The notes under the pieces were generated by a model that saw nothing but the letters and a program-made list of their open reading frames with translations, did no database searches and was not told the origin of the DNA. A DNA stretch of 64,000 nucleotides from Acidobacteriota bacterium (lineage in GTDB: Bacteria; Acidobacteriota; Blastocatellia; Chloracidobacteriales; Chloracidobacteriaceae), in contig DAOQNB010000001.1 of assembly GCA_035335845.1 (NCBI GenBank), positions 509 to 64,508 on the forward strand. Reading direction: 5' to 3'. Below are positions 1 through 64,000 of the stretch, one piece after another; the stretch's first letter is position 1, and the number at the start of each line of letters is the position of its first letter. The position numbers and the translations under genes were made by a program.

Positions 1-678
1 TCCAGCCGAGAGTAAGCCATAAATTGATTTGAGGGTGAGTTCAGGTGTGGCATCAGTCGTAATCAGAATTTTCAATAAATCAGTGGGTTGGGTCACCAGG
101 TCGACCACCTTTCGCTCGACTGGTTTGAGCGAAGTGGTTTGCATCCGGAGCAGCATTGAAGAGGATGGTGCCACCAGCCGGTTGATATCGCCTAACCCAC
201 GGCGGATGATCTCAAAGTCTTCAATCCGGCGAACGCCTTCCAAAATGATACTCGCCGTGGTGAGTTTGAGTTTGAGTTCATCCGCGACTCGATTCTCACC
301 TTCAATAAATTGATAACTGCCAGTGGTCCAGGCAAAAAGGGAATAAATAATGTCGAGGACCTGAAACGTGACATTGGTGATGAGTTCGCGTTCACCCATA
401 ATGCCCATTTCAACGAGGGCTTTTCCAAACCGTTTGCCGCTTTTGGTCGCTTCAACCGCGCGGTCAAAATCCTGTGGTGAGAGCAAGCCATGCCGCAGCA
501 AGACTTCACCAATGCGGTCCTGGGCCTGGTTGCTGGCCGAGAATACAATATTGCCAAGTTCAAAAAAGATCTGCTTGCGTTGTTCACCTTGAGAGAAGAT
601 CAGTTCTCCGGTTCGTCGTTCAACATAAATTGACCGCAGCAAATCTGGAAGGCAGATAGTCGTCAGGTCACCTTGCAT
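1..678 (-). CDS. DUF4388 (PATAN-like) domain protein, 3' end cut by the window edge
   Basis: This ORF is absent from the ORF track because it runs off the window. My translation of the minus strand from the ATG at 678-676 stays open to position 1. It reads MQGDLTTICLPDLLRSIYVERRTGELIFSQGEQRKQIFFELGNIVFSASNQAQDRIGEVLLRHGLLSPQDF..., which matches the LPDLL...TG.L...I.F..G.IV.A pattern typical of DUF4388 proteins. Confidence 0.7.
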   Translation of the reverse strand, partial: MQGDLTTICLPDLLRSIYVERRTGELIFSQGEQRKQIFFELGNIVFSASNQAQDRIGEVLLRHGLLSPQDFDRAVEATKSGKRFGKALVEMGIMGERELITNVTFQVLDIIYSLFAWTTGSYQFIEGENRVADELKLKLTTASIILEGVRRIEDFEIIRRGLGDINRLVAPSSSMLLRMQTTSLKPVERKVVDLVTQPTDLLKILITTDATPELTLKSIYGLLSAG

Positions 679-832
679 GGGATTCAACTCGTTTGGGTTA
701 GGAGGTTGGAGTTAAGGTGCAGTTTGGGGCGACGAATCTTGTACCAAATGAGCCTTCATCATACCGGTGGGCAGGTGAAAAGTAAATCATCCAAAAAGCG
801 GTAAACCAGGCAGTTCGCGGCCATAAAGGCTG

Positions 833-850
833 ATGTCGGCGCGCCGACAT
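833..850. repeat. 18-nt perfect palindrome ATGTCGGCGCGCCGACAT (copy 1), about 120 nt downstream of the ogg 3' end
   Basis: Read directly from the sequence. An identical core recurs at 23819-23836. It produces the spurious MSARRH peptides seen in three ORF-track entries. Confidence 0.85.
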
Positions 851-968
851 TGCGTCTGGTCTCCCCGACTGATCGGTGTCGGTGAGGTGAATTGGGAGAA
901 ACTGGTTAAACCCGACCTGGCTAACGTTCAAGCAGAAAAAGCAGCCCCGAACTCCAGGGGGCAGCGCT

Positions 969-1847
969 TCATCTGGCAGGTGTGGCTTTCTGGGTGCGAG
1001 CTGCTTCAAAAAGATATTGTTGGGCCAACCCTGCCAACTGGCCAAACTGCTCGAGAGCAAATTGCCGAATCACCTGATCCGAAGGGGATTGGCCTGGGAA
1101 GTAGAGGTCAATCATGATACGCCTGATCCAGGTATCAACTGGGAATACATCCCACCGGCCAAACCCGAATAAGAGAATACAATCTGAGACTTTGGGGCCG
1201 ACTCCAGGTAAACCAAGCAGCAGGTCGCGTAATTCGGCGGTTGAGAGCTGGTCTGCCTGCTGCCAGTGGGATGAGTGATCGGTAATATGTTGGGCGAGTC
1301 CAACCAGGTACTGGTCGCGGTATCCAGTGCCGCATTGTTCCCGCAATACGTCGAGTTGTGCCTCGGCAAGTTGTTGCGGTGTTGGGAATGCACATGCCAG
1401 TGGCTGGCCGGGGATGGGGGTTCCGTAGGTGGTGCAGAGCCGGTCAATAATACTGGAAATGCGTTTGATGTGGTTATTGGCTGAGATCACAAAGCTCACA
1501 ATGACCTCAAACCAGTTTTGATTGAGGAGTTTGAGTCCGGTAATGGTGCGGGTGGCCTGCAAAAAGATTGGATCCTGGTGAAGGATGGCCAGCGCCTGGG
1601 CATAGTCGCGCCGAAGATCGAAATAATGAAAGACCTGAATGGGAAAGGGAGGGTTTCCGGTTGGCGACGGTTCGTCTTGATGAACCCGCATTCCCCCATA
1701 ACTGACAGAGAGCCGCCAAACCTGTCCATTGACAATCCCCTGATAGGTGTTGTCTTCAGGCGAGTAGCGCCAGCGAAAGGTCTGGCCTCCCAGCAAGGTC
1801 AGTGCTGGGTCAAATGAATGAGGTTGCAGAGGGATAAAATACCGCAT
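969..1847 (-). CDS. ogg: 8-oxoguanine DNA glycosylase / HhH-GPD base-excision glycosylase (OGG family)
   Basis: 292-aa ORF. The N-terminus TLLGGQTFRW and the helix-hairpin-helix plus Gly/Pro-Asp segment LLGLPGVGPKVSDCILLFGFGRWDVFPVDTW are characteristic of OGG1-type glycosylases. Confidence 0.8.
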   Translation of the reverse strand: MRYFIPLQPHSFDPALTLLGGQTFRWRYSPEDNTYQGIVNGQVWRLSVSYGGMRVHQDEPSPTGNPPFPIQVFHYFDLRRDYAQALAILHQDPIFLQATRTITGLKLLNQNWFEVIVSFVISANNHIKRISSIIDRLCTTYGTPIPGQPLACAFPTPQQLAEAQLDVLREQCGTGYRDQYLVGLAQHITDHSSHWQQADQLSTAELRDLLLGLPGVGPKVSDCILLFGFGRWDVFPVDTWIRRIMIDLYFPGQSPSDQVIRQFALEQFGQLAGLAQQYLFEAARTQKATPAR

Positions 1848-1858
1848 TGGTCTGATAA

Positions 1859-2359
1859 TTAATTTTTTGGTGGAGGTGGAGATTGAAGGGGGGTCAATTC
1901 CCGTAAGTGTTCATTGAGATATTTGTCACAGGGAACACAGATGGCACAACACACAATTAAACTCGCAATCCCTGAAATGAGGATATCCCCGTTCGAATAC
2001 TTCATCAATCCAATTCCAACCGGCGGGGTCACAATTCCAACCAGCAGGATCCGAAGAAATCCCACCCAGAGCCCTTTATCCCGCAATTTCAAGCGGTTGA
2101 GGCACTGTGGGCATTGATAGATGCTCCAGGGAGAGGTGAGAAAGCGGGTCCAGGATAATCTGAAAGGGGTGTGACACAACGGACAGGTTAACCCAGGGAG
2201 CGCCGTGGTGCCAGGAGCTGGGGAAATCGCTTGTTTCGATCTGGCAGTCGCCCTGGGTACCCGGGCTGGGGCCGGTGGTGTCTTCCCCAGGTCCAGCCCA
2301 CACTCCACACATACATTGGTGACTTCAGCGTTCAATGTTCGGCAGCGCTGGCAAATCAT
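1859..2359 (-). CDS. hypothetical zinc-ribbon membrane protein
   Basis: 166-aa ORF with two CxxC...CxxC pairs (CQRC..CVEC and CPLC..CPQC) and two hydrophobic segments. It ends 11 nt upstream of ogg, so it is probably co-transcribed with it. Confidence 0.55.
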   Translation of the reverse strand: MICQRCRTLNAEVTNVCVECGLDLGKTPPAPARVPRATARSKQAISPAPGTTALPGLTCPLCHTPFRLSWTRFLTSPWSIYQCPQCLNRLKLRDKGLWVGFLRILLVGIVTPPVGIGLMKYSNGDILISGIASLIVCCAICVPCDKYLNEHLRELTPLQSPPPPKN

Positions 2360-2504
2360 GGGGAAGGCATCCTTGCTACCGATGAGCTAACTTGTGAGCC
2401 TGCACCGACATCGGGGACGTGCGCTCCGGGCTGTTGCTCAAGGGTGGGTTCGCAGGTAGAATAAGCGTCTTTTTTCATCCTATCGATTGAGACTGGAGTC
2501 ATTC

Positions 2505-5399
2505 ATGGCAATTGACCGGATTACGGTTCGCGGTGCCCGACAGCATAACCTGAAAAACATCAATCTTGAAATCCCGCGCAATACACTGACAGTGATTACC
2601 GGATTAAGTGGCTCCGGGAAATCATCACTCGCCTTTGATACCATCTATGCGGAAGGCCAGCGGCGATATGTTGACTCACTTTCAGCTTACGCACGTCAAT
2701 TTTTAGATCAACTGGAACATCCTGATGTTGATTCGATTGAAGGACTCAGCCCGGCCATTTCAATTGACCAAAAAACGACCGGGCGTAACCCACGTTCGAC
2801 TGTGGGCACCGTGACGGAGATTTATGATTACCTGCGATTGCTCTATTCCTCAATCGGGACTCCCCATTGTCCGGAATGTGCCCAACCCATTACCCGCCAG
2901 TCAGCCGAGCAAATCGTTCAGAGTATTCTGGAGTTGCCCGTTGGCGAGCGGGTGATGATTTTGGCGCCGCTGGTTCGCGGACGCAAAGGCGAATTTCAAA
3001 AAGAACTGGAAAAGCTCCAAAAGATGGGGTTTTCCCGGGCCCGGATTGATGGGGAACTTCGGTTCCTGGACGAGGAAATCCGGCTGGACAAGCGGCGAAA
3101 CCATACGATTGAAGCTGTGATTGACCGGATTCTGATCAAGGATGGAATCCAAAAACGGTTGCTTGAATCAATTCATACCGCCGTCTCCATGACCGATGGC
3201 GTGGTCATGGTGGCAGTGGTGGATGGCGATGAGAAGCTGTATTCTCAAAAAATGGCCTGTCCAAGTTGTGGCATTAATATGCCAGTATTAGAACCACGGT
3301 CATTTTCCTTCAATAGTTCATTTGGGGCCTGTAAAACCTGTGCTGGTCTGGGGGTGACCACTGAAGTTGATCCGTCGCGGTTGATTTTGGATCCCAAAAA
3401 AACACTTCCGAAACTGGAGTTTGCGGTTACCGATGGCCACATCACCAACCAGTTGCGTGAAGGGTTGCTGGCACTGGCTCGCCATCATCAACTTGGGGCA
3501 AAACTGACCTATGCTGATTTGCCACCAGCCATCAAGGACCAGTTCTTTCATGGCCTCAAAGAGAAGATTGTTTTTGAGTATGCCGGGTATGAGTATCGGA
3601 GCGTCTGGAACGGGGTCGTGAACCTCCTGCGCGAACGATTTCATGATGCCAGAACTGATCGGTTGCGCAATGAATTGGAAGGTTTGATTCTGCCTCGAAC
3701 GTGCGCTGAGTGTGACGGGAAACGGCTTCGTCCAGAAGCGCTGGCCGTTCGGGTCGGGGGGCGGGGAATTGCTGATCTGACCAGTACCGCCATTTCTGAA
3801 GCGGCTGACTGGTTTCATCAATTAAAAGTCTCCTCACGTGAAGAGAAAATAGCCGGACCACTGCTCAAGGAAATTCGGTCACGGCTCTCATTCCTCAATA
3901 AGGTCGGGCTTGGCTATTTATCGCTTGACCGGCCAGCCGCTTCGTTGTCAGGTGGTGAAGGGCAACGGATTCGCCTGGCGACACAAGTTGGTTCTCTGTT
4001 GCGAGGGGTGTTGTACGTTTTGGATGAGCCAAGCATTGGGCTACACCCACGGGATACAAACCGGTTGCTTGAGTCATTAGAACAACTGCGGGACCTGGGG
4101 AATACGGTGCTGGTCGTCGAGCATGACGAAGAAACAATCCGGCGGGCTGATTTTGTGGTTGATCTGGGGCCGGGTGCTGGTTCACAGGGCGGGGAAATTG
4201 TGGCCGCCGGGTCGCCTGACCGGATTTCAGCCGATCAACAGTCGGTAACGGGTGGGTTTCTTTCGGGGCGGCTCTCAATTCCGGTTCCGGCTACCCGGCG
4301 GCTGGTCAATGGCAAGCATCTTTCGGTGATGGGGGCGACCCATAACAATTTGAAGAAAATCGACGTCCGGTTCCCGATAGGGGTGTTTACGGTGGTCACA
4401 GGAGTTTCAGGGTCGGGGAAATCAAGTCTGGTGGGTGATATTTTATATCGGGGGCTGGCCAAACAAATTTATGGAAGTTTTTCAGTTCCGGGTGGTCACA
4501 CAACCATCGAGGGAATTGAACATATTGATAAGGTGATTGAAATTGACCAGTCGCCCATTGGCCGAACACCCAGGTCAAATCCCGCCACCTATACCGGTTT
4601 GTTTACGATGATTCGCGAACTCTATGCTGGTCTTCCCGAAGCCAGGGAGCGTGGGTATAAAGTTGGTCGCTTCTCATTCAACGTCAAAGGTGGTCGGTGT
4701 GAAGCATGTCAGGGAGATGGTCTCAAACGGATTGAGATGAACTTTCTGCCGGATGTCTATGTGCAGTGTGATGTCTGTCAGGGCGCACGCTATAACCGTG
4801 ACACGCTGGCCGTCAGGTATCGAGGGTTGTCAATTGCCGATATGCTCAATACCACGATTTCAGATGCCCTGGAGCTTCTGAGTGCCATTCCTTCAATCAA
4901 GCAAAAACTGCAAACCCTGAATGAGGTTGGATTAGGCTATCTCAAGCTCGGTCAATCGGCCACCATGTTGTCTGGCGGGGAAGCGCAACGCATGAAACTG
5001 GCCAAAGAGCTTTCCCGGCGCGCCACTGGCCGAACCCTCTACATTCTGGATGAGCCAACTACCGGATTACATTTTGAGGATGTGCGTAAGTTGTTGTATG
5101 TATTACATCGCCTGGTAGATAATGGTAATACTGTAATTGTAATTGAGCATAATCTGGACGTAATTAAGTCGGCTGATTGGCTGATTGATCTTGGACCAGA
5201 AGGTGGGGTCATGGGCGGGCGGCTGGTTGGAGAGGGCCGGCCAGAGGAGATTGCCCGATTAAAGAAATCACATACCGGGCAGGCGCTCCGAGCTGTTCTG
5301 GGGCGTCCGACACCGGGCGGCGCCAAAGGAAGATCGCGCTCGATTTCCCCTGAGCATTGGGACGATGAAGGGATTGAACTGGTCCAGGACGAGGGGTAG
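2505..5399 (+). CDS. uvrA: excinuclease ABC subunit A
   Basis: Two ABC modules ([12 protein letters not shown] and [12 protein letters not shown]), two LSGGE signatures and Cys4 zinc modules ([23 protein letters not shown]). The ATG at 2505 follows GGAG at 2495-2498. The track start at 2487 is a TTG extension. Confidence 0.97.
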
Positions 5400-5477
5400 T
5401 GCCAGGGGGATTGGGCCGGCATTCAGGTTCTTTGGCGTTTGACAGTGAGGATTTCACCGGGAGATTGATATAAAAAA

Positions 5478-5505
5478 AAGCCTGCAGAAAAAATTCTGCA
5501 GGCTT
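5478..5505. terminator. bidirectional intrinsic terminator between convergent uvrA and the M48 peptidase gene
   Basis: AAGCCTGCAGAA-aaaa-TTCTGCAGGCTT forms a 12-bp perfect stem with an A-run upstream, which reads as a T-run on the other strand. Confidence 0.7.
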
Positions 5506-5536
5506 GAGAGAGTAGAACAGGAAGCCCTCAATGGGC

Positions 5537-6649
5537 CTACTGGGAGGAGGAACTATCAGTTGGAGGCGGGTCTGAATTTTGTGGTTTGCGTTTGAGCGTT
5601 GGCCGATCAGATGGTTGAGGCGGCTGCGATTGATTGTCTATATCTCCGGTGGCATCTGGATCAACCGGCGCATTCGGCGCATTGGGGTCGGTGGTTGGGC
5701 GTCGCTTTAGGGTTGGCTTTTGTGGGGCACCCGCATCTTGCCCGGAACCACCGTTGAGTCGTCGGTTATTGGTGGCATAGAGTGCTCCAAGCCGGCTTTT
5801 CACTCGATTAAACTCAGATGTATTCATGATGTACTCGCCCTTGTCGGGAAAGCGTGACATCAAGTCTTTTACCCGCGTGATACGATCACCGTTGGCCGGG
5901 TGGGTCGAATACAATTTGGCCATGGTCCCGGGTTTATTCTTTTCACGGGCCTGAAGTTTCTCAAAAAACGTCATCATGCTATTGGGGTCATACCCGCTCG
6001 CCCAGGCATACTGGACTCCGAGCATATCCGCTTCAAATTCTGCATTTCGGCTGAATTTGAGGAAGGTTAACGGAATCAGCAGATTGGCCCCATTCTGAGC
6101 CAGGACCCCACCCAACCCGCCTAAAAAAATCAGCGGGATTGCCCCGAATTGAAGTAACTGTCCTTTGGAAACCTGTTCAGTTGAATGTCGGGCCGCGACG
6201 TGGGCAATTTCGTGAGCCATGACACAGGCCAGCTCCGACTCATTTTCAGCCGCCAGAATCAGACCCTTGTTGACATAGAAAAAACCACCAGGCAAAGCAA
6301 ACGCATTTACTTCGTCAGAGTCAATAACTTTAATTGTAAAAGGAACTTTTGAATCAGAATTCAGAACCAGGTTTTGGCCGACCCGGTTGACATATTCGGT
6401 TACCAGTGGATCAGTGACAAATTTGAGCTGGCGGTCCAGATCAGCGGCCAGTTGCTGGCCAATCGCCATTTCTTTTTCCATTGAATAAAATTGGATGCTG
6501 CCTTTATTGATATTGCGCTTCCCAATTTTCTCAGGATCTTCTTTCGTATCAAGCTTTTTGGTTGAGTTGTCAGCCAGCAGGCTCAGGCCTGGGGCAAAGA
6601 GCAACCATATCAAGAGCAGCGAAAACGGACGTGAGGCTTTCAAAAACAT
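5537..6649 (-). CDS. M48-family zinc metallopeptidase, secreted or lipoprotein
   Basis: HExxH motif in VMAHEIAHVAARH, N-terminal signal peptide MFLKASRPFSLLLIWLLFAPGLSLLA, and a Pro-rich low-complexity C-terminal tail. Confidence 0.85.
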   Translation of the reverse strand: MFLKASRPFSLLLIWLLFAPGLSLLADNSTKKLDTKEDPEKIGKRNINKGSIQFYSMEKEMAIGQQLAADLDRQLKFVTDPLVTEYVNRVGQNLVLNSDSKVPFTIKVIDSDEVNAFALPGGFFYVNKGLILAAENESELACVMAHEIAHVAARHSTEQVSKGQLLQFGAIPLIFLGGLGGVLAQNGANLLIPLTFLKFSRNAEFEADMLGVQYAWASGYDPNSMMTFFEKLQAREKNKPGTMAKLYSTHPANGDRITRVKDLMSRFPDKGEYIMNTSEFNRVKSRLGALYATNNRRLNGGSGQDAGAPQKPTLKRRPTTDPNAPNAPVDPDATGDIDNQSQPPQPSDRPTLKRKPQNSDPPPTDSSSSQ

Positions 6650-6840
6650 AAGCTGAACCCCTCGAATGAGCCAGAACGTGGATGAGTGGTGAAATAGAGA
6701 AGGACCAGGGTCGAAATCTCCAGATGTCTCCCAACAATAGCCACCATTCTAGCAAAGTCTAGATTAGACCAGGGTTAATGATGGATTAGAATCTTTTAAT
6801 CTAATGTCAGCAAACACTTGCCAGAATTGCACCCTGTGGG

Positions 6841-9800
6841 GTGATGTGCTACATTCGCAAGCCATCTATGCCTCCGCAAAACATCAAATCCTACATCGAT
6901 ATTCAGCAACTTGATCAAATCAGCAACTTTCGAGAGGCCGAGGGCGAGCGGGTTGTTCGAGCATACCACTTTACCAGCGAATTAGGCCGGCTGGTGTCCC
7001 GTAATCTTGAGGCGATTGCCTCGCCTCGGACACCAGGGGCCATTCGGATTATTGCTGGCCCGCGCGGCGTTGGGAAAAGCCATCTGTTGATGCTGATTCA
7101 AACGCTTGCGTATAAGCCGCGTGCCCGGGCGCTTGTCAGCCAGGTGCCTCAGGTCTCAAACGCCGTTCGGCGACTTGAAGGAAGTAGCTTTGTCGTTGTT
7201 CAGGTCTCAGGGCCCACTCGTGGGGCAACCACCTTTGATTTCGGGATTGCCCTGCGCGAAGCACTCAGACATTCACCTGGAAACCCGATGGAGTTTGATG
7301 ATACTCAGTGGTACCTGGCCATTGAACACGGGCAGGTGTGTGAATTGATCTGCAGTAAGTTATTTCCTGGCATGGTTTTGCTGGTGACGATTGACGATGT
7401 CTCGGAAATTTTTCGATCAGGCAAACGCGAACTCATCACCAATACCTATCGCTGGCTGTCGTTACTGGCCATGAAAGCCCGTGACCTGCCAATTGTTGTT
7501 CTTCTGGCATTAGATAGTGATGTCATCGACCCGCAAACCGGACCCGCTGCCAAGCTGACAGCCGATTATCAGGTTGATGCCCTGTCGCAGGAAAGCTTAC
7601 GGCGGATCGCTGATCAGGCGCTGTTTCGCAAGAACCCGATTCAGCGATCTGAACTGCAGGCCCTCTATCGTGAGGCGTTACGACTGCTCCCAAATTTTAA
7701 GTGGAGTGAACAGGAGTTTATTGAGATGTACCCGGTTCATCCGGTTGTGCTCGATGTATCTCCTTCCATGTGCCAGTATTGTGAAAGTTTTTCACTGTTT
7801 GGATTTATGAACGCCGCCGCCGGGCGGGCGCTTGGGCGGCGACCGCTCCAGTTAATCTCGCTTGATGAATTATTTGATCGGTTTGAATTTGATTTGCGGC
7901 GGAACCCGGTGCTGCAACGCGGGCTGGAGGTTTATGATTTTCTGGCCAGCATTGTGATTCCTACGCTCGCGTTTGGTGATCGGCTCAAAGCAAAGCTGAT
8001 TCTGAAGGGGATTTTATTGTCGTCAATATCAGGTCGAACCGTAAATGCCTATGACCTGACCGATTCGCTCATGTTGTATGAAGAACGGAGTACGGATCGT
8101 GAATCTGCCTATCGCCAGACGTTTGCCATTTTACAGCAACTGGAAAACCTGGCCGAAGGCCAGTTGATCGGTAAGGAAGAAGGGATCTCCCGGCAGTATC
8201 AAATCACAATTGTGGAGCGGCTGGATCCAGAAGCAAAACTCAATGCCGCTGCCGCTGAGATTGCTTTTGATGACCCCCGGCTGTGTGCGTTGCTGGTGAC
8301 ACTGGGCGGGATTTGTTTTCAGGAATGGCCTTTTTCGGCTGACGCCTTGCTCATGGCAAATGCTGTGGAGCAGCGAACCGAGGTCACGGGTACGTGGCGT
8401 GGCACGCATCGCAAAGGCGTTGTGGTTTTTAACCAGCCCGTTGAACTGGCCATGTTACAACCGGTTCAGATTGAGCGTCATGAAGAACGTTTGACCCCGG
8501 ATGCCATCTCCGTGGATGCTGAGGTATTTGAGGTCAAATCCTCTGTCACAACACCGTCCGGATTACAGGAAGCCATTACGACTGAAGTCAAGGTGACATA
8601 TACCTATCAGTGGGCAGAAGAATGTTGTGAGCTAGACTGGCAGATTTCGCTCTTGCCAGCGATATATCCTGAAATTCCTGACACCGTGCCCCCAATTCCG
8701 AGCCTGTTATTTTGGAAGCCGGGGATGCTTGACGCCGCCGGCTGCGACATCCTGAAAAAAGCCTGGGTTGTGTATACCCGTGGGGAGGAAGTTTTAGGGA
8801 TTGAGGCGGCTGATCGCTTACAGTATCTTGAAATTCAGGTTCGCGAGTTATTTCTCAAGCTCTATATCGAACAGGGCCTGTTGATCAGCGCAACGGGAGA
8901 AAAGTATTCCGCCAAAAATTTCTGGCCGGATGGGACACTCCAGAAACGGTTTGTTGATTTTGTGGGGGTGTTGATTCAGACCCCACTGGATAAACGATTT
9001 CCACTCCACCCGGTCTTTCAATCAGGGCTGACCGAACGTGAAGTCCGGCGACTGGTCCTTGGACTCATGGGGGGATTGAACCCAACAGATGCTGCGGTTC
9101 AGGAATATGCTCTCAGCTATGCCGTACCATTGCATATTGTCACTGAACGGGAAGGGGTTTATCAACTGGCGGTTGATCGCGATGAAGCCCTGAGTCAGCC
9201 CTTTATTAGCGAAGTGCTCCGACTGGTGGAAGCCAGCGCCTCGGGTGACCCGATACCGGTCCAGGTGATTTACCAGACGTTGCGCCGTGAACCATATGGG
9301 TTGCTGGAGCCAGTCCAGCAATTGATTATGATGGCGCTGATTGCCGGTTGGCGCATTGAGTTGATTGATGTTTCGGGGTTGCGGGTTTTTGGCGCTGCCG
9401 AGTTAACCCAGGATGTCAGCTTTCGGCAATATGGAACGGTCCGCCGGACAGCGACGATCAGCTATTCGGCTGAAGTGCTCACCGAATGGTGTCGGTTATT
9501 AACTGAACGACCAGATCTGCCGGAGCTGACAGCCGTGCAGGCCCGGAAAATGATTCGCGAGGCACTGGCTGGCTGGTATCAGCGATGGGCTGACTTAAAC
9601 CTGGCCGAGCGGTTTAATTCATTGCCAGTTGAAATGATGACCACCCGTACCTGGCAGTTGATCATTACCTGCAAGCGATATTTTGAAACAACCTCAAACG
9701 CCGTTGAAGCGGTGTTGCACGAACGGATTTCACTGGAAATGGGGCTGGCTCGTATTGTCGAGGTTTTTTCCGCCAATCCAACCATTTTTCAGCGGGCCAG

Positions 9801-10680
9801 ACATGAATTTCAACTGCTGGTTGAGTTTCTCAACTGGCTCCCGTACTACATTCGGGCCAAGACCTACACCCTGACAGCCGTTCAGTTGAATAATGAGGAA
9901 ATCAATGCCCATCGGCGTGAACTGACTCATTTTTTTGATCATCCCCACCGGTTGCTTGATGAAGATAAGCGCCGCCGATTTGAAGCTACCTTTCGGAGTT
10001 TTCAGGATAAATTCACCAACCTGTACGCCACAAAACACGAAGACGCCATGACCAAACTGGTCAATCTGGAAACGCTCGAAGAGTTTCTGGCAAGTCGTTT
10101 GTGGCGCACCTTTGAGCTGGTCAGCCAGTTAAACATTGCCAACCCGCGATTTCTGGTTCTGGCTCAGGAAATGATCAAGCTGATTCGAGAATCACATTGT
10201 ACGCTTCCAGTGCGGGATATCTTATCGATTCAGCCGGCGTGCTCGTGCGGGTTTCGGGTTGGGTCAGTGACCCCCATCTCAACGATGGTTGAGGATTTGA
10301 AACAACTGGTTCGGACCGGGGTTGATTATCATCGCCGATTAATCTTCCAGTACCGCCCAAAACTCAGTCAGAATTTACGAACTGCAACCACGGCGACGGG
10401 TAGCAATAAAGACCAGGTGGGTGCCCTGCTGGCATTGATCAGCTCCGGAGAATCAACCACGGCCATGACCATGACTCCAGGTATGGTCGAGTTGATCAAT
10501 GAATTTCTCAAAGAGGAAACCCGTGTGATTCCTGCCTCTCCGCCCGCACCGTTTGTCCTGGGGGATCGGTTGACGAAAGCTGAGTTAAAATCCAGACTGA
10601 GTTCCTGGTTGGAAAGTCTTCCTGATGATGGAGATCTGGCATTTGAAATATCTGAATCGCCATTTGCAGGGGAGAATTAA
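6841..10680 (+). CDS. very large (1279 aa) P-loop NTPase, reminiscent of BrxC/PglY (DUF499/DUF6079) class, function unknown
   Basis: Single Walker A motif IIAGPRGVGKSH at ORF residues about 71-81 and a Walker-B-like LLVTIDDVSE. A YPVHP motif follows the NTPase core, then about 900 mostly helical residues, with CSCG near the C-terminus. GTG 6841, ATG 6844 and ATG 6868 are alternative starts. Confidence 0.8.
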   Translation: MMCYIRKPSMPPQNIKSYIDIQQLDQISNFREAEGERVVRAYHFTSELGRLVSRNLEAIASPRTPGAIRIIAGPRGVGKSHLLMLIQTLAYKPRARALVSQVPQVSNAVRRLEGSSFVVVQVSGPTRGATTFDFGIALREALRHSPGNPMEFDDTQWYLAIEHGQVCELICSKLFPGMVLLVTIDDVSEIFRSGKRELITNTYRWLSLLAMKARDLPIVVLLALDSDVIDPQTGPAAKLTADYQVDALSQESLRRIADQALFRKNPIQRSELQALYREALRLLPNFKWSEQEFIEMYPVHPVVLDVSPSMCQYCESFSLFGFMNAAAGRALGRRPLQLISLDELFDRFEFDLRRNPVLQRGLEVYDFLASIVIPTLAFGDRLKAKLILKGILLSSISGRTVNAYDLTDSLMLYEERSTDRESAYRQTFAILQQLENLAEGQLIGKEEGISRQYQITIVERLDPEAKLNAAAAEIAFDDPRLCALLVTLGGICFQEWPFSADALLMANAVEQRTEVTGTWRGTHRKGVVVFNQPVELAMLQPVQIERHEERLTPDAISVDAEVFEVKSSVTTPSGLQEAITTEVKVTYTYQWAEECCELDWQISLLPAIYPEIPDTVPPIPSLLFWKPGMLDAAGCDILKKAWVVYTRGEEVLGIEAADRLQYLEIQVRELFLKLYIEQGLLISATGEKYSAKNFWPDGTLQKRFVDFVGVLIQTPLDKRFPLHPVFQSGLTEREVRRLVLGLMGGLNPTDAAVQEYALSYAVPLHIVTEREGVYQLAVDRDEALSQPFISEVLRLVEASASGDPIPVQVIYQTLRREPYGLLEPVQQLIMMALIAGWRIELIDVSGLRVFGAAELTQDVSFRQYGTVRRTATISYSAEVLTEWCRLLTERPDLPELTAVQARKMIREALAGWYQRWADLNLAERFNSLPVEMMTTRTWQLIITCKRYFETTSNAVEAVLHERISLEMGLARIVEVFSANPTIFQRARHEFQLLVEFLNWLPYYIRAKTYTLTAVQLNNEEINAHRRELTHFFDHPHRLLDEDKRRRFEATFRSFQDKFTNLYATKHEDAMTKLVNLETLEEFLASRLWRTFELVSQLNIANPRFLVLAQEMIKLIRESHCTLPVRDILSIQPACSCGFRVGSVTPISTMVEDLKQLVRTGVDYHRRLIFQYRPKLSQNLRTATTATGSNKDQVGALLALISSGESTTAMTMTPGMVELINEFLKEETRVIPASPPAPFVLGDRLTKAELKSRLSSWLESLPDDGDLAFEISESPFAGEN

Positions 10681-10701
10681 CGGGTTGATTTAATTGATTC
10701 A

Positions 10702-10752
10702 CACACAAAAGAAGGGAGCGTGATCATTGATCACGCTCCCTTCTTTTGTGTG
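10702..10752. terminator. long perfect palindrome, probable bidirectional terminator between convergent genes
   Basis: CACACAAAAGAAGGGAGCGTGATCA-t-TGATCACGCTCCCTTCTTTTGTGTG forms arms of about 25 nt. It lies between the stop at 10680 (+) and the stop at 10771 (-). Confidence 0.65.
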
Positions 10753-10770
10753 AATTCCAACACCGGTAAC

Positions 10771-12459
10771 TTAGCGGGAACTGGTCAACTGGCTGGCTGA
10801 TTCAACTGTAAAATTGGTTTTCGGGGTCAGGGTTTGTCGCCCGACCCGGTCAGTAATTGAGACGGTAACTTCATAATCACCAGGTTCAAGGCTGGTTAAA
10901 GGGATTGAGCGTCCTAAAATGATTTGCTGGCCGCTCCCAGAAAGATCAGAAATTCCATTTTTTCCATCTTCTTTGAGCCGCAGGACTTCCTGTCCATTTT
11001 TGGTGATGACATATTCAACATCGACCGCTGGCTGGAGCGTGGTCTGGTCAATTTGCACATTATAAACCTGCAAATAGACCCCCAGGCTTTGATTGGTTTT
11101 GAAAACTTGTGACACATTGGGGCGAACCTTGTTGGATCCAACAATAAAAGGTCCGGCTGCTACCCGACCCCGTAATGGTTCGAGCAGATCCGCAATGATC
11201 AAAGAACTGGTGATCATTTTTTCCTGACTGTATTGGGGAACTTCAAAGCCGTGATGAACCACGCCAGTGTGCCCGCTGGTGATGTCGCGGACGACCATAT
11301 CAATCTTGTATCGTCCAGGGGGCAGGACCACTGATTTTTGGTATACGGAGCTTTGTTGAATGCCTGAATCAAATTGTGATTCAGGGAAGGCAATCGTGGC
11401 TGGATCTTCAAAAATACCGGCTCGTTTGCCTGACAGGGCCGTCACACGGGCAAAAATATTCACGGTTGCCTGCTGAATACCACCTACGTTCTTGAAACTC
11501 AGGTCACTATTTTTGACCTGGGTGGTGAACACCATGACCCCTTGTGCCTCACCAGCTCGAATATAGTCTGTTCGGAGGCTTAAGGGGAGCACATCAAATT
11601 CAGTTAACTGATCAACTTTTTCAAGTTTATCAGCCAGTGCCCGGTATTTGACCTGGGGCGCCCTTTGAAGGTTGGCATACAGGGATAACCGTTCGAATGG
11701 CTGGTCCTGTGCCCGGCGGACATATTGAGAACTGTTACTGTTCCCAGGACTAAAGTAAGGCCGGTCACGTTTGGAGGTAATCCCAAGCTGTTCGTACAAG
11801 GTTAACCCGCCGTTCGGGGTAAACAACAAGGCGTCCTTTTCATCCGGGCTTTGCGCAATCCGGTACTCTCCGCTTCCACTGGGATCTACAAACTCAATTT
11901 CAATGCCGGACCCAATCCCATCAATAAAGCGGTAGAACCAGATTTCAAATGGGAATGTGGAGGTCTGCCCCCCGCCCTGATAATACGGGCGTTCATAGGG
12001 CCCCCCTGCCGGGTGGGATTCAATACTGTCGGGCGGTCCAAATGTAATGTAGATCCGACCCCGGTCTGTTTTCCATCCTGGTATCCCGGATGAAAACCGC
12101 TCATTCGCATAGGCAATTCGGCGATAATACTCTTCCAGGTATTCATTTTCGGTGGTATCTGGATCTGGATCCCGCCGCAGCCAGAATTGCTCAATGAACT
12201 CCTCGCGTTCTTCATCGGTAAGGAGCTTCTTGAAGGCATCGCGTTCTTCCTTGGTGATGATGTACCGGACATCTTCATCAAGCCATTTTTGATAGACTTT
12301 CTCAACTTCAACTTTCCGTTTCTGCTTCTTCTTTTCACCTTCTTGTCTGGCCAGTAACGGGTTGGTTGAGGCCAGACACAAGAACATCAAAACAAAACAA
12401 CTGATGCGATACGCAAATCTGCGTGATGTTGAAAAAGGATGTGGGTGGTTCATAGTCAT
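10771..12459 (-). CDS. GWxTD domain-containing secreted protein
   Basis: 562-aa ORF with a signal peptide, FWLRRDPDPDT and GWKTDRGRIYITFGPPD motifs, and a C-terminal beta-rich region. Confidence 0.85.
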   Translation of the reverse strand: MTMNHPHPFSTSRRFAYRISCFVLMFLCLASTNPLLARQEGEKKKQKRKVEVEKVYQKWLDEDVRYIITKEERDAFKKLLTDEEREEFIEQFWLRRDPDPDTTENEYLEEYYRRIAYANERFSSGIPGWKTDRGRIYITFGPPDSIESHPAGGPYERPYYQGGGQTSTFPFEIWFYRFIDGIGSGIEIEFVDPSGSGEYRIAQSPDEKDALLFTPNGGLTLYEQLGITSKRDRPYFSPGNSNSSQYVRRAQDQPFERLSLYANLQRAPQVKYRALADKLEKVDQLTEFDVLPLSLRTDYIRAGEAQGVMVFTTQVKNSDLSFKNVGGIQQATVNIFARVTALSGKRAGIFEDPATIAFPESQFDSGIQQSSVYQKSVVLPPGRYKIDMVVRDITSGHTGVVHHGFEVPQYSQEKMITSSLIIADLLEPLRGRVAAGPFIVGSNKVRPNVSQVFKTNQSLGVYLQVYNVQIDQTTLQPAVDVEYVITKNGQEVLRLKEDGKNGISDLSGSGQQIILGRSIPLTSLEPGDYEVTVSITDRVGRQTLTPKTNFTVESASQLTSSR

Positions 12460-12587
12460 AGGTAGAATTCCTTGCAGAAATCGGGCTGTTGGGAAGGCAA
12501 CAACCCTGAGGCCCGTCTATTTGAGCAATTCACCGGAGCATTCGGTGGGTATTGTAATTATGCACGAAGAAGGTTCAACCCACAGGA

Positions 12588-13841
12588 TTACTCTTGAGCG
12601 GTGGCGACGGCTGTTACAGGCATTGAGTCAGTCAATCCAGCACGCCGACGAAGAACAAAGGTGACAAGAATAAATAACAAACCTGCCAGGCCATTGGCAA
12701 TAATGGTCAGAAAAAGGGCACTCCGCAAGCCGCCAGTGGTACTTAGCCGATCTGAAAGATATCCAATGATCGCTGGTGCCGGTGTATCACCCAGGATGTG
12801 AATGCCGAACATATAGAGAGCAATGGCTGTTCCGCGAAGGCTGGCGGGTACAATCTCACCTACAATGGCGGCCACTGGGCCATGATACCAGCCCATAAAA
12901 TAAGAGATAAAGAAGGTTGCAATTACAAACTCAGTTGAATTGGTGGTATTGATCCCCCAAATCATAAAGGGAACGGTGATCAGGAATGCAAATGCCAGGA
13001 CCAGGGCACGACCGCCAGGATTCTTCGTATGCAGCCAGTCAGCAATGACGCCTCCGGAAACAACCCCCAGCAATCCAGCGCTGATCCCAACGGCTCCCAG
13101 GGTAATGGCCCCTTTTCCAACATCAAATCCATGGTACCGGGAAAGAAATGTTGGAAGCCAGTGAACCAGAGCCCCAGCCGAAAAGGTAACGCAGGCCGCC
13201 GCTAAAATGACAACCCACAATGAAGGGATTGAGAGCACCGTCGAAAAATGGTGCTTTTCCTTATACTCTTGACCACGGGCAGGCTCTTTGACGAGCCAGT
13301 TTACGACAGTCAATGCCAGTCCGGGTAAGCCAACCACGAAAAAACAGGCTTGCCAGCCAAGGTATTTGCCGAGAATTCCTCCAACCACCAGCCCACAGGC
13401 GCCACCAACAAAAAGGCCAGCATTAAAAATGCCGATAACTTTTCCCCATTCAGCTTTTGGGAACAGGTCATTTAACATTGAGGTTGCCGCTGGAGCATAA
13501 GCGGCTTCGCCAATTCCAATGGCGGCCCGGGCACCCATGAGTTGCCAGAAGGAATTTGCCAGTCCAGAGAAGACAGTCGCCACGCTCCAGAAGCCCAGGC
13601 CCATGGATACGATCTTCCGGCGTTCCCAGCGATCAGCCAGAACTCCGAGTGGAATCGCCATCAATGAGTGGACGATCATAAACCCAGTACCAAGCAGTCC
13701 AAGTTGACTATCTGAAAGGTGCAGGTCTTGCTGAATTAAGGGGAGTAAGGGGGCAACAACCTGGCGGTCTACATAGTTGACAAATTGGGTCAGAGTCAAA
13801 ATGAGAAGGACATACCAGGCATAGCGGCGACTGTGAGTCAT
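12588..13841 (-). CDS. MFS transporter (Spinster-like)
   Basis: 417 aa with about 12 hydrophobic helices. The MFS loop motif is GVLADRWERRKI and the N-terminus reads NYVDRQVVAPLLPLIQ. Confidence 0.85.
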   Translation of the reverse strand: MTHSRRYAWYVLLILTLTQFVNYVDRQVVAPLLPLIQQDLHLSDSQLGLLGTGFMIVHSLMAIPLGVLADRWERRKIVSMGLGFWSVATVFSGLANSFWQLMGARAAIGIGEAAYAPAATSMLNDLFPKAEWGKVIGIFNAGLFVGGACGLVVGGILGKYLGWQACFFVVGLPGLALTVVNWLVKEPARGQEYKEKHHFSTVLSIPSLWVVILAAACVTFSAGALVHWLPTFLSRYHGFDVGKGAITLGAVGISAGLLGVVSGGVIADWLHTKNPGGRALVLAFAFLITVPFMIWGINTTNSTEFVIATFFISYFMGWYHGPVAAIVGEIVPASLRGTAIALYMFGIHILGDTPAPAIIGYLSDRLSTTGGLRSALFLTIIANGLAGLLFILVTFVLRRRAGLTDSMPVTAVATAQE

Positions 13842-14108
13842 AGTTCAATATATTACAGAGGCTGGGATAGATTGTTCTTGCAGGGCCAGGGAGGGCAGTC
13901 ACCGAATTCCCAAAAAGTGAAGGGATGACAGGAAGCCGTCAGTACCAGGTGAAATCTCGGATGCAAGGTCAATGTTGTCGCATTGTAGGTTGATCATTCA
14001 GGCTGGTGCAAGGTTGCTTGGTACCTCAGGAAGGTAAATGCGGATTGAGAAACGACAGATTCAGTATCCGTTGTGTCCTGAAGTTGAAACTTTGATGCAG
14101 ATCGGAAA

Positions 14109-15458
14109 TCATAAAAAGAGGTGGGCCCGGGAAAGGATGGCGTCGGCTACCAGGCAACATTGTCGCATTTGGTGTACGTCGTGCACTCGGACCAGATGGA
14201 CTCCCTGCTGGATAGCCAGGGTCACGCTGGCGGCAGAACCCCAGCCTCGCTCAGATGGAGTCTGCTGATTCAGGATTGTCCCCAGAAATGATTTTTGAGA
14301 CGTACCGACCAGAAGCGGAAAGCCGAGTTCAGCAAAATAATTGAGATGAGCATGAAGGAGCAAGTTGTCATTCCCTGATTTTCCAAATCCAATTCCGGGA
14401 TCAAGAACAATTGACTGAGCTGAAATTCCTGCCTGACGGGCCTGTGCAATACTGGATGTCAGGCCTGTGCGCACGTTCTCCAGGATATTTGCCACGGGAG
14501 GGAGGGTATGGAGTTGGCCTGGCGTTCCCCGGCTATGCATCAGAACGACCCCGGCCCTGGTTTTTGAGATGATATTACATATAGCTGGGTCGTAATTAAG
14601 TCCTGTAATGTCGTTGATAATGTCTGCCCCCGCTGTCAGCACTTTTTCAGCTACGGACGCTTTATAGGTATCAACTGAAATCGGAATCTTGAGTTTTGGT
14701 CGCAAGCCCTCAAGAACGGGGAGGATCCGGCGTAACTCTTCTTCTGCTCCAATTGGATCGGCACCTGGGCGGGTAGACTCGGCGCCTAAATCAATTATGT
14801 CAGCTCCGTCCTGGGTAAGCTGTAATGCATGTTCGATGGCGCGAGACGGTTCGTAATATTTCCCTCCGTCAGAAAAAGAGTCAGGTGTAATGTTTACGAT
14901 CCCCATGAGAAGAGTCCGGTGACCAAGCTGAAGTGTGTGATTGGGGAGGTGCCACTGGAAAGGGCGGCGGTAGGGGGTAAGACGGGTCTGAACATGGCGG
15001 AGTGCCACTTGATTTCCATGCCAGATCAAATACGTGAGAGCTTCCTCAAATGGTACCCAGATGGCTGATTCATGCTCACTGGGGTCAATGTGGATTGGCG
15101 CAGACGAGGAGGCCAAAAACCCAAATGCAAATTCATCATTATGGGTTGTGCCAGCCGGGTAATTCACAAGCCATTCTTCCTGGAGCGGGTAACTATGTTC
15201 ATATCCTGCATCAAATAAAATTCCATCCTGTGGGGTAAGGCCGGTTTCTTCAAACAGTTCCCGACGGGCAGTTTCCGTAATGGTTTCTCCTGGTTCAACG
15301 CGCCCAGTGATGGGCTGCCAGAAATGCCCCCGGGATTGAATCCGTCGGAGCAGAAGAACTTCAAAATTTGGGATGGATTGATCGGGGGCCGTCTGACGGA
15401 CGACAAATATTTGAACGGATTGAGGGACCCGAAGGGCTTTGAGCTGATTGGTTGGCAT
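14109..15458 (-). CDS. folP: NUDIX hydrolase - dihydropteroate synthase fusion
   Basis: The N-terminal NUDIX box is GHFWQPITGRVEPGETITETARRELFEETG. The C-terminal DHPS region carries GIVNITPDSFSDGG, DIIDLGAESTRPG and GFGK. The ATG at 15458 (MPTNQ) is preferred because the track start at 15581 would overlap the upstream gene by 47 nt. Confidence 0.85.
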   Translation of the reverse strand: MPTNQLKALRVPQSVQIFVVRQTAPDQSIPNFEVLLLRRIQSRGHFWQPITGRVEPGETITETARRELFEETGLTPQDGILFDAGYEHSYPLQEEWLVNYPAGTTHNDEFAFGFLASSSAPIHIDPSEHESAIWVPFEEALTYLIWHGNQVALRHVQTRLTPYRRPFQWHLPNHTLQLGHRTLLMGIVNITPDSFSDGGKYYEPSRAIEHALQLTQDGADIIDLGAESTRPGADPIGAEEELRRILPVLEGLRPKLKIPISVDTYKASVAEKVLTAGADIINDITGLNYDPAICNIISKTRAGVVLMHSRGTPGQLHTLPPVANILENVRTGLTSSIAQARQAGISAQSIVLDPGIGFGKSGNDNLLLHAHLNYFAELGFPLLVGTSQKSFLGTILNQQTPSERGWGSAASVTLAIQQGVHLVRVHDVHQMRQCCLVADAILSRAHLFL

Positions 15459-15534
15459 TGAAGAAGTTGCTTCGAAGGAAGGATAGACAGGGTCGTTTCT
15501 GGTAAGCGTGAGGTAGACGGTTGCAATCCGGGGG

Positions 15535-17328
15535 TTAGCGGGTCTTGGCGATCTGAAAATTGGGGTTGGCCAGTTCTTCAATTAAAGTATACAGAGCCGG
15601 ATCAAGTTTCCGGAGTTCGTCACGGGTATGACGGCCAGTGATTCCTAACCCAGGGCGCTTGGAGATGGACACATAGGCTTCATACCCCTGGGCAAAGTAT
15701 TCCCACTCATTGGCTGCTGCATAGTAATCAAGGGTACGACCTTCTCGAACTGCTTTGGCATACAGTGCCTGGATGCGTTCCAGAAGGGGTTTATCAAACA
15801 CACTGCTATGAACCTGATGGGCAAATTCATGGGCAATGGTATTAAACCCACCCTGTTCGACCACATTCAGGTATTCAATTCCAGAAACTGTGACCAGTCC
15901 CCCAACCCCGCGAATACTGCTGTAATATCGGCCATCAAACGTGGTCCGATCTTCAAGCATTTCATACCCCGCGATTTCAGGAAGCTGGCGATCAAGTGGG
16001 AGCAGATAGTGTTTGGCCCCGCGTCGCTTTAATTCAGGAAGCAAATGGGCAAACGGGGCGACCGAAAGGTTGATAATTCGCTGCTGGTCAGCGGCAAGGC
16101 CAAAATAATTGACAAAAACCTCGCCAATATCAGTGGGGGCCGTTTGTTCAGGCGGAGCTGGAAGATCTGGCAGGTTGATTCCAACAGCTTTGCGGGCACG
16201 TTCGTGAAGTTCAGCGTGTGCAAGGCTTAACTGGAGTTGAGCTAAAGCATTTTCTGGATCAATTGTGGTTGCCTGTTCGGCTGCTACGGTCGCGAGTTCA
16301 AGGTTTCCGTCTGAAAGTGCACAGGCTCCAAGCCCAAGGTAGGCCTGAAGAAAAGCCGGTGAAAGCTGGGTTGCTTGCTCATAAGCCTCAATTGCTCGTT
16401 CTATTTCCTTACGCCGGGCAAAGTCAGAGGCCTTCTCGAAATATTTTTGGGCTTCGGGTAAGACCGCCGGCATAGCTTTTCGACTACGGATGTATTGTGA
16501 AAAAAGCCTTCGAATCCGGGCGTTATATGGATTAAGGTCAAGTACTTCTTGAGCTAACTTGCGAACTGCCTCTGGGTTGCGTTCAATCACCCGGACTGAG
16601 CACAGCACAGATTTTGCTTCGAGGTTAAAGGGATCCAGGTCAAGTGCGCGTTGGGCGGCTGAAGATGCCTGAGGGTAACGGTTTTGTTCAAGAAAAACCT
16701 TGGCTAACGTTGAGTAAACCGATGAATCATTTGGTCTTTTGGTCGAAAGTCTGGTGAGGATATTCTCACTTTGAGCATAATCACGATTGAGGAGTGCCAC
16801 GGTGGCTTTCCCCAGCCATGCCCGTGAGTCCTGTGGTGAGATCTGAAGTATTTTCTCAAAGAATTGCCCGGCAGTGACTGGATCTTCAATTGTTAGATAG
16901 AGTATGCCGTACGAATTGAGTAATGACAGGTAGGTTTCATCAACAGCTTTTGAGGCAACTGATTCAGGTTCCAGGCGTGCCTGGGCCAGGAAGGCGGCCT
17001 GGTGCAGAAATTCAAGTGATTGCTGGTAATCGAGTTTGATTCGGGCGATTTCGGCCAGCCCTAACAGGGCTGAGATATTATTTTTATCTGCAACCCGGGC
17101 TGTCTCAAACGCTCGTTCAGCTTCGTTTAAATGCCATTTTTGCCGCAGTGTCGCTGCCCGCCGGGTATATTCAGCCGCGATTTCGCTTGGGTGGGCTGAT
17201 TGTGCCTGAAGTGGAAGTGAATCAATGGTGCCGATAAAGCCAGTCAGCAAGAGAACATACACAAGGCCACGAAGGTGGTTGATGCCAGGAAAAGAGAAGA
17301 TGGGAAGTTGAGGTAAGCGCTCTTTCAT
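15535..17328 (-). CDS. TPR-repeat protein with a C-terminal HExxH metallopeptidase-like domain
   Basis: Multiple TPR units, a signal-like N-terminus from the ATG at 17328 (MKERLPQLPIFSF...LLLTGFIG) and a C-terminal FNTIAHEFAHQVH motif. The track start at 17490 is an upstream extension. Confidence 0.7.
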   Translation of the reverse strand: MKERLPQLPIFSFPGINHLRGLVYVLLLTGFIGTIDSLPLQAQSAHPSEIAAEYTRRAATLRQKWHLNEAERAFETARVADKNNISALLGLAEIARIKLDYQQSLEFLHQAAFLAQARLEPESVASKAVDETYLSLLNSYGILYLTIEDPVTAGQFFEKILQISPQDSRAWLGKATVALLNRDYAQSENILTRLSTKRPNDSSVYSTLAKVFLEQNRYPQASSAAQRALDLDPFNLEAKSVLCSVRVIERNPEAVRKLAQEVLDLNPYNARIRRLFSQYIRSRKAMPAVLPEAQKYFEKASDFARRKEIERAIEAYEQATQLSPAFLQAYLGLGACALSDGNLELATVAAEQATTIDPENALAQLQLSLAHAELHERARKAVGINLPDLPAPPEQTAPTDIGEVFVNYFGLAADQQRIINLSVAPFAHLLPELKRRGAKHYLLPLDRQLPEIAGYEMLEDRTTFDGRYYSSIRGVGGLVTVSGIEYLNVVEQGGFNTIAHEFAHQVHSSVFDKPLLERIQALYAKAVREGRTLDYYAAANEWEYFAQGYEAYVSISKRPGLGITGRHTRDELRKLDPALYTLIEELANPNFQIAKTR

Positions 17329-17718
17329 GACGATATAGATCGTGGACTCCTGTAGGTAAGCTAGGCCGAAAGAAGAAATTTGAAGGGATGTCGCCTGGAT
17401 CAAGAACCAGTTGATGGAGAGGTATTGCGGTGTCCAGTTGCCGTACTGGAGTGGTTGAGTCCTGAGGACAGCATCACCTTCACAAGACAAATTGTTTGGA
17501 TTGAATGGGCTGAAACATCAGAAACACAAGGAATTGAATTAGGAAGGTGTTTCTGTTTGGTAGAGATTTTGGATTTCTCCGACCACTAAAATAATACTGA
17601 ATGTGAAATCAATCAATCAATTTTTTGAATGACTATTCAGGATTTCGGAAATTTTAGCTTTCCTGGGGGGCAGAGGGAGGTTTTTGCTGAAAAGAGAGCA
17701 CCAGATCCCGGTTTTTTT

Positions 17719-18705
17719 TCATCGAAAGAAGAGCCAGGTGGCCAAAATCACGGCATGGCAGGCCCACAACCCCAGAGCAAATTTCCATTGATGGCGAATG
17801 ATCCCATAGGGGTTTTTCATTTCATAAAGGTAGGCCGGGAGCAGATTGAAGTTCGCCGCCATTGGGGAAAGCAGGGTGCCACAGCTCCCAGCCGTCAAAC
17901 CCAAAATGGCGACAAACGCCGGGTCAAGTGAATACGGCAGGATCACCAGAGGGATTCCAATACCGACTGTTACCACGGCAAATGCTGCAAAAGAATTTCC
18001 CATAATGGCTGTAAAAACGGTCATGGTTGCAAGGTAGACAAGTCCTGCCAGGAATGGACGATTGGGCGGAATGAAGTAGGCGAAGTAGCTGGCCAGAAGT
18101 GTGCCTACCCCGGCGCCAGTGAAAACTGTCCCCAGAGCTGCCAGTAGCTGGGGCAAAATATTGAGCGTCCCGATTTCTTCCGTGAGTGTCGCCCCAGCTT
18201 CGGCCAGTTCTCTAATCCGGCGAGACGTCATCCAGCAAGCCAGAGCCATAGCTACCACACCACTCACGCCGAGTCCGATTAAGGCGCCGGTCGAACTATC
18301 CATTCCTAACCACCGGTAACTAAGGGCAACTGCAAAGGTTATCCCTGGAATTGCCAGCACCGGCCACAAAATGGCGCCGGGCGTTCTGGAGCACAGGCCA
18401 GGCAGGGAAGCCTGGCTTGATTGAGCCTTTATTGGATCTGGTTGAGGTGTGTTGGGAGGAATTTCAGTGCGGATGATCGCTGGTCGGATGACACCTGTGG
18501 CATCCAGAAAAACCAAAAGCCCGACCGCTAGTCCGACCAGTGGGTATCCACTATATGGAATTTTCTCTGGAAGAAGAAATACGGCCCCCAGTACTGCCCA
18601 GTAGAGTGCATTCGCGCTCCGGTGGTGATGTTTTTGAGTCGTAATGGTAATTACTGAAGTTGAGATAAGGATAATTGCGATAATTATGTAGGTTAGGTGA
18701 AGCAT
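17719..18705 (-). CDS. DUF979-family integral membrane protein (putative transporter subunit)
   Basis: 328-aa polytopic membrane protein immediately downstream of a DUF969-like gene. The N-terminal pattern (TM - basic patch - LYWAVLGAVFLL) fits my recollection of DUF979 proteins. Confidence 0.55.
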   Translation of the reverse strand: MLHLTYIIIAIILISTSVITITTQKHHHRSANALYWAVLGAVFLLPEKIPYSGYPLVGLAVGLLVFLDATGVIRPAIIRTEIPPNTPQPDPIKAQSSQASLPGLCSRTPGAILWPVLAIPGITFAVALSYRWLGMDSSTGALIGLGVSGVVAMALACWMTSRRIRELAEAGATLTEEIGTLNILPQLLAALGTVFTGAGVGTLLASYFAYFIPPNRPFLAGLVYLATMTVFTAIMGNSFAAFAVVTVGIGIPLVILPYSLDPAFVAILGLTAGSCGTLLSPMAANFNLLPAYLYEMKNPYGIIRHQWKFALGLWACHAVILATWLFFR

Positions 18706-18753
18706 AGTTGTTACGTAATTACTTTTAGGTGGTGAGTAGTCGCTGTATTGTAA

Positions 18754-19425
18754 TTACCTATTGCTGTGTTTGAGGTGTAAAAACTGGATTACAGAGAGTA
18801 AGAGCGAGCATACGACGATTGGAATGGCATCAATGGCAATGGCGATGGGGGTTGTTTCCAGGCCGGCATCTTTTAAAACTTTGTACACCAGGAGACATCC
18901 AGCCGATGCTGGGAATAGATTCTGACCAAAGAAATTGCCATAATTCTCGCTGGCCCCAAGATTTCCTTTGATTTGCTCTGATTGCTCTTCAACGTATTCG
19001 GCTGGTGGTACTATACCGAACGCCATTGGAAGAATGAGTGGCCGACCAAATACGGCGTGACCACTGACCCGTAATCCAGATGCGCCAATCAAAACTCGAA
19101 TAAACTGGTATATCCACAGAAGTGATCCAACGGTTGTGAGCCGGAGTTTTTGAATCAACTTTGACGCTGCCTGATGCAATCCATACCGTTCGGCGAGTCC
19201 AATTGCCGGCAATGTAATCAGGTAGAGTGAAATGAGTCTGCCATCCAGAAATGCCTTGCCGAGGGTATCAAAAATGCCTGGGGTCGTTTCGGTTCCAATG
19301 AGCGGCATTCCAGCGAGCAGCCCGGTTGCAATTCCGGCAACGAGAATGACTGGGCCAGTTTTTAATCTAAAAATGAGTCCGATAATAATAATTAAAATGC
19401 CAAGTAACTTGAGTTCTGGTATCAC
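18754..19425 (-). CDS. DUF969-family integral membrane protein (putative transporter subunit)
   Basis: ELKLLGILIIIIGLIFRLKTGPVILVAGIATGLLAGM matches the DUF969 N-terminal pattern. The GTG at 19425 is preceded by AAGGAG (complement of 19434-19439). The track start at 19482 is TTG. Confidence 0.55.
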   Translation of the reverse strand: MIPELKLLGILIIIIGLIFRLKTGPVILVAGIATGLLAGMPLIGTETTPGIFDTLGKAFLDGRLISLYLITLPAIGLAERYGLHQAASKLIQKLRLTTVGSLLWIYQFIRVLIGASGLRVSGHAVFGRPLILPMAFGIVPPAEYVEEQSEQIKGNLGASENYGNFFGQNLFPASAGCLLVYKVLKDAGLETTPIAIAIDAIPIVVCSLLLSVIQFLHLKHSNR

Positions 19426-19983
19426 AACAGTACTCCTTTGGATGATGAGCTGACGCTTTCTTCCTGTGCCAGGGGCTGACAAAGGTCACCGAGTATGCGG
19501 TAAGTTGAGTGATTTGGGCAATCCCAGATTAAAGACAAAATACCTGGGCTAGATGAGAATAGCAGAAGGTTCAGTTGGCGCATTGATGTACCTGGTATGA
19601 GGCAATCCTTGTTTATGATCTCGGAGAGTCGCCGCGCCAGAATTGAAAGCTCTGGTTGTTGAGTTTTAACTCAGTCAACCAAAAGAATGACTTCATCTCT
19701 CTGGTACCCCCAGGTCAGTCTTCCAAACAAAGTTCTTCATCAGAAGCGATCCGGTCAAAGGAAGTGAACTACCTGATTGCAGGAACTGAATAGTGTACAA
19801 TGTTCCGGCATACAAATATGTGAGATATTGAAACTCGAAGTAATCCAACTCTACGTTTGCAGGTCGAGATCTGAGGCTGTGATCTGACCGCACCCGCAAA
19901 CTGGGTGCTCCTTATATAGAAAGAGCACTTTTCTGGAGTGTTGATTTCCAAGCCAGCAGAATCTTTTTCTGAGGTGATTGAAT

Positions 19984-20124
19984 ATGTCCTGGATTCCTGA
20001 TGATGTGAAGGAAAGTCTCTTTAATGGAATTTGTTCTCTAGCGTCAAACCTTGGTACTCGTTTTTGGGGTGAGGAGAATCGGATTCGATTTGAACAATGG
20101 CGCACTGACCGGGCTTCTCAATAG
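19984..20124 (+). pseudogene. 46-codon N-terminal segment in frame with the NACHT ORF, ending at an in-frame TAG
   Basis: My translation is MSWIPDDVKESLFNGICSLASNLGTRFWGEENRIRFEQWRTDRASQ*. The ATG at 19984 follows GAGGTGA (about 19969-19975). The same frame continues after the TAG (20122-20124) into the 20179 ORF. Confidence 0.5.
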
Positions 20125-20178
20125 GAACTGAACGAAGCGCTTGAACGGGCAGCCAGGAGACTGGTTGAACGCTTTGAT

Positions 20179-23100
20179 GTGCCTGAAGCTCAGGCGCTTA
20201 ATTCAGGAGTCGCGATTCGTGAATTGGCTGCTCACCCCTTTGACCAGGATGCTGTCAAAACAGTTGAGCGCATTTTGTTATCTGTGATGCCGGATCATTC
20301 AGGTGGTCAACAGGCTGACGCCGTTCGATATTTTCTCCAGTGCCTGCTCGAAGAATTATGTTCAGTCAAGAAACTCCGTGAATTGCTTTCCCTGATTTAT
20401 CAGCAAAAGTCGCTGGCGCTTGAGATGAAGCAAGTTGAAATCAGTCAGAAGACTTTGGACGTGCTTGATCATCGAATGCCAGTTCCGCCTGATATTCAAA
20501 AAGCCCAACGCCAGTACCTGGACTATGTCGTGAGATGGAATCGTAAGCTTGAGGCACAGGGAATTATGCCGACCCATCGCTCAGTGACGCTGCCGCTTGA
20601 TGAAATTTTTGTCAGATTGACGTGTGATACAGAAAAGACAGAGTTTGAGCCGTTGAAACGAAGGCTGGAAAAATCAAAACTTGGAATTGTGGAGACGCCC
20701 GGATTTGATAACGAGTTTTTAGAGGATTGGCCCTTAGCTGAACACCTGTCAGCAGTGGTGCAACCCGAAGATGTGGACTTATCACGTATCATTGCTCATC
20801 ATCGTCAGGTGGTCATTTTGGGCGATCCCGGTTCGGGGAAGACCACACTCATGCGGTTTCTGGCATTTCATTTTGCCCGTGAATTTCGAGATCATGGCCC
20901 ACAGGGAATCGTGACTGATAAAGATGGTCAAACGTATGGGGCAGCTCGCTTTCCGATACTGATTCGCATTTCGACTTATGCCGAGGAACTGCGGCTCAAT
21001 CACAACACGTCATTCAGAGAGTTTCTTGCTGTACCATTTGGGGATACTGGGATTGAGTTGCCGGTTTTGAAACGTATTTTTGATCAAGTACTCCAGGATG
21101 GTGAGGCTCTGGTGCTGCTAGATGGCCTGGATGAGGTCACTGAGTTTCATGACCGTTCACAGCGCATTGCAAGTTTTGTATCGGCTGTTTCACCCAGGAA
21201 TCATTTTGTGGTGACCAGTCGAATCGCTGGCTATCGAGCTGCCAGATTAAGCGGGGACTTTCAACAATTCACCTTGCGGAAATTTGACAAGCCTCAGATT
21301 GAAGCGTTTCTCAATCAATGGTGCCTGGCCGTCGAACAATTTCACTATCCCGATTTGGCACCGTCTGATGTAGGTCGGCTGGCTCAACAGGAAATAGATG
21401 GAATCCTGCAGGCGGTGCATGAAAGTCGAGGCGTTTTAGAGCTGGCATCCAATCCATTGATGTTAATCATCCTGGCGTTGATTCACCGAAATGGAAAACG
21501 GCTTCCAAGCCGTCGAATTGAACTCTATGACTTGGCCGTAAAAACACGGTTGCGGGACTGGCAGCTCCAGCGAGGGTTAAGAATCGAACACGTCGTAAAA
21601 GAAAAAGATGCACTGTTGTTTTTGGCGCCGCTAGCATATTGGATGCATCAGGAACGGCCAACCGGACTGATAAAAACAAGCGAAGTGAAAGCCAGATTGA
21701 TGCCGTACCTGGCTTACTCGCGCCAGGTTTCGGTTGAAGATGAAAAAATTGAAGAAGACGTTGATGACTTTTTACGTCGGGTCAGAGAACATACGGGGGT
21801 TTTTGTCGAGCGGACGACCGGCCGGTATGGATTTATGCACCTGACGTTTGAAGAGTATTTTGTGGCACGTGAGATTGCTCGTCGAGCGAAGGAGTCAGCG
21901 GAGAAAATATACCCCTATCGGCATCATCCAAGATGGCATGAGCCGATTATGTTGGCTATTGGATTTATCAGTACTGATCGCCCAGATGATGCTTCTGAAT
22001 TGGTCCAAACTGCGATTCTTGGGGAAGGAGAAGAAGCCGGCCAGAAAAGTTTTACGGCAAGCCTCTTTGAGGACGTACTCCACCGGGATTTATTGCTGGC
22101 GGTTCAATGTCTTGGTGACTGCAATTCGACTGACACTGCTTTTCGCAAGCAAATTGTAACCAAATTTACTGAAGTCTACCTTGAGAGTCAGAATCTCCCA
22201 TTTGATAAGCGAGTTGAACTGGTACTGAAAAGGCTCAAAGGCAGCGATCTTGAAGCCGACTTGGTGGAAATCGCATTGAATCATCTTGATCATGAGAATG
22301 ATCGAAAAAGAGCAAAAGCGGTCACAATTCTGGGAGGATTGGCATTTTCAACACCTCAGCTTATAGATCAAATCCTTGACATGCTGGCGGATCAAAGTGA
22401 AAGCGTTCGAATTCAGGTCATTGTATATTTTGCCCAGTTTGGAAATCCTTCTCCTGAAGTACTCAAGAAAGTATTTGCTTCCATCGATACTGAACAAGGA
22501 ATGGTTCTGAATGCTGTCCCTTTTCTTTTTTGGAAAATGGAAAAACTATCTCCGGCGATAGAGACTATTCTCGAAGCGTATCTGGAAAGAGGAGAGTTCG
22601 TTGTTCAACTCAACATTGCGAGCAGGTTGAGTGGCTCTCCGGAAGCTGCAATAAGAGCGACCGGGAAGTTGATTGAGCGGATGAAGGGGTTGAGTGGGAT
22701 TGAAAAAGGTCAGGCAATGCTTTTGATCGGTGTGATTGGATGTGCAACCAGGATGGTTATACAGGCACTGGTTGAGCAACTTGAAGACCAGAATCCGGCT
22801 GTTCGTGAGGATGCCGTTATGGGGTTGAGTGAATTGTCTGGCAAGTCCCCAGACGTTTTACCGATTTTGTTGAAATATCTCAACGATACGAACAAAAAGG
22901 TAAGGTGGCAGGTAGTACGAGCGCTTGGGAAAATACCAGATCCCTCAGAAGAAATTGGTCTCATCTTGACTGAGAAATTAAATGATCAGAGCTGGTACGT
23001 TCAATCCTTCGCGGCAAGAAGCCTGAAACAATTGAATATGGTCTCTCCTCAGGTTGCCGAATCCTTCCTGGTCCGCTTAACAGTCGGAACTCAAGAAGAT

Positions 23101-23709
23101 GTGATTGTCACCCTTAAACTTCTTGGGATACTCGGGGTTGCGACCCAACGAACTGAAGAAACACTCTTGCGGTATGTGAAAGATGAGCGCGGTGAAGTTT
23201 GGCAAGAGGCACTCAAAACACTGTGTGACCTGAATTCCAAATCAAAGGTTGTTCTTGAAATGGTGACGAGTGCATTTGAAGATCAAAGCGAAATAGTTCG
23301 CCAGGAAGCGATTCAGTTGGTCAGAAAATACCAGTTTGCGACCCCTGGAATACTATGCCGGCTAGAGAATCTCCTGGAGAATGAAAGTGAAAAGATTCAG
23401 ACTGAAGTGCTCTATACTCTTCAGAAGCTCAAGGTCATCAATGAAGGATTATTAAAAAAACTTACCGAAAAGATCATAAACGAAAGTGAACTGGTTGGTG
23501 CACTGGCTGCATTTACTCTGGCACAATGTATAAAGTCACAGCCGATTCAATCTAATGAAGTCAAATCTCGGATCTTGAAACACACGTTCTCGGCATTTCA
23601 GCAATGTAACCAGGCATACCAAATCAGAATGGAATCGGGGCTTGTTCAACCTGGTTACGAGGTGTTGTGGGAACCACTATGGCAGATGTGTGAGGTTTTT
23701 GAGGTTTAG
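20179..23709 (+). CDS. NACHT-family STAND NTPase with C-terminal HEAT repeats (bacterial NLR-like)
   Basis: Walker A is VVILGDPGSGKTTLMRFL and Walker B is ALVLLDGLDEV. The pre-NACHT motif LPLDEIFVRL is present. The C-terminal roughly 500 aa consists of repeated HEAT/PBS-lyase-like units (e.g. DQSESVRIQVIVYF, DQNPAVREDAVMGL, NKKVRWQVVRALG, DQSEIVRQEAIQLV). The GTG at 20179 is the first canonical start after the in-frame TAG. Confidence 0.85.
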   Translation: MPEAQALNSGVAIRELAAHPFDQDAVKTVERILLSVMPDHSGGQQADAVRYFLQCLLEELCSVKKLRELLSLIYQQKSLALEMKQVEISQKTLDVLDHRMPVPPDIQKAQRQYLDYVVRWNRKLEAQGIMPTHRSVTLPLDEIFVRLTCDTEKTEFEPLKRRLEKSKLGIVETPGFDNEFLEDWPLAEHLSAVVQPEDVDLSRIIAHHRQVVILGDPGSGKTTLMRFLAFHFAREFRDHGPQGIVTDKDGQTYGAARFPILIRISTYAEELRLNHNTSFREFLAVPFGDTGIELPVLKRIFDQVLQDGEALVLLDGLDEVTEFHDRSQRIASFVSAVSPRNHFVVTSRIAGYRAARLSGDFQQFTLRKFDKPQIEAFLNQWCLAVEQFHYPDLAPSDVGRLAQQEIDGILQAVHESRGVLELASNPLMLIILALIHRNGKRLPSRRIELYDLAVKTRLRDWQLQRGLRIEHVVKEKDALLFLAPLAYWMHQERPTGLIKTSEVKARLMPYLAYSRQVSVEDEKIEEDVDDFLRRVREHTGVFVERTTGRYGFMHLTFEEYFVAREIARRAKESAEKIYPYRHHPRWHEPIMLAIGFISTDRPDDASELVQTAILGEGEEAGQKSFTASLFEDVLHRDLLLAVQCLGDCNSTDTAFRKQIVTKFTEVYLESQNLPFDKRVELVLKRLKGSDLEADLVEIALNHLDHENDRKRAKAVTILGGLAFSTPQLIDQILDMLADQSESVRIQVIVYFAQFGNPSPEVLKKVFASIDTEQGMVLNAVPFLFWKMEKLSPAIETILEAYLERGEFVVQLNIASRLSGSPEAAIRATGKLIERMKGLSGIEKGQAMLLIGVIGCATRMVIQALVEQLEDQNPAVREDAVMGLSELSGKSPDVLPILLKYLNDTNKKVRWQVVRALGKIPDPSEEIGLILTEKLNDQSWYVQSFAARSLKQLNMVSPQVAESFLVRLTVGTQEDVIVTLKLLGILGVATQRTEETLLRYVKDERGEVWQEALKTLCDLNSKSKVVLEMVTSAFEDQSEIVRQEAIQLVRKYQFATPGILCRLENLLENESEKIQTEVLYTLQKLKVINEGLLKKLTEKIINESELVGALAAFTLAQCIKSQPIQSNEVKSRILKHTFSAFQQCNQAYQIRMESGLVQPGYEVLWEPLWQMCEVFEV

Positions 23710-23811
23710 TTTTTGAGGGTTTGATCATCGTATATTGATCAAGAAAAGCCCATTTTTAAGTCAGTTGAACCTGATGGGCGCAAAGTCTATAGAAACCTGT
23801 TAACGGGTCGT

Positions 23812-23843
23812 AAAGCCTATGTCGGCGCGCCGACATAGGCTTT
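23812..23843. repeat. 32-nt perfect palindrome containing copy 2 of ATGTCGGCGCGCCGACAT, terminator-like, downstream of the NACHT gene
   Basis: AAAGCCTATGTCGGCG|CGCCGACATAGGCTTT is followed by TGTTTT. It lies about 100 nt after the stop at 23709. Confidence 0.8.
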
Positions 23844-24400
23844 TGTTTTATGTGTAAGTATTTGATTTTAAATGATTTGTATCTACGACTACTGCTTGTT
23901 TTGAAGTTCCTGTATTGCTGGCTATACCGCCGACAATGTCTGCCGACATTTTCGCAAACAGAAGTTGGAAACACGGTATTCACAGGAAAATTGCAGGCAG
24001 TCTCAGACCATGCTCGATAGACATAATCTGGTTTTTCAGTCTGATAAACTATTTGAGTGAGAAGAGAGGCCTTTTCCTCTGGTGATCGCCCAATTGTATC
24101 GTTGAGGTTGAACCTTGATTATTTATGAGGCAGGGAAGGTGTGAGGTTCTTCGAAGGCTCCCCCGACCAGAATCAGGCAAATTCAAATGCCAGATCTTTG
24201 TTCAGGTTTTTTTGGAGGTGGCCTCAGCAGGTGTAGTTGACAGGTTCAGACTTTGGGGATTTCGAATAAACGGGTGACCCTCTGCGGAGTGGATCGTTGG
24301 AATCTTCATCTGCCACCAGTGGTTTGGGTCATAAGGTCACCGTCAGGAGACCCAAAGACGAAAGCGTTCAAACCTGGACACCCTGAGCAAGAGGGAGGCT

Positions 24401-25030
24401 CTAGCGGTAGAGGCGTTTCATTGACTCTTTTAAGAGGAAAGAGAACTCACGTCGTGACTCTTCTTTGAGGCATTGGGTGACTGCTTTTTCAGCCGCTGCA
24501 GTTTGCCACCCGAGATTGACCAGGGCTGACACCAGGTCTGATTTGAGGAGTGTTTCCTGATGTTGACCGGGGGTTGATTCCGGGGTTGAAGCTGGTGCTG
24601 AGTTTCCACCTGTCTCTGGTACGGAGAGTGCGGTGAGTTTATCGCGAAGTTCAACGACCAGCCGTTCGGCGGTTTTTTTGCCAATCCCTGGAATACCAGA
24701 AAGACGGCGGATGTCTCCATTTTTCAACGCTGAAATAAGCTCATCAATAGTGAGTCCTGAGAGGATCGTGAGGGCTAATTTGGGACCGACACCAGAGACA
24801 GATATGAGTCTGATAAAAACTTCCTTTTCGAGTTTTGTGCTAAACCCGTACAGGATCAATGCATCTTCGCGGACGATCATTTGAATGTGAAGAGAGATCG
24901 GTGATCCATTTTCGCCAGCCTGATAGAAGGTAGAGAGGGGGATGAATACGTCGTATCCAATGCCTCCGACATCAACAATAAAATTCGATGGATTTTTTTC
25001 AAGTAATTTACCGGTCAGGAACGCAATCAT
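24401..25030 (-). CDS. ruvA: Holliday junction branch-migration complex subunit RuvA
   Basis: MIAFLTGKLLEKNPSNFIVDVGGIGYDVFIPLSTF, plus HhH motifs LISVSGVGPKLAL and LSGIPGIGKKTAERL. Confidence 0.93.
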   Translation of the reverse strand: MIAFLTGKLLEKNPSNFIVDVGGIGYDVFIPLSTFYQAGENGSPISLHIQMIVREDALILYGFSTKLEKEVFIRLISVSGVGPKLALTILSGLTIDELISALKNGDIRRLSGIPGIGKKTAERLVVELRDKLTALSVPETGGNSAPASTPESTPGQHQETLLKSDLVSALVNLGWQTAAAEKAVTQCLKEESRREFSFLLKESMKRLYR

Positions 25031-25416
25031 AAGAAAAATAAATTGAAGTAAAAAGAAGGTAGGTGATAGGTTGGCTACACCCTACTTGAAACCGGCAATG
25101 AGGATCAAGCGAAATCCAGGCTGTTCGAGAGAGAAGCGGTCGTTGATTTATTTAATGTGATTACATATGTTAAGATGTAGAAGATATATCTGTAAGCATA
25201 ATTTGTAATTTGTTAATTTTGCGTAATTTATTGATATTAATTTTGTAAATAGATGGGAATACAGTTATGTAATCTTTGAAATTACTTGTAAATACTATAT
25301 TAGACGTGACAGTAAATCCGGCTGACTGGACATCCCGAGTTGAAATTCCCTGTTGTTTGGGGAAAGATGGCGAAGACTTCAAAGATCAATCTCAATCTGA
25401 TTCTACCCACAAAAAA

Positions 25417-26856
25417 ATGAAGCTCATGAAACGCATTTTAATTGTCGATGACGACATCGAATTTCGACAGGTTTTAGAGCAACTTATGCTCCATGAAGGT
25501 CACTGGGTCAGGGTGGCCGAATCCTCAGCGAAAGCCATCCAGTTATTCCGCGAAATGGCCAACACACCTCAGCCATTTGATCTGGTGATTTCAGATATGA
25601 TGCTGGGTGATGGGTCAGGCCTCGATGTGCTCAGTGTTGTCAGAGAAGTGACAACAGACATGCCGTTTATCTTTGTGACTGCTTTTGGTTCGATGGAATC
25701 TGTTGCTGAAGCGATTCGCAAAGATGTGTTTGACTATGTCGCTAAACCATTTGATGCTGGTGAATTATTGCGGGTCGTCAGACGTGCACTATCAAAGCTT
25801 TCGACTGAAATTGAACCAACACTTGAAGTCCCGGATTCAGTGGCTGGAAGTCTAAAAATCATCGGGAGCAGCCCGCCGATGATTGAGCTTTACAAGGCCG
25901 TCGCCCGGGTTTCGGCAACGGACTCAACCGTATTAATGTCAGGGGAGTCAGGAACGGGAAAAGAACTGGTAGCCCGGGCAATCCACAATAATTCATTGCG
26001 CGCCCATCGTCCGTTCATTGGGGTTAATTGCGGTGCTTTTCCTGAAACCCTGCTGGAAAGTGAATTATTTGGGCATGCCAAAGGTTCGTTCACTGGTGCC
26101 AACACCGAGCGAATCGGAATCTTCGAAGCGGCGGCTGGTGGTACCGTTTTTTTAGACGAAATCTCTGAAACCTCACCCAATTTCCAGGTCAAACTCCTGC
26201 GCGTTCTGCAGGAACATCGCATTCGCCCGGTTGGGTCAAATCAGGAGCGGGCGGTTAATGTCAGATGGCTGGCGGCGACCAATCAACCGTTGACGATTCT
26301 GGCACAGTCAACTTCATTTCGGCGGGATTTGTTTTATCGATTAAGTGTGATCAACCTGCGACTGCCGGCATTACGGGAACGTCGAGAAGATATTCCGCTC
26401 CTGGTTGAGTATTTTATTCAGCGATTTAATGCCCGGCAGCGGAAGGCCGTCCGGCTGGCTGAAGGAACCATGGACTGGCTGGTCAAACAGGATTGGCCCG
26501 GCAATGTTCGGGAACTTGAACATGCCGTTGAGCGAGCGGTCACCATGAATATCACCGGGGAATTGATCCCACAGGATTTTCTTCAATTCGGTCTCTTTGA
26601 CATGGCGCAGCCAGCCAGCAGCCAGCCAGCAGCGGTTCAGGAGACGTCGTCAACGATCACCAGTTGGGTTTGTACGTTACCTAAAACCCTGGATGAGGTT
26701 GAACATGAACATTTACTGGCGACTTTGAGCTATACCCAGGGAAACAAGGTCCGGGCGGCTGAGCTTTTAGGTATTGGACGGTGGTCACTCTATCGAAAAG
26801 CCAAACGACTTGGAATTAATATTGGGACTGATAATGATTTATCCAGCGAAAAATAA
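25417..26856 (+). CDS. sigma-54-dependent response regulator (NtrC family)
   Basis: The REC domain is ILIVDDD...DLVISDMMLGDGSG. The AAA+ sigma-54 interaction module carries GESGTGKELVARAIH, ESELFGHAKGSFTGA and VRLLAATN-like motifs. A C-terminal Fis-type HTH is present. The ATG at 25417 (MKLMKR) is preferred because the track start at 25276 is an upstream extension. Confidence 0.92.
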   Translation: MKLMKRILIVDDDIEFRQVLEQLMLHEGHWVRVAESSAKAIQLFREMANTPQPFDLVISDMMLGDGSGLDVLSVVREVTTDMPFIFVTAFGSMESVAEAIRKDVFDYVAKPFDAGELLRVVRRALSKLSTEIEPTLEVPDSVAGSLKIIGSSPPMIELYKAVARVSATDSTVLMSGESGTGKELVARAIHNNSLRAHRPFIGVNCGAFPETLLESELFGHAKGSFTGANTERIGIFEAAAGGTVFLDEISETSPNFQVKLLRVLQEHRIRPVGSNQERAVNVRWLAATNQPLTILAQSTSFRRDLFYRLSVINLRLPALRERREDIPLLVEYFIQRFNARQRKAVRLAEGTMDWLVKQDWPGNVRELEHAVERAVTMNITGELIPQDFLQFGLFDMAQPASSQPAAVQETSSTITSWVCTLPKTLDEVEHEHLLATLSYTQGNKVRAAELLGIGRWSLYRKAKRLGINIGTDNDLSSEK

Positions 26857-26872
26857 GAAAGGCAAAACTATA

Positions 26873-29185
26873 ATGACTGTCCACCTTGCGGGCACTCGAA
26901 CACCGGACACTTCGTTCGTCCCTTCAAGCGCTTATCCGGTACTGCAACCAGCCACCAGGTACACACCCACCACATTCTTTTCCCCATATACCCGTTTTCT
27001 GAACGGGCCACGAATAGTGTGGGGTCTCTTTTGTCTGGTGCTGTGCGGAGGTTGGGGAATTCCGACCTGCCCGGTAAGCGCTGCTACCGATACCCAGTTT
27101 TGGGAAGCGTTCCGTCAGGCTGATATTTTAAAAGGAACTGTAACGAACCTCTCTGTCTCAGATCGGGGCAGCCTGTCAGTATCACCACGCAATGAAGTCA
27201 TCTTTGATACCCGCCAGCCCTACATCTGGTCGTGTGTGCGTGATGGACAGGGGGGAGCCTACATTGGGACCGGGCATGACGGACAGGTTTACCGGGTTGA
27301 TCGGGCGGGCCAATCAAAACTGGTTGCCGATTTTGATGAACTGGATGTAACCGCCCTGGCGGTTGATTCCACAGGTAAGGTCTGGGCAGCAACCTCCCCC
27401 AATGGAAAGGTGTATCAAATTGACCCGAATGGAAAAACAAGTGTGTTTTTTAACCCTGGAGAAAAATATATCTGGGCACTTGAGAGAACCCCTCGCGGGG
27501 AGCTGGTTGTGGCAACTGGAGACAAAGGGGTTATCTATCAGGTGGATTTGACCGGAAAAAGTGTGGTGGTGTTTGACTCAACAGAAGTCAATATGACTTC
27601 CCTGGCAATTGATCCGCGAGGGGTCATCTATGCCGGAAGTGATCCAGGCGGTATTGTCTATCGCATTGAAGGACCTGGAAAGGCCTTTGCAATCTTTGAT
27701 TCCGCATTGCGTGAAATTCACCGGTTGCAAATTGGAAAGAATGGAACCGTCTTTGCCCTTGCCGTTGGCGACAAAGCCGTTCGGCCAGCCAGTGAACCCC
27801 TCTCAACCGGGAAAGAGTCCGTTTCGGTGACCTTGCTGGCTGATTCACCTTCGCCTGGTGCACCTGTCAATCTGGTCAATACCCGTTCGGAGACCGGTGG
27901 GGCACAATCGGTACTATATGGCATCGAAGCCGACGGTGGAGCTGAAATCTGGTGGGGATCAACCGAACTGGTGGGGCTGGATTGCGTTGAAACACCGCAG
28001 GGGACAGTTCTGCTTGGCACCGGGCCTCAGGGACGGTTATTTGAAGTTGATCGCCAGGGGCAAACCCAACTGGTCTTACAGACGACAGAAGACCACATCT
28101 CACATATTATGGCTGGTGCTTCAAGCGACCTGTGGCTCACAACCAGTAATTTTGGGAAAGTATGGAAAGTCACACCAGCCAAAGCTTTAAGTGGAGTTTA
28201 TGTTTCGTCGGTCCAGGATGCAAAATTTGTCGCTGACTGGGGAATGATCTCCTGGCGTGGAACTGGCGAAGTTCGGGTGCAAACACGAAGCGGCAATACG
28301 GAAACACCTGATGGTACCTGGAGTGACTGGTCAGTTGAGGCGACCCGGGCTGAAGGTGAGCCGGTCAAAAGCCCAGCCGCACGTTACCTTCAATGGCAGA
28401 TTCGGATGACTGATACCAGTCGTGTCGATAGCCTGCGCGTTGCCTATCTTCCAAAAAATATGGCACCTCGAGTGACGTCCTTGACGGTGTTATCACCAGG
28501 AATTGCCCTTCAGGAGACTTTCCAGCCTCCACTTGATCCAGCCATCACCACGGCTGGGCTTGATCCGACCCTTTTTGGATTGAGTGGTACCCTGCCTCCA
28601 CGCAAGGTCTTTCAGAAAGGTGCCCGGTCACTGCAGTGGCAGGGTGAGGATGCCAACGGAGATCAACTTGTATATCAGGTGTACTACCGTATCCTGGGGC
28701 AGGCGTCCTGGTTGCCGCTTGGGGAAGCTCAGCGGGCGTCTTTCTATCTGGTCAATGCCGATGTTTTGCCGGATGGCCTGTATGAATTCAAGGTGGAAGC
28801 TAGTGATATGCCTTCGAATCCAGCCAGCCGGGTACTGGTCGGATACCAGATCAGCGATCCCGTCGAAGTTGACAATACACCACCCGTCATCAATGTACGT
28901 GGAGAGCCGATTCACGGTGTCACCGGGACGACCGTTGAATTTCAGGTGATTGATCAGATGAGTATCCTTCGTCGGGTTGAGTATAGCGTGAATGGCAGCA
29001 CCTGGAGCCCGCTCAGTCCGGTTGATCGGATTTCCGACCAGAAAATGGAAACATTCCGATTGGAACTCAACCCTTCGACCTCGGTTCAACTGGTGGCAGT
29101 TCGGGCTTATGATGGGGCCGCCAATGCTGGGACTGTGACTGTAATGATCAACGGAAGTGGAAAGAAATCACCGGAGGCCAAGTAG
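26873..29185 (+). CDS. membrane-anchored or secreted beta-propeller repeat protein with a C-terminal Ig-like region
   Basis: About 771 aa from the ATG at 26873, with a hydrophobic N-terminal segment VWGLFCLVLCGGWGI. Repeated G(K/Q)VY(Q/R)(I/V)D blades include GQVYRVDRAG, GKVYQIDPNG, GVIYQVDLTG and GIVYRIEGPG. The function is unknown. Confidence 0.75.
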   Translation: MTVHLAGTRTPDTSFVPSSAYPVLQPATRYTPTTFFSPYTRFLNGPRIVWGLFCLVLCGGWGIPTCPVSAATDTQFWEAFRQADILKGTVTNLSVSDRGSLSVSPRNEVIFDTRQPYIWSCVRDGQGGAYIGTGHDGQVYRVDRAGQSKLVADFDELDVTALAVDSTGKVWAATSPNGKVYQIDPNGKTSVFFNPGEKYIWALERTPRGELVVATGDKGVIYQVDLTGKSVVVFDSTEVNMTSLAIDPRGVIYAGSDPGGIVYRIEGPGKAFAIFDSALREIHRLQIGKNGTVFALAVGDKAVRPASEPLSTGKESVSVTLLADSPSPGAPVNLVNTRSETGGAQSVLYGIEADGGAEIWWGSTELVGLDCVETPQGTVLLGTGPQGRLFEVDRQGQTQLVLQTTEDHISHIMAGASSDLWLTTSNFGKVWKVTPAKALSGVYVSSVQDAKFVADWGMISWRGTGEVRVQTRSGNTETPDGTWSDWSVEATRAEGEPVKSPAARYLQWQIRMTDTSRVDSLRVAYLPKNMAPRVTSLTVLSPGIALQETFQPPLDPAITTAGLDPTLFGLSGTLPPRKVFQKGARSLQWQGEDANGDQLVYQVYYRILGQASWLPLGEAQRASFYLVNADVLPDGLYEFKVEASDMPSNPASRVLVGYQISDPVEVDNTPPVINVRGEPIHGVTGTTVEFQVIDQMSILRRVEYSVNGSTWSPLSPVDRISDQKMETFRLELNPSTSVQLVAVRAYDGAANAGTVTVMINGSGKKSPEAK

Positions 29186-30241
29186 ATGGATCAGGATTTC
29201 TTTGTTGAGTTACGAAACCTTTCCTGTCGGTTTTCAGGAAAGACCGTTTTGAACCACCTGTCACTGTGCCTGCGGAAAGGAGAGTTTTTTAGCCTGCTTG
29301 GTCCTTCAGGCTGCGGCAAAACAACGACCCTGAGGATTCTGGCCGGCCTTGAGGTGCCCTCGACCGGTTCGGTGTGGATCAATGGAAACGAGATTACCGC
29401 GCTTCCGCCGGAATCACGGGGACTGGGATATGTTTTTCAAAATTACGCCCTCTTTCCGCACCTCAACGTCTGGGAGAATGTTGCCTTCGGGTGTCGCCTT
29501 CAAAAACTGGAAACCCGCCAGCTTGAGCAGGCCGTCTGTGACGCGCTTGAACTGGTCAGGCTGGGAGAGTATGGCAAGCGTCAGGTGTTTGAGCTTTCAG
29601 GCGGGCAACAGCAGCGGGTCGCGCTGGCACGGGCCCTGGCCATCCAGCCGCAAGTCCTGTTACTGGATGAGCCGTTCAGTAATCTTGATTCCCGGTTGCG
29701 TATTGAAACGCGGGAGCAGGTTCGCGAGATTGTGCGGAAACTAAAAGTAACAACCGTCCTGGTCACCCATGATCGGGAAGAAGCCTTTGCTTTATCTGAT
29801 CGGCTGGCAGTGATGGAAGGTGGGGAGGTCAAACAGGTTGGCACCCCCCTGGAAGTGTATTTTACGCCTCAAACCGTTGAGGTTGCCCGATTTTGGAATG
29901 ATGGGAATTGTGTCCCGCTGACGGCTGTTCCGACAGATGTTCCTGGTCTGAATCAAACAAACCCAACCGCCAGCCATGTATTTTTCCGAAGTGAGGATGC
30001 CCGACTGGCATTTCCAGGCGCAAAGCCGTCTGAGAATCCACCGTACCCGGAAGCCCTGGCTTTTCAGGGAGTCGTGCATTCAATCCAATTTACCGGTGCT
30101 TCCTGGCTCTGTGCCGTCAGTACGCCTGCCGGGCAACTTTCAATTGCGATTGCTGGTCGAGAACAATCGCCAGAAACCGGGCGCCCATGTTATGTTGTGG
30201 TTCCAACCGTGAATCTGCATTTTCTCAATGGTGCTGTTTGA
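29186..30241 (+). CDS. ABC transporter ATP-binding protein (PotA/CysA/MalK-like) with a C-terminal regulatory domain
   Basis: Walker A LLGPSGCGKTTTLRILAG, signature LSGGQQQRVALARAL and Walker B LLLDEPFSNLD. The ATG directly abuts the upstream TAG (29183-29188 reads TAGATG). Confidence 0.9.
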   Translation: MDQDFFVELRNLSCRFSGKTVLNHLSLCLRKGEFFSLLGPSGCGKTTTLRILAGLEVPSTGSVWINGNEITALPPESRGLGYVFQNYALFPHLNVWENVAFGCRLQKLETRQLEQAVCDALELVRLGEYGKRQVFELSGGQQQRVALARALAIQPQVLLLDEPFSNLDSRLRIETREQVREIVRKLKVTTVLVTHDREEAFALSDRLAVMEGGEVKQVGTPLEVYFTPQTVEVARFWNDGNCVPLTAVPTDVPGLNQTNPTASHVFFRSEDARLAFPGAKPSENPPYPEALAFQGVVHSIQFTGASWLCAVSTPAGQLSIAIAGREQSPETGRPCYVVVPTVNLHFLNGAV

Positions 30242-30271
30242 CTTTATTTTCTTTGTGAGGATCAACCGGGC

Positions 30272-31951
30272 ATGCTGAAGCTTCTGAATGTTCTGAACCT
30301 CGCCCTTGTCTCGCGTCTGTGTATTGAATTTGAACCTGGCCTGAATGTTCTAACCGGAGAAACTGGTTCCGGAAAATCAATTGTGGTTGATTCGTTGGGA
30401 ATGGTCCTGGGGGGACGTTCCTCTCCGGATATGATTCGGACCGGAGAGCAGAAAGCCTGTGTCGAAGCCGTGTTTAGTGTTCCCCATCATCCACAGGTCC
30501 TTGAGCTCTGTGCTGAGCACGGGTTGGAAGTAGACCTTGATGAACTCCTTATTCGTCGGGAGATCACCAGTCAGGGACGAAATCGTGTATTTATTCAGGA
30601 TCAACTCTCAACCGTGAATTTTCTCAAGCAATTGCGACCCTTTCTGGTTGATATTCATGGTCAGGGAGATCAGCAAACGCTCATGCATAAGGAAGCCCAT
30701 TCAGCGGTTCTCGACGCGTTTGGTGGTATTGATGGCCTGACGGCTCAGGTTTGTACGGCGTATGAAGCCTGGGATCAGGCTCGCACAGAACTGGCTGCGG
30801 CTCGACAGGGAGAAGCCGAGCGACTGCGGCGGGTCGATATGCTGGCCTTTCAGTGTCAGGAAATCGAGGCGGCCAAAATTACCAATACTGCGGAAGATGC
30901 AGAACTGGAAGCCGAACTGCATGTCCTTTCAAACGCTGAAAAACTGGTCATGCTGGCGACAGGTTGCTTTGATGCATTATATGAAGATGAGTCGTCGATT
31001 CTGACCCGGCTGGCGTCGGTGTTACGACGGGTTGATGAGTTATCGGCAATTGATCCCAGCATCGAGGAAGTCCTTTCGCCGCTGCCTGGGGTACGGTATG
31101 TAATTGAAGATGCCGCTTTTGCGCTCCGGGACTATGCCGAGCGGATCCGGTTTTCCCCAGAGCGGTTAAAGCAGATTGAAGACCGGCTGACTGACCTGAC
31201 CCGCCTGAAACGAAAATATGGGCCAACACTGGATGATGTCGTTCGGACTTGCCTCGCAGCCAGGACACAATTAAAGCGACTTGGGGCGGGGGAGGAATAT
31301 GCCCGGTCGCTTGAAATCGCAGTTGAAAAAGCCGCCGCTGTTTATGTTGAACTGGCTGAAACCCTGAGCGCCCGCCGCCGGGAGGTCGCCAAGGATTTTG
31401 AGCGGGCCCTCATGGGCGAACTGAAATTTCTGGCTATGGAAGCCACGCGGATTGAGGTCGCATTGACCCGAATGCAAAGCGATGGCCGGCCCAAATGGGG
31501 ACCGACCGGGATTGACGAGGTTGAGTTTCTGGTCTCGCCCAATATCGGAGAGGAATTGCGCAGCCTGGCAAAAGTGGCTTCTGGAGGGGAACTCTCACGC
31601 TTCATGCTGGCGCTGAAGACAATTACAGCCCCGACTGATTTTCCACGAACCATGGTTTTTGACGAAGTGGATGCTGGAATTGGCGGTCGGGTCGCCGAAG
31701 CCGTCGGCCAGCGTCTGAAGCGACTCAGTGATCACCAGCAGGTGTTATGCGTGACCCACCTGGCCCAGATTGCCCGATTTGGGGCAGCCCATCTGGTGGT
31801 GTGGAAAGATGTCGTTGGAACCCGGACCGAAACCTTTGTCGAGCGGCTGGGAATTGATCAACGGGTCAACGAGCTGGCACGCATGATTGGCGGTGCCTCG
31901 GTGACCGAAGCTGCCCGGCGAGCAGCGCAGGAGATGTTGACCTCGGTTTAA
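30272..31951 (+). CDS. recN: DNA repair protein RecN
   Basis: N-terminal LNVLTGETGSGKSIVVDSL, a long coiled-coil middle and C-terminal ASGGELSRFMLALK...MVFDEVDAGIGG. Confidence 0.93.
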   Translation: MLKLLNVLNLALVSRLCIEFEPGLNVLTGETGSGKSIVVDSLGMVLGGRSSPDMIRTGEQKACVEAVFSVPHHPQVLELCAEHGLEVDLDELLIRREITSQGRNRVFIQDQLSTVNFLKQLRPFLVDIHGQGDQQTLMHKEAHSAVLDAFGGIDGLTAQVCTAYEAWDQARTELAAARQGEAERLRRVDMLAFQCQEIEAAKITNTAEDAELEAELHVLSNAEKLVMLATGCFDALYEDESSILTRLASVLRRVDELSAIDPSIEEVLSPLPGVRYVIEDAAFALRDYAERIRFSPERLKQIEDRLTDLTRLKRKYGPTLDDVVRTCLAARTQLKRLGAGEEYARSLEIAVEKAAAVYVELAETLSARRREVAKDFERALMGELKFLAMEATRIEVALTRMQSDGRPKWGPTGIDEVEFLVSPNIGEELRSLAKVASGGELSRFMLALKTITAPTDFPRTMVFDEVDAGIGGRVAEAVGQRLKRLSDHQQVLCVTHLAQIARFGAAHLVVWKDVVGTRTETFVERLGIDQRVNELARMIGGASVTEAARRAAQEMLTSV

Positions 31952-32190
31952 ATATTTGAAGGTTGGGGGCCGGAAGCTGGACGGGAAAGCCGGCGTACAG
32001 GGGATTGTGATCTCACCCTCCTGCCGCCACATCCTTTGGCTCGGGGCTTGTCCCGGCTGGGACGGACGGTATATAGTCAGACCAGCAGCTTTTTCAGTCA
32101 ATCAATCACGGTCCAATCGAGATGAAAATGACCAGCCGCCTGGAGACAGGGAGACTGGATGGGCTCTTTATTTACAGAGGTGGGGGCAAC

Positions 32191-32697
32191 ATGGAAATCG
32201 AAATGAAAATTCGCGGTTTAATGATCGATCCAACCGCAAATACACCGATTGTGATTCTCAAAGATGTACACAGTGACGTCATGCTTCCGATTTGGGTGGG
32301 GCCGTTTGAGGCCAACGCGATTGCATTTGAAATCGAGAAAATGTCACCGCCGCGTCCGATGACGCATGATCTGATGCGAAACCTGATCATTCAGGTGGGT
32401 GGGAGTGTCAAGCGGATTGTGGTCACGGAATTAAAAGAAAATACGTTTTACGCGGTCATCGAATTGCAGGTTGGGGAACGGATTCTGTTTCTGGACTCGC
32501 GTCCAAGCGATGCCATTGCGCTGGCGCTCAGGACCGACGCCCCGATCTTTGTGAATGAAGAGGTCATTCGTGAGTCGAGCGCGACCCTGGTGGAAAAAGA
32601 TTTGGATGAAAGCGCTGAACCGGGTGAGAGTTCAGCTGAGGAAATCGAGTGGCCCGAAGAAATAGATGAATCGGATATGGATCGGTACAAAATGTAA
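32191..32697 (+). CDS. bifunctional nuclease (DUF151/BFN) family protein
   Basis: PIVILKD...LPIWVGPFEANAIA...RPMTHDL...FYA.I.L....LDSRPSDAIALALR is the conserved BFN core, followed by an acidic C-terminal tail. The ATG at 32191 is preferred over the track start at 32122. Confidence 0.8.
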   Translation: MEIEMKIRGLMIDPTANTPIVILKDVHSDVMLPIWVGPFEANAIAFEIEKMSPPRPMTHDLMRNLIIQVGGSVKRIVVTELKENTFYAVIELQVGERILFLDSRPSDAIALALRTDAPIFVNEEVIRESSATLVEKDLDESAEPGESSAEEIEWPEEIDESDMDRYKM

Positions 32698-32779
32698 ATC
32701 TTCTGTGAAAAGAGAAAGGAGCGACACTGCCTCGTCGCATACTGACTGGAATCAGTTCCAGGTCTGGTTCGAGATCCCA

Positions 32780-33595
32780 ATGAAAAACAAATCTCTGAAA
32801 TCTGAACGAAAAGCCGCGCCAGTTCCCGCCAAAGGTGCCGCCACGATTGCGATTGCCAATCAGAAAGGGGGCGTCGGAAAGACCACGACCACGATCAATC
32901 TGGCCGCGGCCCTGGCCATGCGTGGGAAACGGGTTCTGTTGCTGGATCTGGATCCGCAGGGGAACAGCACGCTTTCTTACCTCGATCAATCAAAAATAGA
33001 GCTTTCGGCCTATGATTTTTTGACCGATTTATCAATTCCAGCCGAAATTGTGATCCACCGTAGTCCAGTTGAAGGGCTGGATATACTGCCGGCCCGCATC
33101 AGTCTGGCCAAGTTTGAGACCCGGCTGGCCGGCGAGTTTGATGCGCCGTTTCGATTAAAAGACCGGCTGGAAGCAGTCAATACCCGGTATGATTACATTC
33201 TGGTGGACACGCCCCCAACCCTGGGGTTGATTACGGTGAATGCCCTGGTGGCATCGTCGCATGTTCTGATTCCGATTCAGTCCTCCTATTTTGCGCTGGA
33301 GGGAACGGACGATTTATTGGAAACGGTTGACAAGGTTAAGTCGCGGCCCAACCCGAATCTGAATATTTTGGGGGTGGTAATTACGCTGCATGACAAGCGG
33401 ACAACGCTGTCACGAGATATTTTTCAGCAGATTCGGCAGGTTTTTGGGGAGCGGGTGTTTAACACAGTGATCACCAAATCGGTCCGACTTGAGGAAAGCC
33501 CGGCCTATCGGGAGTCGATTTTTACCTATGCGCCGCAATCGAGCGGGGCCATCGAATATGCAACCTTGTGCGAGGAGGTAATCAATCGTGTCTAA
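32780..33595 (+). CDS. parA: chromosome partitioning ATPase ParA/Soj
   Basis: Deviant Walker [24 protein letters not shown], followed by [10 protein letters not shown] and [10 protein letters not shown]. The ATG at 32780 is preferred over the track start at 32666. Confidence 0.92.
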
Positions 33596-34430
33596 GCGAG
33601 GGCTTCCAACAACCGTCAAAATGCGGCATGAGGCACACTACGTTGAGGAATTGTGGCAACGAACCGGAGCGCCGATTGGGCGAATGATTCCGATTGACCG
33701 GTTGGAGCCGAATCCAAACCAGCCCCGAATGGAAATTGGCGATTTGACCGAACTGACGGCCTCAATTCGGGAAAAGGGGGTTTTGGAGCCGTTGCTGGTG
33801 CGTCCAAGTCAGGTGGGTGGGCGGTTTATGATTATTTCGGGGGAGCGTCGGTATCGAGCGAGCCTGATTGCGGGCTTAACCGAGTTACCCTGTATTGAGA
33901 TGGACGTTGATGACCGGGCGGTGGCAGAGATTGCGTTGATTGAGAATTTACAGCGCAAGGATCTGACCCCATTTGAGGAGGCTGAGGGGTTATCGACGCT
34001 GGTTGACCGGTTTGGGTATACGCATGATGAGGTCGCCAAAAAAATCGGGAAGTCCCGGTCATCGATTACAGAGGCGCTCTCGATTAGTTCGCTTTCGGAT
34101 GACATCAAGGAGTTATGCCGGGCGGCAAAGATTTCTTCAAAATCAACCCTGTTGCAAATTGTGCGCCAGCCGGGTGAGGATGAGCGGCGGGCATTGATTG
34201 CCCGGATTCAAAGCCAGGGGTTAACCCGAGACGATGTGCGTCGGGTCAGCAAGCCGCCAGCGCAGGGGAGACCGAGGCCTTTTTTATTTAAATTTCAGTC
34301 ACCGGCGCGTGAGTTCACCCTGGAGTTAAAATTTAAGCGGTCTCGGGTCGAGCGTGAGGAAGTTTTAACTGCATTGCGGCGAATCGTTGAGCAGTTAGAA
34401 CAGGAAGGGGCCAAAGAGGGTGACGGGTAA
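33588..34430 (+). CDS. parB: chromosome partitioning protein ParB/Spo0J
   Basis: LEPNPNQPR and the GERRYRAS box, then [14 protein letters not shown]. The gene overlaps parA by 8 nt and starts at a GTG. Confidence 0.9.
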
Positions 34431-34468
34431 GCCCCGGTTCGAAAAACATGTACCTGGCCAGGCAGAAG

Positions 34469-35026
34469 CTATTTGGATGGCTTGGCCTGGCTTTGTTGTT
34501 TGCGCAATTGTTGTTGATAGTGTGTTGACATCCACTTACCGAAGCGGTCCAGGTATGGGTAGATTGGTTTAAATAGCCTGGCCCGCCAGCCACTGTTGAG
34601 GTCTCGCCAGACGGTAAAATATTTTTCAATATAGGTGCGGACTGCTTTTTCACGCTGGTTTGGCTTCAGGCCGTGCGAGAGGGTGAAGTGGTAGTGCTGG
34701 CCGATGAGGGACAGCGTGGCACCGGCAAGATTGGTTTTTAAGTTCAACCGGCTGGCAAGTCGCTTGACCAGACCTTTCTGTTCAACAAAATTGGCAAGCG
34801 CGATTTCAAACCAGGCGGGCATCCCCATGACCTTTGGGTGGTAGAGGCAGGGAAGTTTCTCACGCATCTCCCTGGCGATGGCTTTTTCCTGAATGCGGTC
34901 AACGAGGACAACTTTGCTAATACCGCGGGTATGTTCTTTGGGGACAGCGTCAAACACGCTCTGGATGAGTTTTTCCAGGTCAGGTTTGACCTGGATCGAC
35001 GCCTGATTTTCGACTTTGATGGGCAT
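34469..35026 (-). CDS. hypothetical protein
   Basis: Open frame with plausible composition. The ATG at 35026 (MPIKVENQ) is preceded by AAGGAG 13 nt upstream. I recognise no motif. Confidence 0.5.
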   Translation of the reverse strand: MPIKVENQASIQVKPDLEKLIQSVFDAVPKEHTRGISKVVLVDRIQEKAIAREMREKLPCLYHPKVMGMPAWFEIALANFVEQKGLVKRLASRLNLKTNLAGATLSLIGQHYHFTLSHGLKPNQREKAVRTYIEKYFTVWRDLNSGWRARLFKPIYPYLDRFGKWMSTHYQQQLRKQQSQAKPSK

Positions 35027-35212
35027 AACCGGAAAATGACTCCTTTGTGGAAAAGCGGGAGTGTACGAAAGGAACCGGGCGGGGTCAAGGATCTGTTCCT
35101 TCTGAAGTATGAAGAAAAAAAGCAGTAAGACCATGGTACTTCAAGTAATACATGCAGAGTGTCACGTGGAACACCAACCTGATTGGATCACATAGAGTGG
35201 AGGGAAAGCTGG

Positions 35213-36121
35213 ATGGCACGCGATCTTGGAAAAGCATTTCTGGATTATTTACGAGTGGAGCGGGGGTTATCGGCCAATACCCTGGAGGCCTACGGACGGG
35301 ATTTAGAGAAGTTAAAGGGGTTTAGCGAGGCAGGCCAGCGGGATCTGCTGACGCTTGAGCGGCAGGACCTGGTTGATTTTATTCAAGTGTTGCGTGAGGG
35401 TGGGCTGGACTGGCGGTCAGTCGGGCGAGTGCTGGTCACGGTTCGAAATTTTTATAAATACCTGTTGCTGGATGGGTTTCGGAAGACCGATCCGACAGTT
35501 CATCTTCCGACGCCAAAGTCAGCCTCGGAATTGCCGCATTTTCTGACCATCGAGGAAGTTGACCGGCTGCTTGCCCAGCCTGAGATGAGTACTGAGATTG
35601 GAAAGCGAGACCGGGCGATCCTGGAGGTTCTGTATGCTACCGGGCTGCGGGTATCGGAAGTGGTAACGCTTAAGATGGTGGATGTAAATTGTGAGGTAGG
35701 GTTTTTGAGTTGCTTTGGAAAAGGCAGCAAGCAGCGGCAGGTCCCGCTGGGCAAGTCAGCGATTGAGTACCTGATTCAGTACTGGCCGGTACGGGCGCGG
35801 GCGCTGAAAGCAATCAAAGAGAAAGGAAAAGCACCGGGTTCAGAGCTGGTGTTTGTCACACTCCAGGGAAAGCCGATGACACGCCAGGGCTGCTGGAAGA
35901 TGATTGTGGAGTATGGGAAGCAGGCTGGAATTGGCCATATTACGCCGCACATGATGCGGCATAGTTTTGCAACGCATTTACTGGAGCATGGGGCTGATTT
36001 AAGGTCAGTGCAGGTTTTGCTGGGGCACAGTGATATTGCGACGACCGAAGTGTACACGCATGTCACCAATGATCGATTGAAAGAGGTGTATAAGCGATTT
36101 CACCCGCGAGCTCAGTCATAG
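35213..36121 (+). CDS. xerD: tyrosine site-specific recombinase XerC/XerD family
   Basis: The N-terminal SAM-like region is FLDYLRVERGLSANTLEAY. The catalytic residues sit in ATGLRVSE, HMMRHSFATHLLEHGADLRSVQVLLGHSDIATTEVYTHV. GGAGGG lies upstream of the ATG at 35213. Confidence 0.88.
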   Translation: MARDLGKAFLDYLRVERGLSANTLEAYGRDLEKLKGFSEAGQRDLLTLERQDLVDFIQVLREGGLDWRSVGRVLVTVRNFYKYLLLDGFRKTDPTVHLPTPKSASELPHFLTIEEVDRLLAQPEMSTEIGKRDRAILEVLYATGLRVSEVVTLKMVDVNCEVGFLSCFGKGSKQRQVPLGKSAIEYLIQYWPVRARALKAIKEKGKAPGSELVFVTLQGKPMTRQGCWKMIVEYGKQAGIGHITPHMMRHSFATHLLEHGADLRSVQVLLGHSDIATTEVYTHVTNDRLKEVYKRFHPRAQS

Positions 36122-36299
36122 GAAAAGGGGATACCAGTCAGGAAAGCGCAGATTCTTTTTGAGTCTGATAATGTACATTATGTAGATCAATATCCAGATT
36201 TAAAGCCCACGCGGTAACTTTTCTTTTCGGTTACTTTCAGTTAACCTACCTTTGATTTGATTTCATCTAAACCATTCCAATCAAACCAAGTCGAGCCTT

Positions 36300-36983
36300 T
36301 TGCCTATGCCTACCCGACCTGTTTGCTGCCAGCCAGGTTCCAATCCGGAACATCAGCTTGAAACCGCCGCTCAACATCGCATTCAAGGCAGCCTGATTAA
36401 ATCCAGACTGTTATTCCTCCACATCAAACACGGGGTTCAAACCCTCAAGAAAATCCTCCGAGTGTTACCAGTGGAGGATCAAAATTTACTCTGCAAAACA
36501 ATTTATGTTGGCGAATGGTACTCACTGGCCACTCTGGTCCGGCTGGATCTCGCAATTGCTGCCGAACTGGGCGGGCAGTATTCAAATGTCTTTGAGGAAC
36601 TCGGTCGGTTTTCAGCCGATCTCAACTTAGGTGGTGCCTATGAGCCACTGATGAAGAAAGACATTCACGCACTGCTGAATCTGTCTGCTGTCATGAATAA
36701 AACCTATCAGGATTTCGGCAAAGCTTCATACCACCAGCCCGAAGTCAGCGACCCAGCAGGCCGCCAGACGGTGCTGCTGAAACTCGAATACCCCGAACCG
36801 CCTCCATCACATTACTGTGAAAGCGGATTGGGGTATTTTCAGCACGCCGTTGAATTATGCGGTGGTCAGGACGTCACCGTTGAGATTATTGAATGTCAGC
36901 AACAAGGTGGGCGGTGTTGTTGTTTTAAGGTCCAGTGGGAACCGCCGACCGATGTCAGTCTTCGACCCAGTTCCACCAGATAA
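36300..36983 (+). CDS. hypothetical protein, possibly a ligand-binding DUF2378/V4R/H-NOX-like fold
   Basis: 227-aa ORF. IKSRLLFLHIKHG...W...L...A and a C-terminal Cys cluster (QQGGRCCCFKVQW) recall small sensor-domain families. This call rests on weak recollection only. Confidence 0.45.
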   Translation: MPMPTRPVCCQPGSNPEHQLETAAQHRIQGSLIKSRLLFLHIKHGVQTLKKILRVLPVEDQNLLCKTIYVGEWYSLATLVRLDLAIAAELGGQYSNVFEELGRFSADLNLGGAYEPLMKKDIHALLNLSAVMNKTYQDFGKASYHQPEVSDPAGRQTVLLKLEYPEPPPSHYCESGLGYFQHAVELCGGQDVTVEIIECQQQGGRCCCFKVQWEPPTDVSLRPSSTR

Positions 36984-37011
36984 GTGAGTCAAAGCGGAAC
37001 GGAACTGCCAG

Positions 37012-37872
37012 CTAAACCTGTCTCAGTGCCTGATCAAGATCAAACTCAGGTGTCCATCCCAACTCACAACCAATTTTTCCAAGGTCGGAGACATAGCGTT
37101 GTTGCTCATCGGTGCCTGGGGGCGTATCAATACCAGCAATGAGCGACGGATCCAGGCCCTGAACAGCGGCAATTCGATGAGCAAATTCAAGAAGTGTTCC
37201 CGAAAATTCAAGGCCTCCCCCAATATTGAATACGCCGCCTGGGTGATCCGACCGCAGAAACAACTGAAAGGCTCGGGCTAATTCCTGAGCCGGCAAAATA
37301 TCTCGAACCTGCTGCCCCTGTCCTTTTAAGCGCAACGGATTCCCTTCCCGCAGGCACCGGGCAAACCCTGAGACCCATCCACCGGAATTGCCGGCTGATG
37401 GGGGCGCGAAAATGGTCGACAATCGAAAAATCCCCAACCTGAATCCTCGTTGAGCCGCATAAAAGCGGAGATACTCTTCGCCAAGCCACTTTGACCAGGC
37501 ATAAGCATTCTGCCGGTCATAGGTGGTGGGACAGGCTTCGGAAACGGACACCTCACCGTCGCTTTGTGAATGGTAGATGTCTTTGGTTGAGGCAAAGATC
37601 AAGGTTTGTCCTTGATCCAGATGTTGAGCCAGAAATCCGGCGCCCTGGGCATTGACCTGAAAACAATTTCCGGCGGCCTGGGGTGACTTCCGGGTCTCAG
37701 CTGCCAGATGAATCACCGTCTGGTACCGGCAGAACCGATGTGCCTGATTCGGATCCAGAAAATCCCACCCCCCACGCCGGGAGGCTGAATCAGCCTGAAA
37801 AAATGCGCGCACCGCTGAGCCCAGATATCCATCGCCGCCAGTGACGACCACCGGTGTAAACTGCCGGGACAT
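37012..37872 (-). CDS. NAD-dependent epimerase/dehydratase (extended SDR) family protein
   Basis: Rossmann motif VVVTGGDGYLGSAV and a catalytic YxxxK-like YAWSKWL. The gene lies 23 nt downstream of the radical SAM gene on the same strand. Confidence 0.8.
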   Translation of the reverse strand: MSRQFTPVVVTGGDGYLGSAVRAFFQADSASRRGGWDFLDPNQAHRFCRYQTVIHLAAETRKSPQAAGNCFQVNAQGAGFLAQHLDQGQTLIFASTKDIYHSQSDGEVSVSEACPTTYDRQNAYAWSKWLGEEYLRFYAAQRGFRLGIFRLSTIFAPPSAGNSGGWVSGFARCLREGNPLRLKGQGQQVRDILPAQELARAFQLFLRSDHPGGVFNIGGGLEFSGTLLEFAHRIAAVQGLDPSLIAGIDTPPGTDEQQRYVSDLGKIGCELGWTPEFDLDQALRQV

Positions 37873-37895
37873 CGCATCAACTTCCCTTCTGTAAG

Positions 37896-39005
37896 TTACA
37901 CAAAATTCACGTTGTTATTTGGATGGCGGAGCGTCCACATCATTTTATTGATCGGGTGGCAGCGACAGATGGGCTGACAGGTGGAGATATCAATTCCTTC
38001 ATTGACTTTCTGACGGTGCTCGCTCTCCCAGATTTCACGAAATGACTGCGTTGCCAGGTCGCCCAGACAGAACTCAGGCAGCCCTCGGGTTTGTGAGCAG
38101 TAATAAACCTTTTTATTGGCTTCAATTACCGGGAAAAAGTTCGCGTAGCACTTCTTATAGGCACTTCGTTCGTAATCGGGCGTCAGGACACCCGCAAACT
38201 GATCTTCCTTGACAAAAACTTTAAAGTCATCTGTTTCGTGTTGTTTCGTAGCTCTGGCTTCCTGTAAGACCTGACTATAAAAATCATGATCATACTGGGT
38301 TGGAGATGACATTGGGTGCAAAATCACCGGCTTGATTTGGAAATAATCAATCCCAGTTTCCCGAACCCGGCGAACCGCAAGATCGAGCTCTCCCTGGGTC
38401 TCAGGTGAAACCGCAATCTGCGCCCCGATATGGACTCTGGACTGGTGTCGTTGCTTCTCGGCTGCCAGATCAGCCAGATTCTGAAGGACTTTCTCAAAGT
38501 CATCCACTTTATGGACCGCTTTTCGGGTTTCGGCGGTGCCGGCATTGAGCGAAATTCGAATCCACGTGCAGTGCCTGGCCACCACCTCCGCCTTTTTCGG
38601 GGTCAATAATCCCCCATGGGTAATAATGGCGGTTTCGATGCCCTTGCGCGTGGTATATTCAACAAATTCCATGAGGTTTGGATTGACAAATGGTTCTCCG
38701 CTCCCGGAAAAGATCATTGATTTGATGCCAAGTTCGGCGAGTTCATCGACCAGCGTTCGATAAAAATCAAGCGGCATCACGCTGCTGTCCGGGTACGCTT
38801 TGAGGGATTTATCGTCACCTTTATGGGAGCCAAAATACCCGCCGTGCATACACCAGGTACAAAAATGGTTACAAATGGTTGACGGGCTGAGTTCCATCGT
38901 CACCGGATACACGGTTCGGCCATGCCACCAGTCGTGCATTCGATCCATGTGGCTGAATAACTTAATCGGTGAGAAAACATCTCGATTGAGGTCTGGCTGG
39001 TGCAT
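37896..39005 (-). CDS. radical SAM protein, unknown substrate
   Basis: CxxxCxxC cluster CNHFCTWC, FSGSGEPF (GGEP-like SAM motif) and C-terminal cysteines CQPICRC. The ATG at 39005 has AAGGAG 10 nt upstream. The track start at 39044 is an extension. Confidence 0.85.
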   Translation of the reverse strand: MHQPDLNRDVFSPIKLFSHMDRMHDWWHGRTVYPVTMELSPSTICNHFCTWCMHGGYFGSHKGDDKSLKAYPDSSVMPLDFYRTLVDELAELGIKSMIFSGSGEPFVNPNLMEFVEYTTRKGIETAIITHGGLLTPKKAEVVARHCTWIRISLNAGTAETRKAVHKVDDFEKVLQNLADLAAEKQRHQSRVHIGAQIAVSPETQGELDLAVRRVRETGIDYFQIKPVILHPMSSPTQYDHDFYSQVLQEARATKQHETDDFKVFVKEDQFAGVLTPDYERSAYKKCYANFFPVIEANKKVYYCSQTRGLPEFCLGDLATQSFREIWESEHRQKVNEGIDISTCQPICRCHPINKMMWTLRHPNNNVNFV

Positions 39006-39245
39006 TTTCCTGGGTCTCCTTGAGAAGGACACATCACAAGTCAAACGGAAGATCTGAGGCCATCACAATCTCCCAGTCGGCTTTATTTGTCTGAAAGTGA
39101 AGCTTTTACAGGCCACCTGTGATGGGTGGTGTTGGGTAAGAAAAGAGGTCATCATCCGGAAATCAGCCTGGACTTGTCAAGCCATCATCGCGCTTGGTAA
39201 AGTCGTTTGGTCAAAAGTCTTTCAAGGAGAAGAAATATCACCCCC

Positions 39246-39941
39246 ATGGGAAACAGAACACAATTCACCGCCAATGGACTCACCATTGATGGCTATCTGG
39301 CCGTGCCAGCTTCCGGTACCGGCCCCGGAGTGATTGTTTTGCAGGAATGGTGGGGGCTGGTCCCCCACATTGAATCAATTGCCGACCGGTTTGCCGCCGC
39401 TGGCTATACTGCGTTTGCGCCTGATCTCTACCACGGCCAGCAGGCAACGGGTCCTGATCAGGCTGGAAAACTGATGATGAGCCTGCGCATTGATGAGGCG
39501 GCCCGTGAGATGCAGGCTGCGATCCAGGGACTGCTGGCGTTGCCACACACCAGCGGCTTTTCAAAAGTCGGGAGCGTCGGATTTTGTATGGGCGGCCTGC
39601 TCTCACTCTATGCCGCCTGCAAAAATCCCGAAATTGGCGCCTGTGTTATTTTTTATGGTGGATTTCCGGGCGTTACGCCGGAGATTGCCAGCCTGACCTC
39701 ACCGGTGCTGGGCCTGTATGCCGGAAAAGATACTTTTGTCACGGTTGCTTCCGTTCATCAGCTTGAACAAATACTTCAACACCATCAAAAACCCTATTCA
39801 TTCCATATCTACTCTGACGCTGACCATGCCTTCTTTAATGACACGCGGCCCGAAGTGTATCGAGAAGCCGATGCTCGTGATGCCTGGGAGCGTGTACTGG
39901 CATTTTACCAAGCCCATCTGTGGGGTGGACATCAGGGCTAA
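39246..39941 (+). CDS. dienelactone hydrolase family protein
   Basis: GPGVIVLQEWWGL, nucleophile elbow GFCMGG and C-terminal DADHAF. Confidence 0.85.
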   Translation: MGNRTQFTANGLTIDGYLAVPASGTGPGVIVLQEWWGLVPHIESIADRFAAAGYTAFAPDLYHGQQATGPDQAGKLMMSLRIDEAAREMQAAIQGLLALPHTSGFSKVGSVGFCMGGLLSLYAACKNPEIGACVIFYGGFPGVTPEIASLTSPVLGLYAGKDTFVTVASVHQLEQILQHHQKPYSFHIYSDADHAFFNDTRPEVYREADARDAWERVLAFYQAHLWGGHQG

Positions 39942-40034
39942 GTCACTGGGCTGAAGCAGCCCGGCGAAACTCTTTGCCCCCATCGCACAGTCTCAACCCT
40001 CAAACCAGCCTGGGCCAGGCCGCTCAGGTTCTTT

Positions 40035-40048
40035 GATTACGCGTAATC
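40035..40048. promoter_or_regulatory. 14-nt perfect palindrome GATTACGCGTAATC directly upstream of the ssb ribosome-binding site, candidate operator
   Basis: Read from the sequence. AAGGAG lies at 40050-40055 and the ATG at 40061. Confidence 0.3.
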
Positions 40049-40060
40049 CAAGGAGTACCA

Positions 40061-40531
40061 ATGTCTTTCAATAAGATTACCATCGTCGGCTATTTAGGAC
40101 GCGACCCTGAACTCCGCTATACCGCCCAGAACGTTCCGGTATGCACTTTTTCGATTGCGACGTCGGAACGCAAACGCGACGCAAAATCTGGGGGCGACCC
40201 TGCCGCTGAATCAACCACCTGGTTTCGAGTCACCCTCTGGCGCGAAAAAGCGGAACTGGCCAGTAAGTATCTGGCGAAGGGACGCCAGGTTTATGTTGAA
40301 GGGCGACTTTCAGTCCGTGAATGGCAGGACCGGGACGGCGTCACTCGAACCAGCCTGGAGGTAACCGGAACCGAGCTGCATTTCATTGATACCCGAAATG
40401 AAGCCGGCGGCGGGGCACCCAGCCAGGGAGGCCGGGAGTCATTGACTCGCTCATCAGCGGCGGGCAGTTCGGCAGCACACATCGATACCGATGCTCGGGC
40501 TGAAGTTGATGAAGATGATATCCCGTTCTAG
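40061..40531 (+). CDS. ssb: single-stranded DNA-binding protein
   Basis: OB-fold N-terminus MSFNKITIVGYLGRDPELRYT, a Gly/Ser-rich linker and the acidic tip DEDDIPF. Confidence 0.95.
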   Translation: MSFNKITIVGYLGRDPELRYTAQNVPVCTFSIATSERKRDAKSGGDPAAESTTWFRVTLWREKAELASKYLAKGRQVYVEGRLSVREWQDRDGVTRTSLEVTGTELHFIDTRNEAGGGAPSQGGRESLTRSSAAGSSAAHIDTDARAEVDEDDIPF

Positions 40532-40539
40532 TTTCAACC

Positions 40540-42309
40540 TTGATTTTCAACCTGACTGGTTGCCGGGATGGTATTTCGGCAACCAGTTTTTCTTTCATTC
40601 CCGTGAATCAAACCAACCTGCTGTCGCCTCGCACCATACCGCTCAATCTCTGTTTGCTGATCGCCCTGGCCGGCCTCACTTTCTTTTTTCACCTGGGAAG
40701 TGTTGGGTTGCTTGGGCCGGATGAGCCACGATATGCCCAGGTCGCCCGTGAAATGATGGACCGCGGCGATTGGATCACTCCAACCTTATTGGGACGTACC
40801 TGGTTTGAAAAACCAGCCCTGGTTTACTGGCTGATGGGAATCAGTTATCGCCTGTTCGGCGTTTCGGAATGGGCGGTTCGATTCCCCTCAGCCTGCCTGG
40901 CCCTGGGCGGTGTTCTCTGGATGTACTGGCTCGGCACCCGGGTTCACAGCCAGCGGTTTGGATTCTGGACCGCCGCGGTACTGGCATCGTCGTGCTTTTA
41001 CTTTGGGTTTGCCCGGGGTGGCACCTTTGATTTACCACTCACGGTCTGTGTATCGGTGACCCTGGGCGCCTTTCTGTGGTGGGACCTTGCTCCAACCAGA
41101 ACCAATCATGGCTGGCTGTGGGTATTTTATTTTTTTCTTGGAATCAGCCTCCTGGCGAAAGGGCTGATTGGCCTGGTCCTTCCAGCGGGTATTATTGGTG
41201 GATATCTCAGTCTGTCATCGACTTCAGTTCGTGATTTTTTCCAACGAGTCAATCGAACCCACTGGCTGCTTGGGAGCGGGTTGATGCTGTGCTCTGCCAG
41301 CATCTGGTATGGGCCAGTGATCTGGCAGCATGGGCATGCTTTTATCCAGGAATTTTTTATCGCCCATCACTTTCAGCGCTATACCTCCGATAAATATCAT
41401 CACACCGGTCCAGTTTATTTTTACCTTCCAGTGATTCTGGGTGGACTGTTCCCCTGGACGTTTTTTGCCGTCCATGGGTTACTGGAACAGATAACCACGA
41501 TCCGAAACCAATGGACCTCCCCGGTTGAAGCCAAACCTTCCCTTCCTGCCTTTAAAGTGGCCTGTTTCTCTCTCTGCTGGATTTTCTTTCCCCTGCTGTT
41601 CTTTAGCTTTTCTGGTTCTAAATTACCAGGATACATCCTTCCGATCTGGCCCGCCGCCGCCCTCATGGTTGGCACCTCGATTGAAAAACTCAGGGCCGAT
41701 GGCTGTGCCAGGACTCGCCAGCGCCTGATGGCTGGCACCTCACTCCTGATTGGTCTGGGTGCGGGATTGGTCTGGGTGGCCGGTCAGAACGTGGTTCCCG
41801 TTCCTGGCCAGTTCATCGGGGTGGTTGGGGTGCTCGGTTGTCTTGGAAGCAGTGGCCTGATCCTGGCTTTTTGGCCTCAATCCCGGGCGCAATCGGGGTT
41901 TTACGGGCTTCTCTGCGGCGGGATGGCGCTCCTGGTGATCGTGATCACCATTCAGCTCTTTCCAGCCCTGGAGCGTCGCGAATCCTTAAAATACCTTTCG
42001 GTGACTGCCCGGCAGGCCATCTTACCTGGCGAATTGGTTACATTTTATAAATGCCGCAAATATGCACCGGTGTTTTACCTGCCAGCTCAGGTCCATTGCT
42101 GCGATATCGACCAGGAGCCAAACCGGTATGACCACCCGGATGACTTATACACATTTCTGCGTTCCAGAGGGAGCCTGCTGGTCCTTCTCCCAGCCTCGCT
42201 CGAACCTGAACTACGGACTGATCCGCGGTTTGAGGTCCAGCCTCTGGGGACAGAATTCACTTTCTCACTGATTCGTCTTCGCCCCACACGCCCTTTACCT
42301 CAGGACTGA
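40540..42309 (+). CDS. GT39/ArnT-like (PMT family) membrane glycosyltransferase
   Basis: LGPDEPRYAQVAREMMDRGDWITPTLLGRTWFEKPALVYW is the typical first periplasmic loop (DE motif), and there are more than 10 TM helices. The start is uncertain (TTG at 40540). Confidence 0.8.
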   Translation: MIFNLTGCRDGISATSFSFIPVNQTNLLSPRTIPLNLCLLIALAGLTFFFHLGSVGLLGPDEPRYAQVAREMMDRGDWITPTLLGRTWFEKPALVYWLMGISYRLFGVSEWAVRFPSACLALGGVLWMYWLGTRVHSQRFGFWTAAVLASSCFYFGFARGGTFDLPLTVCVSVTLGAFLWWDLAPTRTNHGWLWVFYFFLGISLLAKGLIGLVLPAGIIGGYLSLSSTSVRDFFQRVNRTHWLLGSGLMLCSASIWYGPVIWQHGHAFIQEFFIAHHFQRYTSDKYHHTGPVYFYLPVILGGLFPWTFFAVHGLLEQITTIRNQWTSPVEAKPSLPAFKVACFSLCWIFFPLLFFSFSGSKLPGYILPIWPAAALMVGTSIEKLRADGCARTRQRLMAGTSLLIGLGAGLVWVAGQNVVPVPGQFIGVVGVLGCLGSSGLILAFWPQSRAQSGFYGLLCGGMALLVIVITIQLFPALERRESLKYLSVTARQAILPGELVTFYKCRKYAPVFYLPAQVHCCDIDQEPNRYDHPDDLYTFLRSRGSLLVLLPASLEPELRTDPRFEVQPLGTEFTFSLIRLRPTRPLPQD

Positions 42310-43515
42310 AGCCGGAGGCATGCCTGGTTCCAGAGATGGTAGCGATACAACCACTTCGGTGCCTTTGCCACATTCACTGGTAATTCCGATTCGTCCTCCA
42401 TACGCCATTACAATCTCTCGCACCAGCGTCAACCCGACACCGATGCCGCCACCACGAAAATTGGTTCGGGAGGTGCTGTGGTGGATTGAATTTTGCTGTT
42501 CGTAAAACGCTTCAAAAATCCGACTCAGCGCCGACGGCTCGATGCCAATCCCTGAATCTTCGACCACCAGCGCATACCAGCCTGGTTCGGCCAGACGCTG
42601 GATTTTTAACTGGATATGCCCACCGTCCGGCGTGAACTTGACGGAATTCAACAGCAATTCCCGCAGGATTTGCCGGAGCCGTAATCGATCACCAATCACT
42701 GGCGGCATACGATCAAGATCCTCTATGGTAATCGTATGTCCCCGGTGTGAGGCATAGGCGCGGACTTCTTCAACTGCCTGCTCGACAATCTTCTGGATCT
42801 CAAGCGGTTGTCCAATAATTAAGAGTGCTTCCTGGTAGGTTGAAAGCAGCGTCGTCAGGTTTTCAACAATTGAACCGAGACTGTTCACGGCCAGCGACAT
42901 TGCTTCAGTGGCGGCCACGACTTCGGTTGGTGAGTCGGCTAACAATGGAAGCAGGTCGCAGTATCCCTGGAGAACCGTCAGCGGACCGCGAAGTTCATGG
43001 CTGGTCAGCCGCAGGAATTTTTCTTTCAAATCATTGAGCTTGGTCAGTTCACGATTGGCTTGTTGTAAATCCTGGTTTTGCCGTCGCAATCGGATCCGGT
43101 CGGCACAGCGTCTGACGGCTGTCTGGAGCTGATTGATATCAAAGGGTTTGAGTAGAAAATCGCTTGCCCCCAGTTGAATTGCTTCAATCGCGTCTTCAAT
43201 GCGACCATATCCGGTGATGAGCAGCACTTCAATCAGTGGAACTTCCTGCTTTGCTTTTCGCAGAACGCTCAATCCGCCTTCACGGGGCATCTTTAAATCC
43301 GAAACAATAATATCCGGGCGAAAACTGGTCAGCATTGGCGGCACCTCGCTCCCATCAGCCACCGATTTGACCAGGTAGTGTTCCTGCAGTACTTCAGAAC
43401 AAATCAACCGGATGTCAGCCTCATCATCAACAATCAGAACCCGTAATGGTGCCGCATCCGGCTCTGGCTTGAGAGAGCGAGTTCCGGTTGATTGATTCAT
43501 ATCCATCATAAACAT
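42295..43515 (-). CDS. hybrid response-regulator / histidine kinase (REC-HisKA-HATPase)
   Basis: The REC domain is VLIVDDEADIRL...IIVSDLKMP. The H-box is SHELRGPLTVLQGY. The N and G boxes are LLNSVKFTPDGG, VEDSGIGI and GGGIGVGLTLV. Confidence 0.88.
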   Translation of the reverse strand: MFMMDMNQSTGTRSLKPEPDAAPLRVLIVDDEADIRLICSEVLQEHYLVKSVADGSEVPPMLTSFRPDIIVSDLKMPREGGLSVLRKAKQEVPLIEVLLITGYGRIEDAIEAIQLGASDFLLKPFDINQLQTAVRRCADRIRLRRQNQDLQQANRELTKLNDLKEKFLRLTSHELRGPLTVLQGYCDLLPLLADSPTEVVAATEAMSLAVNSLGSIVENLTTLLSTYQEALLIIGQPLEIQKIVEQAVEEVRAYASHRGHTITIEDLDRMPPVIGDRLRLRQILRELLLNSVKFTPDGGHIQLKIQRLAEPGWYALVVEDSGIGIEPSALSRIFEAFYEQQNSIHHSTSRTNFRGGGIGVGLTLVREIVMAYGGRIGITSECGKGTEVVVSLPSLEPGMPPASVLR

Positions 43516-44744
43516 TATGTTCCAGCCAGGAAGGGAGTCGCGAGCGTTTGATGATACTTCCAGTCGGATACCGCGTCCAGGATACGACTGGCGGTTTCGG
43601 TTTTCGAAAGAAATGGCAATTCACGACGACTGTTGTCACGGCCAAGGAGTGTAACCTGATTGTGAGCCACATCAAAACCGATATCGGTTCGACTCACATC
43701 ATTGAGGGCAATCAGATCAATATTTTTTTGCCTGAGCTTTGATTCGGCATAGGATTCGAGGTGGTCGGTTTCAGCCGCAAACCCCACAATCACCTGGGTC
43801 GAAGCCCGCCGGCGACCAATTTCAGCCAGAATATCCTCAGTTGGTTCCAGTTCAAGCAGTAAACCAGTGCGTTTTTTGATCTTATTTGGCTCCATTGCGC
43901 GAGGGCGAAAATCACAGACGGCAGCAGCCTTTAAAATAACTGTGCTTTGGGGGAGGTTGTCCAGTACAGCCTGATACATCTGGAATGTTGTTCGCACCGG
44001 GATCAACTCAACCCCGGCAGGTGGTGAAAGTCGAGTGGGGCCGGAAATCAGAATGACCCTGGCCCCGCGGCGGCGGGCCATCTCAGCCAGCGCATATCCC
44101 ATTTTGCCAGATGAGCGGTTTGTCAAGAATCGGACCGGGTCAATGTCTTCGATGGTGGGTCCAGCCGTTATCAGAACCACCTCCTGAGCCCAGTCCGTCC
44201 GCGGGGAGGTTAATTCCAGTGCTTTCTGAGCAATCACTGTCGGATCGGCCAGCCGCCCTTCGCCAACCATTCCACAGGCCAGGTATCCCGCTTCAGGTTC
44301 AATCACCGTGACACCGCGACGTCGCAGACGATCCAGATTCTCCTGGGTCGCGGGATGCCGCCACATTTCAACATTCATGGCGGGTGCCAGGAGAACCGGC
44401 GCCGTCACCGACAGATAGAGGGTTGACAGAAAATCGTCGGCGATTCCCTGCGCAAATTTGGCCAGGGTATTGGCGGTCAGTGGCGCCACCAGCAGCAGAT
44501 CGGTCTGCTGAGCCAGCGCGATGTGTTTGATCTCTGAATCCTGATCGCGGTGCCACATATCGGAAATCACCGGCTTGCCAGAAAGGGCTTGAAATGTCAG
44601 TGGTTGGACAAATTCACCAGCATGACGTGTCATCACAACCGTCACCTCAACGCCCGCTTTCTGCAACTCGCGTAACACCAGCGCGGCCTTGTACGCTCCG
44701 ATGCAGCCGGTAACCCCTAATGTGATTCGAATGGGTGTCGACAT
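43515..44744 (-). CDS. coaBC: bifunctional phosphopantothenoylcysteine decarboxylase / phosphopantothenate-cysteine ligase
   Basis: ITLGVTGCIGAYKA, PAMNVEMW, ACGMVGEGRLA and ITAGPT...DPVRFLTNRSSGKMG. The ATG at 44744 follows AGGAGG. Confidence 0.93.
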   Translation of the reverse strand: MSTPIRITLGVTGCIGAYKAALVLRELQKAGVEVTVVMTRHAGEFVQPLTFQALSGKPVISDMWHRDQDSEIKHIALAQQTDLLLVAPLTANTLAKFAQGIADDFLSTLYLSVTAPVLLAPAMNVEMWRHPATQENLDRLRRRGVTVIEPEAGYLACGMVGEGRLADPTVIAQKALELTSPRTDWAQEVVLITAGPTIEDIDPVRFLTNRSSGKMGYALAEMARRRGARVILISGPTRLSPPAGVELIPVRTTFQMYQAVLDNLPQSTVILKAAAVCDFRPRAMEPNKIKKRTGLLLELEPTEDILAEIGRRRASTQVIVGFAAETDHLESYAESKLRQKNIDLIALNDVSRTDIGFDVAHNQVTLLGRDNSRRELPFLSKTETASRILDAVSDWKYHQTLATPFLAGT

Positions 44745-44926
44745 CAAACCTCCTGATGGCCACAAACCCAGAAAGCGCCCACACGAGCCTGGGCTGGCCA
44801 GGTGTCACATTCCTTAAGTTTTTGAAACATCCTTTTCCTCGGCTTTAGCCCTGTGGTAGGATACCCCTGCATTTTTACCTGATCCACCTCCACAATTCAA
44901 TTCTTGATTCAGTTCCGGATTCTCCT

Positions 44927-45214
44927 ATGCTCCTGGCACGCGTGATCGGCAATGTGGTGGCAACCCAAAAAAACGAGCGCTATGCTGGTGGTCGAATGTT
45001 GCTGGTTCAACCCATCACACCCGATGGGGTCGACCAGGGAAGCAATTTTCTGGCACTTGATATTCTCGACGCCGGAGCTGGAGATCAGGTGATTGTGGTT
45101 CAGGAAGGATGGGGGGCTTCGACGGCTTCAACTGGACGTGAAGGTGCCGCCATTGATGCCGCCATTATCGGAATTGTTGATCGGATTGAACCACATCCAT
45201 CGCCGGCGACTTAA
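44927..45214 (+). CDS. EutN/CcmL-family (BMC-P, microcompartment vertex) protein
   Basis: 95 aa. MLLARVIGNVVATQKNERYAGGRMLLVQPI......LALDILDAGAGDQVIVVQEG...IDAAIIGIVD follows the EutN/CcmL pattern. Confidence 0.75.
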   Translation: MLLARVIGNVVATQKNERYAGGRMLLVQPITPDGVDQGSNFLALDILDAGAGDQVIVVQEGWGASTASTGREGAAIDAAIIGIVDRIEPHPSPAT

Positions 45215-45256
45215 ACTTTATCAGACATCATTCCTTTTTTGCGACGTTCCAATCCC

Positions 45257-45541
45257 ATGACCGACCACCACACCGATCCACTTCTTGATCAACTGGCTCG
45301 CGAGATTTCCGTCAAGGTCATCCGAAATCTGGCGCTCGCTCCTTCCTCAACTCCAATCCCCGCTTCTTCGCCAGTTACGGTGCTCCACCATCCAGAACTC
45401 AATCACCCAAGCCAGGAACGATTTCTCTTCTCCACAGACCAGCTTGGCGAAATCCTTGAATTTTTAAGCCCCAAAGCCTGTGTGATGGAACCCCAAAAAG
45501 CCTGTGATCACTGTGATATTTGCTCAACCCGTGGTTTTTAA
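45257..45541 (+). CDS. small hypothetical protein with a C-terminal Cys cluster
   Basis: About 94 aa from the ATG at 45257, ending in KACVMEPQKACDHCDICSTRGF. It sits between the EutN-like gene and glpX on the same strand. Confidence 0.45.
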   Translation: MTDHHTDPLLDQLAREISVKVIRNLALAPSSTPIPASSPVTVLHHPELNHPSQERFLFSTDQLGEILEFLSPKACVMEPQKACDHCDICSTRGF

Positions 45542-45602
45542 TCAGTGTGGCTTCGATCTTTCTTTTTAATCCATCTCGTCTTTTTCTCATAAGGAGTTCA
45601 GC

Positions 45603-46649
45603 ATGAAACCAAGCCAGTCGCTTCCCCCTTCGCTCTCACTTGAATTCCTGCGGGTTGTCGAACTCGCAGCAATTGATTCGTCACGAACGATGGGCCAGGG
45701 CAAACGCAAATTTTCTGACCACGTGGCCGTTGAAGCCATGCGCGATGCCTTACGGACGGTTCCCATCAACGGTCGAATTGTCATCGGCGAGGGGGAGCGT
45801 GACAAAGCCCCAATGCTTTATATTGGCGAACGCGTTGGCATCGGGGCCGAACTTCCCGATGAAGGAAACCCTTACCCGGCCGTTGATATTGCTGTTGACC
45901 CGCTCGAAGGGACCAACCTTTGTGCCACCGGGTCACCCAATGCCATTTCCGTCCTGGCAACGGCTGAACGTGGGGGGTTACTCAATGCGCCAGATATGTA
46001 TATGAACAAACTGGTCGTTGGGCCGGCAGCCAGAGGTTGCCTGCGGATTGATGCTCCGGTTAAGGAAAATCTGAAGATCCTGGCCCGACGGCTTGGCCGA
46101 ACGATTGAAGACCTTGTGGTCGCAGTGCTTGACCGGCCTCGCCATGCCAGACTGATTCAGGACATCCGCGAAGCCGGAGCACGCATCCAGCTTATCTCGG
46201 ATGGCGACCTCTCGGCTGGCATCAGCGCGGCGGTGGGTGGATCTGGAGTTCATGCCGTGATGGGAATTGGCGGTGCCCCCGAAGGTGTATTGACCGCGGC
46301 GGCCATGAAATGTCTCAACGGTGAAATCCAGGCCCGTTTTGTCTTGAAAGATCAGCTCCATCAGGAAGATCACTCAAAAGTCACGGATGATTCAGAAACA
46401 CTGGATCGAATGAAGAGCATGGGATTATCAGACCCAACAAAGGTGTTCTTTACCGATGATCTGGCGCCTGGCCGCCACATTCTCTTTTTAATGACTGGTG
46501 TCACCGATGGAAAAGTCCTGCGCGGCGTTCGCTTTTTTGGCACTGGAAAACGAACCGCATCTCTGATTATGAAAACCGAACCCCACCAGGTCCGGTTTGT
46601 GGATACCGTTCATATTGAAGGCGGCCCCGATACCGTCATTCGCTTCTAA
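45603..46649 (+). CDS. glpX: class II fructose-1,6-bisphosphatase
   Basis: AVEAMR...[30 protein letters not shown] and [20 protein letters not shown] lies upstream of the ATG. Confidence 0.92.
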
Positions 46650-46679
46650 ACCTGGATCTTCCAGGCTGGGTTTTACCTT

Positions 46680-46717
46680 CCGTTCCACCAGATATCAGTC
46701 AGGTGGAACGGTTTATT
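46680..46717 (+). terminator. intrinsic terminator after glpX
   Basis: CCGTTCCACC-(12 nt)-GGTGGAACGG followed by TTTATT. Confidence 0.65.
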
Positions 46718-46742
46718 CACTTTCAAGGGAGCAAGTTGTGGT

Positions 46743-48482
46743 ATGAATCGAAGGAAAGTGAATCTGAGCACATTTGTTCACCTCATCGCCCTTTCCGCGT
46801 TGTTTGTTGGAACACCGCTCACCGCGTTGAGTGACATGCCCAAAATCCCTGCGGAACAAAGACTTTCCGCCCTGAGCGGTACGGTGAAAGACACCATCGG
46901 CCTCCCACTGGTGGGTGCGGTGGTGTCCGTGCTCTCCGGTCAGGATTTTCGTCAGGTGACCACCACGTCGCAGACCGATGCTCGCGGATGGTTTCAAATC
47001 CCAGACCTGCCTCCTGGCCTCTACTGCCTCAAAATATCGGCCACCGGGTTCCAACCCTTGCTTGGCAAACCAATTGAAATTGGGACCAATCACCAGCCGG
47101 AATCCAACTTTGTTCTCCAGCGGGCGGCAACCGTGCTTAAATCCCAAAGCATTGATCCGGTTAAATATCAGAGTCGTCGCAATCGAACCGTTTTTCAGCT
47201 TGATGACGATGAAAATCCTGACATGCTCCTGGCCCAGGAAATCCATTTTCAACCTCAGTTCCACGGTTCAACGACCTTGATGTCCCAGTCTTCCGGACTC
47301 ACCGCACTCGGGGCTCCATCCGTGAGCCTGAACTCTCAACTGACCCACCAGTTTTCCGAGTCGGTCTTTCTGGAAACCAGTCTGCAAACCAATGGGGCGG
47401 CGGCCTCAGTTGATCAGTTTTCATTCCAGGTTCGAAGCTTCCTCCAGGGACATGCCCCTACCATTTCCGCCGGGTATACCCGGTTGCGCACCACAAACGG
47501 CACCGACTCAATGTCAACCATTGGGAAATTTACCGTTCGGGCGACCGACACCTGGCAAATCGGTGACAAGGTCCTGCTGATTTATGGTGTTGACTATGCC
47601 CAACTCAGCCAGGCCCAGGATACAACCATCCAGCCCTATATCGGCCTGCGATGGGCACTCACCCCTCACACCCAGTTGTTCGGCGCCGTGTCTCACGAAG
47701 GTGATCTTTCATTTGATGCCACACCCCACCTCGAAGACCGGTCCACTCCGTTTCAAAGCATCGCCGAGCCCCAACTGGCCGTGACAACGTCAACTCCCGA
47801 CGATCTTCCCCGGATGCAACTTGACCGGACCCGACGCTACGAAGCTGGCCTCGCTCACCAGCTTACCTCCCGATCAACCATCGAGACGACCCTGTTCCTC
47901 GACACCGTCTCTGGTCATGGCATCGGTCTTGCCCTCCTGGAGCCAAATTCCGTCCTGACAGATCGCGTCCGCCAGACCCCGCTCATTATCGGGCAAAACG
48001 GGGTTCAGCACGGCGTTCGCCTGTGGTACCGTCGCCGACTCACCCCAACCGTCTCAGTCGCGGCTGGCTATGCGGCTGGCTATGCTCAAAAACTGGCGCT
48101 GACCTCAGCCACCGAGATTGATCCCCGCGCCACTTCCAAAATTGAGTTCCAACCCTCACGGTTTCAAGTTCTCACCGCCCGGATTGATGCTCATATCCTG
48201 CAAACTGGCGCCACCATCACCGCTGTGGTGCGCAAAACACTGGGCAATCCCGTTTTTGCCGTGGATCCATTTCAAGGCCGACTCCCGGCCCTGGATCGTG
48301 GAATCAGTATTTTTGTCTCGCAACCGATTCCACTCCCCCAATTAATCCCAGGTCGCTGGGAAATTCTGATTGAAGGCCGGAACCTGTTTGACCAGACCGA
48401 AGACCTGTCAGCCGAAGGCATGACCATTCAATGGCTCTCAACTCGCCGAACGCTCCGTGGCGGTCTTGGCCTGCGCTTCTAA
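46743..48482 (+). CDS. outer-membrane beta-barrel protein with an N-terminal carboxypeptidase-regulatory-like domain
   Basis: Signal peptide, then LSGTVKDTIGLPLVGAVVSV...TDARGWFQIPDLPPGLYCLKISATGFQP (CarboxypepD_reg). The C-terminal region has alternating-residue strands and ends in GLGLRF with a terminal Phe. Confidence 0.75.
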   Translation: MNRRKVNLSTFVHLIALSALFVGTPLTALSDMPKIPAEQRLSALSGTVKDTIGLPLVGAVVSVLSGQDFRQVTTTSQTDARGWFQIPDLPPGLYCLKISATGFQPLLGKPIEIGTNHQPESNFVLQRAATVLKSQSIDPVKYQSRRNRTVFQLDDDENPDMLLAQEIHFQPQFHGSTTLMSQSSGLTALGAPSVSLNSQLTHQFSESVFLETSLQTNGAAASVDQFSFQVRSFLQGHAPTISAGYTRLRTTNGTDSMSTIGKFTVRATDTWQIGDKVLLIYGVDYAQLSQAQDTTIQPYIGLRWALTPHTQLFGAVSHEGDLSFDATPHLEDRSTPFQSIAEPQLAVTTSTPDDLPRMQLDRTRRYEAGLAHQLTSRSTIETTLFLDTVSGHGIGLALLEPNSVLTDRVRQTPLIIGQNGVQHGVRLWYRRRLTPTVSVAAGYAAGYAQKLALTSATEIDPRATSKIEFQPSRFQVLTARIDAHILQTGATITAVVRKTLGNPVFAVDPFQGRLPALDRGISIFVSQPIPLPQLIPGRWEILIEGRNLFDQTEDLSAEGMTIQWLSTRRTLRGGLGLRF

Positions 48483-48492
48483 TCATCGCAAC

Positions 48493-48511
48493 CGGGAGCA
48501 TCTCGCTCCCG
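48493..48511 (+). terminator. weak hairpin after the OMP gene
   Basis: CGGGAGC-atctc-GCTCCCG. The T-run begins about 10 nt later, so this is not a canonical terminator. Confidence 0.3.
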
Positions 48512-48542
48512 CTCATCCCGTCTTTTTCACGTTGTGCCGCTT

Positions 48543-51476
48543 ATGAAACCTGCAGTGAATTCCAAAACACTTTTTGTTGGAATTTCGACTGTCATTTGCC
48601 TGCTTCTGGCATCGCTGAACCTCTTTGAGCGACTGGCCCAAAAACCACTCGCCGATGATGGCGTCATCTGGCAATCGGCTGCCCAGGGACTGCGGGTTCA
48701 GTATGTCCGGCCAGGGAGTGCGGCAGATCGGGCCGGGCTTGTCCCAGGCGATATCCTGCGGGCACTTGATTTTGACGGCCAGCCGATTGCGATTGATGCG
48801 GACTGGCAGGTTCAATACTACCTCGATGAAAAGATCGGAATTGGCGGCAAAGTGACCTATCTGGTTGAATGCTTCAACCCCCTTGGCCTGAGCAAAGGAT
48901 TGTGGGCGGCTGAACTCTATGATATTGGCACTCAGCCCTCCCGGTTTACGATTGACCTGTACCTGGGTTTTATCGGACTCATCTATCTCCTCATCGGGCT
49001 GTTTGTTTTTCACAAACAGGATCACACTCCACAAACCCTTCACTTCTATTTTATCTGCCTCCTGTCATTCCTCTACCTGGTCCTGAGCCCAAGCGGCGAC
49101 TTCGACTGGTTTGATAAACTGGTCTCACTCATCGATAATGCCGCCCTCACCCTGCTCTGTCCCGTCTTTCTTCATTTTTGCTCTCAGTTTCCACGTCCCA
49201 GCCCCTGGCTTGAAAAACACCCATGGGCCACTCGCATCCTCTATGTCCCGGCCCTCTTTTTGATCGGTCTGGAAATCACCCACCTCACCCTCGGCAAAGA
49301 GAACCTGAATTTGTTGGAGATCCGCCCCTGGCTCAACACCGCCGAAATCGCTCATTTTACCCTGTTCTTTATCTCAAGCGCCTCAGTCGTAATTGTCACC
49401 TTTACCCAAACCCGCGCCAGTATGCTCCGTCAGCAAATTAAGTGGATTGTGTGGGGGTTGAGCCTGGGTATTTTCCCCTGGACCATTTTCTATGCCTATC
49501 CCTATCTCGCTGGCATCGGCATTACCCCGCTGATGACCGCCCTTGCCGTCGGCCCTACGGTCTTTATTCCACTCGCCTTTGGGTATTCGATTGTTCGCTA
49601 TCGGTTAATGGATGTTGACATCATTGTCCGGCGGAGCATGACATATGCACTTGCCACATTATCCGTGATCGTCCTCTTCATGCTTGGCGTCGTCAAATCG
49701 GCTGAATGGACTCGCGAGCTGTTTCCTTCCATTTCAAATTCAGCCATGACCGTCCTCCAGGTGGCGGTCATGTCCTGTGGCGCCATGCTTTATTCACCAC
49801 TCAAAAACTGGCTCCAGGAACGCATCGACCGGATGTTCTACGGCGATAAATACAACTACCGCCGCGGAATTGCCGACTTTGGCCGAACCCTCTCCACCAC
49901 CACCTCACTTCCTGACCTGCTTGATGCGGTGGCCGATCGGCTCACGGAAATGCTGGCCGTCGATGACCTGGCCATTTTTGTCCAGGCCAATCCCCACACC
50001 CACCCACTCTTCCGACTGGCCTATGCCAAAGGCAATGCCCTGGTTGATTCGCTTCCCCCTGAAGTAGATCGGTTTTTACGTCAATACATTTCTCACCAGA
50101 CCCTTTCGCTCCGCAGCGGGCGCATTTCCCGCACCTATATCAACCCCGAAGGCACGCCTCTTACATCACCGGAGTATGATCGCAGCACCCCAGCCGTACT
50201 CTCTCATTTCCTCCCCTGCATTGTTCGCGATCAAATCGTCGCCGTCATCGGACTCGGGCGCACCCAGGATCGAACCCTGTTAAGCTCTGAAGACCTTGAT
50301 TTACTCTACTCGCTGACCCCCTATGTGGCCGTCGCCATTGAAAACAGCCTGCTCTATCAATCCGAGTTGGAACGAACCCAGGAGCTGGCACTCCTCAAGG
50401 AATTTAACGAAAATATCATCGAAAGCATCAATGTCGGCATTCTCACCGTTGACCCCCAGGGCCTGATCACCAATTGTAACAGCGCCTTTGAAGAACTCTT
50501 CTCGGTCAGTCGCGAACAGGCCGAAGGCCAATCCGTCGAACAACTCTTTGATGCTGATCTGGTTCAAACCATGCGCGATGTGACGGGAAGCGTGAGCTGG
50601 GCGCTCTCTGATGTGCGCAATATCTACCGGTATCGGGCCACCACCCGCACTGAGGAACCACTGGTTCTCAATATCAACCTCTCCCCCCTGAAGACCAAAG
50701 ATGAAGCCGTCACTGGCGCCTTGATTGCCTTCGAAGACATTACCAGCCGGGTCCGGCTCGAAGAACAACTCCGTGAAAACGACAAATTATCGTCCATTGG
50801 CTTGCTGGCTGCCGGTGTCGCCCACGAGGTCAATACACCATTGACCGGTATCTCCAGCTATACCCAGATGCTGCTGACCCAAACCCCATCCTCCGATGTC
50901 AAGCACTCCATTCTGGAAAAAATCCACCGTCAGACCATTCGTGCCTCAGATATCGTCAATAACCTCCTGAATTTTTCGCGAACCGGAAACGCCAGCTTTT
51001 CACAACTCAGCATCGCCAAACTGCTCGACGATACCTTGCAGTTGCTTGAACTTCAAATTCGCAATACCCGCATTGAAATCGTTCGTGAGTATAGCCATAC
51101 CCTGCCACCGGTCCTCGGTCAGGCCGGCAAGCTCCAGCAGGTCTTTCTCAACCTGATTCTCAATGCCCGCGACGCCATGCCCGACGGAGGCACCCTGCGT
51201 ATCTCAGCTTCTGTCCACGAAGACTCACTGGTTGTTGACTTTGCCGATACCGGTGAAGGAATCCCCTCTGAATACATCGCCAAAATTTATGACCCCTTCT
51301 TCACCACCAAAGAAGTAGGGCGTGGGACAGGCCTCGGCCTGGCCGTCAGCTATGGCATCATTCAGGAACATTCTGGCCGGATCTTTGTGGAGAGTGAACC
51401 CGGCCATGGCACCTGTTTTCGGGTCAAACTCCCCTGCCAGGTACACCACGCCTCATTTCAGGCAGTTGGAGATTAG
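48543..51476 (+). CDS. multi-domain sensor histidine kinase (PDZ-like, polytopic membrane module, GAF, PAS, HisKA, HATPase)
   Basis: The PDZ-like region is VRPGSAADRAGLVPGDIL. It is followed by about 8 TM helices, a PAS region (NVGILTVDPQGLITNCNSAFEELF), the H-box AAGVAHEVNTPLTGI, and the N/G boxes LNLILNARDAMPDGG, DTGEGIP and GTGLGLAVS. Confidence 0.88.
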   Translation: MKPAVNSKTLFVGISTVICLLLASLNLFERLAQKPLADDGVIWQSAAQGLRVQYVRPGSAADRAGLVPGDILRALDFDGQPIAIDADWQVQYYLDEKIGIGGKVTYLVECFNPLGLSKGLWAAELYDIGTQPSRFTIDLYLGFIGLIYLLIGLFVFHKQDHTPQTLHFYFICLLSFLYLVLSPSGDFDWFDKLVSLIDNAALTLLCPVFLHFCSQFPRPSPWLEKHPWATRILYVPALFLIGLEITHLTLGKENLNLLEIRPWLNTAEIAHFTLFFISSASVVIVTFTQTRASMLRQQIKWIVWGLSLGIFPWTIFYAYPYLAGIGITPLMTALAVGPTVFIPLAFGYSIVRYRLMDVDIIVRRSMTYALATLSVIVLFMLGVVKSAEWTRELFPSISNSAMTVLQVAVMSCGAMLYSPLKNWLQERIDRMFYGDKYNYRRGIADFGRTLSTTTSLPDLLDAVADRLTEMLAVDDLAIFVQANPHTHPLFRLAYAKGNALVDSLPPEVDRFLRQYISHQTLSLRSGRISRTYINPEGTPLTSPEYDRSTPAVLSHFLPCIVRDQIVAVIGLGRTQDRTLLSSEDLDLLYSLTPYVAVAIENSLLYQSELERTQELALLKEFNENIIESINVGILTVDPQGLITNCNSAFEELFSVSREQAEGQSVEQLFDADLVQTMRDVTGSVSWALSDVRNIYRYRATTRTEEPLVLNINLSPLKTKDEAVTGALIAFEDITSRVRLEEQLRENDKLSSIGLLAAGVAHEVNTPLTGISSYTQMLLTQTPSSDVKHSILEKIHRQTIRASDIVNNLLNFSRTGNASFSQLSIAKLLDDTLQLLELQIRNTRIEIVREYSHTLPPVLGQAGKLQQVFLNLILNARDAMPDGGTLRISASVHEDSLVVDFADTGEGIPSEYIAKIYDPFFTTKEVGRGTGLGLAVSYGIIQEHSGRIFVESEPGHGTCFRVKLPCQVHHASFQAVGD

Positions 51477-51740
51477 GAGGACTGGAGCTGGGGGCTGAAA
51501 TACTCGGGCTGAAAGTCTCGCAAGCTCGGGGCTCAAGAAAACGGGGAGACAGAGTCCGTAACCCGCTGTCTTCCGCCCCAGATCTTAAGGCGTTTCGATT
51601 AGACTTTTCAGAAGGGTTGGTTTATAACTTGCGGCTTGTTTCGCTCGATCCATCGATCTCGTTTCTCGATAGACCAACTCCGACAATCCAAATTTTCCTT
51701 TCGTGGAATGGGGCTTCCCCCCCGGTTCCCTTGCTGGTGC

Positions 51741-52727
51741 ATGAAAAAAAGTCCATTACTCAAACTCAAACAAAAATTGCGGGAAGCCCACCTGGTAGCC
51801 AAAGGGCTTCTTTCAACCTCTCATCCCATTCTGGTTCATATCATCCCAATGCGCCGGTGTAATCTGGCCTGCACCTATTGCAATGAATACGATAAGACTT
51901 CTGATCCTGTCCCATTGGATGTGATGTACCGCCGAATCGACAAACTGGCCGAACTGGGCACCACCATTGTCACCGAAAGTGGGGGTGAACCCATGATGCA
52001 TCCCAATATCTACGACATCATTGCCCGGGTTCGTCAACACGGAATGATGTCTGGCATTATTACCAATGGGTATTATCTCTCACCTGAGCGCATCAAGTTG
52101 CTCAATGAAGCTGGCCTGGAATACCTTCAAATCAGTATCGATAATGTCACTCCGGACGAAGTTTCCCAGAAAAGCCTGAAGGTTTTGGATAAAAAATTAC
52201 AAAACCTCGCTCAGTACGCTCAATTTGAGGTCAATATCAATTCGGTCATTGGCGGTGGAATCAAAAATCCGCAGGACGCCATTACCGTTGGTCGTCGAGC
52301 CGCGGAACTCGGGTTTTCAGTCTCGGTTGGCATCATTCATGATGGCCACGGTCATCTCAAGCCACTCACCCCCGACGAAGCCGAAGTGTACCGGCAACTG
52401 AAAAAAATCGGAAAGTCCGGCCATTCTCAAATTACTCAATTTCAGGATGCCCTGGCCGAAGGACGCCCCAACCAGTGGAAATGTCGAGCTGGCGCCCGGT
52501 ACCTCTACATCTGTGAAGATGGGCTGGTTCACTATTGCTCCCAACAACGAGGCTACCCTGGAATCCCCCTTGAAAATTACACCCGTGACGATATTATCCG
52601 CGAGTACAATACCCCGAAACCCTGTGCCGATTACTGCACGATTGCCTGTGTTCACAAAGTCTCGAAAATGGATTTCTGGCGTGACCCTCAATATCATCAA
52701 CCAACCATGGTTGAAACCGGAAAATAG
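51741..52727 (+). CDS. radical SAM protein with a SPASM/twitch-like C-terminal Cys region
   Basis: [14 protein letters not shown] (CxxxCxxC) and [10 protein letters not shown], with C-terminal cysteines [21 protein letters not shown]...[11 protein letters not shown]. The ATG at 51741 is preferred over the track start at 51636. Confidence 0.85.
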
Positions 52728-52733
52728 CTCTTT

Positions 52734-52953
52734 GAATGAAGAATTGAGAATGAAGAATGAAGAATGAAGAATGAAGAATGAAGAACGTGGTGAGCGGATA
52801 GTTGTTTCGTATCTGGTGCTTCGTATCTGGAGACATCAATATGTTCCAAGAACCAACCGCTTTCTTCATTCTCAATTCTTCATTCTTCATTCTCAATTCT
52901 TCATTCTTCATTCTCAATTCTTCATTCCCAATTCTTCATTCTTCATTTCATTC
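52734..52953. repeat. inverted arms made of tandem heptanucleotide repeats (GAATGAA/GAATTGA and their complement) around a 76-nt spacer
   Basis: The left arm (52734-52785) has about 7.4 heptads. The right arm (about 52862-52953) has about 12-13 complementary heptads with a 21-nt super-period (TTCATTC TTCATTC TCAATTC). The spacer contains the direct repeat TTCGTATCTGG at 52806-52816 and 52820-52830. Confidence 0.9.
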
Positions 52954-52956
52954 CCC

Positions 52957-53038
52957 GGCCCGGTGGTGGAATTGGTAGACACGCAGGTCTTAGAAGCCTG
53001 TCTTGCAAGAGGTGTGGGTTCGAGTCCCACCCGGGTCA
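52957..53038 (+). tRNA. tRNA-Leu, anticodon UAG
   Basis: I folded it by hand. The acceptor stem is GGCCCGG/CCGGGTC (one G-U pair) and the D stem is GTG/CAC. The anticodon stem CAGGT/GCCTG carries the loop CTTAGAA. The variable arm is 13 nt (type II). The T arm is GTGGG-TTCGAGT-CCCAC and the discriminator is A. CCA is not encoded. Confidence 0.9.
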
Positions 53039-53216
53039 TCACACCACAATCAGACTGATGCCAGTTCAGGGTTGAAAAAACTGTTCGTTGAAAACAAAAG
53101 ACTTATCAAAATCTCAAGTTTTAGACGTTCAATCTGCCGTCTGTAAGTTGTTGATTTTGAAGTCTCAATTTCAACCCTTAATTCGCACGACTGAAGCGCC
53201 TCGCGTCATCATTGCG

Positions 53217-54110
53217 TTATCCCCTGCGCATTCTGGACTGTAATTCTTCAGCCCGTGACTTCTCGCGTAATGCCTGAGCCTGGGCAGTCGCCATGGCGGT
53301 TCGCTCCCGTGCCAGTTGCTCTAAGAGTTGTTGATTGCGTTTTTCGAGCGCTTCAATCCGACCTCCAGTATTTTGCCCCTTGACTTCATCCAACCTGGCC
53401 AGTGCTTCGGCATATTCCCGCTGTACTTTTTCGAACTTGAGGACCAGGCTGTCTTTTTCAGACCGCTCAGCCTCCAGGGCTCGTTCCAGCGAAAGGACCA
53501 GCGAGGCACTTTGCGCGGCCCGGGTCTGGGCCTCGATTGATTTACGTTCTTCTTCATTGGCCCGGGTTTGAGCCAGCAATAACTGCCGCTGAAGTTCTTC
53601 TTTTTCTTGTTGAAGATCAAACGTATGATTTTTCAACCGCTGGTTTTCTCCCTGTAACAGCTCGCACTCGCCAGCCACCCGATCCAACTGAAGTTGGAGT
53701 TCCCTCGCCGACGTCTCCAGTTCCTGAACCCGATCCTCAGCCTCGTTGGCTTCGAGCACCTGGGTCATCACCACCGAGTCAACTTCCTGCTGCACCCACG
53801 TGTATGCCGCAAAAGAGACCTCACGGGCAAAAGTCTGTGTTACCTGCTGAAACCAATCAGGAACTTTTCCCTCCCACTCCTCCTTCTTTTTGTTTTCAGG
53901 CAGTGGAGATCGGAGTGGTTCACGATTTCGGACAGTCTGTCCCACGCCAGCCTCAGGTTCTTCAGAAGCCAGTTTTTGAATAAATTTTTGGATTGTGGAG
54001 TATGAACCGCGTCCAACCTCAGTTCGAATGTTCAGGATTGTGACTGGCACCTGAGCTGTTTTTAACCGTTCGACCGCATCAATAAATTCTTCCCAGGTTA
54101 GTTTGGCCAT
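53217..54110 (-). CDS. KfrA-N-like DNA-binding protein with a long coiled-coil
   Basis: From the ATG at 54110 the protein reads MAKLTWEEFIDAVERLKTAQVPVTILNIRTEVGRGSYSTIQKFIQKL, a KfrA N-terminal HTH-like pattern. About 200 aa of E/Q/R/L-rich heptad coiled-coil follow. The track start at 54164 is TTG. Confidence 0.6.
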   Translation of the reverse strand: MAKLTWEEFIDAVERLKTAQVPVTILNIRTEVGRGSYSTIQKFIQKLASEEPEAGVGQTVRNREPLRSPLPENKKKEEWEGKVPDWFQQVTQTFAREVSFAAYTWVQQEVDSVVMTQVLEANEAEDRVQELETSARELQLQLDRVAGECELLQGENQRLKNHTFDLQQEKEELQRQLLLAQTRANEEERKSIEAQTRAAQSASLVLSLERALEAERSEKDSLVLKFEKVQREYAEALARLDEVKGQNTGGRIEALEKRNQQLLEQLARERTAMATAQAQALREKSRAEELQSRMRRG

Positions 54111-54657
54111 AGCGGATTTGCACTCAATTCCTTTTCTGTTCAAGGTAATTCTACTATTTTGCAATAAATACCCCGTATTACGGGAAGGCTAAATCATTGG
54201 AATACTTGTATTTTCCTCAATCCTTAGCCCAATGCCCTCAGCCCCAAATGATAGTATCGTACCCGGTCATACGATCTCCATTTCGCCTGGCACTTGCCGA
54301 TGATTCCATAAATGTAATTACAGACGCAACCGTAAATTCTGAAGGAGGGCAATCACTGACAACGTCCAGTCAAGGCGTCTGAGACGTTGATCCACCAGCC
54401 GGTGGGTATCGGATGGCGAAAAATCATTGCTGCAACCCTTCAGAATGGATATTGTTTCGCCTCCCGACCTGATACTGGGCGGGAGATCACACCAACCGGT
54501 TCGCGGTCACGACCTTCCACTCTGGCGACTTCATTTGGAACTGGAAAAATGATTCCCCCGAAAGAGTGTCCCGGTGCTTCAGAACCTCAACCCCGCGAGA
54601 CCGCACTGATTTTACTTTCTTATACCAACTTTTAAGCTCACAAGGAGAATCCACACT

Positions 54658-55191
54658 ATGCTGCAAGTCGGTCAGAAAGCTCCCGATTTCAATATGGCCA
54701 GCACGAAAGACCTTAATACTCTGGCTGAAAATGTAAAACTATCGGATTACGCCGGAAAATGGCTGGTCCTCTTTTTCTACCCACTTGACTTCACCTTTGT
54801 CTGTCCCACTGAAGTAACTGGATTTAGTGATCGAGTCAGTGAATTCCATGATCTTGGCGCCGAAGTGGTGGCGGTCAGCACGGACAGCGTGTACTCACAT
54901 CGGGCCTGGATCGAAACCTCACGTGAGAAAAATGGGGTCGGGCCGATCAACTTCCCACTCGCCAGCGACATTACCAAACAGGTTTCCCGCGATTTTGGGG
55001 TCCTGATCGAAGACCGCGGCATTGCCCTGCGTGGGTTGTTCATTATTGATCCCAATGGCGTCCTCCAGTATCAGGTCGTCCACTCACTCAACATTGGTCG
55101 CAACGTTGACGAAGCCCTCCGGGTCCTGGAAGCCTTACAATCCGGGGAACGCTGCCCAATCAACTGGAAACGCGGTCAATCACATATCTAG
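54658..55191 (+). CDS. 2-Cys peroxiredoxin (AhpC/TSA family)
   Basis: WLVLFFYPLDFTFVCPTE carries the peroxidatic Cys, and a C-terminal Cys lies in GERCPINW. AAGGAG lies upstream. Confidence 0.92.
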   Translation: MLQVGQKAPDFNMASTKDLNTLAENVKLSDYAGKWLVLFFYPLDFTFVCPTEVTGFSDRVSEFHDLGAEVVAVSTDSVYSHRAWIETSREKNGVGPINFPLASDITKQVSRDFGVLIEDRGIALRGLFIIDPNGVLQYQVVHSLNIGRNVDEALRVLEALQSGERCPINWKRGQSHI

Positions 55192-55393
55192 CAGGGCTAA
55201 GGGCTTGGGGCTTGAAGACATCGGGCGGGACTGCGGATACCTGTTTGCTTGTGCCCCGAGCCCTCATCTGTGGTATACTGGCCAGTTTTTGCCCGACGCC
55301 TGGGTAAAAACCTGAGTATTGCACCGGGCTGAAGTTCGAGCGCTCCAGTTCACCACCCTCAACCATCATTCCCGACTCTCAATCTGATTTCAT

Positions 55394-55669
55394 ATGAAAG
55401 CTACTGTTCACGTAACCCTCAAACCTGGAGTTCTTGACCCCCAAGGACAGGCCATTCACCACGCGGCTGAAACACTCGGCTACCAGGCAATTGCCGCCAT
55501 TCGCCAGGGAAAATTTTTTGAAATCTCAATCGCAGATGGCGTTTCGCCTGAAACCGCGCAGGCTGAAGTTGAAAAACTGGCCCATGAGGTTCTCTCCAAT
55601 CCAGTCATTGAAGACTTCACGGTCTCAATCGGACCACTTCAGCCAGCCATTCCAGGAGGCCAGGCATGA
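55394..55669 (+). CDS. purS: phosphoribosylformylglycinamidine synthase subunit PurS
   Basis: 91 aa, with [15 protein letters not shown]...L. The gene overlaps purQ by 4 nt (ATGA). Confidence 0.9.
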
Positions 55670-56379
55670 AATTCGGGGTACTTGTTTTTCCTGGGTCAAA
55701 CTGCGACCACGACACCTATCACGTCATCAGTAAAGTCATTGGCCAGCCGGTTCAATTTATCTGGCATCGGAATACAACCCTGAACGGATGCGATGTCGTG
55801 TTCCTGCCGGGCGGGTTTTCCTATGGGGATTATCTGCGATGTGGCGCTATCGCCAGCTTTTCACCAATTATGCAGGCGGTGAAAGAATTTGCCGCCCAGG
55901 GCGGCTATGTTGTTGGCATTTGCAATGGATTTCAAATTTTATGTGAATCCAAATTACTTCCCGGAACGTTGCTCCGCAACCGTGACCTGAAGTTCACCTG
56001 CCAGTTTACACACCTGCGCGTTGAAAATAATTTAACCCCCTTTACACGCAATTGTTTGCCATCGAGTGTCCTGTCACTGCCAATTGCCCATGGCGAGGGA
56101 AATTATTTCTGTACGGCGGAAGAATTATCAGACATGCAGGCTCATCAACAGGTCGTTTTCCGCTACGCCACCCCAGAAGGTCACATTACAGATGAAGCCA
56201 ACCCCAACGGCTCACTCGACAATATTGCCGGGATTATCAATCGTGCCGGGAATGTACTCGGAATGATGCCCCACCCCGAGCGGGCCTGTGAAGAAAGTCT
56301 GGGTGGAAGTCAGGGTTTGAGAATCTTTGACTCCCTCCTCACCTCAGTCATCGAACGCCTCAAAGCCCGCGATGCCTGA
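55666..56379 (+). CDS. purQ: phosphoribosylformylglycinamidine synthase glutaminase subunit PurQ
   Basis: [16 protein letters not shown], the nucleophile in GICNGFQIL and MMPHPER. Confidence 0.93.
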
Positions 56380-56391
56380 CTCTGGTATGGC

Positions 56392-56439
56392 CGGGAGAGC
56401 AGATGACAGGCTCTGCTTTGCCTGTCATCTGGTCTCCCG
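56392..56439 (+). terminator. long hairpin after purQ
   Basis: CGGGAGAGCAGATGACAGGC-tctgcttt-GCCTGTCATCTGGTCTCCCG forms a 20-bp stem with one mismatch. The following tract is only CTTCTTCT, so terminator function is not certain. Confidence 0.5.
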
Positions 56440-56838
56440 CTTCTTCTGTCACCTGTTATGCTATCCCTCTGCCAGTTGATCTTTCTCTTGGTTGCTGGAA
56501 TAAAGCCGCAGGCTTTGAAATTTTTCTTCATGACAAGAGAAAGCCACTACGGTATGCTCTCGGTGAAAAAATACCGCTGATTGATCACCCCCACAGCACC
56601 ATTCCTCTCTTATCCAGATTGCTGTGGAAGTCTTCACCCAAACCAACCAAACCGAATTCTTTCTCTTGAAAACCACTTGCTCCTGAACGCGGTATGGTCG
56701 CTGGCTTTGACCTCCCATTGTAAGCCCTGACCACGCACCAGGAATGGTTCTTCAACCCGGCCAGGCAGCCCACACACCGTCTGCCTTCGGCTCAGAAGTC
56801 ACACCTTCAGCTCAACAAACCAAAGAGGACGAATTGTT

Positions 56839-58914
56839 ATGAGTACACCACGCCCATCTGGTTCAGTCGATACATTGTGCGTGAATGCGATCCGCACCTT
56901 ATCGATGGATGCCGTGCAAGCCGCTAACTCAGGTCACCCAGGAACCCCCATGGCCATGGCGCCTGTTGCCTATACACTCTGGAATGAATTTCTCCATTTT
57001 GATCCCGAAGATCCAATCTGGCCCAATCGGGATCGCTTTGTTTTGTCCATGGGGCACGCATCAATGCTGCTCTACAGCATGCTCCATTTGACAGGTGTCA
57101 AAGCTGTCAATTCCGTGTATGAAAAAACTGGTGAACCATCGGTTCCACTTGATGATATCAAACGCTTTCGCCAGCTTGACAGTCGCTGCCCTGGTCACCC
57201 GGAATACCGCTGGACCTCCGGGATCGAAACCACCACCGGGCCGCTGGGTCAAGGCATTGCCACCAGCGTCGGGATGGCGATTGCCGGCAAATGGCTGGGC
57301 GCCACGTATAACCGACCGGGGTTTGATATTTTTAACTATCGGGTGTATGCGTTGTGTGGTGATGGATGCCTGATGGAAGGAATTTCCCAGGAAGCCGCGT
57401 CGCTGGCCGGGCATTTAAAATTGAACAATCTGTGCTGGATTTATGACAACAATAAAATCACGATTGAGGGAAATACATCCTGGGCCTTTAGCGAGGACGT
57501 TGCAACTCGTTTTATCGGATGCGGCTGGAATGTAACCCGCGTCGGGGATGCCAATGACCTCGATATGCTCCGGCGCGCCTTTCTCACTGCCCAAAAAGAG
57601 TCTGACCGCCCCACCCTCATTATCGTTGATAGCCATATTGCCTATGGCGCTCCGAATAAGCAGGACACCCACGCCGCTCATGGCGAACCGCTCGGCGAAG
57701 AAGAAATCCGACTGACAAAGCGCAACTATGGCTGGCCTGAAGATGCCAAATTCCACGTTCCCGAAGAAGTCTATGAACACTTCCGTAAAGGAATCGGCGC
57801 CCGTGGCCACCAGGGACGAAACGAGTGGATCGTCAAATTTAACGAATACAACAAAGCCTATCCCGATCTGGCCGAACAGGTTTTTCGCATGCAAAAACGT
57901 GAACTTCCCGAAGGCTGGGACAAAGACCTCCCGACCTTCCCGGCAGACCCCAAAGGCCTGGCGGGTCGTGATGCCTCTGGAAAAGTTCTCAATGCACTGG
58001 CCAAAAATGTTCCGTGGTTGATTGGTGGCTCAGCCGACCTGGCCCCCTCGACCAAAACCCGACTGACCTTCCCCGAAGCCGGTGACTTTACGGCTGACAA
58101 TTATGCCGGGCGGAATTTCCATTTTGGTATTCGGGAACATGCCATGGCCGCGGCTCTCAACGGGCTCTCCTTGTCCAAGATTCGCCCGTACGGCTCTGGT
58201 TTCATGATTTTTTCAGATTACGCCCGGCCATCCATCCGGCTCAGCTCGATTATGGAAATTCCAACCATTCATATTTTCACCCATGACTCAATCGGAGTGG
58301 GCGAGGATGGACCAACGCACCAGCCCGTCGAGCACCTGGCCTCACTGCGGGCCATTCCTGGACTGCTGGTGATCAGACCAGCCGATGCCAACGAAGTCAC
58401 TGAAGCCTGGCGAAACATCATGCAGATTAAACATGAGCCTGTGGCATTGATTTTGACCCGCCAGGCCCTCCCAACCGTTGACCGGACCCGTTTCGCCAGT
58501 GCTGAGAACGTCAAATATGGGGCCTATGTCCTGGCTGACCCGCCGGATGGTGCGGCGCCAGATGTCATCCTGCTCGCTTCTGGATCCGAAGTTTCACTGT
58601 GTGTTGAAGCCTATGAACAACTGACCCGCGAAGGCATCAACGCCCGCGTTGTGTCCATGCCCTGTTGGGAAATCTTTGAACATCAGTCGGCTGAGTATCG
58701 CGAGTCAGTGATTCCAGATTCGATTCAGGCCCGCGTTGCGGTCGAGCAGGCTTCCACTTTTGGGTGGGGGCGCTATGTCCATCATCGTGATGCCATCATC
58801 GGCATGCACACCTTCGGTGCCAGTGCGCCACTCAAGGAACTGACCAAGAAATTTGGATTTACCCTTGAAAATGTGGTGGCTACGGCCAAACGTGAAATCG
58901 AACGCGCCAAATAG
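56839..58914 (+). CDS. tkt: transketolase
   Basis: SGHPGTPMAMAP, the ThDP motif GDGCLMEGISQEA and HDSIGVGEDGPTHQPVEHLA. Confidence 0.96.
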   Translation: MSTPRPSGSVDTLCVNAIRTLSMDAVQAANSGHPGTPMAMAPVAYTLWNEFLHFDPEDPIWPNRDRFVLSMGHASMLLYSMLHLTGVKAVNSVYEKTGEPSVPLDDIKRFRQLDSRCPGHPEYRWTSGIETTTGPLGQGIATSVGMAIAGKWLGATYNRPGFDIFNYRVYALCGDGCLMEGISQEAASLAGHLKLNNLCWIYDNNKITIEGNTSWAFSEDVATRFIGCGWNVTRVGDANDLDMLRRAFLTAQKESDRPTLIIVDSHIAYGAPNKQDTHAAHGEPLGEEEIRLTKRNYGWPEDAKFHVPEEVYEHFRKGIGARGHQGRNEWIVKFNEYNKAYPDLAEQVFRMQKRELPEGWDKDLPTFPADPKGLAGRDASGKVLNALAKNVPWLIGGSADLAPSTKTRLTFPEAGDFTADNYAGRNFHFGIREHAMAAALNGLSLSKIRPYGSGFMIFSDYARPSIRLSSIMEIPTIHIFTHDSIGVGEDGPTHQPVEHLASLRAIPGLLVIRPADANEVTEAWRNIMQIKHEPVALILTRQALPTVDRTRFASAENVKYGAYVLADPPDGAAPDVILLASGSEVSLCVEAYEQLTREGINARVVSMPCWEIFEHQSAEYRESVIPDSIQARVAVEQASTFGWGRYVHHRDAIIGMHTFGASAPLKELTKKFGFTLENVVATAKREIERAK

Positions 58915-58926
58915 CTTTTCAATCAA

Positions 58927-59045
58927 GAGCGAAGGAGCGAAGGACCGAATGAGAAGCCCCCAAAATTCTCGTCGATGACACACCTTGCTCCTTTGCTCCT
59001 CGCCATTTGCTCCACCACTCCTCACCCCTTGCCCTCCCTTCGCTC
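58927..59045 (+). repeat. inverted arms built from octamer-like tandem repeats (GAGCGAAG family) downstream of tkt
   Basis: The left arm is GAGCGAAG GAGCGAAG GACCGAAT GAGAAG (58927-58956). The right arm (58983-59045) is a degenerate array of the complement (CCTTGCTC CTTTGCTC ... CCTTCGCTC). Pairing of the first two units needs G-U pairs, which are possible only in a plus-strand RNA. Confidence 0.7.
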
Positions 59046-59315
59046 AAGAATAAAGTTGATCCCTTCCCAAGTTTGGCTATACTGTGCGCCACATTTCGTC
59101 ATCGCTTGACTTATCTTCTCCCAGCTTTTGATTTTCACCAAAACTTCAACCCTCACCCAGGCAGGTGAGAATCAGCAACCAGCGGCCAGGTCAGTTACGC
59201 TCCAGCGATTGACCGGCTGGGGGAGTCGTTTGACCATTTCCCTACCTGCTCGGAGAATTGCTTTTAAGTCACCCGGCGATGGCATTCAATCGATAATTTA
59301 TGAGGACCAAAGCGC

Positions 59316-60773
59316 ATGCCAAGTAAGCTCACAGCTACAAAATCAATTGATGAACTCATGAAGGAATCCAACAACCCTGAACACGGGCTCAAACGTGCCC
59401 TGGGTCGGTTGAATCTGACAACGCTTGGAGTCGGCGCCATTATCGGGGCTGGTATTTTTGTCCTGACCGGTTCAGCAGCAGCCCAATATGCCGGCCCGGC
59501 GATTGTGCTTTCATTCATCGTGGCTGGAATTGGGTGCCTGTTCGCCGGGTTGTGCTATGCCGAATTCGCCTCCATGATCCCCATCGCCGGAAGTGCCTAC
59601 ACCTACGCCTACGCCACCATGGGAGAGTTCCTGGCCTGGATTATCGGCTGGGATTTGATTCTTGAATATCTGTTTGGGGCTTCCACCGTCGCCGTCGGAT
59701 GGTCAGGCTATATCGTCAGTTTCCTCAAAGACCTGGGTCTGGTCATCCCACCCGCCCTCTCCCAGGCCCCGCTGGCGTATAACGCCGCGACCCATGGCTG
59801 GACTCAAACCGGTGCCATGATGAATCTGCCGGCAATGTTTATTGTGGCCCTGATGACCGCACTGCTGGTCGTTGGGATTAAAGAATCCGCGTATTTTAAC
59901 AATCTGATCGTGATCATTAAGATTGTTGTGATCTTGCTCTTTGTCGGATTTGGATTTGCCTACATTAAACCAGCCAACCTGACCCCCTTGATTCCAGAAA
60001 ATACTGGAACGTTTGGCGTGTATGGCTGGAGCGGTATCCTGCGCGGCGCCGCGGTCATTTTCTTTGCTTACATTGGATTCGATGCGGTTTCAACCGCCGC
60101 CCAGGAAGCCAAAGACCCTCAAAAAGATATGCCGATTGGGATTCTCGGCTCCCTGGGAATCTCAACCGTGCTCTATATCCTGGTGGCCATTGTGCTGTGC
60201 GGCATTGTCCGCTATGACCAGTTGAATGTGGCCGATCCAATTGCAGTTGGGATTGATGCCGCCGGGGATGGCCTCAAATGGCTGCGCCCGGTGATCAAAA
60301 TCGGAGCCATTGCTGGGTTGAGTTCAGTGGTGCTGGTTATGCTCCTGGCCCAGCCCCGGATTTTTTACGCCATGTCCAAAGATGGATTGCTTCCAGCTTT
60401 CTTTGCCAAAGTTCATCCCACGTTTGGAACACCCTATATCACCACCATCCTCACGGGTGGCGTCGCCATGGTGGTGGCTGGATTGTTTCCAATTGGACTG
60501 CTGGGCGAACTGGTCTCAATCGGAACCTTGCTCGCCTTTGTGATCGTCTGCGTCGGCGTCATGGTATTGCGCTATACCAAACCCGATATTCATCGCCCAT
60601 TCAAAACCCCTCTGGTGCCACTCGTGCCGATCCTGGGTGCCCTGGTTTCACTGGCTCAAATGGCCGCCTTGCCGCTTGACACCTGGATCCGACTGGTGGT
60701 CTGGATGGCCCTCGGCATTGTGATTTATTTCACCTACGGCATTCACCACAGCAAAATCCAGAAAGTGCAGTAA
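59316..60773 (+). CDS. APC-superfamily amino acid permease (cationic amino-acid transporter-like)
   Basis: 485 aa with about 12-14 TM helices. The N-terminus reads LKRALGRLNLTTLGVGAIIGAGIFVLTG, and AYIGFDAVSTAAQEAKDPQKDMP is present. Confidence 0.9.
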   Translation: MPSKLTATKSIDELMKESNNPEHGLKRALGRLNLTTLGVGAIIGAGIFVLTGSAAAQYAGPAIVLSFIVAGIGCLFAGLCYAEFASMIPIAGSAYTYAYATMGEFLAWIIGWDLILEYLFGASTVAVGWSGYIVSFLKDLGLVIPPALSQAPLAYNAATHGWTQTGAMMNLPAMFIVALMTALLVVGIKESAYFNNLIVIIKIVVILLFVGFGFAYIKPANLTPLIPENTGTFGVYGWSGILRGAAVIFFAYIGFDAVSTAAQEAKDPQKDMPIGILGSLGISTVLYILVAIVLCGIVRYDQLNVADPIAVGIDAAGDGLKWLRPVIKIGAIAGLSSVVLVMLLAQPRIFYAMSKDGLLPAFFAKVHPTFGTPYITTILTGGVAMVVAGLFPIGLLGELVSIGTLLAFVIVCVGVMVLRYTKPDIHRPFKTPLVPLVPILGALVSLAQMAALPLDTWIRLVVWMALGIVIYFTYGIHHSKIQKVQ

Positions 60774-60792
60774 GTCCCCTGGCTTTTCCCCT

Positions 60793-60818
60793 GGCAGGTG
60801 ACGGTCCCGTCACCTGCC
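60793..60818 (+). terminator. intrinsic terminator after the permease gene
   Basis: GGCAGGTGACG-gtcc-CGTCACCTGCC forms an 11-bp perfect stem. A T-rich run (GGGTTCTTTT) lies 7 nt downstream. Confidence 0.6.
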
Positions 60819-61587
60819 ACGCCGGGTTCTTTTCCATCCAGTTCTGTCCCACCCGTGGTTCCCCACCAATCTCATTCCTCATATTTTGCTTGCCTTTCAG
60901 TCGGTTGTGCTGGTACAACACGCCTACCATCTTCATCTTCACACCTGTTCTCATTCAATTCCAATTCACGGTCATTCGCGCTCAGAAGCGTTCAAGGGGG
61001 AGTCTCAAGTCATGTCACCATCGGCACGGACCTCAACCGCGCCTTCGCTGCTGCAGATTTGCCTTACTACCATCCACACCGTGGCGATTGACGCCGTTCA
61101 GTTATTGTGTTCCATCGACTTTGGGGTTTCTTTCAGGCCGCACCCAACCGGTCTGGACTGTGGATTTGTGTTTGGAGTCACCGCTTCCGAAAATTCAACC
61201 CACCTGCCGCTTGCCGCCCCGACCTGTCTGGTCAGGAGGGATCCTGCCTCCGTTTTGGGAGCACGCGCTGGTTATCTATGAAGGTGCCCACATCGCCTTT
61301 TCAGCACGTGATGACCCAACTTTTCCGGAATAGACCTGGAACAGCCTGGATTCACGGCTGAGCACATCATCAATCGCTCTTACACCTTCCTGTGAAGTAA
61401 GAATTATGACTGATGAAACGAACTGACAGGCAAAATGCGGTCTTGCCCTTGCGATTATGCCCTGGTGAATCCGCTGGTCGTGGATCAACCTCCCTTGACC
61501 CATCGCCAGCCATCACCGCTCGGTTCATACTTTACACCACATCGTTTCCGTTAACCTTTGGTGAGCACAAGAAAGGCAGAGTATTCC

Positions 61588-64000
61588 ATGAATCCCCTGA
61601 AGGCTTTACACGAATATAAACAATCTCCGTGGCTGGACTACATCCGACGGAGCCTGATTACCAGTGGTGAACTCCAACGCCTGATCGATGAAGATGGGCT
61701 GATGGGGTTGACCTCAAATCCCGCGATTTTTGAAAAAGCCATTACCGGCAGTAATGATTACACTGATGCCATTGCCGAACTCGAATCTGAAAATCTTGAA
61801 GCGACCGAACTCTACGAGCGTTTAGCCATTCGCGACATCCAGGACACCGCCGATAGCCTGCGGTCAGTTTATGAAAAAACCAGCCGCCGCGATGGATACG
61901 TCAGTCTCGAAGTTTCCCCGTACCTCGCCCGCGATACCCAGGGGACCATTGACGAAGCGCGTCGGCTCTGGAAAGCCGTCAATCGGGAGAACTTGATGGT
62001 CAAAGTTCCGGCCACGACAGAGGGTGTCCCGGCCATCAAGCAACTGATCAGTGAAGGAATCAACATCAATGTGACCCTGCTTTTTGCCCAGGCAGCCTAT
62101 GAAGCCGTTGCCGAAGCCTATATCTCCGGCCTTGAAACGTTTGTCGCCAATGGGGGCGACCCAGGCCATGTCGCCAGCGTCGCCAGCTTCTTTATCAGCC
62201 GGATTGATACCGCCATTGATGCCCTGGCCCAGGCCAAACTGCAAGCAACCACTGATCCCGCCGAGCAGGCCCGAATCAAAAGCGTGATGGGCAAAGTCGC
62301 GATTGCCAACGCCAAAATCACCTATCAGGCGTACAAAGAAATTTATCACTCCAAACGCTGGCAGGCCCTGGCCGAAAAAGGCGCCCAAAGCCAGCGCCTC
62401 CTCTGGGCCAGCACCAGCACCAAAAACCCCAGCTTTCGTGATGTGATTTATGTCGAAGAATTGATCGGTGCCGATACCGTCAATACCGTCCCGCCAGCCA
62501 CCTTTGATGCCTTCCGCGATCACGGGAAACTGCGGGCCAGCCTCGAAGAAGATGTGGTTGGAGCTCACGATGTGATGGATACCCTCGCCGCGATTGGAAT
62601 TTCAATGGAGGAAGTGACCGATACCCTCCTGAGCGATGCCGTCCGGCTGTTTGCCGAACCGTTTGAGAAACTCCTCCGCTCAATCGACAAAAAGTGCAAA
62701 CTCGTCTCCTGGACTGAAGTCAACCGGCAGTCCTATCACCTGCCCGCCGAACTGGCGGCCCTGGTCAAAGAATCCATCGAAGACTGGCAGGTCAATGGCA
62801 AGGTCCGCCGACTCTGGGCACGTGACACCTCGCTCTGGACCCGGTCAGATGAAAATAGCTGGCTTGGCTGGCTCAGCATCATCGAAGACCAGCTTGGCGA
62901 CCCGGCTCACCTGCATCGCATTGCCGAAGACGTCAAAGCCGCTGGGTTTTCGCATATCCTGCTCCTTGGTATGGGCGGCTCCAGCCTGTGTCCCGAAGTC
63001 TTCAAAATGACCTTCGGCCACCTTGACGGCTTCCCCGAACTCCATGTGCTGGATTCCACCGACCCGGCCCAGGTCAAAGCCTTTGAACACAAAGTTGATC
63101 TGGCCAAAACCCTGTGCATTGTGTCGAGCAAATCCGGCAGCACGCTGGAGCCCAACATCTTCAAGCAGTACTTTTTTGAACGCTTAAAAGAAACCGTTGG
63201 CGCCGACCAGGCCGGCAGCCACTTTGTCGCCATCACCGACCCCAACTCCAAGGTCGAACAGATCGCCACCAGCGAAGGCTTCCGCCATATTTTCCACGGC
63301 CTCCCCAGCATTGGCGGACGATACTCAGCCCTCTCGAATTTTGGCATGATCCCTGCCGCCGCCATGGGGCTCGATACCCTTAAATTCCTTGACCTGTCCG
63401 AAGAAATGGCCAGCGCCTGCTCGCACTGTGTGCCGACCGGCGATAATCCCGGTGTGGTGCTGGGCAATGTGTTAGGCGCCCTGGCCCGTGCTGGTCGCGA
63501 CAAAGTCACGATCATTACCTCGCCTGATATCTGGGATTTCGGCGCCTGGCTGGAACAGTTGCTGGCTGAATCCACCGGCAAGGAGGGCAAGGGCCTGATT
63601 CCAGTGGATCGTGAAAACCTCGGTGGCCCTGAGGTGTACGGCAGTGACCGCATTTTTGCCTACCTTCGATCAGATAACGGCGCCGACCCGGCCCAGGATG
63701 CCGCGATTGACGCCCTCGAACAGGCCGGGCACCCGGTGGTGCGGATCAACCTGATTGATACCTATCACATCGGGCAGGAAATGTTCCGCTGGGAAATCGC
63801 CACCGCCGTCGCCGGCTCCGTCATTGGAATCAATGCCTTTAACCAGCCCGACGTCGAAGCCAGCAAGATTGCAACCCGCAAACTCACCTCAGAATATGAA
63901 AAAACCGGCTCACTTCCAGCCGAATCACCGTTCTTTGAGGCTGATGGAATCAAACTCTTCAGTGATGAAGCCAATGTCGCGGCCCTCACCGCCGCGGTCG
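61588..64000 (+). CDS. bifunctional transaldolase / glucose-6-phosphate isomerase, 3' end cut by the window edge
   Basis: This ORF is absent from the ORF track because it has no stop in the window. My translation from the ATG at 61588 begins MNPLKALHEYKQSPWLDYIRRSLITSGELQRLIDEDGLMGLTSNPAIFEKAI...VSLEVSPYLA...MVKVPAT (transaldolase). It continues with LLLGMGGSSLCPEV...IVSSKSGSTLEP...SIGGRYSALS (PGI SIS domains). The frame stays open to position 64000. Confidence 0.9.
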   Translation, partial: MNPLKALHEYKQSPWLDYIRRSLITSGELQRLIDEDGLMGLTSNPAIFEKAITGSNDYTDAIAELESENLEATELYERLAIRDIQDTADSLRSVYEKTSRRDGYVSLEVSPYLARDTQGTIDEARRLWKAVNRENLMVKVPATTEGVPAIKQLISEGININVTLLFAQAAYEAVAEAYISGLETFVANGGDPGHVASVASFFISRIDTAIDALAQAKLQATTDPAEQARIKSVMGKVAIANAKITYQAYKEIYHSKRWQALAEKGAQSQRLLWASTSTKNPSFRDVIYVEELIGADTVNTVPPATFDAFRDHGKLRASLEEDVVGAHDVMDTLAAIGISMEEVTDTLLSDAVRLFAEPFEKLLRSIDKKCKLVSWTEVNRQSYHLPAELAALVKESIEDWQVNGKVRRLWARDTSLWTRSDENSWLGWLSIIEDQLGDPAHLHRIAEDVKAAGFSHILLLGMGGSSLCPEVFKMTFGHLDGFPELHVLDSTDPAQVKAFEHKVDLAKTLCIVSSKSGSTLEPNIFKQYFFERLKETVGADQAGSHFVAITDPNSKVEQIATSEGFRHIFHGLPSIGGRYSALSNFGMIPAAAMGLDTLKFLDLSEEMASACSHCVPTGDNPGVVLGNVLGALARAGRDKVTIITSPDIWDFGAWLEQLLAESTGKEGKGLIPVDRENLGGPEVYGSDRIFAYLRSDNGADPAQDAAIDALEQAGHPVVRINLIDTYHIGQEMFRWEIATAVAGSVIGINAFNQPDVEASKIATRKLTSEYEKTGSLPAESPFFEADGIKLFSDEANVAALTAAV

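Follow-up and report, generated by a model that had tools for sequence, protein, structure and literature searches.

A full-length BrxC/PglY homologue of Blastocatellia that lacks the Walker B glutamate and lies outside BREX loci

BrxC of BREX systems binds dsDNA in an ATP-dependent manner; hydrolysis is not required, and the E269Q variant still binds (PMC13326643). Its C-terminal 80 residues are predicted to dimerize (PMC13326643), and N-terminal structures from Acinetobacter have been solved (9zdx, 9zll, 9zn5). The alpha+beta and winged-helix regions of BREX BrxC are reported to evolve fast, and descriptions of BREX-related variants with fewer genes are appearing (bioRxiv 10.1101/2025.10.09.681413). 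In canonical BREX loci, BrxC adjoins BrxB, PglX and PglZ in 88–98% of cases. Two further groups are relevant for comparison. The DUF499/SspC-type ATPases, which occur in BREX-related and Ssp phosphorothioate systems, share an N-terminal ORC/Cdc6-like AAA+ domain with the protein described here but differ in C-terminal architecture, and DUF499 proteins are accompanied by a methyltransferase and a helicase-nuclease. Degenerate AAA+/STAND scaffolds and switches, such as the "inactive STAND" BrxB and the non-catalytic ORC subunits, keep the P-loop fold and have lost hydrolysis residues; they presumably act as nucleotide-dependent or structural assembly elements.

The gene studied here encodes a full-length BrxC/PglY homologue. 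It lies in a 64,000-nucleotide stretch of DNA (the window), whose features are collected in Table 1. The reading frame of 1279 codons proposed by a first-pass annotation was confirmed and starts with GTG, as were confirmed the four motifs named there: GPRGVGKSH (residues 73–81), LLVTIDDVSE (180–189), YPVHP (297–301) and CSCG (1134–1137). ATG codons at 6844 and 6868 are other possible starts. A 99%-identical database protein of 1278 aa (P0001) would fit the start at 6844, and alignments of homologues begin at about residue 10–13.

Table 1. Coordinates of the gene, its sequence and domain features, and other genes of the window
Feature	Coordinates	Strand	Evidence
BrxC/PglY-family (DUF6079) ATPase-like ORF of the BREX-free Glu-less clade, 1279 aa	6841..10680	+	Profile searches, hhalign, fold match
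N-terminal BrxC-like module, ~residues 13–560: ORC/Cdc6-type AAA+ core, helical lid, first winged helix	6877..8520	+	AF2, Foldseek, DUF6079
Walker A, G73-PRGVGK-S80	7057..7080	+	Invariant G-x-x-G-x-G-K-S in all relatives covering the site (80 of 82)
Degenerate Walker B, LLVTID185-D186	7378..7398	+	Alignment of 82 relatives
YPVHP, residues 297–301	7729..7743	+	Y297 81/82; P298, H300, P301 82/82
Central beta-rich alpha+beta domain and long helix, ~residues 511–677	8371..8871	+	Secondary structure, pLDDT
Two winged-helix-like modules, ~residues 680–870	8878..9450	+	AF2 secondary-structure order vs published BrxC scheme
C-terminal all-helical domain, residues 877–1279	9469..10677	+	pLDDT 90.4, pTM 0.77
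His-Cys3 tetrad, putative Zn site: H1066 (10036–10038), C1120 (10198–10200), C1134-x-C1136 (10240–10248)	10036..10248	+	
BepA-like M48 metallopeptidase with signal peptide (secreted), divergent neighbor	5537..6649	-	Pfam
Perfect hairpin, 24-bp stem and 3-nt loop, between convergent genes	10702..10752	.	dG -49.2 kcal/mol, z -10.8
GWxTD-domain protein gene, convergent neighbor	10771..12459	-	Pfam
Bifunctional-nuclease-domain protein	32122-32697		
Two histidine kinases	42295-43515; 48534-51476		
GlpX FBPase	45603-46649		

The relationship to BrxC/PglY, which the annotation had guessed from size and layout, is borne out by several profile methods. Pfam DUF6079 (PF19557, BrxC-PglY_N) matches at 49.8 bits against a gathering cut-off of 23 (E 1.3e-13), with residues 70–472 corresponding to profile positions 64–486. 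The PADLOC BrxC-PglY models match collinearly at both ends, at the N-terminus with E 2.7e-16 and at the C-terminus with E 1.8e-8; in the BrxC model PDLC02482, residues 1002–1154 correspond to model positions 961–1111. Alignment of the family to PglY by hhalign gave a probability of 99.1% (E 9.5e-19, 712 columns, query columns 42–781). The protein further resembles BrxC/PglY in length (~1200–1300 aa), in the position of its GxxGxGKSH Walker A motif, and in a YP-x-x-P motif, its YPVHP aligning to the YPF(A/S)P ("YPFxP") motif of that family. Unlike canonical members, it falls below the NCBIfam cut-offs: neither BREX_BrxC (NF033441) nor BREX-2 PglY (NF047891) matched, and the relative P0029 scores no higher than 31.6 bits where 400 are required. 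Searching the PDB by sequence also found nothing. Such weak signals are normal in this superfamily, because a bona fide PglY itself matches solved BrxC at only E 2e-4. DUF499, which had been named beside DUF6079 as a candidate family, gave no Pfam match in the window protein, and the PADLOC SspC models matched weakly (20–33 bits, E 4e-9 to 2e-5) compared with the 56.5 bits for BrxC-PglY.

Structure prediction, a check the annotation had proposed, points the same way. The AF2 model (pLDDT 87.3) was searched against the PDB with Foldseek, and the seven best matches were all Acinetobacter BrxC (9zll, 9zdx, 9zn5), with E values from 3.5e-8 to 5.9e-6 and target TM scores of 0.40–0.51 (best match E 3.5e-8, TM 0.50). 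They are followed by ORC, Cdc6, FtsH and other AAA+ proteins. The order of domains in the model, namely AAA+, winged helix, alpha+beta, winged helices and helical C-terminus, is the same as in the published BrxC scheme (bioRxiv 10.1101/2025.10.09.681413). Residues ~521–600 form a subclade-specific insert that is poorly conserved and modeled with low confidence. For the C-terminal helical domain, Foldseek found no solved structural analogue in the PDB (best E 0.25).

This C-terminal domain carries a His-Cys3 tetrad, unlike PglY-type proteins. The HCCC pattern, to which the CSCG motif contributes C1134 and C1136, is present in 78 of 82 relatives, and the other four, which form the Chloracidobacterium-containing subclade, miss all four residues together. 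The tetrad cysteines are the only conserved cysteines in the family, and the region is modeled at high pLDDT. We regard the tetrad as a putative zinc site. A common C..PxCxCGF motif in the C-terminal domain is shared with P0191, a BREX type 3-like BrxC whose locus (L091) encodes an SNF2 helicase, an N6 methyltransferase, BrxC and PglZ. Among the proteins examined, P0191 is the closest BREX-embedded relative, with a profile score of 378 bits versus ~57 for PglY. It differs in having a canonical Walker B DE, in adjoining a methyltransferase and PglZ, and in its position outside the Glu-less clade of the neighbor-joining tree.

The window protein departs from BrxC in its Walker B region. Among 82 relatives, the Walker B aspartate (D185) is present in 81, the sole exception being an ambiguous residue. 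The following position, normally the catalytic glutamate, is T in 68, D in 6, N in 4, G in 2, S in 2 and E in none; the window protein has D186. A comparison of 273 aligned N-termini, comprising 123 DE-type and 150 Glu-less proteins, extends this pattern. In P0065 numbering, E269, R277, R341, R359 and R425 are conserved at 97–100% in the DE group versus 1–11% in the Glu-less clade, and the Walker B glutamate itself at 100% in the DE group. Arginine or lysine occupies the last four columns in 97–100% of DE-type proteins versus 1–6% of Glu-less ones, and the window protein has G194, D242, A260 and F317 there. The replaced positions likely include the arginine finger and sensor 2, judging from the Aci counterparts (catalytic E269, trans-acting finger K326/R330 and sensor-2 R430), for which the column mapping is approximate. 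Conversely, the residues for nucleotide and Mg binding, namely the Walker A lysine and serine and the Walker B aspartate (K79, S80 and D185), are conserved in all 273 N-termini. Nucleotide binding is probably retained because these residues are fully conserved. This also separates the clade from BrxB, which lacks both Walker motifs. Some P-loop NTPases rely on a second acidic residue. Loss of the canonical glutamate does not prove loss of hydrolysis, and the window subclade has an aspartate at this position.

We propose that the protein binds ATP and hydrolyzes it poorly or not at all. By analogy with BrxC and its E269Q variant in vitro, ATP binding would gate self-association and the contact with dsDNA that the winged-helix and alpha+beta domains make, and the helical C-terminal domain, probably stabilized by zinc, would mediate dimerization. 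Should ATP binding, gated DNA binding and dimerization operate in this way, an ATP-switched DNA-binding scaffold would be the most likely reading. We thus lean, by a modest preference, toward a BREX-free scaffold that binds DNA under ATP gating, does not hydrolyze ATP and serves a cellular purpose, for instance nucleoid organization or regulation, and not toward a component of methylation and restriction machinery. Support for a regulatory, switch-like use of the N-terminal module comes from a sister branch (P0163–P0183) that joins the same module to a response-regulator receiver domain, in one example within a housekeeping context.

The gene is inherited vertically in the class Blastocatellia under strong purifying selection. 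A motif scan of species-representative genomes yielded 446 matching stretches, and the 80 that were fetched as loci carry Blastocatellia-type labels, except for two labeled Firmicutes from one study. In a neighbor-joining tree that was midpoint-rooted, without bootstrap, and sampled by similarity to the window family, 149 of the 150 Glu-less sequences group in a single clade that includes no DE member. Full-length orthologues were found down to 25% identity. The dN/dS ratio is 0.022 for the pair with the closest relative (dS 0.24) and 0.05–0.2 in other pairs, and the protein is evenly conserved over its length, alpha+beta and winged-helix regions included. Divergence of the gene follows that of its neighbors (pairwise-identity rho 0.89, 0.84 and 0.68). 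Unlike BREX BrxC in defence islands, with their patchy spread, variable context and mobility, the gene is lineage-wide, syntenic and co-diverging, and no tblastn match to a plasmid copy was found.

The neighborhoods of relatives are of a housekeeping kind. A divergent M48 peptidase gene lies at most three ORFs upstream in 42 of 62 evaluable loci, a pairing that recurs down to ~25% identity, and a co-directional DUF2520 oxidoreductase-like gene directly follows in 56 of 78. Other genes close by include that for malic enzyme and the rplM-rpsI-rpsB-tsf-pyrH-frr block. This conserved M48/DUF2520 synteny may reflect slow genome rearrangement and not function. No PglZ, PglX or other BREX gene was found in 12 Pfam-annotated loci, covering nine clade members (P0002, P0007, P0009, P0013, P0029, P0129, P0149, P0168 and P0187) and up to 10 kb on each side; the same annotation reveals full BREX loci, PglZ included, for the outgroups P0069, P0066 and P0191. 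Near the relatives, methyltransferases are represented only by small class-I SAM enzymes, at a distance of several genes. The earlier claim that the window holds no BREX partner gene also stands, as PglZ, PglX, PglW, BrxA, BrxB, BrxL and BrxH were absent from 40 ORFs of 150 aa or longer searched with Pfam and from 10 searched with PADLOC. The clade is distinct and without BREX partner genes in the inspected loci, and a BREX system is rejected: neither PglZ nor a PglX/BrxX-type methyltransferase, nor the PAPS reductase that takes its place in type 4, occurs in the window or in the relatives' loci, and homologues in related genomes sit consistently in a conserved housekeeping context, which the first-pass annotation had named as a finding that would count against its BREX-like reading. 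With the partners missing, the hydrolysis residues replaced and inheritance vertical among housekeeping genes, the protein looks like the cellular counterpart of a defence protein.

It is possible, and we put this forward tentatively, that the Blastocatellia-wide core gene is a catalytically dead BrxC paralogue, an ATP-gated and zinc-stabilized DNA binder or bridger in chromosome organization or gene regulation, and that the wider Glu-less clade, to which receiver-domain fusions in another lineage belong, represents either the cellular ancestor of the BREX ATPase or a defence protein domesticated in ancient times. If this is true, the clade either gave BREX its central ATPase or made a cellular protein of a defence one long ago, and a whole bacterial class keeps a BREX-scaffold paralogue as a core chromosomal gene.

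An immune role is rather unlikely. The protein could be a defence factor derived from BREX, encoded by one gene or dispersed over the genome, that senses or binds invading DNA, alone or with distant partners, and its full-length homology to a defence scaffold, the reduced-gene-set variants and the ±10 kb span of the neighborhood inspection would agree with this. Since lineage-wide core defence genes exist, such a role would still be compatible with the conserved position. However, profile searches detected no effector domain (nuclease, protease, TIR etc.) in the protein, the residues for hydrolysis are replaced, and the spread is lineage-wide with conserved synteny and no plasmid copies found. 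The low dN/dS (0.02–0.2) and even conservation cover the very regions that evolve fast in BREX BrxC, which, moreover, is nearly always found beside its partners. Of the options raised in the first-pass annotation, a stand-alone variant comes closest, but the evidence favors a cellular gene, passed on vertically and with its catalytic motifs degenerate, over a stand-alone defence gene.

A functional tie to cell-envelope biogenesis, for example in regulating outer-membrane or LPS assembly, appears improbable. It is suggested by the divergent M48 peptidase with its signal peptide, by an LptE gene that overlaps the stop codon in Chloracidobacterium-type loci, by PBP1 directly upstream of P0149, and by GT2, PMT_2 and YfhO glycosyltransferases near the gene in several loci. 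However, envelope genes are common in any neighborhood, the neighbors vary between subclades, and the commonest operonic partner is the cytoplasmic DUF2520 oxidoreductase-like gene. The protein itself shows neither membrane nor secretion features, and its architecture is of a DNA-binding type.

That the protein is an unrelated giant P-loop NTPase, BrxC-like in size only, is very hard to sustain. The failed NCBIfam models and the empty PDB sequence search would fit this option, but it is rejected because of the homology evidence from Pfam, PADLOC, hhalign and Foldseek, and PglY itself matches solved BrxC only weakly. Absent partners and degenerate motifs might be cited for a gene in decay, left over from a lost BREX system, but this reading is scarcely credible and is excluded by the strong purifying selection, the 1279-codon frame being intact, orthologues full-length, and the replacement residues themselves conserved (F317 in 146 of 150 Glu-less sequences, and the HCCC tetrad).

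The earlier statement that no kinase, nuclease or phosphatase gene occurs anywhere in the window was too wide; such genes exist (Table 1), and none is BREX-type. UvrA, RecN, RuvA and an OGG glycosylase are also encoded in the window, and none of these is BREX-type either.

The gene had been described as bracketed by an M48 peptidase gene and a terminator with a 25-bp stem. Both the peptidase gene and the hairpin exist, but the stem is one base pair shorter. A scan for T-tail terminators did not call this hairpin, which is likely a bidirectional terminator. The convergent GWxTD arrangement around it is also found in a 67%-identical relative.

The large ATPase-like protein of the window is a true homologue of BrxC/PglY, the AAA+ ATPase of BREX anti-phage systems, as the first-pass annotation had suspected from its size and layout. 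The Pfam family DUF6079 (BrxC-PglY_N in newer releases) matches residues 70-472 (E 1.3e-13; 49.8 bits against a gathering score of 23), and a recent survey reports the same profile as the top one for canonical BrxC (bioRxiv 10.1101/2025.10.09.681413). The PADLOC BrxC-PglY model matches residues 15-448 (E 2.7e-16) and, collinearly, residues 1002-1154 (model positions 961-1111, E 1.8e-8); SspC matches in PADLOC are weaker. A 29-member family profile aligned by hhalign with the PglY profile over 712 columns (99.1% probability, E 9.5e-19), and the YPVHP motif of the family is the counterpart of YPF(A/S)P in BrxC/PglY. The protein has no match in NCBIfam, and PDB sequence searches, whether run with the protein or the family profile, returned P-loop noise only. 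However, even for a bona fide PglY profile the match to solved BrxC has just E 2e-4; therefore, these weak or absent matches are no argument against homology. Since PDB sequence searching is uninformative here, a fold search was needed. The best seven Foldseek matches in the PDB to an AlphaFold2 model of residues 13-1212 (57 sequences, mean pLDDT 87.3) are all chains of Acinetobacter BrxC (9zll, 9zdx, 9zn5; E 3.5e-8 to 5.9e-6, target-normalised TM 0.40-0.51), with ORC, Cdc6 and other AAA+ proteins ranking after them. In the model, an AAA+ core, lid and winged helix are followed by a beta-rich alpha+beta domain with a long helix, two winged-helix-like modules and a helical C-terminus. This order of secondary-structure elements in the model follows the published BrxC scheme (bioRxiv 10.1101/2025.10.09.681413).

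The gene has the same base composition as its surroundings, and the four motifs seen at first reading lie where they had been placed. Two ATG codons are possible alternatives to its GTG start; a database protein 99% identical to it (P0001) has 1278 residues, and the alignment of homologues begins at about residue 10-13. The M48 peptidase gene reported as a flank is there, divergently oriented; its product has an N-terminal signal-like sequence and is BepA-like, yet falls under the NCBIfam cut-off. The downstream hairpin, described as a terminator with a 25-bp stem, exists (dG -49.2 kcal/mol, z = -10.8; 0 of 200 shuffles fold as well), with a perfect stem of 24 bp instead. A terminator scan missed it because it has no T-tail. 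No convincing promoter emerged from a promoter scan at the gene, and Rfam and tRNA scans gave nothing relevant near it.

Table. Coordinates of features in the window, in the encoded protein and at loci of relatives.
Feature	Sequence	Position	Strand	Remark
BrxC-like gene	window	6841-10680	+	1279 aa; GTG start; ATG at 6844 and 6868
Walker A, GPRGVGKSH	protein	73-81		
Walker B-like, LLVTIDDVSE	protein	180-189		
YPVHP	protein	297-301		
CSCG	protein	1134-1137		
Subclade-specific insert	window	8401-8640		residues ~521-600
M48 peptidase gene	window	5537-6649	-	divergent
Hairpin	window	10702-10752		precedes GWxTD gene
GWxTD gene	window	10771-12459		convergent
NUDIX-DHPS fusion	window	14109-15581	-	490 aa
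DUF979/DUF969 genes	window	17719-19482	-	
NACHT-HEAT protein	window	20179-23709	+	1176 aa
GC-skew switch	window	~36 kb		within 30000-40000
parA/parB	window	32666-34430		
Xer-type tyrosine recombinase	window	35183-36121		
LptE gene	L002	13708-14307		Chloracidobacterium-type locus
Defence or toxin-antitoxin type cluster	L008	4637-8241		contig of P0029
PBP1 gene	L092	995-3271		upstream of P0149
Receiver-fusion gene	L093	5993-9526		

The nucleotide-binding motifs and the catalytic residues have had different fates in this family. Walker A (GxRGVGKSH) does not vary in any of the 82 Blastocatellia sequences that cover it, and the Walker B aspartate (D185) is found in 81 of the 82, with one ambiguous residue. 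The next position is Thr in 68, Asp in 6 (the window's subclade), Asn in 4, Gly in 2, Ser in 2 and Glu in none. Canonical PglY-type proteins read LFLDE, and the catalytic glutamate of Acinetobacter BrxC is E269 (PMC13326643). D185 pairs with the aspartate of LFLDE in a MAFFT alignment of 273 N-termini, which we preferred to the hhalign register at Walker B (family IDT against PglY VDMDT), now rejected.

Word-indexed protein searches found full-length relatives at 67%, ~50%, ~31% and ~25% identity. The gap they left between the family (at least 925 bits) and everything else (57 bits) was a prefilter artefact, as HMMER finds relatives at 320-560 bits. An exhaustive HMMER search of 1.84 billion representatives gave 1404 proteins at E <= 1e-3 and 462 at E <= 1e-30. 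The intermediate relatives include the full-length P0149 group, with DD at Walker B, and the P0184 and P0187 groups of ~1000 aa. In P0163-P0183, the first ~770 residues of the architecture (with DG) are followed by a response-regulator receiver domain. These fusions have a conserved ~70-residue tail ending in KFRLF. They contain long low-complexity linkers and are up to 2015 aa in length; one of them has an ABC transporter on one side and pyrF/tyrS on the other. P0191 and P0206 retain DE.

The 273 N-termini comprise 123 sequences with DE and 150 without. In a neighbour-joining tree that was midpoint-rooted, lacks bootstrap support and reflects sampling biased by how the sequences were found, 149 of the 150 Glu-less sequences group into one clade that contains no DE sequence. 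At columns where 97-100% of the DE group carry Arg/Lys or Glu, members of the Glu-less clade hardly ever do. In the numbering of P0065, a DE-type reference, the E269 column is acidic in 11% (mostly Asp, Glu not being among the top residues; D186 in the window protein). Arg/Lys is kept at R277 in 4% (G194), at R341 in 5% (D242), at R359 in 6% (A260) and at R425 in 1%, with Phe instead in 146 of 150 (F317). Judged by Walker B spacing, R341 and R425 would correspond approximately to the arginine finger R330 and sensor 2 R430 of Acinetobacter BrxC. Conversely, the Walker A Lys/Ser and the Walker B Asp are 100% conserved across the alignment. This coordinated pattern points to a protein in which nucleotide and Mg binding would be kept and the hydrolysis apparatus lost.

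A second conserved feature is a His-Cys3 tetrad (H1066, C1120, C1134, C1136), whose last two cysteines belong to the CSCG motif. It reads HCCC in 78 of the 82 Blastocatellia sequences, and all four residues are replaced together in the four sequences that make up the Chloracidobacterium-containing subclade (loci L002, L010, L011, L012). The tetrad cysteines are the only conserved ones in the family. A C..PxCxC motif also occurs in wider Glu-less relatives, in P0191 and P0206 and in just 7 of 123 DE-type proteins. The total cysteine count of PglY-type proteins is one or two. Such an all-or-none pattern would be expected of a structural zinc site, here a putative one. Modelled alone, the last 403 residues are predicted to be all-helical (pLDDT 90.4, pTM 0.77) with the tetrad inside, and Foldseek found no analogue of this model among solved structures (best E 0.25). 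A Zn hook or an SMC hinge would be a conceivable parallel for this domain.

A scan with the family Walker A peptide pattern, one genome per species, gave 446 stretches encoding a relative. The best 80 of these are Blastocatellia throughout (Pyrinomonadaceae, Chloracidobacterium, Blastocatellaceae, Aridibacter and the cultured Pyrinomonas methylaliphatogenes K22), two from one study being labelled otherwise. These two MAG contigs of study SRP287051, labelled 'uncultured Clostridia' (L009, CAZXCE010000047.1) and 'uncultured Heliobacteriaceae' (L034, CAZWAK010000044.1), carry the Blastocatellia-type gene and synteny, and their labels are probably wrong, the Clostridia one almost certainly so in view of gene content and of synteny with a Blastocatellia MAG. 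L009 holds the closest relative of the window protein (98.7% amino acid identity).

Pfam-annotated neighbourhoods of five family members (67-27% identity) contain no BREX gene within ±10 kb, and the wider relatives P0149, P0168, P0129 and P0187 lie in BREX-free contexts, metabolic or housekeeping. As positive controls, the same tool returned textbook loci for the nearest BREX-type outgroups: PglW-PglX-PglY-PglZ-BrxD-BrxHI (P0069), BrxC-PglZ-methyltransferase-BrxL (P0066) and SNF2 helicase-methyltransferase-BrxC-PglZ (P0191). We also called and clustered ORFs in 82 non-redundant loci and annotated cluster representatives with Pfam. Directly downstream, 56 of 78 evaluable loci carry a co-directional Rossmann-like/DUF2520 gene, which often overlaps the BrxC-like stop codon (called-gene overlaps 8-11 bp). 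The DUF2520 family includes the ketopantoate reductase PanG; a literature search on the family turned up nothing informative. The DUF2520 gene is usually followed by a malic enzyme gene. Upstream, a divergent M48 peptidase gene lies at most three ORFs away in 42 of 62 loci, with an rplM-rpsI-rpsB-tsf-pyrH-frr block beyond it. These conserved housekeeping surroundings count against a BREX system. The window's own subclade has kept M48 and lost the DUF2520 link; the 67% relative has the same order as the window (M48 / gene / GWxTD ... MFS, NUDIX-DHPS). In the P0007 locus and in those of its closest relatives (from hot-spring metagenomes and a Chloracidobacterium MAG), the BrxC-like gene has a DUF512 radical-SAM gene on one side and LptE on the other. 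On the 4.8-Mb contig of P0029, an upstream cluster of DruA-domain, HNH and BrnT-toxin genes is parted from the BrxC-like gene by an aminotransferase gene; other loci are without this cluster.

Within the window, 40 ORFs of 150 aa or more were searched with Pfam and 10 of these with PADLOC; no PglZ, PglX, PglW, BrxA, BrxB, BrxL or BrxH was detected, in agreement with the earlier view that BREX partners are absent. The blanket denial of any kinase, nuclease or phosphatase gene was too strong: histidine kinases, a bifunctional-nuclease-domain protein and an FBPase are encoded, none of them BREX-like. The gene belongs to the BrxC/PglY superfamily, yet is probably not a functional BREX member.

Across the same genome pairs, pairwise identities of the protein track those of its neighbours (Spearman rho 0.89 for DUF2520, 0.84 for M48 and 0.68 for malic enzyme). 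Its evolutionary rate is about that of DUF2520 and above those of M48 and malic enzyme. Comparison with the closest relative (dS 0.24; 15.5 non-synonymous and 189.5 synonymous differences) gives a Nei-Gojobori dN/dS of 0.022; seven other pairs give 0.05-0.2. Conservation spans the entire protein, except for an insert specific to the window's subclade inside the alpha+beta domain (column conservation 0.13-0.22; pLDDT <50 at model residues 547-567). No copy of the gene was found by tblastn in 72,556 plasmids. This pattern is not typical of a defence-island gene, and we consider a single-gene or dispersed defence function for this BrxC/PglY relative unlikely.

BrxC binds dsDNA in an ATP-dependent manner without needing hydrolysis, and its Walker B E-to-Q mutant retains DNA binding and forms ATP-bridged dimers (PMC13326643). 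DNA promotes higher BrxC oligomers and is bound with the help of the alpha+beta and winged-helix domains; dimerisation is predicted for the last 80 residues, and BrxB:PglZ docks on the AAA+ domain (PMC13326643). The window protein shares with BrxC the nucleotide-binding site and the winged-helix and alpha+beta modules and differs in having lost the catalytic residues; its C-terminal domain is conserved, with a putative metal site. We propose that it is a natural hydrolysis-poor BrxC, in which ATP binding would be the switch for self-association and DNA binding and dimerisation would occur through the C-terminal domain. There would be no BrxB:PglZ for it to dock. The conserved chromosomal position, the kind of selection acting on the gene and the occurrence of receiver-domain fusions in a sister group favour a cellular role, for example in nucleoid organisation or regulation. 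Taken as a whole, this proposal seems to us a little likelier to be right than wrong; the case for identity and evolution is strong, and the mechanism is suggested by analogy with BrxC.

A tie to envelope biogenesis is more doubtful than a defence function. It is suggested by the BepA-like M48 peptidase and by LptE, PBP1 and glycosyltransferase neighbours. The LptE gene overlaps the BrxC-like stop codon by 4 bp in Chloracidobacterium-type loci, a PBP1 gene lies directly upstream of P0149, and GT2, PMT_2 and YfhO glycosyltransferase genes occur near other clade members. In E. coli, BepA and LptE both act on LptD. Such neighbours may be coincidence. An unrelated giant NTPase is very improbable and effectively refuted, the best seven Foldseek matches all being BrxC. 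A decaying BREX remnant is less probable again, and is excluded by the dN/dS values, the co-divergence with neighbours, the conservation and the lack of a plasmid copy.

Of the core BREX components, BrxC is the one understood least, and the way in which BREX stops phage has long been an open question. A BREX-free BrxC lineage with the P-loop kept and hydrolysis residues lost would in effect be nature's counterpart of the Walker B E-to-Q mutant, and a simpler protein for studying what the BrxC architecture alone does on DNA. The case bears both on the action of BrxC and on the exchange of functions between defence and the cell, with two possible histories: recruitment of a cellular DNA-binding ATPase by BREX, or domestication of a defence scaffold that was then kept throughout the class Blastocatellia. 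For annotation, DUF6079 matches in Acidobacteriota should be neither labelled BREX nor included in tallies of defence systems. In full-text literature searches (DUF6079; BrxC with Acidobacteria), no account of a housekeeping BrxC clade free of BREX came up, which is no proof of novelty. The most comprehensive BREX survey mentions neither Acidobacteria nor the Walker B motif and describes no BrxC homologue with a housekeeping role.

The window is an ordinary chromosomal region. It encodes repair and chromosome-maintenance proteins (OGG glycosylase, UvrA, RuvA, RecN, ParA/ParB, a Xer-type recombinase, SSB), metabolic and cofactor enzymes (NUDIX-DHPS, CoaBC, GlpX, PurQ-like, transketolase), an MFS transporter, two-component regulators and tRNA-Leu. 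GC skew turns from positive to negative next to parA/parB and the Xer-type recombinase gene. This sign change is terminus-like, and parAB is commonly near the origin; a DnaA-box search showed no enrichment anywhere in the window and does not account for the switch. A NACHT and HEAT-repeat STAND NTPase, unrelated to the BrxC-like gene, has weak matches to PADLOC HEAT-ARM and to the model for antiphage EruA (44.8 bits, where the cut-off is 1000), and may be a defence-type STAND protein. Genes of the uncharacterised membrane-protein families DUF979 and DUF969 stand side by side. A single ORF joins a NUDIX hydrolase to a dihydropteroate synthase (Pterin_bind), and this fusion recurs in the locus of the 67% relative (L001).

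Follow-up and report, generated by a model that had tools for sequence, protein, structure and literature searches.

Between the DUF969/DUF979 gene pair and ruvA, a 64,000-nt stretch of an Acidobacteriota genome (contig DAOQNB010000001.1; hereafter the window) carries a gene for a NACHT NTPase with HEAT repeats, and its A/T-rich composition raises the question of whether it is a recently acquired and functional immune sensor. The most probable answer, to which a probability of roughly 0.6 is assigned, is that it is a vertically inherited chromosomal STAND/NLR-like gene, consisting of an NNH2-type domain, a NACHT module and a HEAT array, that is now inactivated and represents a pseudogene in early decay. 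In kind, the locus belongs with the known bacterial NACHT (NLR-related) proteins, here in inactivated form.

The ORF of 1176 amino acids starting at a GTG codon (20179–23709, + strand) is present as given in a preliminary description of this DNA. The frame is open upstream to an ATG at 19984 and is interrupted only by a TAG at codon 47, and the full frame spans 3.7 kb (19984–23709, + strand; Table 1), encoding an N-terminal helical domain, the NACHT NTPase and about 430 residues of HEAT repeats, in this order. A Shine–Dalgarno sequence, GAGGTG, ends 7 nt 5' of this ATG. The 190 nt preceding the ATG are nearly invariant in comparison with a related genome, L001 (GCA_016208495.1), whose coding flanks are only 78% identical, and the terminator is 100% conserved there. 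The flanks, described earlier as having no convincing ORFs, indeed contain no ORF with a family match, but the conserved leader and a hairpin terminator are present; Rfam searches of these flanks at permissive E-values gave nothing credible.

Table 1 Features of the NACHT gene and its flanks (window coordinates)
Feature	Position	Strand	Basis
Conserved promoter and 5' leader of the NACHT gene	19795–19983	+	Near-invariance relative to L001; sequence reading
Leader palindrome GTGCTC-N12-GAGCAC	19905–19928	+	Sequence reading
Shine–Dalgarno sequence GAGGTG of the NACHT gene	19971–19976	+	Sequence reading
Original start ATG 19984, first 46 codons of the N-terminal domain and premature TAG (20122–20124)	19984–20124	+	Frame translation
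Rest of the NNH2-like all-helical N-terminal domain (codons 48–164)	20125–20475	+	Alignments, hhalign
Internal ATG (codon 165) and pre-NACHT linker	20476–20802	+	Codon comparison; family-wide linker conservation
NACHT NTPase module (nucleotide-binding domain, putative helical domain and winged helix)	20803–22095	+	Pfam; motif positions
Dimorphic cassette at the NACHT/HEAT junction	21943–22420	+	Conspecific contig comparison
HEAT (PBS-lyase/alphaRep-type) array, short C-terminal tail and normal stop TAG (23707–23709)	22351–23709	+	Pfam; PDB sequence search
Intrinsic terminator: perfect hairpin with 16-bp arms (23812–23843) and T-rich tail	23812–23853	+	
Spacer between the convergent NACHT gene and ruvA	23854–24400	.	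Poorly conserved; without ORF or RNA family match

Pfam NACHT (PF05729) matches residues 209–381 of the ORF with 38.0 bits (cut-off, 26.7), and NPHP3_N and nSTAND3 likewise exceed their Pfam cut-offs in this module. The Walker A motif GDPGSGKT (nt 20821, codon 280) fits the P-loop pattern GxxxxGK[ST], and D-G-L-D-E in the Walker B motif LLDGLDE (nt 21115, codon 378) matches D[GAS]hDE, the Walker B signature of the NACHT clade taken from Kibby et al. (10.1101/2022.07.19.500537). The VVTSR, SNPLML and FMHLTFEEYF motifs are all intact; the latter two follow the NTPase core and are common to all homologues. The putative helical and winged-helix part after this core gave no match in a PDB sequence search. 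A pre-NACHT linker motif, YLDYVV...RSVTLPLDEIFV, is kept across the family. Pfam HEAT_2 matches four stretches of the C-terminal region (E = 2e-32), HEAT and HEAT_PBS are also matched, and a PDB sequence search with the array retrieves alphaRep at E-values down to 4e-23; a search of the HEAT-encoding region for tandem DNA repeats found none. The Pfam matches and the intact motifs bear out the proposed architecture of helical N-terminus, NACHT and HEAT.

The first 280 residues match no Pfam or NCBIfam family, in agreement with the earlier remark that no enzymatic effector is recognizable there, and the repaired N-terminus of 281 residues gives no match to Pfam NNH2 (PF22734) at E ≤ 1. Of 20 sister N-termini, 18 match PF22734 directly, as do, at E = 1e-3, 2 of the 9 close ones. 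Comparison with NNH2-type N-termini by hhalign (a target set with 18 of 20 NNH2) yields 98.1% probability and E = 7e-14 over 181 columns, and both hhalign alignments take in 12 residues of the shared pre-NACHT motif. These comparisons indicate a divergent relationship of the N-terminal domain to Pfam NNH2. The two share an extreme N-terminal position, a length of about 170 residues and an all-helical nature (AF2 model of the N-terminal domain, pLDDT 84.8), and sister proteins of the same NACHT–HEAT family bear bona fide NNH2. However, the PF22734 model misses the window protein as well as 7 of 9 close relatives, and the sub-family is joined not only to NACHT but also to NB-ARC-TPR, NB-ARC-WD40, nSTAND2, AAA_35 and KAP NTPases. 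This distribution over at least five NTPase classes is as expected for an output module. The AF2 model has no neighbor with E < 0.1 in PDB or BFVD (best E-values, 0.37 and 0.13, respectively). Hits to Mcl-1/Bcl-2 family chains, which would suggest a Bcl-2-like or pore-former fold, are rejected as noise (TM about 0.19, rmsd about 15 Å). Recruitment of a separate effector by this domain is also rejected, because no conserved partner adjoins the gene in the window or L001, or the homologues P0003 and P0031.

The preliminary description took the A/T-richness of the gene and its flanks as a sign of horizontal acquisition and asked whether the DUF969–ruvA interval is empty elsewhere. Among the 41 ORFs of the window, the NACHT gene does have the lowest GC (0.464) and GC3 (0.445) (z = −2.3 and −2.0), and together with its long non-coding flanks this would fit a recently acquired AT-rich island whose single-gene immune sensor is active or could be trivially repaired. 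However, its composition is only 0.5–1.7 points away from those of DUF969 (GC/GC3, 0.469/0.449) and ruvA (0.476/0.462), and DUF979 (0.525) alone is clearly higher. The GC trough spans 15.5–27 kb, including ruvA, DUF969 and a sigma-54 regulator gene, and recurs in L001. Much of the GC deficit is found at codon position 2 (GC 0.350 in the NACHT gene), and this part reflects amino-acid composition. Moreover, the gene order TPR, DUF979, DUF969, NACHT, ruvA and sigma-54 regulator is kept in L001 at 74–79% identity, where the NACHT gene occupies the same interval between flanks that are 78–79% identical with dS of about 1, and a third lineage, L177, and all conspecific contigs have the gene as well. 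This answer on interval occupancy applies within the clade: among the matches listed, a RuvA scan of genome contigs and a DUF969 scan of metagenome contigs retrieved relatives of at most 50% protein identity only, and the distant relatives listed, none of which combines DUF969/979, ruvA and NACHT, share no synteny and are uninformative. No integrase, IS element or flanking repeat is found around the gene, the only tRNA of the window lies at 52957, and the leader is conserved. The neighborhood consists of housekeeping genes (uvrA, folP, ruvA, recN-like, parAB) and is not a defence island. As judged from these sequence comparisons, the NACHT locus is not a recently acquired island; conserved synteny was among the findings that the preliminary description itself named as speaking against one. 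An island with a trivially repairable sensor is further opposed by a deletion in the domain core besides the TAG, and this explanation as a whole is very improbable.

The TAG, already alluded to in the preliminary description, is real. It replaces a lysine codon (AAG) found in the orthologues P0002 and P0128 and is seen in seven contigs from seven samples, one from an unrelated activated-sludge study among them; a 46-residue product is called on all seven contigs. The N-terminal domain has also lost its conserved F-x-DLPSV motif through an in-frame deletion of 30 nt at about 20201, and conspecific contigs are polymorphic for frameshifts at 20200, 20311 and 20463. Every strain sampled has a destroyed N-terminal domain, and in one contig, L172, the NACHT module is hit by a nonsense codon and a frameshift. 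The gene is therefore a candidate sensor after repair only, and repairing the TAG alone, as once envisaged, is not enough since the 30-nt deletion is also present. With the AAG-to-TAG change at codon 47, the deletion and the strain-specific frameshifts, the locus is most plausibly interpreted as an early-decay pseudogene, and it presumably yields no product at present.

Because all sequences are metagenome assemblies and contigs break repeatedly within the NACHT gene, the TAG and frameshifts might be assembly or sequencing errors in an intact gene. However, the TAG is identical across these seven samples and two studies and arose by substitution rather than by an indel; the frameshifts lie outside homopolymers, and contigs have them in common in combinations that resemble haplotypes; and the ten neighboring genes are lesion-free, with no other gene broken in the 22 kb shared with L001. 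Such an error is scarcely credible. Stop-codon reassignment or readthrough is rejected because TAG is an ordinary stop here, ending 13 of the 41 ORFs including the NACHT gene, and an amber suppressor is rejected because the sole tRNA of the window is an ordinary tRNA-Leu (anticodon tag).

The same gene is also broken in the related lineages. L177, about 88% identical, has 10 frameshifts and 5 nonsense codons with K47 intact, and L001, about 74% identical, has a single −1 frameshift at codon 706. This pattern indicates that the sister lineages lost the gene independently. The long-term dN/dS of the NACHT gene is 0.19, the fastest of all compared with 0.02–0.13 for the ten neighboring genes, and all but one of the indels relative to the L001 orthologue are multiples of 3. 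The long-term dN/dS suggests that the losses are recent and independent. In an old pseudogene, pN/pS is expected to be near 1. Within the species, N:S polymorphism counts of 11:9 and 14:8 with a site ratio of 3.36 give pN/pS of 0.36–0.52, although, at about 1% divergence, values from within a species are usually too high or say little.

Disabling lesions in the window's species are unevenly spread over the gene. Three frameshift events fall in the 370 nt after the TAG versus two, both in one contig, in the other 3.2 kb (binomial P roughly 0.01–0.02, from very few, non-independent events), and frameshifts are about ten times denser in codons 48–170 than downstream, in tiny counts linked by descent. 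The NACHT–HEAT body is open in six of seven contigs. Codon 165 is ATG (20476) in all nine conspecific sequences, TTG in L177 and CTG in L001; this ATG is derived and fixed in the window's species, and gene callers start P0001 at this methionine. The clustered lesions, the mostly open body, its pN/pS of 0.36–0.52 and the derived ATG together leave room for a truncated product. The N-terminal domain would then be dead and a NACHT–HEAT protein starting at ATG 20476, downstream of all N-terminal lesions (codons 47–160) and with all NACHT motifs intact, would be kept by selection as an effector-less NLR-like protein, perhaps a regulator, decoy or STAND partner. However, this ATG has no Shine–Dalgarno sequence, unlike the original start, the L172 lesions fall within the NACHT module, and the body is frankly decayed in both sister lineages. 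A selected truncated protein is therefore rather unlikely, though to be kept in mind.

At the NACHT/HEAT junction, a 480-nt cassette occurs in two allele classes that are about 72% identical in a population otherwise about 99% identical, and it shows signs of recombination. Within this one species, the lesions are polymorphic while the two-allele cassette segregates. In a still bolder and quite doubtful form of the truncated-protein explanation, decay would be domain-specific, with the NACHT–HEAT body from ATG 20476 under selection and the cassette an ancient trans-species dimorphism under balancing selection. If so, the NNH2-like output would be discarded to leave an effector-less bacterial NLR, the dimorphism would serve ligand recognition or autoinhibition, and the locus would mirror, in a bacterium, the truncated or regulatory NLRs and the trans-specific NLR polymorphism of eukaryotes.

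The family of the gene bears the hallmarks of conflict-system STAND proteins, as judged from domain combinations. The same NACHT–HEAT body in relatives carries TIR, DUF4062, metallophosphatase or PNP_UDP N-termini, which are typical conflict-system effectors (Kibby et al., 10.1101/2022.07.19.500537). By analogy, an immune role of the NACHT–HEAT family is probable. Nevertheless, the family might consist of housekeeping or signalling STAND ATPases that the clade no longer needs. Consistently, the site is stable among housekeeping genes across lineages separated by dS of about 1, and the intact homologues, P0003 and P0031, occur as single genes amid mainly housekeeping neighbors. PADLOC, suggested earlier as a check, gives no qualifying system-level match, but weak partials only (HEAT-ARM_XIII with 38.6 bits on the repeats and P-loop-only matches), and the match to NCBIfam antiphage_EruA, at 44.8 bits, is far below the cut-off of 1000 and does not qualify. 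The name EruA is also borne by an unrelated E. coli regulator. However, the effector-type N-termini of same-body relatives, an evolutionary rate above that of every neighbor and the deeply divergent cassette at the sensor junction all argue against a non-immune family, and repeated independent loss fits the turnover expected of defence genes. A non-immune family is thus improbable.

If the ancestral protein worked like the characterized bacterial NACHT and Avs proteins, its HEAT solenoid would bind a ligand, thereby freeing the NACHT module for nucleotide binding and oligomerization, and oligomerization would gather the N-terminal helical domains as an output, either effector or adaptor.

HEAT sensors and NNH domains are both catalogued in the census of bNACHT proteins ("Bacterial NLR-related proteins protect against phage", Kibby et al., 10.1101/2022.07.19.500537), so the earlier view that this combination is much less characterized was overstated. 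The window gene shares with bNACHT proteins a single-gene layout, a central NACHT with the D[GAS]hDE Walker B, a C-terminal superstructure-forming repeat sensor and a helical domain at the NNH output position. However, it matches no experimentally validated family in PADLOC or NCBIfam, its divergent, NNH2-related N-terminal domain escapes Pfam, and this copy is inactivated and lies outside any defence island. Avs proteins, reportedly described as antiviral STAND pattern-recognition receptors by Gao and colleagues in 2022, are built on the same scheme, with an effector, a STAND NTPase and an alpha-helical repeat sensor. Among antiviral STAND receptors, most sensors are of the helical-repeat type (10.64898/2026.01.04.697583). 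Unlike most Avs families, the window NTPase belongs to the NACHT clade, and its gene has no enzymatic effector and no PADLOC match to any Avs/AVAST model. Fungal and animal NLR loci show allelic dimorphism and frequent pseudogenization (e.g. PMC13449251, PMC12222747). Divergent alleles confined to a sensor-proximal region, signs of recombination and repeated loss are similar here, as a resemblance only; the host is a bacterium, the gene is single-copy in stable synteny, and a 480-nt cassette is involved rather than repeat-unit shuffling.

The window gene is thus another NACHT–HEAT protein of catalogued architecture, in a broken state, and a poor candidate for a new defence system. Its portable N-terminal helical module offers a sensible starting point for studying how "effector-less" bacterial NLRs signal. 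The locus provides a clean natural series of independent losses of one immune-type gene at a fixed site in three related lineages, and it may be used as a modest example of how chromosomal defence-type genes outside islands turn over in slow-growing environmental bacteria.

The NACHT-HEAT ORF claimed in the preliminary description was confirmed by the ORF listing, by Pfam domains and by intact Walker A and B motifs. The NACHT domain passes the Pfam gathering score, NPHP3_N and nSTAND3 matches overlap its P-loop region, and HEAT_2, HEAT and HEAT_PBS repeats make up the C-terminal third of the protein. Because the repeat array resembles artificial alphaRep proteins in a PDB sequence search (E down to 4e-23), it is of the PBS-lyase type. 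The Walker A (GDPGSGKT), Walker B (D-G-L-D-E), VVTSR, SNPLML and FMHLTFEEYF motifs are all undamaged. The D-G-L-D-E Walker B signature is specific to NACHT proteins. The same frame is open further upstream to an ATG that follows a GAGGTG Shine-Dalgarno sequence by 7 nt, and its sole interruption is the TAG to which the preliminary description had alluded, in frame at codon 47.

The orthologues P0002 and P0128 read RAS(K/Q)KELSEAL where the window reads RASQ-stop-ELNEAL, so that one A-to-T substitution in an AAG lysine codon accounts for the TAG. In this genome TAG serves as a normal stop, closing 13 of 41 ORFs, the NACHT gene included. Seven contigs drawn from seven samples yield a predicted 46-residue product that ends at codon 47; they include the MAG GCA_964601695.1 and a contig of the unrelated activated-sludge study ERZ937806, and this recurrence rules out an assembly error. 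A second lesion of the window is the loss of 30 nt (10 codons) encoding F-x-DLPSV-x-x-A, the best-conserved motif of the N-terminal domain, in which LRSD and NRERV are conserved as well. When all conspecific contigs (98–99.8% identical) are aligned to the window frame, further polymorphic lesions appear (table), and none of the indels lies in a homopolymer. The differing lesion combinations across contigs look like recombining haplotypes.

The plain reading of the window's gene is an early pseudogene, to which we give a probability of about 0.6. A simple pseudogene model predicts an even spread of lesions along the gene. However, the 370 nt downstream of the TAG hold three frameshift events and the in-frame deletion in the window's species, and the other 3.2 kb holds two disabling events that share one contig (rough binomial P 0.01–0.02, from events that are few and linked by descent). 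Such clustering would suit a truncated NACHT-HEAT protein that is still made. Polymorphism counts of 11 non-synonymous to 9 synonymous in the NACHT part and 14 to 8 in the HEAT part, at a site ratio of 3.36, give a body pN/pS of 0.36–0.52, which points the same way, as does codon 165, directly past the last N-terminal lesion: it is ATG in nine of nine conspecific sequences and TTG or CTG in outgroups. However, this ATG has no Shine-Dalgarno sequence, the lesions of contig L172 fall inside the NACHT module, and the NACHT-HEAT body has decayed in both sister lineages. These three points count against a truncated product, for which the hints leave room as the less likely reading.

The sister lineages carry lesions of their own. 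L177 (88.5% identical) keeps K47 and has 10 frameshifts and five nonsense substitutions. In L001 (74% identical), one 1-nt deletion at codon 706 splits the gene into ORFs of 746 and 514 aa, and the seven other indels relative to the window are all multiples of three. The two lineages lost the gene independently, and recent inactivation has occurred at least three times. Ten neighbours of the NACHT gene were compared with their L001 counterparts; all are intact, with dN/dS of 0.02–0.13, and the NACHT gene stands above them at 0.19. These values indicate purifying selection through most of its history, with faster evolution than its neighbours.

At the NACHT/HEAT junction (aa 654–812), the window's species has a cassette with two allele classes about 72% identical, in a population elsewhere about 99% identical. 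The classes differ in which sister lineage lies closer: the first (window, L170, L171, L174) shares 90.6% identity with that of L177, the second (L002, L164) 83.6% with that of L001. Both classes occur in sample ERZ27268159. Several contigs end exactly at the left edge, 21940/21943. Metagenome chimerism may conceivably lie behind the classes, but two independent contigs back each of them. With a dN/dS of 0.12 at a dS of about 1.6, the cassette is a functional allele that was exchanged or long maintained; the same values rule out hypermutation as its origin.

The gene had been described as more A/T-rich than its neighbours, in a pattern suggesting horizontal acquisition of an island. The first point holds in part. 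At GC 0.464 and GC3 0.445, the ORF is the lowest of 41 long window ORFs (z about −2.3 and −2.0), but the next-lowest GC is that of its immediate neighbours (DUF969, GC 0.469 and GC3 0.449; ruvA, 0.476 and 0.462; sigma-54 regulator, 0.486 and 0.474; the TPR protein has GC3 0.460), and the dip is a trough about 11 kb wide that includes housekeeping genes rather than a gene-sized island. Part of the deficit lies at codon position 2 (GC 0.350), which is low because of Leu/Glu/Lys-rich helical repeats. The second point, read as a recently acquired island, is not supported. P0002, the closest full-length relative (72% identical), sits on a 147-kb contig of GCA_016208495.1 with a matching GC trough and the same order of GWxTD, MFS, folP-NUDIX, TPR, DUF979, DUF969, NACHT, ruvA, sigma-54 regulator, beta-propeller, ABC and RecN-like genes. 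DNA identity is 78–79% in the flanks and 74% in the NACHT gene, and synonymous divergence is saturated (dS about 1). No integrase, tRNA, IS element or flanking direct repeats were found around the gene. Among the matches listed, RuvA and DUF969 scans returned only proteins at most 50% identical, without common gene order. Shared synteny indicates that the gene occupied its present site before the two lineages diverged.

Several other elements of the window were recorded (table). A stretch upstream of the DUF969/DUF979 pair, kept in L001 (for example CAAAGGTCACCGAGTATGCGG ... GATTTGGGCAATCCCCAGAT), could act as a regulatory leader; Rfam gave no match to it. The GCCGACA heptamer occurs at two sites downstream of the NACHT gene, both conserved in L001. 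The DUF6079 protein has an orthologue in L001, and no further BREX genes lie near its gene.

Positions of the features discussed (whole-stretch coordinates)
Feature	Position	Strand	Remarks
DUF6079 protein	6841-10680	+	1279 aa; weak BrxC/PglY (BREX ATPase) match
TPR-repeat protein	15535-17490	-	90% identical to L001 orthologue; weak ATLF and M90 metallopeptidase matches in C-terminal ~100 aa
DUF969 leader	19483-19600	-	
NACHT leader	19795-19983		~190 nt; conservation far above coding sequence
Palindrome in NACHT leader	19905-19928		GTGCTC-N12-GAGCAC; looks like operator or leader hairpin
NACHT frame from ATG	19984-23709	+	
Codon-47 TAG	20122-20124	+	
NACHT ORF as listed, GTG to TAG	20179-23709	+	1176 aa
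30-nt deletion			some conspecific contigs; absent from L172, L174, L176
-1 frameshift	20200		L173
+1 frameshift	20311		five contigs
-1 frameshift	20463		four contigs
CAA>TAA at codon 428 plus -1 frameshift	21795 (frameshift)		L172
Dimorphic cassette	21943-22420		
Perfect terminator hairpin	23812-23843		two inverted GCCGACA copies
GCCGACA direct repeat	~23928-23950		two copies
Spacer, ruvA to divergent sigma-54 response regulator	25031-25400		very AT-rich, GC 0.34
parA/parB pair	32666-34430		adjoins GC-skew maximum
Cumulative GC-skew maximum	~36 kb		sign change
Possible replication landmark	about 32666-36000		

No Pfam or NCBIfam model matches the repaired first 281 aa of the protein. Homologues fall into two related N-terminal types: in the common one, NNH2 (PF22734, "NACHT N-terminal Helical domain 2") is recognised in 18 of 20, and in that of the window in only two of nine. 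Profile-profile comparison relates the two at 98.1% probability (E 7e-14, 181 columns), with the caveat that 12 residues of the shared pre-NACHT motif lie within both alignments. Trimmed ahead of this motif, the window-type profile finds 406 cluster representatives at E <= 1e-3 (222 at E <= 1e-10) among 1.84 billion, and in nearly all of the 150 matches listed the match starts no more than about 30 residues from the N-terminus. In sampled matches the domain precedes NACHT-HEAT, nSTAND2 (P0127), AAA_35 (P0146), NACHT with an FGE-sulfatase sensor (P0151), NB-ARC-TPR (P0156), KAP NTPase (P0234) and NB-ARC-WD40 (P0236) modules, and in other members of the NACHT-HEAT family its position is taken by DUF4062, TIR, metallophosphatase or PNP_UDP. 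This distribution is as would be expected for an output (effector or adaptor) module, and the NNH2-like helical N-terminus is widely shuffled. A confident AlphaFold2 model of an intact orthologue's domain has nine helices (pLDDT 84.8, pTM 0.71) and no significant structural neighbour in PDB (best E 0.37) or BFVD (best E 0.13). Codon 47 is predicted to fall in helix 3, and the 10-residue deletion would take out helices 4–5.

By analogy with established knowledge of characterised bacterial NACHT and Avs proteins (10.1101/2022.07.19.500537, 10.64898/2026.01.04.697583), the HEAT solenoid would bind a ligand or guard a host factor, binding would free the NACHT module for nucleotide-dependent oligomerisation, and oligomerisation would gather the N-terminal helical domains, which would carry the output. 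No conserved partner gene that might be a recruited effector was found beside the NACHT gene and its intact homologues, its neighbourhood consists of housekeeping genes, and PADLOC and NCBIfam searches of the protein gave no qualifying match. From the architecture, a putative immune role is reasonable at the level of the family; it does not apply to the inactivated window copy as is. By its sequence, the protein falls within the NACHT clade as defined. Kibby et al. (10.1101/2022.07.19.500537) list HEAT sensors as well as NNH domains in their bNACHT catalogue, and the window protein has a catalogued architecture. None of the experimentally validated bNACHT families includes it, and its N-terminal domain is related to NNH2 at profile level only. 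The gene is classified as an inactivated further member of the catalogued bNACHT type; its noteworthy parts are an N-terminal helical module that is portable and a pattern of parallel loss with dimorphism.
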